Of a stretch of 64,000 nt of DNA, positions 1 to 64,000 are shown piece after piece. Positions within the stretch are counted from its first letter, which is position 1; the number at the start of each line of letters is the position of its first letter. The notes beneath the pieces were generated by a model. The model had not been told where the DNA came from, did no database searches, and saw only the letters and a program-made list of their open reading frames with translations. The position numbers were made by a program, and so were the translations under genes. This DNA comes from Takakia lepidozioides (taxonomy: Eukaryota > Plantae > Bryophyta). The DNA is taken from NCBI GenBank assembly GCA_030704615.1, contig CM060733.1, positions 66,278,001-66,342,000 of the forward strand. Direction: 5' to 3'.

Positions 1-9
1 TTCCATCGG

Positions 10-600
10 ATGGAAAAACGGCGCCGAATTTCCATCCGAGGCCGTTCGGATGAAGTCGTCTCGTGGGGAGAGGACGACACCTGCCCGACAGAGAACATCC
101 CCCGGATGGAAAAACGGCGCCGAATTTCCATACGAGGCCCGTCGGATGAAGTCGTCTCGGGAGAGGCCGACACCTGGCCGACAGAGAACCTCCCCCAGAT
201 GGAAAAACGGTGCCGAATTTCCATCCGAGGCCGTTCGGATGAAGTCGTCGCGGGGGGAGAGGCGGACACCTGGCCGACAGAGAACATCCATCGGATGGAA
301 AAATGGCGCCGAATTTCCATTCAAGGCCCGTTGGATGAAGTCGTCTCGGGGGGAGAGGCCGACACCTGGCCGACAGAGAACATCCCCCGGATGGAAAAAC
401 GGCGCTGAATTTCCAGACGAGGCCCGTCGAATGAAGTCGTCTCGGGGGGAGAGGCTGACATCTAGCCGACAGAGAACATCCCTCGGATGGAAAAACGGCG
501 CCGTATTTCCATCCAAGGCCGCACGGATGGAGTCGTCTCGGGGGGAGTGGCCGAAAGAGATCAACTGCAGGATGGAAAAACGACGCCGAATATCCATCAA
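10..600. repeat. Tandem array of ~96-bp units with quasi-palindromic core GATGGAAAAACGGCGCCGAATTTCCATC
   Basis: Units start at 10, 106, 199, 295, 391, 487; the overlapping ORFs are simply translated repeats. Confidence 0.95.
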
Positions 601-749
601 CAGACGCCCGTATCGACCCTTCATCAACAATTTTGATTCGTTTTTCGTGTTTTTTTGTCTAATCAGTCACTCAACTTAGAGTTTTGGCCTGCGGTCCACT
701 TTTTGGCACGTTATGCCCACCAATGTCGTCCGGTAGAGACAAATTTGGT

Positions 750-1100
750 GCCGGATTTCCATCCATGAGGTGGACCGACTTACTTGCAGGATGGAAATTC
801 GGCGCCGGTTTTCCATCCGGCCGCGCTCCCGCTTGCCTGCAGGATGGAAATTCGGCGTCGGTTTTCCATCTTGCAGCGCTCCGGTTTACTTGCAAGATGG
901 AAATTCGGCGCCGGTTTTCCATCCTGCAGCGCTCCGGTTTACCTGCAAGATGGAAATTCGGCGCCGGTTTTCCATCCGGCTGCTTCTGGATGAGAACGTC
1001 TCGGGCGGAGGGAAGGCCACGGTGTGTTCCACTTCATCCGCTGAATGGAAATTCTGCGCCGTTTTTTCCATCCAGCGGGCTGTTGATGAAGTCTCGGGGG
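750..1100. repeat. Array of 53-bp units carrying the same core in opposite orientation (GATGGAAATTCGGCGCCGGTTTTCCATC)
   Basis: ATGGAAATTCGGCG at 791, 844, 897, 950; reverse complement of the core in 10-600. Confidence 0.9.
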
Positions 1101-1323
1101 GAGGGTGGGCCAGGTGGCGCCTGTGGGCGACCTCCATACCTACATTTAAGGGCGCAGTTGTGCATTAAATGTCCTCTACCGTCTGTTTTGAACCGGACGT
1201 TCCACACGGATACCGCGCTTGCTTCCCGGATACACCTTCGACACCTGATGTGACGGGTGGATGAAGTTCCATTCGAGGCATGTACGCACGTATTCTGCGG
1301 GAATTTTTTTCTTTTATTCGGAC

Positions 1324-2012
1324 TTATGCCGCGTGGAGAAGGGCTTGGCTCTCTTGAGAGAAACCCCACATCCAGACCGCGTCGCAAACTAAAGCCTTTG
1401 TACTACGGGCGGCAATGCCGACCAGCCGAACGGCGACAAAGCGGCGCTCGCCCTCAAATGCCAACTTCTTGGCAGAGCCAGTCCCAGTCCGAACTGACTT
1501 GGGAACCCGGACGACCGGCGACTTGGTAGCAGCAGCAGCAGTCGCAGGACCTTGCACAAAGTCGTCGTCGGAGTCACTCCCTTGGGGCCCCTCCTGCGCC
1601 TCCTCTGGTGCCCCGGTGGTTTTCTGTTTTTTGGGGGTTACTTTACTCCCCTGTTTCCGTGTCCTTTTCATTTGTCCTTTATTCTCTCATTCAATTTCTC
1701 TTGAATACCTGCCTGAGCAAGCTTTGCCGCTTTCCTGGACTTGGCAAGCGCTTCCGCCTCCTTTGGACCCAGCGGAGGCAGCGGAGCCTGGTTTCGTCGG
1801 GCCTTCGCATCCAGCTTCAATTGGAACTCAGATGAGTCGAGCGAGCCGGGCGGAAGGTCCACATACCAAGGGCAGTCGCGCAAATGCTCCAAATGCCACT
1901 CCTTCACGATAACGTTAGTGTACATGGAGTCAGCTCCAGGGTTCCTCCATGCGAGGAAGAATGGCGGCTGGAAGGACAGATGACCTTTCTCCAACAGGGA
2001 GAACTTACAGTA
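1324..2012 (-). pseudogene. Probable exon fragment of a transposon-borne protein of unknown function (frameshift near 1670)
   Basis: Minus ORFs 1668-2048 and 1324-1671 abut and read like one charged protein (KEWHLEHLRDCPW...KKQKTT...DSDDDF); acceptor-like TTTTTTGAATGCAG precedes it. Confidence 0.35.
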
Positions 2013-2049
2013 CCTGCATTCAAAAAACACAGACAGAATCACATCCATT

Positions 2050-2490
2050 TTTCCAGACTGGGTCCAAAAATGGCTAAGTCCCAGATCTGACTGGGCCCGG
2101 AACTGGAAAAATGGCGCCGAATTTCCAGAATATGTGCCATCCGCCCCAGGGACTTAGCCATTTTTGAACCCTGTACTGGGAAAATGCGCCATTTTTCCAG
2201 TACAGGGTCCGAAAATGGCTAAGTCCCAGAAATGACTGGGCCCGGAACTGGAAAAATGGCGCCGAATTTCCAGAATATGTGCCATCCGCCCCAGGGACTT
2301 AGCCATTTTCGGACCCTGCACTGGAAAAATGGCGCCATTTTTCCAATTCAAGGTCCGAAAATGGCTAAGTCCTAGAACTGACTGGGCCCGGAACTGGAAA
2401 AATGGCGCCGAATTTCCAGACTGTGCCAGCCACCCCCGGGGCTTAGCCATCCGCTCCATGGCCGGAAACAGGAAATTTGGCGCCATTTTT
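2050..2490. repeat. Three ~145-bp fold-back units with core CTGGAAAAATGGCGCCGAATTTCCAG
   Basis: TGGCTAAGTCC at 2071, 2216, 2362; internal inverted GGCTAAGTCCC/GGGACTTAGCC. Confidence 0.9.
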
Positions 2491-2557
2491 CTAGGGCTTC
2501 ACAACTAATTTTCATGCGCCACATAAGGCAACTTACATCAACGCGCCTTCTGTACAG

Positions 2558-4021
2558 GTACATACGCGTTGCCTTTCTTTGATGCCCACCTGGAACAGGT
2601 TTACGGAGGACTACTAGAGAGCTGGGTTTGGGCTGGCGGGGATGCTCCTGGATGACGGTGGATGTATGGTGGTCCTTGCCACAAGAGGGAAGACCACAGA
2701 GAATGTTGTGGCAAGGTGGACACCAAAAAGTGTCACCCCGGTCCTCCTGAAAAAATGGTTCTGCATCAATACGCAGGGGTTGCGAACAGAGGGCCAGAGT
2801 GTAAGTTATCAATCTATTGCATTCACTTCATATTGTGGTGTATCTAAACTAGACCCTGGGGTGGATCCCTCTTTTGTTGGATGTGCAGACATTGGTGTTT
2901 GAGGCATATTGTTTTGTGAAGAGAGGGTCTACGTTCAAATTCCGCAATGACGGTCATCTTGTTGATGCCACTGTGGACCCTCTTACCTACGATGTCCTCT
3001 ACAACTGTGTGCCCCAATCCAGTATGCCGAAGGACACAAAGACAGGCAAACCGTGGCAGTACAGCCGGACCCAGAGCCTTGCTTTCATCCAAACCCTCAT
3101 GGAGACGTGCTCGGATGTCCAAGGGCGGATTCTTGACCTCACATGTGGCATGGGTAAGCCTTCACGTGCACATTTTGTCCCCTGACCCGATTGCAATTGC
3201 ATGCCGCATGCTACTAACCACCCGCTTTGTCCCTCATGTGCTTCAATGTGGGCAGGGACATTGTCCGATAGGCATGTCTTTGCCTTCGAGCCAGATATTG
3301 CCCTCCACAACTCTGAACTTGCAGCGGCTGAACGTCTGCCGAAAGAGGAAGAGGCATCCTCGGAGGATGAGGAAGAATCCGAGAAGGAGGTGGGGGAGGT
3401 ACAAGTTGGGATCGAGGTCGATGAGCCCCCGATTTACGCGTGAGTGGTCACATTGTAAGTTGCCTCTTGATTTTGTGAGGCACCTCCCTTCGCTCTCTTA
3501 TTTCATTGAAAGACCCTTTTTGGCTTCTGCTGGTATTGACATTCTTAAAGTGGATTTGTTCTTACTGCAGGATGCCAAGTACTGCAAGAGGGACGTCTAC
3601 ACCGCAGTTCATGGGCAGGAGGAACATGCTTTTTTTTGCCAGGGGGGGTTTCATGTCGAGTCCAGAAAGAGACTACATCCTTCCTACTTATGTTGCCCGG
3701 CTTGCTTCGGTGTCCATTAGGAGGTCTTCCGAACCTAGTCGTGTACAACAGATTTTAGACGAGGCAAGCCTCAAGAAAATGAAGATGAGGGAGGAGGCAG
3801 CAGCTATTAGAGCCCGTCAGGCTCGTAGATTTGTCTTGGATTCTGCTGAGGAAAGTGGGGGAGAAGAGGCAGAAGATTCCCAGGAGGTGAGGTGGACAGT
3901 CCCCCAAGGAGAAGACGGAATTTTTGAGAGGCATAGTGGAACTGATGCATCACAGAGCTCGGAGGATGGGGGGGATGAGGGGGATGAGGAGGAAGTGGGG
4001 CAAGTTCCTTGGAGGGTGTAA
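2558..4021 (+). pseudogene. Spliced beta-class amino (N4C/N6A) DNA methyltransferase-like pseudogene, 5' part missing
   Basis: Frame-consistent exons 2558-2800, 2889-3153, 3238-3439, 3571-4021 give PTWNRFTEDY*...LLDDGGCMVV / FEAYCFVK...DVL / SLAFIQTLMETCSDVQGRILDLTCGMG-ASMWAGTLSDRHVFAFEPD, matching the N6_N4_Mtase motif order with C-terminal SAM motif I; TAG at 2615 and mutated acceptor (CAT at 3235-3237). Confidence 0.7.
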
Positions 4022-4191
4022 GAGAGTAGTGCCCATTCCGGCTATGACAGTTAGGACACACTTGTATAGATGTGGCTTGCCACAAAATTTGCAATAAAAT
4101 GTTGCATTTCATTGCTATGACGAGTCCACTGGTGCCACATTCCAACTTCACATGACCCTATTTCCGTGCCTCCTAACCCTATTTCCGTGGA

Positions 4192-4253
4192 CACACAATG
4201 GTCCGCTCATGCTTTTTTTTTTCCCTCTCATGCTCATGCCGCTCATGAAATAG
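4192..4253 (+). mobile_element. Putative DNA-transposon terminus (...GCTCATG repeats...GCTCATGAAATAG)
   Basis: Same GCTCATG-rich end and last 13 nt at 27890-27902; LTR sequence starts abruptly at 4254. Confidence 0.55.
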
Positions 4254-4530
4254 CAGCCCCCTCAGAAGTGACCCCCTCCATGTTGCTACTCTGCCTATTC
4301 TACCTGCAAGCTGTTCTAACCGCCTAACTAACTAACTGTCATCCAAGATAGAATGCACGTTCCCTCTGCAGAAGTTGTTCCCACACAGTTGTTCCCTGCC
4401 AATGATATCCGTTCCTTGTGAACGTTGTGATTAGCTGTGTCAGGCTGTGACTGTGTCGAGCTGTGACTGGCCGTGTCAGACTGTGACTAGCTGTGTCGGG
4501 CTGTGATAGACTGTGATAGGCTGTGACTGA
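4254..4530 (-). mobile_element. Inverted internal fragment of an Athila/Tat-like family LTR
   Basis: Reverse complement of LTR segment ~9100-9305 (GATGACAGTTAGTTAGTTAGG, CTGCAGAGGGAACGTGCATTC, CACAGC repeats). Confidence 0.85.
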
Positions 4531-5290
4531 CTGTGACAGGTGGACGCGGGTTAACGTCAGAAAAGTGGCCGGTGAGTGTAAAGGCAGCTTGGAAGTTAAA
4601 CTCGGAGAATATGCCACGCGGACAGAGAGAGACGGGAGAGAGTTTGAATTCAAACACGTGGCCTAAGGGGCAGAGCGCTCCGCATTGCATGTACTGCAGT
4701 AGCGGGCGCCATTATGCAAGAAGACAAACAAGGCCGTCAAAGTACCTACCCGGTACATCAACCGAAACTAATTACGGGCCCATTAATGCATCCAAGGGAC
4801 AGGTAACAGAACCCTTTATGCGTCCGGCAAAGAGGGACCTTTGCCACATGTGCAGTCCTAGTGGGCATTCCAACTTGGAATGTGAACAGATGAGGGTAAA
4901 ATTGAGAAATTACCCATTGAGGCAACGACCAATCAGGAACGTGAATTTTATGCAAGTGGTTCCATTCAAGAAACAAGAACAAGAAATTAAAAAAGTTATG
5001 AGCGGAAGAGTAGGGGTTGTTCGGGATAACCAGCTTCTCGACGGGAGGGGCAATCAAAGCTATAGTTTTGTAGCTATGGTGGATATCACAGACTATACGC
5101 TAGCTCTACTTCTTACGCAGTGGCGCAAGGACGGACGGGTTGAAAGTACATTCTCTCTCACTCACTATTTGCAAGCCCCACAGGCTTACACTCACTTACC
5201 TGTTCCATTCTATGCCAACCATACTTTCATGCTTTACGCCCTGCAAGCTTTCTACAGCTATTCCAAACAAGGCCTTCTTGTTTGTCCGGG

Positions 5291-8200
5291 ATGAAGAGAA
5301 TTAGAGGGATGGAGGATCTCAGGGTGAAGAGCACGACGATTCTACAGAAGCAGACAATCGCTACACCACAGACAGTGCAGCTGCTGAAGGAGCTGCAATT
5401 GGAGGGGTTGCTATGCAAAGAGTGGTCTTTGCATCATCGGGGGTTGATGATCCAATTCATCCAGAACTTTGAGCCTCAGACATGAGTTACCCAGGTGAAG
5501 GGAGTGGATATAGAGGTTACTCCGCAGTACTTGCAACAACTGTTTGAATTGTCATCTAGTAATGTGAACAAGGATGAGCACAGGGCAAGATTGCAAATAT
5601 GGGATCTGTTCCAAGAAACGAGTTTCTTCAGGACCCAGGGATACACCTGCACCAAGGCCGAGTATCCAGGGTTAAGGGAAGTTGGCCAAATACTGAACGT
5701 TCTGTTTGCCATGAAACAGAACCAACAGTATCTTAGCAGATCTTTCACGGAGGAGGTACTGAAAGCCTTGAGATGAGAGGATGTAGCTTGGGCGGAGATG
5801 ATGTACAATGGTCTGGTGGAGGAGATGAAGTGGTTACAAAATACTACTGCTAAGTCCCCGATCATTGTGTCTGGCCCAATAATTGCGCAAATTATCTTTG
5901 ACTGTTGGTTGCTTGATGCGCGAGAACGCAAGGTGATGGGTGTGTTTGAGACAGCCACAACTGCAGTTGAGGAGCAGGGCTCTTCACAAGGTGAAGGGGG
6001 ATTGGAGGGGTAGCACCAGTCCAAGAGACAGAAGCGGGATGCGACTGTTGTGGTAGATCCACTAGCTACAAGGAAACCACAAGATGATGTTTCCATAGCT
6101 CTTGTGCAGGATGAGGAGCAGCAGCACAGGGGGTTGTTATTGCTGGAAGCACGGCCTTTGGAGAGGGAAGAAGAAGTTACCTCAGTACCACAGCCACCAC
6201 AGCCAGTTGACCCGATTGCCCCAAAGGTAACTCAGATTATACATGCTGTCACACCGGAGCCTCTTGCTATGGAAGGAGAAGGGTTGGACATCCCCACTAC
6301 AGAGCAGGTAGTGGCAGAAATTGAGAAGGGTGACCTTCTCTATGAAAACTCTGGCATGGTCGGAGAACCAATAGTACCAAAGATGCAGAGTCTGCCCAAG
6401 GAAATCCCTGCTGTGCAGGTTATGCCCAAACCTGTGGCGGAGGTTAACGGGGTAAAGGGCAAGGGAACTGCAGCACCTGTGGAGGATGAGGTTGCTCAGG
6501 AAGAAGATCCTGTGGGATCATGGACTGACTGGTTTGTGAAACATCAAACTGTGGAGGATCAGGGAGAACAACAACAAGTTCTCCATGAAGACCCACATCA
6601 GGCCATGCTTATGAGTTCCATAAGCATGACACTTAATTTGTTGGGCACCTATGTAAAGTCCCATGTTCCTTCCACACAATTGGCAGCATTGAGAGAGGAG
6701 CTCAAGCAAGAGTTTGAGGCAAGAATTGCCACTGAGTGTGCAAATAAAGTGGATGTGGAGGCCAACCTTAAGTTGCAGAAAGAGTTGGAGGACACTCAAT
6801 CTGCTCTACAGCTTGCGAAGGAAAACTTGATTGAAGCAGGTCTGGAGTAGGAGAAGTTGCATGAAGTACACAAGCAACAGCTATACCAGTTGCAGGTGAA
6901 GCATGAGGAAAAATTGCAGGAAGTGAAGTTGCTTCATACAGAGTTGGAGGCAGTTCATCAGAAAATGACCATCCAATGTGCCACACTAACAACTACTCTG
7001 GAGCTGACTGCATTAAAAGTTAAGAATCAAGCTGAGAGATGTGTAATGGTGGAGGCTGAGTCAGTGGAGCAGGCAAAGCTCATTGCTGACTTGAAGGCTA
7101 CTATCCATTGCAATGAAGATACCTTTCAACAGTACAGTCAGGTTGAAGCTCAGAAGGACAGGTACATCCTTGAGTTGCAGCAAACACTCACAACACGAAA
7201 GAATGAGCTTTCGGTGACTAACAAGGCCTGGAAGGAAGCTAATAATCTGTCTGCTGCCTATGCAACTCTGGTTGAACCTCATGCAAAGTGCATGGAGAGT
7301 TTACAGCAGCAGTTGCAAACATATAGACTCAAGGAGGAGCAGAATCTCCGTGGTGCTACACAGGACTTGGTAGATAATCATCTTTTGCAAGAATGGTTAA
7401 CACAAGGGTCAGTGGAAGGGAAGGCACCAAGAAAGCTCACCCAAGATGAGATGAATGATCTCAAGCTACAGGTGCAGAACATTGCCACAACCACTATAGA
7501 TAATGTCTATAGTCGGATAGCTGAGTTGCAGGACGATATAGAGGGGCTGCAGACTCAAGTGGATGACTTGAGCTCCAACGTTGACGAAAGGGCCTTTGTT
7601 CTTGAGGAACAACTCATGGCTATTTATCTGCACGTCAGGACTCTGATTCTCCAATCTTCATCGCAGGAGGTGCAGGACTTGCCAACAACAGGAGGGACAG
7701 TGGCGCTAATATCACAGCAACCACAGCAGGTTGACACTGTTGATACCATGGCACTGCAACAATCTGAGGTTTGGGGGGATGCTTCTTTTAACCCACCTAA
7801 GACTCCTGCTGCATTTGAGTACAATCGGGCTATGATTATGTCCTTCAACCAAATTCCCATTGTTATGGATTCGGCTTGGAAAGAATTCAGTCCTCCAGAG
7901 TCTTTGGCACACTATTACCAGATCATGCGCATTTGGTTGCCAGTGGCAACTCAGACTAAGGTTCTTCCGACTAACCAACCCATTGAAGATCACCATTTTG
8001 CGAGGTACTGGTCTGAGGCAGGCACCATGCTGAAGGAATTAATTGCCTTCCAGATTGTTCATGGGTACATCTACACCAAGACCAATGAGGTACCTAGTTT
8101 GGTCATGGGTTGTGGACTATACTATGCTGCTTGTTTCATTTCACGCTATCACGTTGAGCATCAAAAGATGCAGATGCAATTCCAGACTTATTCCAAGTCT

Positions 8201-8845
8201 GAGGATCATTGGGTGTTACCTTCAGTTCCATCCCATACATATCTGTATGATGTGAAGATCAAGCTGCAGAAGGATCCCCAACTTTGTTTCTGGTTCAATT
8301 TTGCTTTGGACAACTTGGCCAAAGAAAACTTGGGTCTTGACCACATTTTTTCTAAGGGACATGAAGCCAGGAAATGGTTACACTGTTCTAATGTCATTGG
8401 CACACCCCTCACCTATACAGACAAGGAGCTGCGGGAGTACACTAATTTTGCTCGCAAGAGATTGATGCAAGTTTTAAAGTTTAACCTTCCAGACATGGTG
8501 GGCAAACACTGTATGCCACGCAGGATTCCTGAGACGCCACAGAAGGTCAGAGCACCAAAAGGCCACCGGGGGGAAGATGATTATGATACTATTGGTTCTA
8601 TGGAGGAACCTTTTGACATGGCTGAGGACTATGCAATACAAATGGCAGAGAAGAAACGACGGGGATCTCCTATGCCTGAGAAGTTACCTCCTTATCAGCC
8701 AAAGGAAGGGTAGTCATTTCCATTTGGTGGGCAGTCATCTCCACCAGCCAGCGACAGGGCTCGGGCTCGCACACAGAGCCCTCCACGGGACTTTCACCGA
8801 CAGAAGGGTCCTCGTTCACAAAGGTTTGCTGATCCTAAACAGTAA
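5291..8845 (+). pseudogene. 3' extra ORF (1184 codons; Athila-ORF1/Transposase_32-like N-terminus plus coiled coil), 5 in-frame stops
   Basis: ORFs 5282, 5495, 5798, 6050, 6857 share one frame; motifs FIQNF...VKGVDIEVTPQYLQQLFEL and VAWAEMMY...SGPIIAQII; homologous to 23207-26761. Confidence 0.75.
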
Positions 8846-8883
8846 ACCGTGAGGACACGACTTTTTGAGAGGGAGAGGGATAA

Positions 8884-9778
8884 TGTTAGAGGGTTGTCTG
8901 GGACTTAGACAATTTTATGGGTTTTGTGGGGTACCATTTATTTTTTGCGCAGACTTATGGATGGTAGACTTAGACCAACATAGGCCTTAGGGGTGGTAGA
9001 CAGGCTTACACAGTCGGACACAGCTTGTCACAGCCTGACACAGCCTTATACAGTCGGACACAGCTTGTCATAGCCTTATATAGCCTTACACAGCCTATCA
9101 CAGCCCATCACAGTCTATCACAGCCCGACACAGCCAGTCACAGCCCGACACAGTTTGGCACAACCCATCACAGTATTCACAGGGAACGGTTATTAGCGGC
9201 ATGGAACGACTGTGTGGGAACAACATCTGCAGAGGGAACGTGCATTCTATCTAGATGACAGTTAGTTAGTTAGGCAGAGTAGCAACAGGGAGGGACACTT
9301 CTGGGATCACGACTTGGTCATCAGGGAGAAAATGACGATCTGGAGTTGAGGGATGGAGAGCGCAGTGGAGGAGGAGACACGAATTGTTGATGCTTGATTC
9401 ATGCAAGCTGTAGAGTTGTACTGTAGAGCAGATTAGAGACACCATGGCTTCGGCCTGATACTTGATAGATATTAATCTGATACATATTCCATACTTACAC
9501 TGTGTAGAGAGACCTGAATGAAGCTGTGGAATGAATGGATGAGTGGTTGGAACCTGGTAGATTGCTGAAGCAATTTGATACTTAGACATAGACAATAAGT
9601 TAACTTGCTAATATGAATGTGAGAAGGAATACTAATAGGAAGCACCCCCATGATACACTACCTGTAGGTCATGACTGATTGTTCTGAGCGGGCTGAGTGC
9701 TTAGAGATATCCAACTCTTCTATCTTGGAGTTTCCACCACGCATAGCGAAGGGATGGGTGAGTAAAAGCCGCTTGACA
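8884..9778 (+). repeat. 3' LTR of copy A (TG...CA) with CACAGC microsatellite
   Basis: TGTTAGAGGG...GCCGCTTGACA; similar to 17168-18166. Confidence 0.9.
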
Positions 9779-12700
9779 GTAGTAGGGGGTGGTTTGAAGG
9801 ATGATGTAATCTCGGACTCGGCCTCATCATCCTCCAAATTGGAGGCCCAGCGTAGCTTGCATTCCTCGGACGAGTACACCTATGACTCAGGTGATGAGGC
9901 ATGAGGGATGGTTCCCAGTTAGAGACATGTACAGGTAGTACTCGTTTTATGTATATATATTTTCAGTTGCCATTTCGATCCTCATTCTAACCTTGATGGA
10001 CATGTGGATTTGGTGGGTCGACCTATAGATTAGAATGCATGTAATTCTTGCAAGCACAAGGCACACCCCAACCCCCAAGAAAACCCCATACCTAACCCCC
10101 CCCCCCAAAAAAAAACCCCAAAACCCCACCCCAAATACCAGCTGGCTACCCTCCCACCCACCCCCCCCCAGCGACGCCTTTGTGACGTCCCGGGGCGACC
10201 AGCGATGCTCTACCGATTCTTGGGCGTCGCAACAGAACCACCCCATCGTAGAGCTAGCGACGCCGCCCAGGGGCGGTGACGTTGGTGCGACTCCCGGGAG
10301 TCGCATAAGAATGTGCCCTCCCCTGGAGCTAGTGACGTCCCTGGGGGGCTGCGACGTCTATGCGATTCCCGGGCGATCCCACCACCAAACCCCTGGTATG
10401 GCAGGCCCTTGCAAAGAGAGAATGAGTGATGAGGGGGAAAAAAAAGGGGGGGGGGGGGGGGGGGGGGCGGGGGGGGGGTTGACTGTGTAGCAGCTGCTCA
10501 ACACCCCCCCCCCCCCCCCAATTTTTTTTTTTTTTTTTTTCTCTCATCTCTCTTTATCTGTCCCTCTGTCCCTCTTTTCCCTCATCTCTCCCTCTCTCTC
10601 CCTCTGTCCCATGAAGATGTGGAGAGAGAGGGAGAGAGAGGGACTGTTGAGGGAAAAAAAAAACAATGGGGGCGGGGGGGGGGGTGTGACTAAGCAGCAG
10701 CTGCTGCTCAGTCACTCCCCCAATCCCCCAATCCCCCACCATTTTTTTAATTTATTTTTTCCCTCAACAGTCTCTCTCTCTCTCTCTCCCTCTCTACTGG
10801 GAATTGGCAGTTTGCTATCAGTGTTGACTTCTTGTTTTCTCATCTTCTATCAGGCTTTTTCATCCATACCGGATGAGCCACCAGGATGGACACTGAATTA
10901 CCTCTAGGATGGTTCTTTTGGCCTTTTCATTCCTCCTTTATTGACTCTCATCCATACCGGATGAGTCACCATGGAAGAAAAGAATTACCTCTATGGAGGT
11001 TGCCAACAACATCCTGTTTTTCCATCCGTACCGGATGAAAAACTACCAGGGTGATAATTTTTCATTCCTCTTTTATTGACTCTTTTTTATCCATACCGGA
11101 TGGTCTGGTGAGGAATGATAGAATTACCTAGATGGAGGTAAGGCGCTGCCACGGATGATATTCCCTACTTTTTCATCCTGACACAAGTGATCTGTCTATG
11201 GATGATATGATTATGGCCTGGAATTGATCTAAACTATCCCTAATTATTAATTACGGTGGAAACCCTAACCCCTACCCCAAAACCTATTTTTAACCTTGCT
11301 GCGGATGAAATCCGTCAGGGTATACGGATTCGTCCTACTGTTTTTCATCCACGGATGAATAATCGGGGGACAACCCTATGTCGTCTCTCCCGCTGTCAGA
11401 AGCACGCGATGTGCTTCTGAGCTCGCGAGGAGAGTGTTATGCTTCGGTGGCTGCCCCGTTTGTGGTGTCGTACCCATGCTGGACGAGCGCCTGGGGGGGT
11501 GCGAAGGCGGCGCCTTGTCTCTCTTGCAGCGGGAAACACCGCTTTGAATGCAGTGGCATCTTCCCTCCTCTGGCTTTTTCTGTGCTTAGCAAGGATACTT
11601 ATGATGGGAAGTTCTCCCCCTCCTTTCTAGTGCTTTGCAATTGTGCATGCTTTGCTTCATTGCTTATGTGCTTTGTGGAGGCGGCTTGCTGTGGGTGGTG
11701 ATGGCGCATAACCCTCTTCCCCAATCGCTTAAGGTGCCTTTGGAGTTTAGGGATTCTCATGTTCTTATCTCTTTCTCTTGCTTTTGAGTTTCCTAGTTGA
11801 CATATATGACAAGTGTGAGGGTCTGTGATTCACTTGGGGTTCCACAATTCTCACTAACCTGTTGGTTTTTGTGGGGGCTTGTGATGGGACCAGGTGAGGA
11901 CCCTCACCTACTTCGAAGTTTCTTGAGCATGCAGATTGGGATATGGGCTGAGGAGACCTATGGGTTTATGCGCTGTGAGGTGGCTGCTGCCTGTAGCCCC
12001 GATTTCAACCCGACTGCCCCTAGCTTGACATGCTACAGCCTGCGTTCTGGCCTTTGTCGTTCTGCCGCCGATGCGCAGCTCGGCCTGACTGGCCTGTTTC
12101 CTGAGGCTTGCATACAAACCATTCTCTACCTTTTGATCTTTGACAGCAAAGCCTGTGGATTATTAAGCTAGGTTGTAAGTTCTTTTGGCCAAAGAGGATC
12201 TGGTTTTTGGTGGTATGTTTTTGGCGGTTTTGGGTGACTATGGACCTGAGGGCCTTGAAGTTTATGGCGGCAGCCTGGTAGGGTACTGCCCTGCTCTTTT
12301 TCAGGCCTGCTTCTGATGTGTACTGGATCATAGTAAGGTGTTCTTTGCATGTCTTAGCATGGAACTCTTGAAGGATGAGGATGGTAAGCTGCAATGGGAT
12401 CCTACCTATAGTTTTGGCTCTGTCATGACATCAAGCCTATGACCTGCAATCTGGTTTTTTATATACAAAAGAGGCTGGATCTCGACTATTCATGCTGCTT
12501 GTTTGTACAAGTCTTGAACCTGCAATTTGACAAGCTGCATTCACATTCCCTTGATACCTTGTATGATCACATGTCTCGGGGTGAATACAAATGATATGGA
12601 ATCTATTTCATCTTGCTCAAGTTGAACTGCTTGGTGGCATACTGAGATTCTGACAAACTGCAGGCTGGTCCTTATGCCTTGGCTGATGCATGACCTGCCA

Positions 12701-13674
12701 TAATTAATGGCTGAAATGGTAGGCTGCTAGTATGTGTACAGGCTGAACCAAGAGGCCTTGCAGCCTGCACAGGGACACCAATATCTTATCTTGTCCCACA
12801 CATGAACACATGATTCATTGGCCAAGATGGCCGGATCTCGGGTGTTCAAGATGCTTGCATCCCCTACATGAACAAACCCCGCCCTCCCACCCTGTTTTAT
12901 CATGACTGATATGTCAATTCATGGGAAGCTATGACAAGAATGGAAATGTTAGATGGTGCCATGTTTTGGGTTGTTTATGTCTTTAATTGACAATGACCCT
13001 AGTGGGTTTTGTCCATGTCTTGACATGACATGAATATCTTCCCTCTCTCTCCTTTTGTCCCATCAAGATGTGGAGAGAGAGGGAGAGAGGGGGAGCGATG
13101 AGGGAAGAAAAAAAAAAAAAAAGGTGGGGGGGTGGGGGGAGTGACTGAACAGCTGCTATTTTTTTTTTCTCTCATCTCTCCCTCTCTCTCCCTCTTTTCC
13201 CTCATCTCTCCCTCTGTCCCAGCGCCTCTCCATGTAGGCATCACTGTGCAGACATGTAGTCATATGATCATGGCAAGAAGTCGTGACATGTCAAATTCGC
13301 AGTGGTGCACGTGTCCATCCGTCGCCTCTCCATGTAGGCATCACTTTGCAGACATATAGTCATATGATCCCCTGACAAATGCATGACGTGTCGTTTGCGC
13401 AGTGGCGCACGTGTCCCGCTGAAGCCTCTCCATGTAGGCAGCGCTCAACAGACAATGTAGTCATATATTAGTCATATAGTTGTGACTGCAACCCTCTCTG
13501 CAGCAGGACTCCAGGTGCCACGCAAGCAGTCATGGATATGACTTGCAAAACGCAGTCCTAAAGACTAGTCGCTAGGACAGGGTTTTTTTCACTACAGAGT
13601 GATGTAGTCATGCGCATATAAGACTGAAAAAATAGTCATATGTGAAGTCATAAAAACGCTCATCTGTTGTAGTG
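9779..13674. mobile_element. Arm of a CACTA/EnSpm DNA transposon (left boundary uncertain)
   Basis: Ends CTGTTGTAGTG at 13674 (reverse complement CACTACAACAG); ~100-bp subterminal repeats CTCTCCATGTAGGCA at ~13226, 13326, 13426; LTR-element sequence resumes at 13675. Confidence 0.65.
10860..11360. repeat. Dispersed TCATCCATACCGGATGA-type hairpin motifs
   Basis: Copies near 10860, 10948, 11022, 11089 plus GATGAAA/TTTCATC variants. Confidence 0.6.
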
Positions 13675-14802
13675 AAAGTTCGGCCATTAAAACACCTCGT
13701 GGGGGACGAGGATTCTAATACTACTATTTCTTCTGCGGACTCTTTTGACATGGCCGAAGACTATGCACTTCAGATGGCAGAGAAGAAACGACGGGGATCT
13801 CCTATGCCTGAGAGATTACCTCGTTATCAGCCAAAGGAGGGATAGACATTTCCAGGTAGTGCTCAATCATCTCCATCAGCCAGTGACAGGACTCGGGCTC
13901 GCACATGGAGTCCTTCACAAGACTCTCACCGTCAAAAGGGTGCTCGCTCACAAAGGTTTGCTAATCCCAAACAGTTAACCGTGAGGACACGGCTTTTTGA
14001 GAGTGAGAGGGGTAAATGTTAGATGGCTGCTTGGGACTTAGACGCTTTTTATGGGTTATGTGGAGTACCCTTAATTTTTGCGCAGACTGAGACCAACAGG
14101 AGCTTTAAAGGTGGCAGCAGCAGGCTTTCGGGGGGGGTGACACAGCCTGACACAGCTCGACACAGCCAGTCACAGCCGGCACAGCCTAACACAGCCAGTC
14201 ACAGCCCGACACAGCTTCACACAGCCCGGCACAGCCTAACACAGTCAGTCACAGCTTCGCACAGCCAAACACAGCCCGACACAGCTTGACACAGCCCGGC
14301 ACAGCCTAACACAGCCAGTCACAGCTTGGCACAGCTTGACACAGCCTGTCACAGTACATAGGGAACAATTATCATTGACAGGGAACAACTGTGAGGGAAT
14401 GACATCTGCAGAGGGAACGGGTTACTTCAGGGATGACGGTTAGTTAGTTAGGTGGTTAGAACAGCTTGCGGGTAGATAAGGGGAGCGCTTCTGGGTCATG
14501 CATGAGAGGAGATCAGGCGGAGAGGAAGAACAAGAGCACGGAGAGATGAACAGTAGATGCTTGTTACATGCAAAGCTGTAGTGATACTGTAGGGCGGATT
14601 AATGTCACCATGGCATTGGCCTTATACTGATAAATCATAATTTGATACTTATTCGATACAATCGCACTGCGTAGAGAGACATGAATGAAGTTGTGGAATG
14701 AATGCATGATTAACTAGAAATTAGTAGATACTGGAGCAATCTGATGCTTCAGTATATACGGTAAGGTAAATTGATAACATGAAGGCGAGAAGGAATACAA
14801 AT
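13675..14802 (+). mobile_element. Fragment of Athila/Tat-like family copy C: end of 3' ORF, PPT, truncated LTR from 14017
   Basis: Homologous to 26460 onward; LTR start TGTTAGATGG at 14017. Confidence 0.88.
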
Positions 14803-14881
14803 TAGTTCGGACAGTACATGCAATTGTCGTTCTATTACGGACCTTTGCATTGGTCCCTCACCATTGTTTCTGTCCTTGTAG

Positions 14882-16378
14882 GAGCGGTGCTTGGATTCCG
14901 ACACGGACATGCCGAACACAAATATGGTAGAATCAGTCCACTCCTCCTGGCGAGCGTCTTCTGCCGCACATCTGGTGGACGTAGTGACGGCCACAACGGA
15001 GGACATCGATAGAGCAATCATGTAGCAAGCCACGTACTACAAGTTCCTGAGCGGGAAACAATGGGGCTTTGGGCCGGACAGGGAGGAATTGTTGGTACGA
15101 ACAGCTTCGAGGTCAAAGAATCCACTGAAATGGGCGACAACATTGCGAGAGAAGATCAAAGGGACGCCTCTGCACCGCAGAGGTGAACACCTAGAGGGGG
15201 ACGTCCGTACTCGCCCTGTGAGGTGGAGGATTGAAGAGGCACCTTTGCAGGATGGACAAACTTCTTCACATCGTACTAAGGAAAAGCCACACCATGCGAT
15301 TGCGGTTGTCCGGGTGCGAAGAGGATTCCTGGAGATCCGACATGAACATTCGGACAGCACCTCGAGGTCCCGTCATGTTGCCGCACAGTGTGTCTTCCAG
15401 AAGTGGAAGCCCAAGAAATTCCAGATCGCCATCGCCTTCAAGCGGGGATTCCGTGCGAGAAATTCCCACCGCTCGCTTGCCCCAAATTCCGCCCGCTGTT
15501 ATGCAGTATGGCCAAGCCATTGTGGAGCGACTGTGTCTACGTCACAGTGGAGAATTGCACACACAAAGCCGACATTTCGAGGCAGGTGTTCCGCAATTCG
15601 AGTGGATACACGACAACGTTGTTTAGAGATGATAAGGAGGAATCCAAATGGGGTTGTCCCTGCTCCTACTTTTACAGGAAGATTTGTCCATGCAAAGTTT
15701 GCGAAGGCGACAACCACCCAGTTCTGGTTCTACAGGCACGACATTATGACTTGCGTGTATGGAAAGCCCAAGTACGGCATACAAACAATGCCAGAGGCTC
15801 CCCCGGTGTGGCCGGTGGAACCAGGCTGCGATCTGAGTCAGGTTGAGGCCAACGCCCTTACTGCCGCTGGATTTTGGATGGCGCAGTGCACTGACGTCCC
15901 CAGACAACCATTTCCGCTTCCATAGCCTCCACCACCGACCCCTGTGAGAGCAAGAACACTGGGACGTGACAGCTCTTAGCATCCTACACACCATTGGGGG
16001 AAACCGAAGATGCGGCGACCTCCCTCAAAAGTGAACGAGACAAGGATGGGGAATGCACTTCGGATGAACTGTACAATCTAGAGCTCGACAGAAGTGCCCC
16101 CACCAGGCTTCGGGCGTGTGTATCAGATGGCCACGGCAGGCTCAGCTGTTCGCAATGAGGTGTACACCATCACCATTTCAGAATTATCCACCTACAATTG
16201 CACCGACTTCCAGATCATGGCAAACAAGGGGGCATCATATTGCCCTTGCAAGTATCTGTACTACGTGTACCTAAAGAGACTCCGGTGTAATTCCACAACT
16301 CATCACTTCATACATGCACCAGGGTTGAGCCCCCAAGAGGTGCACACTCTTCTGAATATGGATCCAGGGGACCAGTGA
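14882..16378 (+). pseudogene. C-terminal exon of a DDE transposase-like protein with SWIM zinc finger (Mutator-like, tentative)
   Basis: One frame from acceptor at 14881: PNTNMVESVHSSW (TNxxESxH, putative catalytic E)...GFGPDREEL...YTITISELSTYNCTDF...CPCKYLYYV (degenerate CxC...CxH); four in-frame TAG stops. Confidence 0.6.
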
Positions 16379-16631
16379 GCTTGGCTTGCGGTCCCCACAC
16401 AATGGTACGCCCATCCTTTTCGGATAGTAGAACTGTACTGCTGCAAGTAGCTCTGACTCTGGCCACAGAAAGGTCCGACTTATGTTCTGCCTACCAGTAA
16501 TCTGTTTTGCTCGAACTAAGATAATACTATGTCATTCACTTGTGTTTCCACGTGCTTGTATTTTTGTTTGTTGGAGGGTTCCTGTTTTTCTGCTCTCCCA
16601 AACTTTGCTTTCCTCATTCGACCCCCGACAA

Positions 16632-16653
16632 GGAAATGCGGCGCCGCATTTCC
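16632..16653. repeat. Perfect 22-bp palindrome GGAAATGCGGCGCCGCATTTCC
   Basis: Directly visible; variant of the core motif in arrays 10-2490. Confidence 0.9.
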
Positions 16654-17167
16654 AAGTAACGTCGTAGGTACTGGTAGATGCGGCCTTCGTCATAGCAAGA
16701 TAGTCGCACCCAGCCTTCACGGAGCCGACCGTCACCAACACCAAACCCCCCAGAAATTTCGCACGTGCGAATCCTAATGCGACACTGCATTTCCCAGTTG
16801 AGTCGCAAACCTTTCCCGCTGAATACCCGCAGAATTGTGAAGTACTGCAGACTCTATTGGTGTAGACTCTATTGGTTCAATCGCGGCAAAAGGGTCAGCT
16901 CCATTCCAATGTTAAGGCATGTAAAACCGCGGAATACTCTATACAGGCTAGTATGTGACGTCATTTTGCCGTGGTATACTGGATTTCTCGTTGCACGGTC
17001 ACTCATTTCCTTGAGCGGATTTAAAAAAACCATGAGCAGACTTGTTACTGACGACATATCTTCGCCGCATTACAGGATCTGGAACTTCCAAAAATGGCAA
17101 GGTCAAATTTAAAAACTATTATTTTAATACTTGTTTAATCTGCCGCATTTCCAAATTTGGAGGAGTC

Positions 17168-18166
17168 TGTTAGAGGGCTGCTTAGGACTTAGACGCTTTT
17201 ACGGGATCTGTGGGGTACCCTTAATTTTTACATAGACTAAGACCAACAGGAGCCTTAGGGTGAGACCAACAGACTTTAGGGGGGGAGATACATAGCCCGA
17301 CACAGTCCATCACAGCCCAACACAGCCGTCACAGCCCGTCACAGTCCAACACAGCTAGTCACAGCCCGACACAGCCGTCACAGCTTCGCACAGCCAACAC
17401 AGCCCGTCACAGTCAGACACAGCCGTCACAGCCAGTCACAGCCCGACACAGCCGCCACAGCTTCGCACAGCCCGACACAGCCAGTCACAGCCCGCCACAG
17501 CCTGACACAGCCAGTCACAGCTCGGAACAGCTGGGGGGACAGTTATCATTGGCAAGGAACGACTATGGGGAACGACATCTGAAAAAAAAACATGTACTAC
17601 AGGGATGACGGTTAGTTAGGAAAGCAGTTAGAACAGCTTGTAGGGAGATAAAGCGAAGAGCGGGGACGTCTGGGGATCACTTCTTGGTGGGGGACTTCTG
17701 GCATCAAGGCTTGGAAATAGAGGGGAGAGCACATCTCTGAGTGGAAAGATGAAGAGCACGGAGTATGAGAAGTGACGATCTGTTGTTACTTGATGAATGC
17801 AAGCTGAAGAATTGTAATGTAGAGTAGATTAGAGACACCATGGCTTCAGCCTGATACTTGATAGATATTAATCTGATACATACTTCATACTCACACTGTG
17901 TAGAGAGACCTGAGTGAAGCTGTGGAATGAATGGATGGAACTTGATAGATTTCTGAAGCAAACTGATACTTAATTGCAGATAGTAAGGTAACTCGCTAAC
18001 ATGAATGCGGGAAGGAGTACAAATAGGAAACACCCCCATGATACACTAGCTGTAGGTCATGACTGATTGTTCTGAGCGGGCTGAGTGCTTAGAGATTTCC
18101 AACTCTTCTATCTTGGAGTTCCCACCTCGGATAGCAAAGGGATGGGTGAGTAAAAGCCGCTCGACA
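17168..18166 (+). repeat. 5' LTR of copy B
   Basis: Near-identical to 26801-27810. Confidence 0.97.
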
Positions 18167-19063
18167 TTTGGCGACCATACTGGGGAATTGGGTCATGAAC
18201 AACCAGATGTGACAGGCATCTGGTGGGATCATGGTGGTTGGAGAATTAAAGAATTTGATGTGAATCAAATTCCCTGTGAAACTGAGAAGGAAAGATTGTC
18301 CAAACGATTCTTTCAGAGGTTCTTGGAATTGCCAGACGGTTGTAAAGAAAACATTCTTAAAAGAGTGCATGATGCTGACCCTGAATGGGGTCTGGAGAAA
18401 GGAGTGATAAAGATTTATCAGGTGGCCTTCAGAGGAAGAGCACGTTGGTTACCAACACTGGTTTATGTGATAGCATTGCTATCCATTAAGCGAGTAGAGT
18501 TTGAAGGCTGGGAGGAAAGAAAGGTGAATGTTTATACTCATATGCATGAAGAGCTTGTACTGGTAAAGAATTGGATTCCAAAGGATATTTTGTGGATCAA
18601 ACTCACACCAAGAACAGCTTTCCAGACTTGTTTGCCATATGGTTATATGGTAACAGAGACTTCTAGTATAGCCAAGGGTGCATTGAAGCTTGAAAGAAAC
18701 CCAGGCATATACGAGAGATATTACAGAAGAGAGTTTTGGTTATTGCCACATTAAAAGAAATGAAAGACATGGGACATGAGTGATGAAAGAGAAGCTAGAC
18801 TCCAGAGATATTCAGCAAAAAGAGAAAGCTATTTGAAAGCTAATTATCCATATCTTTGGGAGAGAGGAATAGACATAGGGGAATCATCTGGACCTCTCAC
18901 ACCATTAAGATCAGGGAGTACATCACCCATACCGGAAGAACTAGAGTTGGATGCCACTCTTTCTTTTTCTTTGCAAGAAAGATTAAGGGAATTGGTACGG
19001 GAAGAAGATCAATCACGAGGTGAAAGATCTGAGGTACATCCCTGGATAAAAGATTTGACATAA
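18059..19063 (+). CDS. 5' extra ORF region upstream of gag, unknown function (ORFs 18059-18754 and 18776-19063, same frame)
   Basis: 231-aa and 95-aa same-frame ORFs with globular composition; the first ATG lies inside the LTR. Confidence 0.45.
18169..18184 (+). promoter_or_regulatory. Primer binding site TGGCGACCATACTGGG (probably tRNA-Arg)
   Basis: TGG start 2 nt after the LTR; complement ends GGTCGCCA like plant tRNA-Arg(UCG). Confidence 0.75.
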
Positions 19064-19144
19064 ATCTTTGATAAGAGTTGGCATGGAACACCAAAAGTAG
19101 GAACTCCAGTTTCTGAAACGGAAGGTGAAAAAGGAGGAGAGGAT

Positions 19145-20920
19145 GTGGTAGAGCCAACGGAGAGTTCAGACTCTCCAACACCATTACAGTTGAGTTACAT
19201 GAGTGAAGAAGAAACCCAAGGGCAGAACTTGGAGGATGAAAATAGAGAGAAGAAATTGGAAGAGGAAGAGTATGAAGAAGTAGACCCAACAGCTGAGGTT
19301 GAGACTACGACCAGGACATCCCAACCCGTTGGACCTGGATCAAGTGGAGCACTTGGATCACAGGCCAACGAAGGTGTCGGCTCAGGGGGATCAGGCGGGC
19401 TGCTTGGATCTGGCTCTGGGGGGACAGGGAGTGTGGGAAGTAGTGCAACTGGAGCTGGGAATACTGTGAATATCGTGGGGCCAGTAGCAGGGAGTGCTCA
19501 AGGGCCACCACTTGGTGGAAGATCCACCACAACTACAACAGGTCCTAAAGGACCAGCACCAGCAAGGGTGCCAGCACCAGTCAGTGGGCAGAAGGAAGGG
19601 CCACATATGGCGTTACAACCCACACGGGCAAAACCACATTTTCCAATATATTCAGGAAAAGGGGATCCCGATGTACACATTACCCAATTTGAGCACATGT
19701 GTATAGTGAACAATGAGAATGGCGATGATGCCAAGATGAGATTATTTCCTTGTTCACTTATCAAGAACGCAAGTGAATGGTATGCAAGATTCCCCGATAA
19801 TCATTTCCTAACCTGGAATGGCTTGAATACAACATTCCGAAATAGGTTCAGGACAAGTAAAACTGAGGATGAAGTGTATGGAAGTTTACAACAGTTAAAG
19901 CAAAAGAAGCATGAAACTGTTGAGGAGTATATGGAAAAGATGGAATTGATGATGAAAAGCTGGCTGCTGTACCAGCACCAGGTTTACAGAAGACTTGGTT
20001 TGTGAGTGGACTAAGACCAGAGTTGCAAAAGAAAGTGGATATGTTACCCCATAATACAGTGGAGGAGGCATTTGAAACAACGAACAGAATTGAGCAGTTG
20101 GGAATGCTCAGGAGAGAGAAAAGGGATGATGAGGACTCTGAGGATGAGTCAGATGAAGAAGAAGAAGAAGAACTGAAAAGGAAGAGTAAGAGAAAGGAGA
20201 AGTTGCAGAGGGATAACTATGAGAAAAGATTAGAAGAAATCTTGAAGAAGTATGCCACAGAGGCTGCAACACATTGGAGGAAGGGTGTTTGGTGTGCAAA
20301 GTGCCAGAATGAAGGCCATACCACCACAGAATGCCACATGAAGGAGAAACACTATACTATCTGTAAGATGGATAACCATTCTACTGAGAATTGTTACTAC
20401 AACAGAAGGACATCTGCAAGAGAACCTAGGCAAGTAAGGGTGCATCAAGTGCAGCCCCAACCAAGAAGAAACAGTGATCATGACCACTATGGTAGGCCTG
20501 GTGGTTATAACAATGGCATGGAAGGGAGAGGTAATTCAAGAGGGAATTACCAAGGAAATTCCAGAGGCAACTATCAGGGTAATCCAAGGGGGAATTACTA
20601 GCCAGGGAATCAGGATTACAGAAATAATCCAAGAGCAATCCAAGGGCGAGGACCCAATGGTGAAGAACTGTGTTACTATTGTAATCAGCCAGGACATCGC
20701 AAGGCAGCATGTTCATTCTGGATTAGACACCAGAATGAGATGAGAGCTCCTGTGAATGAGGGCCCAGTGGTGGTTGCTCATATGGTTAGGCCATGTGTTG
20801 TACCAGAAGTAAGTACAATGATAGTAACAAGAAGAAAAACCAAACTAATACCTCCAGTAGTTGAGGAAGATGATGATAATGAAGATGGCAGTGATGTGCC
20901 TGAAGATGATGAGGCTCTTC
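19145..20920 (+). pseudogene. gag: gag (capsid domain plus zinc knuckles), disrupted
   Basis: YSGKGDPDVHI...W...TWNGLNTTFRNRF...QKKHETVEEY; CAKCQNEGHTTTEC and CYYCNQPGHRKAAC; frameshift ~19960, stop 20599. Confidence 0.85.
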
Positions 20921-20984
20921 ATATCACACGACACAACCAGGCAGTTTGGCATCTCCATAAGCTCTTTCTAAACCGCGCTGAAAC

Positions 20985-22100
20985 CAGATGATGGAGTACT
21001 TAAACGATGCTTGTACCACCATGAAGTAAATAAAGTTTTGGAGGAAGTTCATAAAGGAGTGGCTGGAGGTCATTTTGGAGAAGAGACTACCAGTAGGAAG
21101 ATACTACTTGCAGGTTACTGGTGGCCTACTTTGTTCAAAGATGTACACAAGTATTGTCAGAGTTGTGATGAATGTCAGAGGCTAGGACCTTTGAAGAGAT
21201 CTGGGAAGATGGCTTTCCATCCTACGATGCCTACTGAACCATTTCAGAAATGGGGACTAGACTTTGTTGGACCAATTAACCCACCAGCCAAGAATACACA
21301 GAACAGGTACATAATTACAGCCACTGATTATACTACGAAGTGGGTGGAAGCTAAAGCTTTGAGGGACAACACAGCCAAGTCCACAACAAGGTTCCTGTAT
21401 GAGAACATACTTACACGATTTGGCTGTCCCTTGGAATTTATCAGCGATCAGGGAAGTCACTTCATTAATGAGACCATTGAACTATTGACTAAAGAGTTCA
21501 TGATTGTGCATAAGAAGAGTACAACGTATTACCCACAGGGTAATGGGCAGGCAGAGGCTACCAACAAAATACTATGTACTATCTTGGCTAAGATAGTCAA
21601 TGCAAACAAAACGGATTGGGATACAAAGCTGCTGACAGCTTTGTGGTCATACATGACTTCATATAAAGTCACCACTAAGTATACACCATTCCAATTAGTT
21701 TATGGTATGGAAGCTTTACTTCCAGTGGAATTCCTGTTACCTACCATGAGAACGGAATGGGGAAAGAGAATGGAATTGCAAGATTCAATTAAGGTCAGGA
21801 AACATGAATTATACCATGTGGAAGAAGTACGTGCTGATGCAGCTGATAACATGACCAGAATTCAGATGAAGAGAAATGAACAGTTTGATGAAGGCAAGTT
21901 AAAGACTTTTAAGACGGGAGATTTGGTTCTCTAGTTGCAGAAGAAGGGAAAGATTAAAGCTTCTAAGCTTAAATCACCATGGAAAAGACCATATGTCATA
22001 CAGAAGATGTATGATAACAACACCGCCATGTTTCAAACCATTAACAAAGAGATGCTGGGAAGAGTCAATGCGAATAAGTTGAAGGGGTACAGTGGTATCC
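20985..22100 (+). pseudogene. Gypsy integrase (HHCC, DDE, GPY/F-like)
   Basis: VHKGVAGGHFG...CDEC; WGLDFVGP; ISDQGSHF; GNGQAEATN; PWKRPY; stop at 21932. Confidence 0.92.
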
Positions 22101-22234
22101 ATGACAAACCATTGCAGCATGATTTGCATGTTGAAACGCAGAAGCAGTCACGGGCTGCGCCAGTGATACCAACAGAGTATGGAGCACTTGTCGCTAGGCC
22201 GAGCGTATATGACCAGGGAGGGCAGTACAAGCGC

Positions 22235-22465
22235 GACACAGCCTATCACAGCCCATCACAGTGTGGCACAGCCGATCACAGCCGATCACGACACGACACA
22301 GCCTATCACAGCCCATCACGGCGCAACACAGCCTATCACAGTCCATCACGGCGCGACACAGCCTATCACAGCCCATCACAGCGTGTCACAGCCTATCACA
22401 GCTTACCACAATGCCACACAGCCTATCACAGCGTACCACAGTATGACACAGCCTGTCACAGCTCA
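22235..22465 (+). repeat. Internal CACAGCC microsatellite with ~30-bp higher-order unit
   Basis: CACAGCCTATCACAGCCCATCAC repeated. Confidence 0.9.
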
Positions 22466-23206
22466 ACACAACTTACTGGGGTTACACAATCCATAGGATC
22501 AGTGACAGGTGGATGTGGGTTAACATCCGGAGAGTGGACGGCGGAAAAGTGGACGGAGGCACGTTTAGAAATGGACACGTGGACGCCAGGGCGAGACACA
22601 CAGCCGGACATGGATTGCAAGAGCGACTGACATCAAGGAAGAAGACAAAATTGGCCGTCAAAGTACCTACACGGCACATTAACTTATTATGGGCCCATTA
22701 ATGCATACAAGGAAAAGGTAACGGAACCCTTTAAAAGTACCGAAAAGCAAAATCCATGTCACATGTGCTATCCTAGTGGACAGTCCAGAGTGGAAAATCC
22801 ATGGAAGGAAATTAAATTACAAAACAAATCACACAGCCAACAGCCAATCATGAGCCAGAATTACCTGCAGAAGGTATTTTCCAAGAAGCGAAATCAAGAA
22901 ATTTGAAGGATTTTGAGCGCAAGAGTCGGCGTCGTTCCAAGTAACGGGCGTCTCGTCAGGAGAGACAATCAAAGCTATAGCTTTGAAGCTATGGCGGAAA
23001 TAACAGACTACACGCTCGCCTTACTACTTACGCAGTGGCACAAGGACAGACGAACGCAGAGTACATTTTCTCTAAATTGCTACTTGCAAGCCCCGCAGGC
23101 TTACAAGCACTTACCCATTTCATTCTGCGCCAACCATATTTTTATGCTTTGTGCCCTGCAGGCGTTTCTTCAATTGTTGCAACCAAAACCTGTCTGTTTG
23201 TCCATA

Positions 23207-26200
23207 ATGAAGAGAGTGAGAGGAATGGAAGATATCAGGGTGAAAAGCACCACAATCTTACAGAAGCAAACGATCGCTGCACCACAGGCGGTGCAGCTAC
23301 TGAAGGAGCTGCGATTGGAGGGATTGCTATGCAAGGACTGGTCCTTGCATCATCGGCAGTTCATGATACAATTTCTTCAAAACTTTGAGCCTCGCACAGG
23401 AGTTACTCAGGTGATGGGAGTAGATATAGAAATTACTCCCCAGTACCTGCAGCAACTGTTTGATTTGCCATCAGAACATGTGGAGGTGGATGAGCATAGG
23501 GCAAGATTGCGGATAGAGAATTTGTTCCAAGAAGGGAGTTTCTTTAAAACTCAAGGTTTTGCTTGTACCAAAGCCGAGTACCCGGGGCTTAGGGAGGTTG
23601 GCCAAATCTTGAACGTTCTGTTTGCCATGAAACAGAACCAACAGTATTTGAGCAGGTCTTTCACAGAAGAGATCTTGAAAGCTTTGAGGGGAGAGGATGT
23701 CGCTTGGGCGGAGCTAATGTACAACGGATTGGTGGACGAGATGAAGAGGTTACAAGGCACTGCTGCAAAGTCTCCGATCATTGTGTCGGGCCCAATCATT
23801 GCTCAAATAATTCTTGATTCTTGCATACTTGATGCTCGGGAAAGAAAGGAGATGGGAATGTTTGAGGCAGAAACCACTGCAATGGAAAAGCAAGGCTCTT
23901 CGCACAGTGAGGGTGGACTGGCAGTGCAACCCCAGTCTAAGAGACAGAGGCGGGGAAAGACTGTAGTGGCGGATCCATTGTGTTCACAGAAACCGCATGA
24001 TAATGTTTCCCAAGCTCTTGTGTAGGAAGGGGCACAGCAGCACAGAGAGCTGCTATTATTGGAAGTAGGGCCTTCAGAGAGGGAGGAGGAAGTCACTTTG
24101 ATGTCACAGCCACCACAACCAATTGACTCTGTTGTTTTAGAAGTTCCACAGTTAGTATATGCTGTGACACCACCAATTGCTCAGGAAGGAGAAAGATTAG
24201 ACATTCCCACTACAGAGCAGGTCGTGGCCGAAATTGAGAAGGGTGACCTTCTCTATGAAAATTCTGGCTTGATAAGGGAAACAATGATTCCAAAGGTGCA
24301 GCGAGTATTCAGGGGAAACCCTGCTGTGAATGTAATAACCACACCTGTGATGGAGGTACAAGGGGGAGAATATCAAGACACTGCAGCACCTGTGGTGGAT
24401 GAGGTGGTTCAGGAAGAAAATCTGGTAGGGCAATGGCCTGAATGGTTCGTGAGGCATCACACTGTTGAGGATCAGGGTGAACAAAAGCAAACTCACCATG
24501 ATGACCCTCAGCAGGCCATGCTTATGAGTTCCATAAGCAGGACACTTAATTTGTTGGGCACTTATGTGAAATCCCATGTTCCATCTACCCAATTGGCAGT
24601 CTTGAGGGAGGAACTCAGGAAGGAGTTTGAGGCTCAACTTGCCACTGAGTGTGCAAACAAGGTTGATGAGGAGGTCACTATCAAGTTACAACAAGAGTTA
24701 GAGCATACAATAGCTGCTTTGCAATTGGCTAAGGAACATTTGATTGAAGCAGGCCTCGCGCAGGACCAGTTGCACGAAGCACATAAGCAACAGCTATACC
24801 AAATGCAGGTAAAACATGAGAGCAAGTTGCAAGAAGTAAATGCACTACATACGGAGTTGTAGACAGTGCATGACAGGATGGCCATACAATGTGCTACACT
24901 CACAACTACGCTTGAGCAAACTACAAAAGAAGTTAACAATCAAGCGGAAAGATGTATAAAGGCACAGGCAGATAATGTCGAGCAGACAAAACTTATTATT
25001 GATATGAAGAATACAATCTGTCGCAATGAGAATACTTTCAAGCAATACATGCAGGTTGAAGCTACCCAAGAGAGGTACATCCTGGAATTGCAACAAACGC
25101 TCATGGCCAATAGAAATGAACTCTCTGTGGCTAACAAGGCTCGGAAGGAGGCCAATAATTTGGCTGCTGCCTATGCGAGTTTGGTTGAACCTCATGCGAA
25201 GCGCATGGAGGCTTTACAACAGCAGCTAGATATGTACAAACTCAGAGAGGAGCAGACTCTCAGAGGTGCCACAACCAACTTGGTGGATAACCACCTTCTG
25301 CAGGTCTGGTTAGCACAAGGACCGGTGGAAGGCAAAGCACCACGGAAGCTCACCCAAAGCGAGATGAATGAGCTCAGGCTACAGGTGCAGAACATTGCCA
25401 CAACTACTATAGACAATGTCTATAGTAGGATAACGGAGCTACAAGAGGATGTAGACGGCCTGCAGACTCAGGTGGAGGACCTGACATCAAATATTGACAA
25501 GAGAGTCTTTGTACCTGAGGAGCAGCTGATGGCTTCTTATTTACAAGCCAGAACTTTAGCTTTTCAGTCTTCTTCGCAGGGGGTGCAGGAGATGCCAGTG
25601 GTACAAGAGCCAGTGCTACCAATACCACAACAAGTGACTGTGACAGTAGCTGACCCTGTTGTTACTACAGCCACACCACAGCCACCACAGCCTGAGGTAT
25701 GGGGGGATGCTGCTTTTAACCCACCTAAAACTCCTACTTCACGGGAGTACAGTCGGGCTATGATTATGCCCTTCAACCAAATTCCCATTGTGTTGGATTT
25801 GGCTTGGAAGGAATTTAGTCCTCCGCAGTCGTTGGCACATTACTACCAGATCATGCGCATTTGGCTGCCAGTGGCAACTAGGACTAAGGTTCTTCCGAAC
25901 AATCGACCCATTGAGGATCATCACTTTGCGAGATACTGGCATGAGGCAAGTACCATGTTGAAGGAATTAATTGCCTTCCAAGTTGTACATGAATTCATTT
26001 ATACCAAGACCAAGGAGGTAGCAAGTATTGTCATGGGCTGCGGGCTATACTACGCTGCTTGTTTTATGGCACGTTATCACATTGAACAGCAGAAGATGCA
26101 ATCGCGCTTTCTGAGTTATTCCAGTGGGGATCATTGGATCTTACCTGCAGTGCCACCTCATATGTACCTATATGAGGCAAAAGTTATGATGCAAAAGGAT

Positions 26201-26761
26201 TCTCAAATTCGTTCATGGTTTCATGCGGCCTGGAACAATTTGTCAACACAGGAATTCGGGCTTGACGATATTTTCTTTAAGGGCCATGAGGCATGGAAAA
26301 ACTTGCACAATTCACAAGTCATTGGTACACCACTCACCTGGACAGACAAGGAGTTCCGGGTCTTCACCAATTTTGCAATTCAGCGCTTACAACAAGTTTT
26401 ATAGATTAAACTTCCAGACATGGTGGGACCACATTGTATGCCCCAGAGGATTCCAGTTAGAGTTCGACCGTTAAAACACCTCAGGGGGGAAGACGATTCT
26501 GATACTACTGGTTCTTCAGCGGACTCTTTTGACATGGCAGAGGACTATGCAATTCAGATGGCAGAGAAGAAACGACGGGGGTCTCCTATGTCTGAAAGAT
26601 TACCTCGATATCAGCCAAAGGAAGGACTGACATTTCCAGGTAGTGCTCAATCATCTCCCTCAACCAGTGACAGGACACGGGCTTGCACACGGAGACCTTC
26701 ACGAGACTCTCAACGTCACAAGGGTGCCCGCTCACAAAGGTTTGCTAATCCCAAACAGTAA
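23207..26761 (+). pseudogene. 3' extra ORF of copy B (1184 codons), 3 in-frame stops
   Basis: ORFs 22913, 24059, 24866, 26420 in one frame; homologous to 5291-8845. Confidence 0.78.
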
Positions 26762-26782
26762 ACCGTGAGGACACGGCTTTTT

Positions 26783-26796
26783 GAGAGGGGGAGGGG
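26783..26796 (+). promoter_or_regulatory. Polypurine tract
   Basis: GAGAGGGGGAGGGG then TAAA before the 3' LTR. Confidence 0.9.
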
Positions 26797-26800
26797 TAAA

Positions 26801-27810
26801 TGTTAGAGGGCTGCTTAGGACTTAGACGCTATTACGGGATCTGTGGGGTACCCTTAATTTTTACACAGACTGAGACCAACAGGAGCCTTAGGGGTGAGAC
26901 CAACAGGCTTTAGGGGGGGAGATACACAGCCCGACATAGTCCATCACAACCCAACACAGCTGTCACAGCCCGTCACAGTCCAACACAGCCAGTCACAGCC
27001 CGACACAGCCGTCACAGCTTCGCACAGCCAACACAGCCCGTCACAGTCAGACACAGCCGTCACAGCCAGTCACAGCCCGACACAGCCGCCACAGCTTCGC
27101 ACAGCCCTACACAGCCCGACACAGCCAGTCACAGCCGGCCACAGCCTGATACAGCCAGTCACAGCTCGGAACAGCTGGGGGGACAGTCATCATTGGCAAG
27201 GAACGACTGTGGGGAACGACATCTGAAAAAAGAACATGTACTACAGGGATGACGGTTAGTTAGGAAAGCAGTTAGAACAGCTTGTAGGGAGATAAAGCGA
27301 AGAGCGGGGACGTCTGGGGATCACTTCTTGGTGGGGGACTTCTGGCATCAGGGCTTGGAAATAGAGGGGAGAGCACATCTCTGAGTGGAAAGATGAAGAG
27401 CACGGAGTATGAGAAGTGACGATCTGTTGTTACTTGATGAATGCAAGCTGAAGAATTGTAATGTAGAGTAGATTAGAGACACCATGGCTTCAGCCTGATA
27501 CTTGATAGATATTAATCTGATACATACTTCATACTCACACTGTGTAGAGAGATCTGAGTGAAGCTGTGGAATGAATGGATGGAACTTGATAGATTTCTGA
27601 AGCAAACTGATACTTAATTGCAGATAGTAAGGTAACTCGCTAACATGAATGCGGGAAGGAGTACAAATAGGAAACACCCCCATGATACACTAGCTGTAGG
27701 TCATGACTGATTGTTCTGAGCGGGCTGAGTGCTTAGAGATTTCCAACTCTTCTATCTTGGAGTTCCCACCTCGGATAGCGAAGGGATGGGTGAGTAAAAG
27801 CCGCTCGACA
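26801..27810 (+). repeat. 3' LTR of copy B
   Basis: TG...CA followed by TSD GAGTC. Confidence 0.97.
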
Positions 27811-27815
27811 GAGTC

Positions 27816-27902
27816 CGCTCATGAAATTCGCGTGTCTTAGACTTTGGCTCACCGCTCATGCGGCTCATGGCTCATGGCTCATGGTTTCTGCTCATGAAAT
27901 AG
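27816..27902 (+). mobile_element. Putative DNA-transposon terminus, continuation of 14810-17167
   Basis: Removing copy B restores GTCCGCTCATG (cf. 4201); ends GCTCATGAAATAG like 4241-4253. Confidence 0.55.
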
Positions 27903-28089
27903 TAAACCTCAATCTCCGTTACGATCTGAGTCAAAGAATTGTGATTGGAATAAAAGAGGCTGGTTATATGAGGTCCATACTGTTGTTGATTCAAGCAAGC
28001 AGATTTCGTGGGATTTTGATAAATTCCCTGTGAATAGCAAGATAAACAAAGCGCCTGAAATTGGTCATAGTTGGACAGGAAGAGACAGG

Positions 28090-30499
28090 GAGAGTTAGAC
28101 ATCTTTCACCACTCCTGGAAAAGGCTATTCATTAGCGTGCTAAAGGTCGCGGGTGCGTTGGTGAGCCCAAAAGGCATTACCAAGAACTCATATGAACCAT
28201 ATCTTGTCATGCACGCGGTCTTCTCCTCATCTCCTTCCACCACTTGGTTTTGGTAGTAACCCGAGCGCAAATAAATCCGGCTGAAATACTTTGCGTCTGC
28301 CAACCGATCGAAGAGGTCGTCAGTTCTTGGCAGAGGGTACCGGTTTCTGATAGTCACCTTGTTTAGAGCCCTGTAATCGACACACATCCGCAGCGTTCCA
28401 TCCTTTTTGTCTGCGAATAGCACCGGGCTCCATAAGGTGACTTACTTGGCTGGATGTATCCCTTTGCCATGAGGTCCTTGAGCTGCTTCTTCAGCTTCAC
28501 CAACTCCCTATGGCTCAACCGGTATGGTGCCTTGGTGCTGTCCGCCATAAGCCGCCACACCTGATTTTCCTTTCGGAGCATCGGGTGCCGCCTTGACGTG
28601 CGAAGGCCCTCCCTTTGATTTCCATGTGCCATTGTCGCCGCGTGGCCTATCCCACTTTTTTTCCGGTCAGAAATAGTCACCCTCCCGCCGGACATTCTTG
28701 TGGTTCAGCTCCGTACGGCTCCGTCTTTCGCCCCTAGGGACATCCGAGAAGCATTCAGCCCTTTCAATTGCCTCGTTCAAAGTCTTTGGTGGCCTCTCCT
28801 CCAACTTCCACCTGGCCCATGGGGCAAGTCCCGCCACAAAGTTGAAGACCATTTTTGGTTCCGCCATATCCGCGACTTCAAGCAATAACACATTGAAAGC
28901 CTGAACATATCCCCGAATGTCATCCGTTTGCTTCAAGTTCCTTATCTTGTCCCGGGCGAGCCAGGACCCGTTGAGGGGCACAAACTGTCTTTTCAAAAGT
29001 TCCTTGAACCCACTCCAGTTCAAGGTTTCTGGGTTTGGCCCTTGGTCATGAAAGCACTTCTGCCGCCATTGTTGAGCATAGCCCCTCAAATAGGTGGGAG
29101 CCACTTCCACCCGATCCTCGTCACTCAACTTGGCCGCCCGGAAGTTTTGCTCCAGCTCCAAGAGCCAGGTGTTGAGTGCCTAGGTTCCTTAGGCTTCACC
29201 TTAAACTTTTCCTTAGTGGAAGTGGCATTAGCCGCCCTCATCACGTATTTCAGCGTCTCGCCAAACTACGCCAACAACCCTTCCCAAAAGGCTGCTGGCA
29301 TGGGAGGCATCTGTTGGTCTGGCGGAGCCTTTGGAAGGTCCTCGGGCTTTGACTCCCCAGATTCCTTCCACTCTCGAGCGGCCTCGCTTTCAAAAGCAAA
29401 AATTGCCTCTTCCATTTGCCGCTTCGGTGACACGTCGCTCCCACCGGGCTCACTGGGATCATCGTCTTTCGGGCCGTTTCGCTTTTGGTTTGTCTTGCCC
29501 GACCCCATGGTGAGGCCGATCTCAAGGACGATTGCGTACTGAACTCTAAGCTCTGATACCAAGTGTCGCGCACGTCACTTTGGTAAGCTCCCCTTCAAGT
29601 CATAGTTACTCACTTTGATGCGCGCGCCTAATGACCTGTTGGGCTCAGTGGAAATTCCCTTTGGTAGATGGCAGTCCAGAACAGCTCCCCACACCTTGGT
29701 CGCTTTCCGGCTCACACGCTTACTCACTAGTTTTTGGTCACCAACGGGCTTGCACCGTTCTTGGGATTACTACTCCCTATATATACTTCTGTAGGTGTCC
29801 GCGGGGGTTCCACAAGTAGCCAAGTCCAAATCTCGTGCACCACCACTTAGACCCTCGATCGTCCCTGTGGTGAGCCACGGTGACTTCCCTGGCAGCCTTG
29901 CTTCTCGAGCTCCAGGCTGCTTTTTCTTTTTGGTCATGAAGCGGTGCCTTCCTATGTCAGCCTCCATGGCACTCATTTAGAGGTTATTTTTTCCTCTTGT
30001 AACCCCATGACTCCTGTCCTTTTATATATAATCCATCCATCTCGTAACTTCCTTGGATGAACTCCAATTTTGTTCATCCCTCAACCAAAATTGTGGCGCG
30101 GAAAATTTTCTGTCTGCTCCAATTTATAGCGGGCAGAAACATTAAATGCTCCGCCGTCTATAATTTTCTAAGTGGCAGGGGGGCCTGATGCATGGCCCAA
30201 GAGGTGCCAACGGCGTTGACCCTGTTGATCACAATATGATTATTTTAAAGGTTTGACTTGAGAGCCTCAAGTCAAAACCTCCTAAAGTCAACCTTCCTAG
30301 GTTTGACATATTTTCCACAATATGACTTTATCAAACATTGACCTACTCTCCATAATATAAATATCTTATAGGTTTGACTTGAGAGCCTCAAGTCAAACTT
30401 CCTTAAGTCAAACTTCCTAAGAACCTTCCTGGTTATTTTGGAAACTTCTAGGGAACTTTCTTCCTCCATCTAGAACCTTCTAGATTCTACCCTGTTACA
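28090..30499 (-). mobile_element. Truncated chromovirus-type Ty3/Gypsy element: LTR 30499-29564, tRNA-iMet PBS, gag, partial RT
   Basis: Minus LTR TGTAACAGG...CGACA with TATATAAAAGG; PBS TGGTATCAGAGC (29561-29550); gag 29510-28667; [18 protein letters not shown]...[12 protein letters not shown] 28560-28106; protease missing. Confidence 0.88.
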
Positions 30500-30759
30500 C
30501 GGCATGGATAGGGGCATCTGGTCTCTAGTCATGAACAGTAAAGGGTCAAGATGTGATAGTGACCATAGCCTCACTAAGTCCTCCACCACTGTCCCTACTA
30601 CACTCAAACTCGATAGATCAAGATGTCGGGTACAAGAGCAGCCTCATCGTTAGTCGTTGTCGTGCAACCTGTGAACTTGAGTCTGGGATCTCGTGTATTG
30701 ACTCCTATGAATTTGGCCGCCCATGTCTTGTTAGCTGCCACTGGTCATATCCACTGCCA

Positions 30760-32615
30760 CTATCCCAAGAAGTGTGGACATAACCAATCTCCATCAGAAA
30801 CCTTATCAAGAGGTGGTGTCAAGTATCCCATGTGTCAACCTCTTGAGCATCGATCACACATCAGCATGCACCTCAAACCTGCAGATACCACTGCCAAGTT
30901 CGACATTGCAGGGAGGGTGACATGGCGCACAATTACGCACATGGTCCTTCCAAGTCATGCCATCCTGACCCTCCAAGATCAGGACTCTTGAGGGCAACAC
31001 CTCTCGGACCCTCAGAATAACACGCCCTGCAGTCACATCCAAGGTCGTAAGAGTAGTCTGCTGAAAATAAACATAGTCCCCAGGGTGGAACCTCCGAACC
31101 CCATGACGATATCTTCCACCACGTATAGTGGCATACCTCAACGTATCACGGTGCTGTGCAATGGCAAGGTTCTCAAAAGCCATGGGCATGACTTTCTTGA
31201 ACAATTCTGCACGCTGATCACATGCACGTACCCACACGTCCGGATCGTCAAGGTTAAGGACTTGAGCATTGTCTCTACGAATGGCTGCAGACAAATCCAG
31301 CTCTCGACCAAAGAGAAGGAAATATGGTGAGAATGAGGCAAGTAATGCTTGTTTGCTGAACCTGTAGCCTATGGCTAACAAAGGCACCTGAAGATCCCAA
31401 TCTCCTAGGTGTCCCTTCTGCAAGCCATACTTGCGCAAACCCCTCTTCACTGTCTGCACAACTCTCTCTGCCAAGCCATCGGTCTCAGGATGATCCCGAG
31501 AAGTGGTGCGGTGGTCTATCAAGGCTTTATCACACAAAGCCTAAAACTCCCCCAAGAACTCTCTCTCTTGTCCGTGATTACCTCAGCTGGAGCACTGAAT
31601 CGGCTAAGCACAAGATCCAAGAATGTATATGCAGCCCCCTCACTAGTCTTGTCAGGCAATGGAACCAACTCAATCCACTTGGAGAAGTGCTCCACCATCA
31701 CCAATACATATCTGTGGTGACGCATCCTCAGTGGCAACAGTGGTGCGAAGTCAAGACTCCACCTGTAGCCCAACCCCATGATGGGTATAGGATGCAACTG
31801 TGGTGTAGGGGCGTTGAAGGAATCACGCACCCTGTCACACACCATGCACCTGGCCACGAACTGTTGCACATCTGTATGCATATCACGCCACCAATACTGC
31901 CCCTGTAGTAAACTGTGAGTGCGTCGCACTCCAAAATGCCCCAACTCCTCATGGGCATGCCGCACTAACCATGCACGTTGAGTTGGGTGAGGCACAATCC
32001 TCACCTGACCATCCTCCCACACTCGGAGCAGGTGTATCCCCTCCCACTTGGACCTCTTGGCTCGTTGCAGGATCCGATCCCTCTCCTTGGCAATCACAGT
32101 GGCTGTCGTGTCTCCAGTACGGAGATAGTCCAACACAGCCAAATCCTCATGTATATTTCTAGCACCACCTGGCTCGTCACTAGCCTCAGGGTCCTCAGAC
32201 ACTCTGTCTATAGTCATCCCTATTGTAGGCCCAATCTGGCCTCCCGCTGCCAAGATACACAGAAATGTAGATGCGTGCCATCCCGGCACCATCTCCTCGT
32301 CCGTCTCACCATGCCACCGAGCTCCAGTGTCATCCTGCTGGCTCGTGTATGGATTGCGACTCAATCCATCCGCATCCCGATTGACCAAACCCGATTGATG
32401 CACAACCTGAAAAGTCATATTCCTGGAGTATGAGTGCCCACCGTGCAAGCTTCCCCGTAAGCTTGTTTGACTCCATCAACCACTTGAGTGGTTGGTAATC
32501 CTTGACAAGGGTGATGAGATTGTCATATAGATAGCACTTGAAGCGTGCCACGGCCCACACTGCAATTAAGCACTCTCCCTCATATGAGCTATACTTAGCA
32601 TCTGCAGCGTTGTTC
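30760..32615 (-). pseudogene. RNaseH C-part, integrase and degenerate PHD of copy 1
   Basis: YEGECL, DADGLSR, HAHEELGHFG...CMVC, GLAERVV, CDRC...WLCPH. Confidence 0.9.
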
Positions 32616-34378
32616 GTGCTTCTAGCCAACCACTACCTCAACGTGCTCAAGGCAACAAATGAACTCAGGCGAAGCCCAGGGAAGGACAGAGAGGAACTCA
32701 GATGCAAGGGTCTCTCCCTTCATTTGCAGGCCAACAACCGGTGGATGTGGTGTGTTGGACATGTGGAGGACCCCATGTCAAGAAGGATTGCCCAAAGAAC
32801 GGCAAAGGGTTGGCCCAGGTACAACCTGCACAGTTGCAGTGTGGCCATTGTGGCAAGTATAGGCATGGAGACTCCCAATGTTACAACTTGCATCCTGAGT
32901 TACGGCCAGGCCAGTTCCAACGGAACAATGGTGTCTGGGGGCAAGGTGGAGCAGCTTAGAGAGGACGAGGTGGTCAGGCACGAGGTGCAGGCCAAGGGCA
33001 AGCTCAGCATGGCCAGGGACGTGGAGGTCAGGGTATTGACCAAAGCATGGCCAACCAGCTTCAGCAGCTGGAGCAGAGGCTTGTTGCTATGGCCACAGTT
33101 AAGGTGGTAATGGTTCCAAGGCATGAGTGTCCACCTCTTGCTCCTGAGGGAGGAGATATGGGAGGCATGAGATTCCTATGCGGGGCAGCACTACCACTAG
33201 TGCAGGTGGAGTCTGCTGCAGCCGTGACTCGAGGAGCAGCACGAATTCCTGAGCCACGAGGTGCAGATGTGGAGTTGGAACCACAGCGTGGGGAGGCAAG
33301 CTGTCAGGCTAGGTTGCCTCAATCATTCATATTGGCGGAGACAGTGTCGACGCCATCCATAGTACCTAGTTCTCGCCCGACTATTACCGAGGCGGAGATT
33401 ATTGTGCCATTGGGGAGAGCCACACGGGCAGCACTACTACCTGCTGCCAAGGCTATGGCAGCTAGTGTGCTGCTAGGGACGGTCACATCTGTGTGCCAGG
33501 CTCCATTGTTCTCGGCAACCATGATTGCGACGCCGGGGATAAGACCTGCTGCAGTGTTCAGACTAGCAGCGATACTCTGTGAGAGTGGGGAGGTTACTTT
33601 ATCTTCTGCGGAGATAATGGAAGGTGTAGTGGCGGAGGGATCCTCGGATTTGAGGGTCAAGACTACCACGGCGGCGCCATGGCAAGCTGCAGCTGTCAGG
33701 TTGATGGAGCTGCCAGCTAGGCCAGCCATTGAGCGCGCCATGGTGACACCTGGGGTTGTCTTGTTAGACACCCAGGAGGGTATTTTCTATTTGAGTGGAC
33801 CGGCAGGCAAGAGGTACCGACTCGGGAGCTCAGCCGTTGATGCTGGGCAGAGCTGCTATTGCAAGCTTGGGCCTCACGGAGGCGGATATGGAGCCCTGTC
33901 CTTTCCAGATGCAGACATCTCTAGGGGGATCAGAGCAGGCTCGGGACATGACACGGCGTGAGTTGGCTATTAGACTACGGCCGGATCACCCTACAGATGG
34001 CTCAGTGATGCGAGCCAAGGCCATTTGTGACAAACGTGGTCTCTTACGATGTCCTAGTTGGTGGGGCAGTGTTGTACCCCATGGGCTTCACCCTGAATTT
34101 TTGGGAGGAGAAGACAGCCTCCTATAGGCCTGGATGACAGTCAGGGGAGGGCCGGCGTGTGCAGCTCCCTGTGACGTTCATAGGAGGAGTTGCGGTTGCC
34201 CAGCGAGGCAAGATGCCAACTCTAGCAGCATTCACAACTGCAGTGAGTTGGCCTGGAGAGTTGCTAGAGGGCAACGCTCATTCAGAGGATGTGTCACCTC
34301 CAGCAGAGCAGGTTGACATGTATGGTATAGCGGAGTTGTCTGCCATGATTGCTCACACCCCACTGTGGGGCACGAGCA
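32616..34378 (+). pseudogene. gag zinc knuckles and aspartic protease of copy 1 (inverted segment)
   Basis: CWTCGGPHVKKDC, CGHCGKYRHGDSQC, DSGAQPLMLG. Confidence 0.85.
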
Positions 34379-34828
34379 TATGGCGGTCGCTGGTTTTATA
34401 TATATATATTTAAAATAAAGCGACCGCCATATTATGGTGGTCGCTGGTTTTTTTTAAATATATTTAAAATATAGCTGGTTTTTTTTATGGCAGTTGCCTG
34501 CTTTTTATATATTATTGAAATTAAGCGACCTCTAATTCTGGCGGTCGCTTGTTTTTTTATATATTTTCAAAATTATGCGACCGCCAATACGGAGGTCGCC
34601 TTTTTTCTTATAAAAATTAGACGACCGCCAATACGGAGGTCGTTTTTTTTTTAATAAAAATTAGACGACCGCCAATGCGACCGCCAATTTTGTTTTTTTT
34701 ATAAAAAGAATTAAGTGAACGTCATGTTGGCGGTCGCTCTTATTTCTGAATTAACCGCCAGAATTGGCGGTCACTTTCATTTTATTATTTTCCAAAATGT
34801 ATTTGCCACCGCCACCGTGTTGGCGACG
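34379..34828. mobile_element. ~450-bp AT-rich non-autonomous insertion with GCGACCGCCA repeats, no TSD
   Basis: Absent from copy 2 (GAGCAAGGATTTG contiguous there); many GGCGGTCGC/GCGACCGCC motifs; terminal hairpin CGCCA-CCGTGT-TGGCG. Confidence 0.8.
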
Positions 34829-34910
34829 TGGATTTGCAGTGGGTTGCTGATCGGCGGGTGCAAAAGCCTGGGTAGAGGCTTTTGTACCATCAAGAGAGGA
34901 GGAGAGTGCG

Positions 34911-36011
34911 GTGATTGCACCAGGACCACCTCAGTTGTCGTCATTGGACACCACACCTATCGTGTGGCAGTATCCGGATGAAGACATTTGTCTTCTAGAC
35001 TTGTTTGGCGGAATCAACACTGGATTGACTGCTGTGCTACAGCTAGGTGTACGGGTACGGAGATACCTGTATGTGGAGAGAGATGAGACTGCACAACGCG
35101 TCTCACTACGCCATATTGCCCAGTTGGTACAGCAGTACCCTGAGTTGTTGCCGGTGTCTGTAGTTCGTGGATACCAGCAGACATTACCAGCAGACATTTC
35201 CTTGTTGGGGGCGCAGGATTTGGAGCGGGTTGGCTCCATTTATTTGGTAGTGGCAGGTTGGCCCTGCCTAGGGCATTCATTAGCCGGGCATGGCAATGGA
35301 TTGCGAGACTCGAGGTCGGGTCTGTTTTGGGAGATGGTGCGGGTTTTGCGCCACTTACAGCTTCTCCAAGTTGTATCTCCAGTATACATCTTGGAGAATA
35401 TGCCACTGATGGGCGATTCTTGGGCCAGGGTGATGGCCAATGTGCATCAAGTCCGGTCGTGGCTTGGGTCAACAGTTTTGCTGGATGCAGTTGTAGTAGG
35501 GTCACGGGCTCATCGTCCGCGGCTATGGTGGCATAACTTGATGCCACCCGCATTGCTCAAGCGTGCATTTGATGTGGTGCAGCGGCCAGCACGCCTCATG
35601 GTGGATAGCATTTTGGACACAGGGAGGCAGTCTCAGCATGTGAGACACGATGACCATTCGCCTTTGGTAGTGGTCAACAAGGTGGGTCAACCACGAGCAG
35701 CACTACCTACACTGCTCAGCTTCCCAGGATCGCATGCTTTCCGGGATAGTGGATCTGGCCTCCTGTGGGATGCTCAGTTGCAGCAGTTAGTGGAGCCTAA
35801 TGCTGACGAGCGTGAGCGGGCGATGGGTTTTTCCATTGGGACCACGGCGGTGCCGTCTCTCTCTGAGGCATCACGTTGTCAGGTGTTGGGGCAAGCAATG
35901 GATCTCAATTGCTTGACTAGATTATCAGCTTGGCTATGGCTGAGCAACGCAGAGTGCGGAATACACTTCTCTCGATGGTCTCTCTGCCTACCGAGACGGT
36001 ACAGGCAGTGA
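34911..36011 (+). CDS. C5 cytosine DNA methyltransferase domain (DNMT3/DRM-like motifs) within the retroelement polyprotein
   Basis: Motifs I LLDLFGGI, II YVERD, IV VAGWPC, VI LENM, VIII HRPRLWW, IX ERERAMGF, X LGQAMD in one open frame. Confidence 0.93.
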   Translation: MIAPGPPQLSSLDTTPIVWQYPDEDICLLDLFGGINTGLTAVLQLGVRVRRYLYVERDETAQRVSLRHIAQLVQQYPELLPVSVVRGYQQTLPADISLLGAQDLERVGSIYLVVAGWPCLGHSLAGHGNGLRDSRSGLFWEMVRVLRHLQLLQVVSPVYILENMPLMGDSWARVMANVHQVRSWLGSTVLLDAVVVGSRAHRPRLWWHNLMPPALLKRAFDVVQRPARLMVDSILDTGRQSQHVRHDDHSPLVVVNKVGQPRAALPTLLSFPGSHAFRDSGSGLLWDAQLQQLVEPNADERERAMGFSIGTTAVPSLSEASRCQVLGQAMDLNCLTRLSAWLWLSNAECGIHFSRWSLCLPRRYRQ

Positions 36012-36289
36012 GTGGGGGCGAGCAGGTGAGGACCACGGGGTGCAAGCATCCATGGCACACGTGGGAGGTGGTCGAGGTTCAAAGGGAGTTGGCAGCCAAG
36101 GCGGTGGTGATGGATGAGGTTGGGGATTTTTCTCGGGTTGAGGAAGTCCTCGAGGATGAGATGATGGGGCAAGATGAGGCCTTGTCATTGACTGAGCAGA
36201 CAGAGAGTACTGCTCAAGAGGTTGCAACATAGCAACCATTGGACGCGTCCTCTACCTCTAAGCCCACTAGACTTAAGGTTGCAGTTACG

Positions 36290-37452
36290 AGGGACAATTG
36301 GGAGCCTAACATTGGACCCATTGTCACCGGAGAAGAGCGATGACGTATACGGCAATTCCTGAGGGCTTACAGGAATTGCTTTACCTTCAGTTTGAAGGAC
36401 TTGGGAGCACTGAAGGGTCAGGAAATTCGCATTGAGTTGACTACTAACACGCCAATCTTTCGGAGACCCTATAGATACAGTGACATGGAGAGGTCTTTGA
36501 TTCAGATGAGGACTCAAGACCTCTGGGAGACAAGTTTGGTGGAGCTCTCTGGTGGAGAGTATGCTTCAGCCATAGTGATGCCAGCCAAGAAGGATGTCTA
36601 TGGCAATTGGACGGAGAGACGTATGTGCAGTGATTACCGGCCTGTAAATCATCAGACCAAGTCCGATAAGTATGCCATGCCCACACCGGAGGAGATCTTT
36701 GATGCCATTGGGCATGCTAAGGTCTTTAGCACTTTGGATTTACGATCCGGATATCACCAGTTGCTGATCAAGGAGGCGGACAAGCAAAAGACGACATTTT
36801 GGGGGATCAATGAACACGGGAATGATTGCTTATATTAGTGGCGATTCTTACTATTCGGCCTTAAGAACGCTCCTGCAGAGTTCTAGAGAGTCATGGACAG
36901 GGTTCTCGCAGGGGTAGAGTTTGCTCAGTGCTACATAGATGATATCACCATCTTCAGTGCTACGGTGGAGCATGAGAGATACCTTCAGGTGGTATTGGAG
37001 CGCTTGAGAGCGCACGGATTGAGCTGCAACGGGGGAAGTGCAAGTTTTTCCACAACCAGATTGAGTATCTGGGTCACATGATATATCCTGGAGGATTGGG
37101 GGTACAGCAAACTAAGGTAGAGGCCATTGCACAAATTCCACGCCCCACGGATGTGAGCCGAGTTCGAGTTTTCATGGGGTTGGCAAACTATTGTAGACGG
37201 TTTGTCAAGGGATTTAGTGCCATTGCAAAGGCTCTAACCAAGCTGACCAAGGTGGACCAGGAGTGGCAGTGGGAAGATGAGCAGGAACGAGCTTTTCAAG
37301 AGCTTAAGGCAAGGTTGACCTCGGCGCCCATCTTGAGACGACCTATCACGGGGCGTCCCTTTCAGCTGCATACAGATTGGAGCATGCTGGGGCTTGGAGC
37401 GGTGCTCACACAGGTGGATGATGAGGGAAGAGAGTTTGTAGTGGCTTATGCT
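36290..37452 (+). pseudogene. Reverse transcriptase and RNaseH N-part of copy 1
   Basis: RMCSDYRPVN, LDLRSGYHQ, FGLKNAP, YIDDI, LHTDWS; stops and frameshifts. Confidence 0.92.
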
Positions 37453-38200
37453 CTTGCAAGCTCCGCAACTTCTCTGTCCTCACCCCTTGGTAGTTCACTC
37501 TCAACTCTTCGAAGAACTCCATAACAGGGTTGAAGGCAGGCACGGGTACTGGTGCTGGTGGGGCAGTGGCTTGGGTGGACGTTGTAGCTACGGTACCACT
37601 AGTCTCACTAGTCCCACTGCTGCTTGTTGAAGCTGCCGATGCAGCTGCAAGTATAGCCACTGCTCTCGTGGTTCTAGTGCCCCTAGTGATGGAGACATAG
37701 TTGGGTGACCAGTACATCCTCCACTCCTCGATCTCAACCTCATGCCCCCGCCTGAACTCATGGTAATCATCCATGGGCGGCCCCTCAAGGTGCTGAAACA
37801 GCCCCTTCCATGCCATGAAAGGCGTAATAGTTGTGGATTGCGCATTTGCTGCAAGTCACACCAACTATCAAACTCTTGAATAAAATCGTCCAGCTCAATG
37901 GTGCCCACTGCTCCAGAGTACCTACGTGGCCCTTTGGTAGCTCCATATATCTCCTCCATTGTATCCCACAACAATGGCAAGGAAGTAACTTGCACCGTCG
38001 GCGTGAACCCTCCTGATTCAGAGTCTGAATCAGAACCTTCCTTGGAAGACATAGGAGGTGAAGGTGGCCTAAACCGCACACCTCATCTCGTGTACCCACT
38101 AGTATCGCTAGTGCTCGTATTAGCACTCTCCCCAGCAACTAGTGGCACCTCCGTGTTGACAAACTAACACTCAACCGGTCATGAACATGTCCCTAACCCC
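37453..38200 (-). pseudogene. gag N-terminal part of copy 1
   Basis: RYSGAVGTIELDDFIQEFDSWCD...AWKGLFQHLEG...FFEELRVNYQG; matches 54760-55468. Confidence 0.75.
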
Positions 38201-38804
38201 CTTTCCACAAGGTGACCAGGTAGAGAACCTGCTGCGGCTTATGGTTTGGAATACTAGGTTCATAACATAGCCTGCACCTGCACTTGCATCCACCGCAAGC
38301 ACTCCTATGGTTGGCTGGTCATCACCTCCAACCTCACCACAGGAGAACAATGATGGTCTGACTAGTCATCACCCCAGCCTCACCATCGATAGTACGCTCT
38401 AGGACAGGCTGATGATCAAATCCGGACCAATCACCTATAAAAGCAAGCGCCCACACAAAACTAACATGGTGCACAGTCAAGCATGCAGGTGTGGAAGGGA
38501 TCCAAACACAAGAAATCAGAACAACAACTCCCCCATACCAAAGACAACTCCACGGTGTCGCTCCTGCAACGACACCCCAGCCAAACCCGGACTAACTCTT
38601 GCCTCCACCTACGGAAAGGTCTTGGCCTAATGAGAGGGTGGAAAACTACGAGGAAGAGAAGTTAAAGCAATGCCTAACCCCATCATGCCCTCATCCCAAC
38701 ACTCTTCATCTCCTATCTTCCCTCACTTGCATGATCATGGGAATATCATGAAGATACTCCTCAAACCGCCCTCCACGAGCTCCTGAAATTCGGCCTTCAA
38801 AGGT

Positions 38805-39118
38805 CACAACCCGTCACAGCCCCACAGGCCACAGCCTGTCACAGCCCCACACAGGCCACAGGTCACAGCCGTCACAGCCCCACACAGGCCACAGGTCACA
38901 GCCATCACAGCCCCACAGGTCACAGCCATCACAGCCCCACAGGCCACAGCCCTCACAACCCATCATAGGCCACAGGTCACAACGGTCACAGCCCCACAGG
39001 CCACAACCCGTCACAGCCTGTCACTACCCGTCACAGCCCCACAGGTCACAGCCATCACAGCCCATCACAGCCCCACAGGCAACAGCCGTCACAGCCCATC
39101 ACAGCCCATCACAGCCCC
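38805..39118. repeat. CACAGCC/CACAGG microsatellite in the leader of copy 1
   Basis: Directly visible. Confidence 0.9.
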
Positions 39119-40472
39119 CTCCATGGCCGCTCATGGCAGTTTAGCCATTTCTTTAAGGGGTTTAGCCACACCAAGCTAGGGTTTGTATCTCCTTGAACTC
39201 TAGGTTTTTTTGCACCGAGCTATGGCGGCTGTGAGGAAATCAGCAAGGTATTCTTGCTCTCTTTGGCTCCCACACACCACCAATAGTAGCTCTAAGTCAT
39301 GAGGAAGATGCTTGCCACAATCCAAGCCCTTTTTCTCACTTAAACTCCCCCAAACACGCCACTCAAGACCGTGACAAGCAACCATGCCTTGCTGGTTTCT
39401 AGCCCTTGTAAGCACTACTTCATGCACTCTCCTTAGCCATAACATGTATCTTAGAGCCTATTCCAGCCCCCTACACCTGCCGCTTCAAGAGCCATGCTCT
39501 ATCTAGGCTTGTAGTTGAAAACCCAACTCAAAACACGCTCTACAAGTGCCGGACTGTCACCTAAGAGCAAATCAGCCCCTTACCTTCCCTTCTAGCTCTC
39601 CATAGCTTAAAGATGGCGGCTTAACTAGGCTGAATGCATGCTCCATACATGCACTACTCCCACATAAGAGAAATCAGCCCTTCCCTTTTCCTTGCTTGCT
39701 CTCCAAGCTTGAAGATAAAAGCTTCAATGGGTTGAATGCATGCTCCACACATGCATCCCCTTCACACAAGAGGTAATATCAGCCCCCTATCTTGGCTCCT
39801 TGGCTCCTTGATGCTCTCTAAAACAAGACTAAGCACTCCACAACCTTTGCCAAGCTCTTGAAACCCTAAGGCTTACATTTCTAGCCATAAGACACTCCTC
39901 TTGTGGTGCAAGAGCTCTTCTTCCAAGCTCTGAAACCCTAGGTGCACATTCCATGGCCTTGCCGCACCTCTTAGCTCATGTTCCAGCCCTGCTCTTGCCA
40001 TGACAAGAGCCCTCTCAATGCTGAAGCTCGAGATTGAAACCCAATCTCAACATACTCCACCAAGTGCACTGATTTTCCCCAAGCCAAATCAGCCCTTTCG
40101 CTTGGTCTTGCAATCCTTCACACAATGAAAGCTCGCATTCCCAAGGCCAGTTCTCAGCTTTACCACCAAAGCCACTATAACCTGCTCTCGACTGATCCTC
40201 TTCCCAATCGTGCTTGCTCATGCATGTACACAATCTGAAACCATCAAGGTGCTCTGGAATTACCTGCAACATGGTGCTTTCATCTCTGAAGCTGAAGATC
40301 GAATGCCAAGGTCTACCACCTCGTAACCCATATCGCCTCTGCTCCTAACAACCAAAAGCTCCACGGTGCTCCTTGCATAACAACCTGGTTTATCTCATTT
40401 TCAAGCAAAAACCACAAGTGCTACAACTAACTCGTATTTGGCACTCATAGATACGAGCTCATCTTTCTCGAG

Positions 40473-40776
40473 TGATAAAGAAGAAGAATACAAGCTCTCT
40501 CGAGCTCACAAACTTTGCACATGACATCATCACTCATATAAAGTCAAACCAAGTACACCCCATGCTATGGGGAATCCATACGACGGCGCCATAGCTAGGC
40601 GCGGTGAGGCTTAGCTCGAGAAAGATGAGCCTCCCGCGCTTGTCGTGAAGATAACCACTCCAGGGCCTAAATCTGCCTTGACCCCTGGATTGACACTTGG
40701 GCCAATCCCAAATATCAATATGTAAAAACTAGCTATTTCCTAGCTAGTTTCACACTAGTGGTGAAATAACTTGACA
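40473..40776 (-). repeat. Terminal repeat B of copy 1
   Basis: Homologous to 58920-59236 and 47482-47798; ends ...AATAACTTGACA followed by unrelated DNA. Confidence 0.9.
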
Positions 40777-42689
40777 ATATTTACTCTGGTCAGCTGTTGC
40801 CCATGATCCTAAATGGGCGAGTTGGGAGAAAGAATGATTTGTGCACCTAGCCAATATCTGGGAGCAAGGAAGTTCCATTCCCACCCCTCTCATTGTTTCA
40901 GCTCTTGGGACATGCTGCTGCAGAACCTCTTGGTCGTTTATTACTTCCCAGATTCCCCTCTACATTCGGTCCTTGCTGTAAAATGATAATAGGGACTGGA
41001 CCCTGCCTGCCTGGTTTGGTAGCAGTGAGGAGAACTTTGGTAGAGTTTTGCTAGGCCTCGCTGACAAGCCCTGGCCGCGCGCGGCCAGGGCGACGACATA
41101 CTAGCCTAGTGGGGTCGTGGTAAGTTGCGGTGTAGGTTGGGCTCAATGAACCGCCTACCCGGCTGCGGTTAGTGCAGGGTTTGCGGAATGTATGGGGGCC
41201 TAAACTATCGTTTCTAATTTCCTACCGACAAAGAGGAGCTCGGATGCCCCCCCTCTACAGGGCGATTTGTGTGTCCTAGTTCTACGGTTTGTTTATGGTT
41301 TTCTAAGATTTAAAACGTAACTGCCTTCCAAGTCTTGTTTATTGCTACTTCCTACCGCCTAAATCCCCGAGACGCTAATAGCCAGGGTATTCCATTCCCC
41401 CTTCACAAAGCGTGTCCTGAATTTAGGGAGGAGGGGACCCGTGTCCCTCTTCCACTGCCCCTCCTTCGCTCGGGTGCTTGAGTTTAAGACACCCCGTTGG
41501 AAGGGCTAAGTTCTTTCTACCTTCTCAAGCTTCCTTTAGCTTTGGGGATAAGGGGCCACTCTTAGGCCATTCAATAAGTTAGCAAGTTAATAAGTTCACT
41601 CTTTAATCTCCTAATTACTCCAAGTTCCAACAATTCAAAAAGTTCACACAAAAAAATCAGCCAAAGCTTTAATGCTTCATTCCACCTACTATGGTGTCAA
41701 GCCTTTGTGGCTATTCATATCGTGGGGCTTACCCAACTCAAATGTGAGCAACAAAACAAATCATAGTGAACTCAGAGTTCAAATCACCTCATCAAGAGGG
41801 CTAGTTTTCTGTGAAACAATTTCAACTTCAAGTCATAACTTGGAAAATAATTCAATGCAAATGCATGAATGGCAAGTGAGTGGAGTGTCAACCTGCTTTG
41901 TGGGAGGTGATGCTCTAACAACTCGTGCAATGGTACTCTATGCGGCCCTCAACGGTACTCGTCACTAGGTCCGAGTCTCCCTTTCCCCACACGAGATTGC
42001 ACAACCTCCTTGATCAAATTCAAAAGGGCCTCAAGGCCAATCACATGGACTAGGCTCCTTGCCTTAATCCTCTAACAATCCTCCTACACTAGGGAGCTTC
42101 AAGCTCCACTCCCTAGGACTCCTCAAGCAATTCTAGCAAAACAACACAACATGAAGCAAGAGGAAAACTATGCAATGGAACTAGGTGAAGAACGAGGAGG
42201 GCCTTGCTCTTCTTTTATACTGTTTTTGGGCCTAATAAACTAATGAAAACTATTCATTAAACTATAATAACCTTGAAGGATCTATAGTTTAAAATTCAAA
42301 ATGGATGGAAAGTCTTGAAGGCTAATGAAAACTGGTTTTTCACCCATCCTTGTGGATGACCAGTTGGCGCGAGTTATCATTTCATCCATCCAGCTCCTTA
42401 GGGCGAATCTAGGATTTTTCATCCATCAAAGAAGCAAAAACTCAAATAATCGGCTTCCGTGAGTGTCGTTGACTTGATAATTTAGTGCCATCACTAATCT
42501 CCTCCGTAAATCACCAAACTTGGTGAAAAAATATAATTGACCACCCCATAGATGCCAGCAAAGTTTCAGGGTGATTGGGGATGACCAGCTATTTCAATCG
42601 CCGGTTTTTGCCTTTTTGCCATATCGAAAGTTGTTCCTTCTTGGGAAATAAATAAGTAATGGTGGCCCTGAGGGTCTTTGGCCCTACCA
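40777..42689 (-). mobile_element. Probable long LTR remnant of another family
   Basis: Non-coding, minus TATAAAAG at ~42215, plausible minus start TGGTAGGGCC at 42689; no TSD or partner LTR found. Confidence 0.3.
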
Positions 42690-43169
42690 ATGGGTCATAA
42701 TCTTCCCGGAGTCTTCTCCTACACACTTCGCACCGCTGGAGAGTCAAAGCTTCACTGTGAAGCTACAACATTTTCGCTTTGTCGCGATATTTCATCGCTG
42801 TACGGGTTGTTTCTTCCAATTGCCAAGCTCCTCGCCGTGTGTTCCTACTGGATTTGAAAGGCGGGAGAACAGAGAGATCGCAATCCAGGACTCGAACATG
42901 CGTCCTGTATTGTTCGAACAAGTGCACGTTGCCGTTACTGGTACCGAATTGGCAACCTAATCCGCTGTCGATGCAGCTTCATACGGTCATCTTGACGCCA
43001 GAGCTCTTCTCCATGGTCATCGCAGACACTATCTAAGTTCCTACGTGCTTTACCAACGATTTCCAGATAACTAACAAACTACCCTGTTTTGGCAGTACAA
43101 TGCCGAAACTGCTTGTCTTGAGATAAAAAAACGATCTGAAAAGAAAAATGTACCATTATATGCATCTAC

Positions 43170-43620
43170 AGGGGGGATCGGCGACGGCTCGGGGGATCGC
43201 GCCGTGGATGGGATGAGGGATCGACGGCGGGGGGACCGCCACGTCGCGTGGCAGTCTCATTGGCCCTTCATCCCCTCGTCATCCATCCTCTACGGGGGAG
43301 GATGGTGGGGGATGAGGGACGGACTGACCCACATCATCCATTTAATTGAGGTTGGATGGATGGGCAGGGGATCGACGGTTTGAGGGAGCACCACGTGGAG
43401 GGAGATTGGGGGTGGGGGATCACTCCCCCACTGGACGGGGGATCAACCTAGGGATGAGGGGATCGACAGCGGGGGGGCCGCCACTAGTGGTTGGAGATCG
43501 GGCGGTGGTGGGGGGCGCACGGCTGGGGGATCGACGGTGAGGGAGCGCCAGCGATGGACGAGCGCGTGGGGGACCGACGGAGCATTGGGGGGGGAGGGGT
43601 CAGAGGGGGTGGGGAGGATT
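43170..43620. repeat. G-rich region with GGGGATCGACGG motifs
   Basis: Motif recurs near 43173, 43217, 43367, 43459, 43526. Confidence 0.55.
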
Positions 43621-44269
43621 TGACATGGGACGTCCAGCTCGCCGACGAGGCTGCCGGAGGGGGGCGTTCCCCGGCTGTACCTCGCGGGCCGTACCTGTCA
43701 GCTCACACGCTTGCAATAAAATCAAGCCACATCAATATTGGGACCGTGGGTCGGTAAGGCTATTCGCACATGCACGGAGAGCTGAAGACTGCAACTTCTT
43801 ACGGAGTTCGATGCTTGGGAGAAGGATGACATCCTCTGCACCTGACATTACGACTCGAGAAAGATGATCTCCCCAAGGAATGGAAGTCTGCGTGCAGATG
43901 GTGATGAACAAAAGGTGAATTGGAGGCATCGAAAGTCGTGGCTAGATTTTGGTTCCTCTAAGTAGTCTATGTCTGCTTCTCTCTTGGGGCTTTTTGGCTC
44001 CTTGACTTTCACATGGGCCTTCGTGGCCTTGTTTTTTGGTCATTGGGGGGTATCCCTCTCTACGCTTTACTTCGTGAGGTTATATTTTTTCCTCGCCGTC
44101 TTTTATACTGCAATTTCAGGGCTTCTGTTCCCTATCTTTAACCCTTGACTTCCTGCAAGGTGAATTTTTTCACTCCCAAAAACTACTACCCCTTAGAACT
44201 AATGGGAGGCTACCCACCTACCAGCATTCATCCACAAAGAAACACATACATACCTACTTGACTTGACAA

Positions 44270-44340
44270 CCAGCATGTAGCCCAGTGGTAAGGGCACATA
44301 CCCTCTCATGAGTGGTTGTAGGTTCAATCCACCTGTTGGA
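44270..44340 (+). pseudogene. Degenerate tRNA-like sequence (tRNA pseudogene or SINE head)
   Basis: A box TAGCCCAGTGG, B box GGTTCAATCC, acceptor-like CCAGCA/TGTTGG; anticodon arm does not pair well. Confidence 0.5.
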
Positions 44341-45597
44341 AGTCATTACGGTGTCCACCTTCCCATCGGAAGGCAATAGCCCTATGGGGTCAAGTGACAC
44401 CATAAGTTACGCTTGCTTCGGCAACGTGTCCACCTTTCCTTTCCTACCTGGCCTCTACACCATCTCCCCAAATTTTAGGAATTTTCACCGTTGAGTTTGA
44501 GAGATTATATTGTTTTTTTGGAGACGTTTTCTTTTTTTGGGTTTGAAAAAATCCTTTATTTGCTTTGACCAAGCATGTTAAGGGGCTTTTTGAATTTTCC
44601 AAAGGGCTACCCCAAATTTACATAATGTATAGTACAAATGCAAAGTGCATGCCAAATTTCATATCAAACCAACATTTTACTGCATAGGCTGCTTTGTAGG
44701 TATTTGGTGAGGGTTGACATATTCACCCCTCAAGCCTCAAGCTTTCCTCCAAAACATGTCGTCCCAAAAACCTTACTTGCACAAATGGGCCGTCCGGTGA
44801 GGGGTTGTCAAATTTTAAATAGGATCTATCGGTGAAAACCGAATTTCAAATATGTGGAGTAACATCAAACAGTTTTGGCATCCCGGGCCTAATATGCTTC
44901 AATGGCCCAATGAGGGGGCCCACGTTTCAAGTCAACTCCCCTCCACCCAATAAGTTTCTGACCTAAGTTTCCGACCTTGTCTCTTGAGAAAAGTTTGGAG
45001 GTCACATGCCTGCTCAAAAGGATATGCAATAAATTGGAGCATGTGGGCCACCTCATGCGCTGTAAATGCTCAGAAGGAATGAATGTAAGAAAAACTTCAT
45101 CTACAAAAGTTAGGATGGTTCATTCAAACAGTGCAACTTGAAATGGGTCGCTTAGGAAGTTAAGGATTAAAAGAAAAATAAAAGAGAAAAACAATAAAAG
45201 AGATGTATGTTACCCATCGGCAATCGTTCCGCAGATGGCATCATACACGGAAGGTAAAAAACCCAGACCTACGCAATCCTCCTCAAGCACACCAAGGGTG
45301 TGCCGGTATTAGCACGTGCTCAAAAGAATGAATGAGGATATTGAGTGTCATAACTTCTTTGGGCATGTGTTGTGGTGGCGCTACCATCTTTCCAACACAA
45401 GTTCTCCTTTGTTCGTCCTAAAAATCCGGTTTGGTTAAGCCCGGAGGAGGATACTTATATCACCAAACCCTCCGAATGTCTGGTGGGAGGCTGCTTGTTG
45501 GCATTCCCATCTCTGTCTGTCTGTCTCTTTAGAAGTCTGTTTCTGAATATGCATTATTGTAAATGATACCATTTTTCCATAGTACAATCCGGACCGC

Positions 45598-46296
45598 ATG
45601 CTTTTGACCGACATCGATGGGCCCCCAGCAGTCATGGCTGGCTTTCCGCCAGACAACATTGTGTTGGAGGAAGAGATTGACAAAAATTATGAGTCCACCG
45701 AAGAAGGTGCAGCCCCTGGCTAATATTAAGCTGTTCCAGGCTGGAAAAATTCTGTCATGACAGAATTAGGAAAATCACCAGCCATAGTTGCAAATGTGGA
45801 GGCAGGGTTTGAAATTGTCCTAATTGATTATGTACAAAAATGTATACGTTGGTCTGTGTGGACCTTCCCTCAGTGTAGCCACGATATTCTCAAAGCCAAC
45901 CATCTCATACAACATAATCAAAGCATAGAGCATGTCAGAAATGGGAGGAGGACGGCCAGAAGTATTTCTACAAATATTTGAGGCCGCATATGAGATTTCA
46001 AATTTGTCTGAAAACTGAACGGTCGTTGCATTCATGCAAGTATCGCATTGCAGAATAAAAAGTACATGGGACACTCCAGGCTTAATAGTGTTGTCATTAA
46101 GGTTGAAGCTTTGGACGAAAGAGTTTGTGGCAAGGCCGGGCTGAACCGAATATGTGCTTTATCTTTATATTCTTAAAGATGTCATGCTTATCACAATAAC
46201 TATGGTCCACTAAATGTGGAGTAGTCTTTGATTGCACTTGCCTCCAATTTATGATTATAGAGCTGGTGGAGTATGCAACATGGCTTGGGATGCAAT
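45598..46296 (+). pseudogene. CEP164: CEP164-like N-terminal gene fragment (2 exons), truncated by a LINE
   Basis: Exons 45598/45634-45706 and 46261-~46296 joined by a phase-1 GT-AG intron read MAGFPPDNIVLEEEIDKNYESTEE-E-LVEYATWLGMQ. Confidence 0.65.
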
Positions 46297-47047
46297 CTGT
46301 GGGCAATTTGGAAGTCCAGATGTGCCTGGATTTTTAAGGGTAAATCCCCCAGTCTCAGGTCAATTCTGTTTCATGTGTATATCGACCTAAGGACTGAGGG
46401 GAGGAAAGCCTGGCTGGCTTTGTGTGCAACTCTTCCCCGAGCTTCAGAGCGGCGCAGGATGGAGCTTCTCAAGAGGTTTGATATCTCCTGGTGCAAGAAT
46501 GGCCTCCTCGACACCCGAATTTCCGACACAACAATGCATTGGAAAGACACCTTCCCTCCCCAATGGGAAATCTCCAGTTGATGGGGAGGAATCGGACTTC
46601 AATTGGCGGCATAAGCGTGCTTGCGCTGCAGTGTTTATTGTGAGGTTTACCTTGAGAGAAGGGATTCTAAATCCAGGGCTCACCTTAAGTTTTAGTGTTC
46701 AGCTTTAGTTTTCAGAATCTTCATGGTAGACCTTAGGCTTTGCAGATCTGGATGTAGTTCTGCTTTCTGCTTTCTGCACTTACAGTGCATCTCAACCTTT
46801 CCTGCTTTTCTGTCCCAAACCTTAGTGTTACTCCCTGGAAGACAGCGCGCATCTAGTCTCTCTAGGAACTGCAGTGCTTTATGCTCTTTCAAACAATTCC
46901 ACCTAACTATCTCTTGGTTTCTTGGTCCTTTGGTCACCACTGTAAGCCTTCACGGCCCGGGGTGGTTATATTTTCCACTTCTTTGTACCTTCATCCATCC
47001 ATTTATTCCCAAGGCCACTTTCCCTGTTCTGTAAAAATAAAAATAAT
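46297..47047 (+). mobile_element. 5'-truncated LINE (L1/Tx1-like) 3' end
   Basis: LWAIWKSRCAWIF...RFDISWC resembles ORF2 C-terminus; stop 46581; T-rich UTR; A-rich tail TAAAATAAAAATAA. Confidence 0.7.
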
Positions 47048-47057
47048 GTGGCTCTTA

Positions 47058-47135
47058 GTACACTGATTACGGTGTGTGTGCCTTATGGTGTAATCGGGGT
47101 TTTAATTTTTTCCCAAAAATAATTTATAATAAATC
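47058..47135 (+). repeat. ~80-bp direct repeat also at 59829-59908, part of the host repeat hit by copy 2
   Basis: TACACTGAT...GGGGTTTTAATTTTTTCCC...TAATTTATAATAAAT in both. Confidence 0.7.
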
Positions 47136-47293
47136 ACGTCTACTATGCCTCTCATTGTTGAATAATTGGGAGTTTAAGGCTCACGTGTGCGCCGGGCAGC
47201 GGGCCCCATGCACAGACGTTGGGCGCCCCTAGGTGGCCCCACCGCGACCCATGACCCGGCCCGGGTGAGTCTGCCGCCAGGTATGGTCTACCG

Positions 47294-47480
47294 TGTCGTG
47301 CGCATACATATCGTACACAATTACATATCTGTCCAAAACCACACAACACATGTGCACACCACACACTAGTATACCACTAGTCCACCACTAGTCCAGCCAC
47401 TAGTCCAACCACTAGGCTACAACTAGTCAGTCACTAGGCTGCCACTATGCTGCCCACTATGGCAGTCACTAGTCCACACA
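47294..47480 (-). repeat. Terminal repeat A (outer copy), CCACTAGT-rich
   Basis: Near-identical to 47801-47974 with one extra CCACTAGT unit. Confidence 0.93.
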
Positions 47481-47481
47481 A

Positions 47482-47798
47482 TGATAAAGAAGAAGAATAC
47501 AAGCACGAGCTCACAAATCTGAAGCATAAACTCATGCATATATAACCTCATCACTCAAATACAAGTCAAGCCAAGTGCACCCCACGCCATGGGGAATCCA
47601 CACTACGGCGCCATAGCTAGGCGCGGTGAGGCTCAACTCGAGAAAGATGAGCCTCCCGCGCTTGCCGTGAAGATAACCACTCCAGGGCCTAAATCTGCCT
47701 TGACCCCTGGATTGACACTTGGGCCAATCCCAAATATCAATATGTAAAAGCTAGCTATTTCCTAGCTAGTTTCACACTAGTGGTAAAATAACTTGACA
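47482..47798 (-). repeat. Repeat B (internal 3' copy)
   Basis: About 3 substitutions versus 58920-59236. Confidence 0.95.
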
Positions 47799-47800
47799 GC

Positions 47801-47974
47801 TGTCGTGCGCATACATATCATACACAACTACATCGTTGTCCAAAACTACACAACACATGTGCACACCACACACTAGTATACCACTAGTCCAACCACTAGT
47901 CCAACCACTAGGCTACAACTAGTCAGTCACTAGGCTGCCACTATGCTGCCCACTATGGCAGTCACTAATCCACA
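47801..47974 (-). repeat. Repeat A (inner copy), preceded on minus by PPT-like AGGGGGG (47987-47981)
   Basis: Minus TGTGG...CGACA; joined to B by GC. Confidence 0.93.
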
Positions 47975-48236
47975 TAATCGCCCCCCTAGCTGGTGCTTAG
48001 GTCCCTCTAAGTCCAGATAGCCACAAGATGTGATAGTGACCATAGCCTCACTAAGTCCTCCACCACTATCCCTACTACACTCAAACTCGATAGATCAAGA
48101 GGCCGGGTGCAAGAGTTGCCCCATCGTTAGTCACCGTCTTGCAACCTGTGAACTTGAGCTTGGGATCTCATGTATTGACTCTTATGAGCTTGGCCTCCCA
48201 TGTCTTGTTAGCTGCCTCCAGTCATGTCCACTGTCA

Positions 48237-49813
48237 CTATCCCAAGCAGTGTGGACACAACCAATCTCCGTCAGGAACCTTCTCAAGAGGTGGTGTCAAG
48301 CATCCCATATGCCAACCCCTTGAGCATCGATCACACACCAGCATGGTGGCTGCCCCTTTGGCAGACCCATAGAGCATGCACCTCAAACCTGCAGGTACCA
48401 CTACCAAGTTTGGGTCAACTCTGCCATCGACATTGGGAAGGTGACATGGCGCACAATTACGCACATGGTCCTTCCAAGTCATGCCATCCCGACCCTCCAA
48501 GATCAGGACCCCTGAGGGCAACACCTCTCGAACCCTCAGAATAACACGCCCTGCAGTAACATCCAGAGTCGTAGGAGCAGTCTGCTGAAAATAAACATAG
48601 TCACCAGGGCTAAACCTCCAACCCCCAGGACGATATCCTCCACCACGTATAGTGGCATACCTCAACGTATCACGGTGCTGTGCAATGGCAAGGTTCTCAA
48701 AAGCCATGGGCATGACTTTCTTGAACAACTCTGCACGCTGATCACATGCACGTACCCACACGTCCGGATCGTCAAGGTTAAGGATTTGAGCAGTGTCCCT
48801 ACAAATGGCTGCAGGCAAATCCGGCTCTCGGCCAAAGAGAAGGAAATATGGTGAGAAGGAGGCAAGTGATGCTTGTTTGCTGAACTTGTAGCCCATGGCT
48901 AACCAAGGAACCTGAAGATCCCAATCTCCTAGGTGTCCCTTTGCAAGCCATACTTGCGCAAACCCCTCTTCACCGTCTGAACAACTCTCTCTGCTAAGCC
49001 ATCGGCCTCAGGATGATCCCGAGAAGTGGTGCGGTGGTCTATCAAGGCTTTATCACACAAAGCCTGAAACTCCCCCAAGAACTCTTTCCCTTGGTCCGTG
49101 AGTACCTCAGCTGGAGCACCAAATCGGCTAAGCACACAATCCAAGAATGCATACGCAGCCCCCTCACTAGCCATGTCAGGCAATGGAACCAACTCAATCC
49201 ACTTGGAGAAGTGCTCCACCATCACCAACACATATCTGTGGTGGCGCATAGTCAGTGGCAACGGTCCTGCGAAGTCAAGACTCCACCTGTAGCCCAATCC
49301 CATGATTGGTAAAGGATGCAACTGTGGTGTAGGGGCGTTGAATGAAGCACGCACCCTGTCACACACCATGCACCTAGCCACGAACTGTTGCACCTCTGTA
49401 TGCATACCACGCCACCGATACTGCCCCTGCAGTAAACTGTGAGTGCGTTGCACTCCAAAATGCCCCAACTCCTCATGGGCATGCCGCACTAACCGTGCAC
49501 GCTGTGTGGGGTGAGGCACAATCCTCACCCGACCATCCTCCACACTCGAAGTAGGTGTATCCCCTCACTTGAACCTCTTGGCTCGTTGCAGGATCCGATC
49601 CCTCTCCTTGACAGTCACAGTGGCTGCCGTGTCTCCCGTGCGGAGGTAGTCCAACACAGCCGAATCCTCATGTATATCTCTGGCACCACCTGACTTATCA
49701 CTAGCCTCAGGGTCCTCAGACACTCCGTCTACAGTCATCCCTGTTGTAGGTCCAACCTGACCTTCCGATGCCAAGATACACAAAAATGCAGATGCGTGCC
49801 ATCCCGGCACCAT
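48237..49813 (-). pseudogene. DDE integrase with C-terminal PHD finger
   Basis: HAHEELGH...CMVC; WSLDFAGP; TDQGKEF; GLAERVV; CMLYG...LVCDRCSRGWHMGCLTPPLEKVPDGDWLCPHC; frameshifts. Confidence 0.93.
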
Positions 49814-49859
49814 CTCCTCGTCCGTCTCACCATGCCACCGAGCTCAGTGTCATCCTGCT

Positions 49860-51302
49860 GGCTCATGCATAGATTGCGACTCAATCCATCCGCATCCCGA
49901 TTGACCAAACCTGGTTGATGCACAACCTGAAAGTCATACTCCTGGAGTATGAGTGCCCACCGTGCAAGCTTCCCCGTAAGCTTGTCTGACTCCATCAACC
50001 ACTTGAGTGGCTGGTGATCCGTGACAAGGGTGAAAAGATTGCCGTATAGATAACACCTGAAGTGTGCCACGGCCCACACTGCAGATAAGCACTCTCCCTC
50101 ATATGAGCTGTACTTAGCCTCTGTAGCGTTGTTCAAGTGGCTAGCATAAGCCACTACAAACTCTCTTCCCTCATCATCCACCTGTGTGAGCACCGCTCCA
50201 AGCCCCAGCATGCTCCAATCCGTATGCAGCTGAAAGGGACGCCCCCTGATAGGTCGTCTTAGGATAGGCGCCGAGGTCAACCTCACCTTGAGCTCTTGAA
50301 AAGCTCGTTCCTGCTCATCTTCCCACTGCCACTCCTGGTCCACCTTGGTCAGCTTGGTTAGAGCCTTTGCAATGGTACTAAATCCCTTGACAAACCGTCT
50401 ATAATAGTTTGCCAACCCATGAAAGCTCAACTCGGCTCACATCCGTGGGGCGTGGAATTTGTGCAATGGCCTCTACCTTAGTCTGCTGTACCCCCAATCC
50501 TCCAGGATATATCATGTGACCCAGATACTCAATCTGGTTGTGGAAAAACTTGCACTTCCCCGTATGCAACTTCAATCCGTGCGCTCTCAAGCCCTCCAAT
50601 ACCACCTGAAGGTGTCTCTCATGCTCCTCCATCGTAACACTAAAGATGATGATGTCATCTATGTAGCACCGAGCAAAGTCCACCCCTGCTAGAATCCTAT
50701 CCATGACTCTCTGAAACTCTGCAGGAGCATTCTTAAGCCCAAATGGTAAGAACCGCCACTGATATAGGCAATCCATGCCATGCTCATTGATCCCCATAAT
50801 GCCGTCTTCTGCTTGTCCGCCTCCTTGATTGGCAACTGGTGATATCCGGATCGTAAATCCAAAGTGCTAAAGGCCTTAGCATGCCCGATGGCATCAAAGA
50901 TCTCCTCTGGTGTTGGCATGGCATACTTATCGGACTTGGTCTGACGATTTACAGGCCGGTAATCACCGCACATACGTCTCTCCGTCCAATTGCCATAGAC
51001 ATCCTTCTTGGCGCTGGCATCACTGTGGCTGAAGCATACTCTCCACCAGAGAGCTCCACCAAACCTGCCTCCCAGAGATCTTGAGTCCTCATCTGAATCA
51101 AAGACCTCTCCATGTCACTGTATCTATAGGGTCTCCGAAAGATTGGCGTGTCAGTGGCCAACTCAATACGGATCTCTTGACCCTTCAGTGCTCCCAAGTC
51201 CTTCAAACTGAAGGCAAAGCAATTCCTGTAAGCCCTCAGGAACCGCCGTATACGTCGTCTCTCTCCTCCGGTGACAATGGGTCCAATGTCAGGCTCTCCC
51301 AA
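49860..51302 (-). pseudogene. Reverse transcriptase and RNase H
   Basis: MCGDYRPVN, LDLRSGYHQ, PFGLKNAP, YIDDII, LHTDWS, YEGECL, VTDHQPL, DADGLSR. Confidence 0.95.
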
Positions 51303-51679
51303 TTGTCCTCCGTAACTGCAACCTTAAGTCCAGTGGGCTTAGAGGTAGAGGACGCGTCCAGTGGTTGCTATGTTGCAACCTCTTGAGCAGTACTCCCTGC
51401 CTGCTCAATCAATGACAAGGCCTCATCCTGCCCCATTATCTCATCCTTGAGGACCTCCTCAACCTGAGAAGAATCCCCAACCTCATCCATCACAGCCGCC
51501 TTGGCTGCCAACTCCCTCTGAACCTCGAGCACCTCCCACGTGTGCCATGGATGCATGCACCCCGTGGTCCTCACATGCTCGCCCCCACTCACTGCCTGTA
51601 CCATCTCGGTAGGCAGAGAGACCATCGAGGGAAGTGTACTCCGCACTCTGCGTTGCTCAGCCAGAGCCAAGCTGATAAT

Positions 51680-52640
51680 CCAGGTCAAGCAATTGAGATC
51701 CATTGCTTGCCCCAACACTTGACGACGTGATGCCTCAGAAAGAAACGACACCGCCGTGGTACCAGTGGTAAAACCCATTGCCCGCTCACGCTCGTCAGCA
51801 TTAGGCTCCACTAACTGCTGCAACTGAGCATCCCACAGGAGGCCAGGTCCACTATCCCGGAAAGCATGCGATCCTGGGAAACTGAGCAGTGTAGGTAATG
51901 CTGCTCGTGGTTGACCCACCTTGTTGACCACTGCCAAGGCGAATGGTCATCGTGTCTCACACGCTGAGACTGCCTCCCTGTGTCCAGAATGTTATCCACT
52001 GTGAGATGTGCCGGCCGCTGCACCCCATCAAATGCACGCTTGAGCAGTGCGGGTGGCATCAAGTTAGTCCACCATAGCTGTGGTTGATGAGTCCGTGACC
52101 CCACTGTAGCTGCATCTAGCAACACTACTGACCCAAGCCACGACCGGACTTGATGCACACTGGCCATCACCCTGGCCCGAGAATCGCCCATCAGTGGCAC
52201 ATTCTCCAAGATGTATGCTGGAGATACAGCTTGATGAAGCTGCAAGTGGCGCAAAACCCGCACCATCTCCCAAAACAGACCCGACCTCGAGTCTCGCAAT
52301 CCATTGCCATGCCCGGCTGATGAATGCCCTTGGCAGGGCCAACCTGCCACTACCAGATCAATGGAGCCAACCCGCTCCAAATCCTGCGCCCCCAGCAACG
52401 AAATGTCTGTTGGCAAGGCCTGCTGATATCCACGAATTGCAGACACCGACAACAACTCAGGGTACCGCTACACCAACTGAGCAACATGGCAAAGTGAAAC
52501 GCGTCGTGCAGTCTCATCCCTCTCCACATACATGTAACGCCAAACTCGTACACCTGCCTGTAACACAGCAGCCAATCCGGTGCTGATTCCGCCAAACAAG
52601 TCCAGAAGACAAATGCCTTCATCCGGATACTGCCACACAA
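51680..52640 (-). pseudogene. C5 DNA methyltransferase domain of copy 2 (split by frameshifts)
   Basis: LLDLFGGISTG, YVERD, DLVVAGWPCQGHS, LENV, ERERAMGF, LGQAMD across three ORFs. Confidence 0.93.
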
Positions 52641-52834
52641 TAGGTGTGGTGTCCAATGGAGACAATGAGGTGGTCCTGGTGCAATCCCCACACTCTCCTC
52701 CTCTCCTGACGGTACAAAAAGCCTCCACCCAGGCTTGTTGCACCCGTCGATCAGCATCCCGCTGCAAATCCTTGCTCGTGCCCCACAATGGAGTCTGAGC
52801 AACCATGGTAGGAAACTCCGCCATACCATACATG

Positions 52835-53374
52835 TCATCCCTGCTCTCCCGGAGGTGGCACATCCTCTGAATGAGCGTTGCCCTCAAGCAACTCTTTAGG
52901 CCAACTCACTGCCACTGTGAATGCTGCTAGTGTCGGCATCTTGCATTGCTGGGCAACCGCAACTCCTCCTATGAACGTCACAGGGAGCTGCACACGCCGG
53001 CCCTCCCCTGACTGCCATGCAGGCCTATAGGAAGCTGACTCCTCCAAAAATCCAGGGTGAAGCCCATGGGGTACAACCCTGCCACCAACCAGGACATCGT
53101 ATGAGACTACGTCTGTCACAATGGCCTTGGCTCGCATCACTGAGCCATCTGTAGGGTGATCCGGCCGTAGTCTGATAGCCAACTCACGCCGTGTCATGCC
53201 CCGAGCCTGCTCCGATCCTCCCAGAGACGTCTGTATCTGGAAAGGACAAGGCTCCATATCCGCCTCCGTGAGGCCCAAGCCTGCAATAGCAGCTCTGCCC
53301 AGCATCAATGGCTGAGCTCCCGAGTCCAACAAGACCTGTAGTGGCCGGTACCTCTTGCTTGCTTGCCGGTCCAC
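52835..53374 (-). pseudogene. Aspartic protease
   Basis: VLLDSGAQ...YDVLVGG. Confidence 0.85.
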
Positions 53375-54049
53375 TCAAACAGAAAATGCCATCCTGGTTG
53401 TCTAACATGACAACTCCAGGTGTCACCATGGTGCGTTCAAATGGCTGGCCTAGCTCAGCACTACACTCCTACTATCTCTGCAGAAGATGAAGTAACCTCA
53501 ACCTCCCCCCTCTCACAGAGTGTAGTTGCCAGCCTGAACACCTTAGCTGGTTTTACCCCCGGTGTTGCAATCATGGTAGCCGAGAACAATGGAGCCTGGC
53601 ACACAGATGTGGCCGCTCCTAGCAACACACTAGCTGCCGTAGCCTGGCAACACTAGGTAGTGGTGCTACCCGTGTAGCTCTCCCCAAATGGCATAATAAC
53701 CTCCGCCTCGGTAACCGTCGGCGAGATAGGTGCCATGGATGGCGTCGACACTGTCTCTGCCAAATGTGAATGACTGAGGAAGCCTAGCCTGACGGCTTGC
53801 CTCCCCACGCTGTGGATCCAACTCCCCTCTGCACCTCGTGGCTCAGGAACTCGTGCTGCTTCCTCGAGTCACGGCTGCAAGCAGACTCCACTTGCACTAG
53901 TGGTAGTGCTGCCTCCACACATAAATCCCATGCTCCCATATCTCCTCCCTCAGGAGCAGGAGGTGGACCATCCGGCCTTAGAGCCGGTACCAACCTGAGC
54001 TGTAGCCATGGCAGCGAGCCTCTGCTCTAGCTGCTGAAGCCGGTTGGCC

Positions 54050-55468
54050 ATGCCTTGGTCAACACCCTGACCTCCACGTCCTTGGCCACGTTGAGCTTGC
54101 CCTTGGCCTGCACCTCGTGGCTGGCCACCTCGTCCTCTCTGGGTTGCTCCACCTCGCCCCCGGCCACCATTGTTCCCTTGAACTGGCCTGGGCGCAACTC
54201 AGGATGCAAACCATAACACTGGGCTCTCCATGCTCGTGCTTTGCCACAATGCCACACTGCAACTGTGCAGGTTGTGCATGTGCCGACCCTTTGCCTCCCT
54301 CTGGGCAATCCTTCTTGACATGGGGTCCTCCACATGTCCAGCACACCACATCCGCCCGTTGTTGGCCAGCAAATGAAGGGAGAGACCCCTGCAAATCTGA
54401 GGTCCTCTCTGCCCTTCCCTGAGCTTCACCTGAGCCCCTTGTTCCTTGAGCACGTTGAGGTAGTGGTTGGCTAGGAGCACCACTACCCCGTGGCGTCTCC
54501 TTAGCAATCCCACCATGACCACTCGTTCTCCACCATCTTGAGCTCTATCCACTCTGCCAGCAAAAACACATTTGCTAGGGTGGGTTGGGCCGCTTGTAGG
54601 AGAGTTGCATCCCCGCACCCTTCTCCTCAGCTCCTTGTCCAATATCCCATACAAGAATTGGACTGCTTGAGCTTCCGTAACCCCTTGGGTTACATTTATC
54701 AAGCACCTCATGCGAGTGAAAGCCTCCCTCAAGCTCTCTCGGTCGGCTTCTCTGTTGGACTCTTTGCAGCTCCGCAACTTCTCTGGCCTGTTTCCTCTCA
54801 ACTCTTCGAAGAACTCCACAACAGGGTTGAAGGAAGGCAAGGCAAGGGTGCTAGGGCTGTGCGGGTGGTGGGTAGTAGTGGCTTGGGTGGACGTCGTAGC
54901 TATGTACCACCAGTCCCACTAGCCCACTGCTAATTGTGAAGCTGCTGGTGCAGCGGCAGGTGTAGCCACTGCCCTCGGTGCTCTAGTGCCCCTAGTGATG
55001 GAGACATAGTCGGGTGACCAGTACATCCTCCACTCCTCGATCTCAACCTCATGCCCCCGCCGAACTCATGGTAATCATCCATAGGCGGCCCCTCAAGGTG
55101 CTGAAACAGCCCCTTCCATGCCATGAAAGGCGTAAATAGTTGTGGATTGCGCATTTGCTGCAAATCACACCAACTATCAAACTCTTGGAAAATCATCCAA
55201 CTCGATGGTGCCCACCGCCCCAGAGTACCTTCGTGGCCCCTTGTAGTCCATACATCTCCTCATTGTGTCCCACAACAATGGCAAGAAACAACTTGCACCG
55301 CCGGTATGAGTCCTCCTGATTCACAATCCGAATCAGAACCTTCCGTAGAAGACACAGGAGGTGAAGGTGGCCTAAACCGCACACCTCGTCTCGTGTACCA
55401 CTAGTATCGCTAGTGCTCGAACCGGCACTGTCCCCAGCAACTAGTGGCACCTCCGTGTTGACACTCAA
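54050..55468 (-). pseudogene. gag: gag with two zinc knuckles
   Basis: QEFDSWCD...ESLREAFTRMR...CWTCGGPHVKKDC; many indels. Confidence 0.78.
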
Positions 55469-56199
55469 CCGGTCATGAACATGTCCCTAACCCCCTCTCC
55501 ACAAGGTAACGGGTAGAGAACCTGTTGCGGCTTATGGTTTGGAATACTAAGTTCCTAACATAGCCTACACCTGTACCTGCATCCACCGCAAGCACTCCTA
55601 TGGTTGGCTGGTCATCACCTCCAACCTCACCACAGGAGAAACAATGATGGTCTGGCTGGTCATCACCCCAGCCTCACCATCGACAGCATGCTCTAGGACT
55701 GGCCGGTGATCAAATCCGGACCAATCACCTATAAAAACAAGCGCCCACACAAAACTAGCATGGCGCACAGTCAAGCATGCAGGTATGGAGGGGATCCAAA
55801 CACAAGAAATCAGAACGACAACTCCCCCACACCAAAAACAACTCCACGGTGTTGCTCCTGCAAGGACACCCCAGCCCAAACCCGGACTGACTCTTGCCTC
55901 CACCTACGGAAAGGTCTTGGCCTAATGAGAGGGTGGAAACTACGAGGAAGAGAAGCTAAAGCAATGCCTAACCCCAGCATGCCCTCATCCCAACACTCTT
56001 CCTCTCCTCTCTCCCTCACTTGCATGACCATGGGAATATCATGAAGATACTCCTCAAAACCGCCCTCCACGAGCTTCAAAATTCGGCCTTCAAGACCACA
56101 TGCCAGTCCTTAGGCAGTCCACCAGTGCTCCAACGAGTCAGCACAGGCCGTCCACAGGTCAACACGGGCCACCACAGACCAGCACAGGCCCACACAGCT

Positions 56200-57410
56200 C
56201 ACTGGTCACAGCCGTCACAGCCATCACAAGTCCAACAGGCCACTGGGCAAGCCTGTCAAAGCCCTCATAGCCCGTTCCTCCCCAAACAGCTGCCACAGCC
56301 TGTCCACAGAACCGTCACAGCCACACAGGCCAAATTGCACAGCTGTCACAGCCCCCGAAACAGCCAGTAACAGCCTGACACAGCCTGTCACAGCCTCATC
56401 AAAGCCCCACAGGGCCACGGGGCACAGCCGTCACAGCCCAACGGCTTAGGCACGGCCTGTCACAGGCCAGTCAAGCCCGTCACAGCCCCAAAGGCCTCAG
56501 GCACGGCCTGTCACAGCCTCATAGCCACAAAGGGCCACGGGCACAGCCTGTCACAGCCCCTCACAGCACATCACAGCCCCACAGGCCCGGGCACAGCTGT
56601 CACAGCCCTGCACAGCCCAAAGGCCAAGGGGCACAGCCAGTCACAGCCGTCACAGCCCCAAAGGCCTCAGGCACGGCCTGACACAGGGCCCCTCACAGCC
56701 CCACAGGCCACTGGGCACAGCCTGTCACAGCCCCTCACAGCCCTCAGGCCAACGGCCGCAGACAGTGACACCCCTCACAGCCCCTCACAGCCCCCCCCCC
56801 CCAAACGGCCCCCGGCACAGCCCTCACAGCCCCACAGCCCTGAAGGCCACCGGCACAGCCCGGACACAGCCCCTCACAGCCCCCAAGGCCTCAGGCACGG
56901 CCTGTCACAGCCCCTCACACCCCGTCACAGCCCCAAAGGCCTCAGGCACGGCCTGTCACAGCCCATCACAGCCCCTCACAGCCCCCCAAAGGCCTCAGGC
57001 ACGGCCTGTCACAGCCCTAACAGCCCGTCACAGCCCAAAGGCACGGCACAGCCTGTCACAGCCCCAAAAGGCCACCGGCACAGCCCCTCACAGCCCATCA
57101 CAGCCCCCAAGGCACGGCGTTAGCCCGTCACAGGCCCTGCACAGCCCGTCACAGCCCCGAAGGCCACCGGCACGGCCCCTCAGCCCGTTGACAGCCCCTC
57201 ACAGCCCTCACAGCCCCGAAGGCCACCGGGCACACGGGCACAGCCCCAAAGGCCTCAGAGGCCTTGACACAGCCCCTAACAGCCCATCACCGCCCCAAAG
57301 GCCTCAGGCACGGCCTGTCACATCCCCTCACAGCCCATCACAGCCCCAAAGGGCCACGGGCACAGCCCGTAACAGCTGAAGGCCACCGGCGCAGCCCGGC
57401 ACAGCTCTTC
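56200..57410. repeat. Expanded (~1.2 kb) CACAGCC microsatellite in the leader of copy 2
   Basis: Directly visible; only ~0.3 kb at the same site in copy 1. Confidence 0.92.
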
Positions 57411-58903
57411 CATGGCCGCTCTGGCAGTTAGCCATTTCTCCAATGGGTTTAGCCACGCCAAGCAGGGTTTGTTGTCTCGTGGACTCTAGGCTTCTTTCAC
57501 GAGCTATGGCGGGGCTGTGAGGAAATCAGCAAGGTATTCTTGCCTTTCGGCTCCCACACACCACATAGTTGCCCTAAGCCATGAGGTGGTTGCACAAACC
57601 AAGCATCTTTCTCACTTAGCCTCCCCAACACGCCACTAAACTCAATGGTAAAAACCAAGCCCTGCTGGTTCCCAGCCCTTGTGAGCACTCATTCAAGCAC
57701 TCTCCTTGGCCATAGCATCTGTCTTAGAGCCTATTCCAGCCCCCTACACCTGCTGCTTCAAGAGTTGCGCTCCCTTCAAGCTTGAAGTTGAAACCCCAAC
57801 TCACATAGGCCCTACAAGTGCTTTTCTTTCACTCCAAGTGGAAACCAGCCCTAGACCTCCATTCTAGCTCTCTAAAGCTTAAAAACAAGAGCCTCAATGG
57901 GCTGAAGGCATACTCCACACATGCCTCACTCTCACCATAAGAGAATCAGCTCATTTGCTTCATTTCTTGCACCCACAAACCTGAAAATACAAGCTTCAGC
58001 AGGCTGAAAGCATGCTCCACATGCCCTACAGGGAAACCAGCCCTTCCTTCCTTTCTTGCACTCCCACACCTGAAAGTGCAAGCCTTCACCAGGCTGATAG
58101 CATGCTCCACACATGCATTGCCCTCACATAAGGGAAGTCAGCCCTTCCCTCTTCCTTGCTTGCCCTCCAAGCTTGAAGATGGAAGCTTCAATGAGCTAAA
58201 TACATGCTCCACACATGCAACCTCTTCACACACGAGATATGGCTCCTTGGCTCCTTGATGCTCTCTAAGACAAGACTAAGCACTCCACAGCCTTTGCCAA
58301 GCTCCTGAAACCCTAAGGCTTACATTTCCAGCCACAAGACACTTCTCTTGTGGTGCAAGAGCTCTTCTTCCAAGCTCTGAAACCCTAGGTGCACATTCCA
58401 TGGCCTTGCCGCACCTCTTAGCTCCTGTTCTAGCCCTGCTCTTGCCATGACAAGAGCCCTCTCAATGCTGAAGCTCGAGATTGAAACCCAATCTCACCAT
58501 ACTCCACAAAGTGCACTGATTTGCCCCAAGCAAAATCAGCCCTTTCGCTTGGTCTTGCAATCCTTCACACAATGAAAGCTCGCATTCCCAAGTCCAGTTC
58601 TCAGCTTTGCCACCAAAGCCACTATAACCTACTCTTGACTGGTCCTCTTCCCAATCGTGCTTGCTCATGCATGTACACAATCTGAAACCATCAAGGTGCT
58701 CTGGAATTACCTACAGCATGGTGCTTTCATCTCTGAAGCTGAAGATCGAATGCCAAGGTCTACCACCTCGTAACCCACATCGCCTCCGCTTCTAACAACC
58801 AAGAGCTCCACGGTGCTCCTTGCATAACAACTTGGTTTCTCTCATTCTCAAGCAAAAACCACAAGTGCTACAACTAACTCGTATCTGGCACTCACAGATA
58901 CGA

Positions 58904-58919
58904 GCTCATCTTTCTCAAG
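58904..58919 (-). promoter_or_regulatory. Putative self-priming primer binding site
   Basis: Abuts repeat B and is complementary (15/16) to 59075-59090 inside B; 16/16 in copy 1 (40457-40472 vs 40615-40630). Confidence 0.7.
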
Positions 58920-59236
58920 TGATAAAGAAGAAGAATACAAGCACGAGCTCACAAATCTGAAGCATAAACTCATGCATATATAACCTCATCACTCAAATAC
59001 AAGTCAAGCCAAGTGCACCCCACGCCATGGGGAATCCACACTACGGCGCCATAGCTAGGCGCGGTGAGGCTCAACTCGAGAAAGATGAGCCTCCCGTGCT
59101 TGCCGTGAAGATAACCACTCCAGGGCCTAAATCTGCCTTGACCCTTGGATTGACACTTGGGCCAATCCCAAATATCAATATGTAAAAGCCAGCTATTTCC
59201 TAGCTAGTTTCACACTAGTGGTAAAATAACTTGACA
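58920..59236 (-). repeat. 5' terminal repeat B of copy 2
   Basis: Minus TGTCAAG...TTTATCA. Confidence 0.95.
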
Positions 59237-59430
59237 GCCGCGAGACTCGGCCCGGGTGGGTTTGTCGCGAGGGTGGGTCTGCCATCAGGTATGGTATGCC
59301 GCGAGGGTGGGCCTGCAGGCCTTGACCCTAGGCGAGACTCGGCCCGGGTGGGTCTGCTGCAAGGATGGGTCTGCCACCAAGTATGGTCTGCCGTGAGGTA
59401 GGGTCCGCATGCCCTGACCCTAGGCGGCAT
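59237..59430. repeat. GC-rich short-unit repeat (GGTGGGTCTGCC / CGAGACTCGGCCCGGG), continuous with 47250-47293
   Basis: Same units on both sides of copy 2. Confidence 0.75.
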
Positions 59431-60194
59431 TGGGGCTGACTGCGGCTATTTTCTAGATTAAGAGATAAAAAAAATATATTGGGGTAGTAGCAAGCAGCGG
59501 GTAGTGTGGTGGTTGGGTGCATTGAGTGGTACCTATGAGGATGTGGGTTCAACTTTGGCTGCGCCAAATGTGTATTAATGATGGTTCTGGCTGGCGTTGC
59601 ACGTGTACTAATGACCCTCTTTTTGATGGGCGAGTTTTCTCGCAAAAAATTCCGCGGGTGGGTTGCGGCGCAACGAGCAGACCCGACCTGACCTGTCAGT
59701 AGACCCTGAGCAGACCCAGACCCTCCGGGTGGTCGCGGGGCTGGCGACGTCCGTGCATGGGCCCCGCTGCCTGCCGCACAGCTTGGACTTTATCTCCGTT
59801 CGGAGAGGTTGGCTCGAATGGCTCGAACTACACTGATCACACAGTGTGTGCACCTCATGGTATAACCGGGGTTTTAATTTTTTCCCCATCAAATAATTTA
59901 TAATAAATATATCAGGGATATAAACCCCTGTTTGCAAAATAAAAATAATTAAAAATAAATTAAAAATAAAAGTCAAATATGTTTCATTCATCTGAGTTGT
60001 GCAGAAGCATTCATTTAGAAGTCATACAAACAGCATCCGTTGGCTACAGGGTTCTGCGCGAGGTTCCCCGAGGGACTGACAGGCAGGGTCTCTCTTCCTT
60101 CCTTGCTTTCTTTCTACGTCTCTCTATATCTGGCATCGATCGGGGCCTGGAAGGCTGCCGGACTGAATAAATTCGCTAAGAAGCGCAGCTGGAA

Positions 60195-62255
60195 ATGGGC
60201 GTTTTCTGTTTTGGGCACAAAGGACTCGCTGTTTGTTTCCCAGTGTTCTCTGCTCCAGGGAACTCAGACTTCTCTTCTTTGAGGTCTCGAGCAGCTGGGA
60301 CTTTGTCTTGCTTCTGTAATCGTCCTGTGGGTTGCAGTCACTGTGCAGGATTGATTTTCATTAGAAAAGAAATGGCTTCTGGGGAAAAAGAGGTGTGCAT
60401 CAATTCGAGGAGAGGGGTCCGGAGGGGGAGCACAATTCAAACTGGAACTCAAGCACCTGAAATGTTGGAGAGCGAGGAAGGAGAAGTGGGTTCATTGTGT
60501 GAGAATCTGTGCACAACGACGTGGGGGTTGTGCGATACAGTTATAGGCGTTCTTGGGGGAGGACAGCTGGGTCGCATGCTATGTCAGGCAGCATCTCCTA
60601 TGGGAATCAGGGTGTCTGTGTTAGACCCACTAGAGGACTGCCCTGCCAGCCGCATTTCCTACCACCATGTTGTCGGCAGTTTTCGGGACACAAACGCTGT
60701 GCGCGAATTTGCAAAGAGCTGTGGGGCACTGACAGTAGAGATAGAACATGTGGATGTGGAAACGTTGGAGGCACTGGCGAGGGAGGGAATTGATGTTGAG
60801 CCTAATCCCTTCACTATTCGCATCATCCAGGACAAGTATTTGCAAAAGATGCACTTTAAGCAGCATGGTGTCGCACTCCCAGACTTCATGAGGGTAGACA
60901 GTGCAGAGAGAGCAGAGGAAGCTGGGCGCGTTTTTGGCTATCCTTTGATGTTGAAGAGCCGGCGGCTAGCATATGATGGGCGGGGCAATGCTGTCGCACG
61001 CTGCAAAGAGGATCTAGCGAGTGCTATGTCTTCTCTCGGGGGCGTTGAACGTGGTCTTTATGCCGAGAAATGGGCTCCCTTCGTCAAGGAGCTGGCAGTA
61101 ATGGTTGCCCGAGGTAGGGATGCCACCCTTCGCTCTTTCCCTGTAGTTGAGACGACTCATAAGGATAACATATGCCACACAGTGGAGGCCCCTGCTCAAA
61201 TCCCTTTGGAAACTGCTCGGATGGCGAAGGAGGTCGCAGAGGGGGCTGTGAGGTCTTTGTCGGGTGCTGGTGTATTTGGGGTTGAGCTCTTTCTTCTCTC
61301 TGATGGCCAGGTGCTGTTGAATGAGGTTGCACCCAGGCCACACAACAGTGGCCATTACACAATTGAGGCCTGCTTTGTCTCGCAATATGAACAGCATTTG
61401 CGGGCAGTGTTAGGGCTGCCGCTTGGGGACGCTTCCATGAAGGTCCCTGCAGCCTTGATGTTCAATTTGTTGGGAGAAGATGAGGGAGAGGCAGGGTTTA
61501 GCTTAGTACATCAGGTAATGAGACGAGCAACCGCAGTTCCAGGAGCCAGTGTCCATTGGTATGAAAAGCCTGAAATAAGAAAGCAGCGAAAAATGGGGCA
61601 CATAACAGTGGTCGGTCCGACAACAGAAATTGTGAGAGCTCGCATGGATGCCATTGTCAATGGCAAATATCTGAATGGAAGCCATTGTGAAGATCACCCC
61701 CAGGCTCTAAGCGCTGCAGATGTTTGCACTGACTTTCACCAACTTGTGGCTCCACCAGTGGGGATCATAATGGGGTCAGATTCAGATCTGAATGTGATGA
61801 AGGCTGCTGCTGAAATTCTTGAGTCCTTTGACGTACACTATGAGTTAACAGTTGTGTCAGCGCATCGAACTCCGGAGAGAATGGTGAATTATGCACAAAC
61901 AGCGCATGAACGAGGGATGCAGGTCATAATTGCGGGTGCAGGTGGGGCTGCACATCTCCCTGGGATGGTGGCTTCCCTCACCCCCCTTCCTGTCATAGGC
62001 GTTCCTGTCAAAGGCTCCTCAACCGATGGTCTTGACTCACTGCTGTCAATTGTTCAGATGCCAAGAGGTATTCCAGTTGCAACCGTAGCTATTCAAAATG
62101 CCACAAATGCAGGGCTGTTGGCCGTCCGTATTCTTGGATTGACAAGCCCGGAATTGGTAAAGAAGATGGCAAAATACCAGGATGACTTGAAGGAGATGGT
62201 GTTGGAGAAGGCAGAAAGGCTGGAGAGAGTGGGCTGGCAAGTGTACCTTAAGTGA
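60195..62255 (+). CDS. ADE2: Bifunctional phosphoribosylaminoimidazole (AIR) carboxylase PurK-PurE with N-terminal extension (probable plastid transit peptide), intronless
   Basis: [37 protein letters not shown]; [41 protein letters not shown]; uninterrupted 686 aa. Confidence 0.97.
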
Positions 62256-63289
62256 GCCTGCAACGCGAGCCCTTTTGGGCGTGCATAGACATTTGATACT
62301 TGTCCAATTCACCAAGGGTAGAGAGGTGTCAAGGTGGAATATGCATATGTTCTGGCAACCTGTCCTTCCAAAGTTTTGGTATGGACTGGGAAGATGAGAG
62401 ACTTACCCAGCATATCAGTCTTATGCAGCTAAGGGTTTAGAGCTTAAACCCTTTCTGGATTTGTGCATAAGAGTAATATGCTGCAAATGTCTCTCATCTT
62501 AGTCAGAGCAGATTGCTCTGCTGCATTTTTTAAAATGAATGATGAACAATGCTTGTTTGAAACACACATTATTTAGCTCCACAGAGCACCTGAAGCTGGA
62601 TAGCGACCACACTAAGCAAAGGGTTTCCAGACCGCAAAAAACTTTTACAGATATGTCAATTTCTTCACATCTTATCAGTTCATGATACTTTCTATGATAC
62701 ATGAGAGATGAGGTATGCATTTTTGAAGGGTACTTGAGAGTGCTCGATTGTTGTAGTATTATGCTTTACTAGGGCTAATACTGAAAAACACAGTACAAAG
62801 TTGTTTAGGGTTTAGGGTTCACAGAAAAAGCCTGTACCCAGTTCTATTTGGACATAGGAAAGGTTGCAGAATTACTAACCATCACTGCAAGAATGTCAAC
62901 TTCAATTGGCAAGAGCTGTGTTCGGTCCTTGAGGACACCCTCAACTTTGAAAAAGCCTGTACCCAGTTCTAGCTGTGCCACATCTGATCTCCATGCTTCG
63001 AAGCTAGCTGCAATCTCGACCGCAGGTGCTTTCAATCACACTGTCTTACAATGGTGTTAGCAATGGCATAGAATCCCTGAAATGGGGTATGGGTTGTGCA
63101 GCTTAAGTTGGAGCATCACCCTTAGGCGGGCATCTATTGATGATTTGTGCAGAGGCAGGGATAGCTGAAGAAGCAGGGATAGGGATAGAGTGTGGGTGCA
63201 GATTCATCCAATGCGGCCATGTTTCAAGCACAAATTACATGTGCAGGGCGACTCAAAGAAGCTTTACAGCCTTTAAACTAAGGAGGCAT

Positions 63290-63975
63290 TTCAAATACTT
63301 ATGTCTGTCTCTTGCATAAGTGCATCAAGATGAAGGGCCTGGAAGCTGGAAAGTAGGTGCACGGAGCTCACATTTTCCAAAACGGATTCAAGCCTAACGT
63401 CGTTTTGATGCACAACACCCTTGTCAACATGTATGTTAAGTGCGGGAGCATCGTGGATGCTCATGACCAAGTGTTCAGCAGAATGCCTCAACTATCTTTG
63501 ATCACGTGGAATATAATGTTGGCAGGATTTACCAAGCATGGGTGTGGTAGGAATGCTTTGGAGACCTATGAGCAAATGTTGCGTGAAGGGGTGAAGCCCA
63601 ACCACATCGTTTGTTTGTGTTTGCAATGCGTGTGCAAGTCTGAGAGCCCTGGAAAAGGGGGAAGAGGTCCATGGTGACATCGTCAAAGCTGGAATTGTAC
63701 CAGATGTCATTCTGAACAATGCCCTGGTGGACATGTATGCCAAATGTGGGTGCATTAAGGATGCGAAGGGAGCTTTCAACACTATGGCTGAACGAGGTGT
63801 GGTGTCGTGGAATGCGATGCTTGCACAGTATGCACAACAAAGACATGGTATGGAGGCTTTGGAGACCTATGATGGGGGAAGGGATGAAGCCCGACCACAA
63901 CACGTCTATGTGTATATGCAAAGCGTGTGCAAGCCTGGAAAAGGGCAAAGAGGTCCATGGTGACATTGTCTGGAA
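63290..63975 (+). pseudogene. PLS-class pentatricopeptide repeat protein remnant
   Basis: NTLVNMYVKCGSIVDA, TWNIMLAGF, NALVDMYAKCG, VSWNAML; stop at ~63354 and frameshifts. Confidence 0.88.
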
Positions 63976-64000
63976 ATATGGATTTTTCAGAGAGTTCGCC

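What the first reader, a model, noticed from the sequence alone, without database searches (positions are those of the whole stretch)
2558..4021. Intron-containing bacterial-type N4C/N6A DNA methyltransferase-like gene inside a putative DNA transposon
Seen: four phase-compatible exons, missed by the ORF track, splice into a protein with beta-class amino-MTase motif order (LxxGG-hhh; E-hhh-K; DV; helix-S-x3-G-x-ILDxxCGxG-S-x2-A-x4-R-hhh-E-x-D) and an acidic tail. The N-terminal DPPY/SPPY exon is not found and this copy is dead (TAG 2615, acceptor CAT). Known: eukaryotic 4mC writers of this class are rare (bdelloid N4CMT, Marchantia DN4MT1). Inference: a spliced, TE-borne amino-MTase family, meaning a second and chemically different TE methylation system in the same window.
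Basis: partly seen in the sequence, partly recalled or inferred. Interest (0 to 1): 0.78.

Follow-up and report, generated by a model that had tools for sequence, protein, structure and literature searches.

The report
Plant transposon's bacterial-type methyltransferase gene
This is the broken rear half of a spliced gene for a bacterial-type DNA methyltransferase fold, carried at one end of an abundant jumping gene in what is likely a land plant; sister copies are spliced, the protein likely marks or guards its own element's DNA, and the design is already reported from algae.

Summary
A contig from a likely RNA run lies on 2583-2800, 2889-3153 and 3238-3399 and skips both introns exactly; a poly(A) end sits at 4115. 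The TAG at 2615 is TGG in nearly all other copies. Relatives in other genomes keep two intron positions and the same terminal motif, and weak but concordant hits point to beta-class N6A/N4C DNA methyltransferases. The gene sits 240 bp inside a transposon-like right end at 4261. Corrections: homology starts at 2583, a mid-exon deletion; upstream DNA is scrambled; the second terminal motif (27890) belongs to another element. The catalytic motif of this family could not be read. In a distant sister family, 0 of 29 copies covering it have a canonical motif (16 read QFPD), so activity, and 4mC in particular, is unproven. ParB domain and transposase were not found. Transposon-borne amino-methyltransferases are published for brown and red algae, and this scan noted the design in other plant DNA before. 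New member of a known kind; interest 0.5.

The parts
12..1068 (.). 12 copies of a 22-bp near-palindrome with a GGCGCC core, in 96-bp and 53-bp tandem arrays; likely protein-binding sites (inferred)
   Evidence: 0 of 100 shuffles give any match; CpG o/e 1.17 over 1-1100
1100..1444 (+). Fragment A: joined directly to 2539 in other copies; likely part of an upstream exon of the element (inferred)
   Evidence: joints 1442/1444 to 2539 in X1; loose ends before 2539 in X1 and X6 resemble 1415-1444
1445..2538 (-). Fragment B, inverted and displaced in this copy: an exon (2013 down to 1446) and intron DNA with 145-bp repeats holding 5 more palindromes (2105-2492)
   Evidence: X6 record 10 has 2500-2539 then the reverse of 2543-2583; X9 contig 25 covers 1446-2016; no family hit
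2539..2582 (+). Fragment D: end of an upstream exon with a likely donor at 2558, phase-compatible with the exon in B; not part of the methyltransferase exon
   Evidence: open for 120 codons in 1 of 3 frames; donor role inferred
2583..2800 (+). Remnant of the exon that bears motif IV in homologs; 5' part with the catalytic motif deleted; private stop TAG 2615-2617 (TGG in other copies)
   Evidence: (E 2e-7 to L003)
2801..2888 (+). Intron, 88 nt, phase 0, matching position in L001/L003
   Evidence: skipped by X9 contig 26
2889..3153 (+). Exon: motif VIII-like strand, variable region, motif X helix and first half of SAM-binding motif I (DLTCGMG)
3154..3237 (+). Intron, 84 nt, acceptor reads CAT in this copy
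   Evidence: skipped by X9 contig 26; equals the 28-aa gap against intron-less L001
3238..3439 (+). Exon: rest of motif I, motif II (FAFEPD) and first acidic stretch
3440..3570 (+). Intron, 131 nt, phase 2 (inferred; not shown bridged by a contig)
   Evidence: X9 depth drop
3571..4021 (+). Last exon: short conserved block shared with L001/L003, then acidic tail and stop
4093..4115 (+). AATAAA at 4093 and poly(A) addition site at 4115
   Evidence: 29-A loose end in one X9 contig
4205..4261 (+). Transposon-like right end: GCTCA repeats, then CCGCTCATGAAATAG and 8 more bases ending in CCC
   Evidence: contigs of X5, X9, X10 leave the window after 4261 with other flanks; same motif 3' of the homolog in L001

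Best explanation
This is the 3' half of a spliced accessory gene at the right end of a high-copy, likely DNA-transposon family; intact copies are predicted to encode a beta-class amino-methyltransferase-fold protein that likely binds SAM, would be recruited to the element's own palindrome arrays, and would methylate adenine (more likely than cytosine N4) there to keep the element expressed against host silencing. Shown: splicing and polyadenylation of sister copies, high copy number, the open frame in other copies, a conserved element end, motif order X-I-II after VI-VIII, and the palindrome arrays. Inferred: that arrays and gene belong to one intact element, binding to the palindromes, catalysis, the base modified, and the anti-silencing outcome. 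This copy is dead: 5' deletion at 2583, private stop, CAT acceptor, scrambled upstream DNA.
For: Spliced contig and poly(A) end, 11,196 contigs of run X1 laid on 3.3 kb, and varied flanks after 4261. Stop absent from other copies: 173,584 of 173,647 summed depth in X1, and the single covering contig in each of X9, X10, X6. Homologous spliced gene with the same end motif in other DNA (0 of 200 shuffles). Family signals: ESM Atlas gives PF01555 for the window exon (0.87, a lead only) and for the homolog's N-terminal exon (0.92); 4 of 4 plasmid records and 19 of 20 listed phage records (38 found) are DNA methyltransferases; top 2 of 5 PDB hits are a DpnA-type adenine methyltransferase, E 0.034; hhalign 96%, E 4e-9 over 53 columns. 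The window family keeps the GxG loop and the acidic motif II residue. 17 palindromes within 2.5 kb upstream, none in shuffles; CpG is not depleted over 1-1444 (o/e 1.1-1.17) but is over the gene (0.49) and the neighbouring retroelement (0.32). Precedent: Sola1-1_Ec32 and Plavaka PAG2/PAG3.
Against: Motif IV of this family is outside the visible letters. The only related family with a readable motif has none canonical in 29 of 41 ORFs that cover it, and most relatives lack the first Gly of GxG. Pfam finds nothing on the window's own exons at E<=1; best PF01555 E-values on relatives are 0.07 and 0.13, far under the curated cut-off. NCBIfam's 3 weak hits are non-DNA methyltransferases. The N-terminal half is weakly supported by the local profile (4 of 200 shuffles reach the homolog's score; the window's exon 2 was not scored), and that profile was built from hits to the homolog, so it is partly circular. 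No ParB domain, transposase, left end or target-site duplication was found. The link between arrays and gene crosses three breakpoints. High CpG in the arrays may only reflect a CG-rich repeat unit.
Confidence: 0.42

Rival explanations
1. The same transposon accessory protein, but catalytically dead or chemically altered: the methyltransferase fold would act as a DNA-binding or base-flipping module on the element's palindromes (an anti-silencing factor or transposase helper), without writing 6mA or 4mC.
For: 0 of 29 covering ORFs of the sister family have a canonical motif IV, 16 read QFPD. The first Gly of motif I varies among relatives. Inactive N6A-methyltransferase domains in DIRS1 elements are a published precedent (PMC4738411, passage). 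One consensus row hints that the last visible upstream codon is Asn rather than Tyr.
Against: The sister family is only 24% identical and its ORFs are near-copies of one lineage, not independent. The window family keeps GxG intact. The Asn hint rests on the far end of one consensus of 12 loose ends (agreement 0.83) and also fits the residue after a canonical motif. MAFFT placed PTPF, not QFPD, against DPPY, so the register is set by eye and by a low-confidence strand prediction.
Confidence: 0.35
2. An active 4mC writer comparable to bdelloid N4CMT or Marchantia DN4MT1 that acts widely on the host genome.
For: Same permuted beta-class fold; the domain has switched between 6mA and 4mC repeatedly (PMC8885841); the palindrome core has C residues in a CG context.
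Against: No SPPY seen; listed hits that name a base name adenine; no chain named N4CMT among the 5 PDB hits; the gene is high-copy and end-linked rather than a domesticated host gene.
Confidence: 0.08
3. A passenger: a methyltransferase-like gene fragment captured Pack-style and amplified without serving the element.
For: This copy is chimeric; the same 45-bp end is shared by elements with other interiors (27817-27910; loose ends before 4217 in X9/X10); L001-L003 differ by 0-3 synonymous and 2-3 non-synonymous codons over 107 codons, no sign of selection among those copies.
Against: Gene and end motif stay together in a homolog with 24% protein identity, about 180-240 bp apart in both; frame open in nearly all copies at 2616.
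Confidence: 0.1
4. An RNA or small-molecule methyltransferase of the class I fold rather than a DNA enzyme.
For: NCBIfam's only hits on the homolog's exon are a peptide methyltransferase, CmoA and CpaM (E 0.03-0.16). The FPD after the strand recalls TrmB (recalled, no call; a paper search found nothing).
Against: Those hits cover only the SAM-binding strand region; the permuted order and motif X match PF01555; plasmid and phage hits are DNA methyltransferases; no TrmB family hit in Pfam.
Confidence: 0.05

Closest known systems
Accessory gene of Sola1-1_Ec32, Ectocarpus (PMC12477816; passages and three supplement rows seen)
   Same: Transposon-borne gene with a predicted N4C/N6A methyltransferase domain, proposed to bind and modify its own element; the supplement gives a moss Sola1 transposase (Sola1-1_PPa_tp) as that element's best blastp hit.
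   Different: The algal protein has a ParB-like domain and faces a transposase; neither is visible here. Its ends (AACCG..CGGTT) differ from the end seen here. No sequence comparison was possible.
Plavaka accessory genes PAG2 and PAG3 of red algae (bioRxiv 10.1101/2025.02.11.637652; passages seen)
   Same: PAG2 has a PF01555 domain on a DNA transposon; tandem inverted-repeat arrays lie next to the ParB-bearing PAG3 and are proposed as binding sites.
   Different: PAG2 is fused to SET, and the arrays go with a 2OG-oxygenase gene, not the methyltransferase; no SET domain was seen here.
Bdelloid N4CMT (PMC8885841; passages seen) and Marchantia DN4MT1a/b (bioRxiv 10.1101/2021.02.12.428880; abstract and passages seen)
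   Same: Intron-bearing (N4CMT) or plant-encoded (DN4MT1) eukaryotic beta-class amino-methyltransferases of bacterial type.
   Different: Both are low-copy host genes with SPPY and shown 4mC activity; this gene is high-copy, end-linked, has no chromodomain, and no SPPY or activity is shown. Orthology was not tested.
Prokaryotic beta-class methyltransferases, PF01555 (DpnA-type M1.HpyAVI 5hek; phage and plasmid DIPY/DPPY enzymes, L004-L012)
   Same: Catalytic half before SAM-binding half; motif X helix, DxxxGxG, acidic motif II.
   Different: Only weak sequence scores; the histidine-proline-threonine start of motif X is replaced; spliceosomal introns and a long acidic tail; sister family has QFPD at motif IV.

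Membership tests
beta-class N6A/N4C DNA methyltransferase (PF01555) | Pfam gathering score reached | tested here: not met
   No hit on window exons; relatives 12.6 and 13.5 bits against cut-off 26.7. Only single exons could be submitted, which lowers scores.
beta-class N6A/N4C DNA methyltransferase (PF01555) | Permuted order: motifs IV-VIII, target-recognition region, then X-I-II | tested here: met
   N-terminal half weaker (4 of 200 shuffles)
beta-class N6A/N4C DNA methyltransferase (PF01555) | SAM-binding motif I (DxxxGxG) and acidic motif II | tested here: met
   DLTCGMG and FAFEPD in the window; first Gly lost in most relatives
beta-class N6A/N4C DNA methyltransferase (PF01555) | Catalytic motif IV (D/N/S)PP(Y/F/W) in this family | tested here: inconclusive
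   Deleted in the window; loose ends show only 30 letters and stop short
beta-class N6A/N4C DNA methyltransferase (PF01555) | Catalytic motif IV in the sister family (L001/L003) | tested here: not met
   0 of 29 covering ORFs (41 examined), 16 QFPD
beta-class N6A/N4C DNA methyltransferase (PF01555) | Fold by structure comparison | tested here: inconclusive
   Half-domain models pLDDT 43 and 41; no Foldseek match at E<=0.001
beta-class N6A/N4C DNA methyltransferase (PF01555) | Methyl transfer to DNA | not testable with these tools
   needs assay or modification calls
N4CMT / DN4MT1-type 4mC writers | SPPY motif and 4mC product | tested here: inconclusive
   No SPPY in window or 41 sister ORFs; own family's motif unread; papers
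Sola1-1_Ec32-type ParB + methyltransferase accessory gene | N-terminal ParB-like domain | tested here: inconclusive
   No Pfam/NCBIfam hit on fragment B or upstream exon of L003; the middle of the gene is missing from the window
Sola1-1_Ec32-type ParB + methyltransferase accessory gene | Transposase gene on the opposite strand | not testable with these tools
Sola DNA transposon | Terminal inverted repeats and 4-bp target-site duplication (PMC10741241) | tested here: inconclusive
   Only right ends found; no reverse-strand copy of the end within 9 mismatches of 27. Three ends finish in C-pyrimidine-C, which fits a recalled Sola2 pattern that no call confirmed
DNA transposon (any superfamily) | High copy number with a sharp end and variable flanks | tested here: met
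   (X5, X9, X10 leave at 4261; X9 and X10 share one flank type, so three flank types with the window's)

The most novel reading that the evidence does not exclude
A land-plant transposon lineage carries a bacterial amino-methyltransferase whose catalytic motif has been rewritten (QFPD in the sister family), so that it either writes a DNA mark other than 6mA/4mC or acts as a non-catalytic reader that shields the element's palindromic promoter from host 5mC silencing.
Probability: 0.3. Interest if true: 0.8.

Novelty: new member of a known kind. Interest (0 to 1): 0.5.

Why it matters
Land plants are described as having few N6A-methyltransferases (PMC4738411), and transposon-borne amino-methyltransferases are in print for algae only as predictions. 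An abundant, spliced and polyadenylated family in a likely land plant, with a defined 22-bp candidate site, makes 'does a transposon chemically mark its own DNA?' testable by one assay and one long-read run. If the rewritten motif holds for this family too, it points to a pseudo-enzyme anti-silencer or new chemistry. I found no land-plant report, but the library lacks most subscription papers, including Iyer et al. 2011, cited as reporting such proteins in algal transposons.

Tried and rejected
Protein searches for long relatives found none (0 of 798 and 0 of 7993 candidates; weak evidence by the tool's own note). Direct searches with the window's read-through protein gave nothing in phages or PDB; profile A1 gave no methyltransferase in PDB. 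Two of the 10 HMMER hits (P0002, P0011; 3816 and 5670 aa, many stretches) were dropped as likely low-complexity matches and not examined; 8 were used. Viral and prokaryotic genome scans gave no relatives. Both AlphaFold half-models were too poor to use. No listed run is on record as RNA; X9 and X10 are guesses. Rejected: 2558 as exon start; 4241 and 27890 as the two ends of one element (same orientation; the second is the end of an element split by a gypsy with a GAGTC duplication); fragment B as a recognisable transposase (no hit; role open); summed depth as a copy number (the tool forbids that reading). Bao et al. 2009 on Sola ends was not held; searches for Sola termini and for the TrmB motif gave nothing useful. 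Look-alike searches among earlier findings by sequence and nearby place were blank. bioRxiv supplements were not opened; the red-algal supplement and the Ectocarpus consensus FASTA may bear on motif IV and on the ends.

Full report
Observation. The stretch holds four exons on the + strand, 2583-2800, 2889-3153, 3238-3439 and 3571-4021, which join in frame to 378 residues with one stop. Public runs confirm the structure: contig 26 of run X9 (RNA by the tool's guess) lies collinearly on 2583-2800, 2889-3153 and 3238-3399 with 46 differing letters, so a sister copy is spliced at exactly the first two introns, and another X9 contig carries 29 A's after 4115, 17 bases behind AATAAA. Other X9 and X10 contigs cross intron 1 unspliced, so these runs also hold unspliced or DNA-derived sequence. 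The third intron was not shown bridged and is inferred. The TAG at 2615 reads TGG in 173,584 of 173,647 summed depth in X1 and in the one covering contig of each of X9, X10 and X6, so the stop is private to this copy. Run X1 laid 11,196 of 3,038,600 contigs on 3.3 kb: the sequence is a high-copy repeat, though the depth gives no copy number.

Family. The window's exons have no Pfam hit at E<=1. HMMER over 1.84 billion representatives gave 10 hits; 8 are short frames of 30-48% identity, several ending at the same intron position. A metagenome scan gave 3 loci from 101 candidate stretches. The spliced model of L003 aligns with the window model over 338 residues at 24% identity, E 3e-21, with introns at the matching places for introns 1 and 3, and conserved blocks even in the last exon. 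Intron 2 is absent from L001, and the 28-residue gap equals its 84 bases. A profile of 9 such enzymes scores the window model at 16.8 bits (0 of 200 shuffles) and hhalign gives 96% over the 53 columns of motifs X to II. Against: that profile came from hits to the homolog; the N-terminal half scored only 0.8 bits (4 of 200 shuffles reached it); NCBIfam's 3 weak hits are non-DNA methyltransferases; both structure models were unusable.

Catalytic motif. Motif IV lies in the same exon as 2583-2800, shortly upstream of the break. Contigs of five runs show the same natural flank at 2583, but only 30 letters are printed; they end one base short of a full codon (xAT, then Gly) and cannot fix the motif. 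In the sister family the strand VDLVFL is followed by QFPD where prokaryotic enzymes have DPPY or DIPY. Of 41 ORFs, 29 cover the site, 16 read QFPD and none has a canonical motif anywhere. These ORFs are close copies of one lineage. MAFFT chose another register (PTPF against DPPY); neither register is canonical. The window family keeps DLTCGMG, while most relatives have lost the first glycine. N4CMT needs its SPPY, and the domain alone does not tell 6mA from 4mC (PMC8885841, passages). Activity is therefore open.

Transposon link. Contigs of X5, X9 and X10 leave the window after 4261; X9 and X10 share a flank type, X5 and the window have others. The motif CCGCTCATGAAATAGCA recurs with 2 mismatches about 180 bases behind the stop of the homolog in L001 (0 of 200 shuffles). 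There, in the window and at 27910, eight bases follow ATAG and end in C-pyrimidine-C. To the right of 4261 lies an interrupted copy of a repeat that elsewhere in the window is an LTR. The motif at 27890 has the same orientation and ends a different element, 14.9-17.2 kb plus 27.8-27.9 kb, split by a gypsy element with a GAGTC duplication. No left end, duplication or transposase of the methyltransferase element was found, so the superfamily is not established.

Upstream anatomy. Other copies join 1444 to 2539 and carry 1445-2538 in the opposite orientation behind 2539-2583 (X6 record 10). This copy is thus scrambled, then deleted at 2583. Seventeen copies of a 22-bp near-palindrome lie in 12-2492 and one at 16632; shuffles give none. 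CpG is undepleted over 1-1444 (o/e 1.1-1.17) but depleted over the gene (0.49) and the next retroelement (0.32); the repeat unit is itself CG-rich, so this is suggestive only. A donor at 2558 is phase-compatible with the exon in the inverted piece. That these pieces are the 5' part of the same gene is inferred, not shown; they match no family.

Mechanism. I commit to a self-marking accessory enzyme (0.42): the protein would be recruited to the element's palindromes and methylate adenine there, keeping the element expressed. A close rival (0.35) is the same protein with a dead or rewritten active site acting by binding alone; inactive methyltransferase domains are known in DIRS1 elements (PMC4738411, passages). 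A genome-wide 4mC writer (0.08), a passenger fragment (0.10) and a non-DNA methyltransferase (0.05) are less likely.

Known systems. Sola1-1_Ec32 of Ectocarpus carries a 1104-aa ParB plus N4C/N6A methyltransferase gene opposite its transposase, proposed to modify its own element (PMC12477816; passages; supplement row). Red-algal Plavaka elements carry PF01555-SET (PAG2) and ParB-oxygenase (PAG3) genes with inverted-repeat arrays (bioRxiv 10.1101/2025.02.11.637652; passages). It works like these; membership is not shown, since ParB and transposase are missing here. Both papers and the palindrome-as-binding-site reading came to me through earlier AI notes of this scan, which list 9 similar findings in at least 2 genomes; I checked the papers and counted the palindromes myself. 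Other notes call the host a likely moss; I did not test that. Spliceosomal introns and gypsy elements show a eukaryote, and one holder is a plant metagenome. Literature searches showed no land-plant report; the hits other than those cited were seen as listings with abstract starts only.

Verdict. A real, well-supported gene remnant; a new, likely land-plant member of a kind known from algae; chemistry unproven, with a non-canonical catalytic motif in the sister family as the main new lead. Interest 0.5.

Noticed in passing
window 34854-36008 (+), with a second copy near 50143-52771 (-): C5 DNA methyltransferase fragment (PF00145, E 1.9e-7) inside a repeated element whose other copy has integrase and PHD-finger frames; earlier notes describe this Gypsy-DNMT family many times.
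   Followed up: no
window 14880-17167 and 27812-27910: A second element with the same right-end motif, one palindrome at 16632 and a Cys-rich, SWIM-like stretch at 16082-16378 (by eye, recalled motif; no Pfam support), split by a gypsy insertion with a GAGTC duplication.
   Followed up: partly
window 17168-27811: Gypsy element with 97%-identical LTRs, gag and integrase frames and a long extra ORF region at 22.6-26.4 kb that is 76% identical to 4688-9153 and has no family hit.
   Followed up: no
window 60180-62255 (+): Intron-less 691-codon frame for AIR carboxylase (PurK-PurE fusion; PF00731, PF02222) amid repeats; a host gene or retrocopy.
   Followed up: no
window 4299-4540 (-) versus 9082-9275: LTR-family repeat with 10-bp CACAGC-type arrays in inverted orientation to its other copies, cut at the methyltransferase element's end.
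   Followed up: partly
window 3800-3870 and L001 1170-1210: Both last exons keep a short 'AR..(F/Y)..D.A..S' block before the acidic end, a possible protein-binding motif.
   Followed up: no
window 10446-10800 and 13060-13220: Long G/C runs and purine-rich inverted repeats flanking an unidentified stretch.
   Followed up: no
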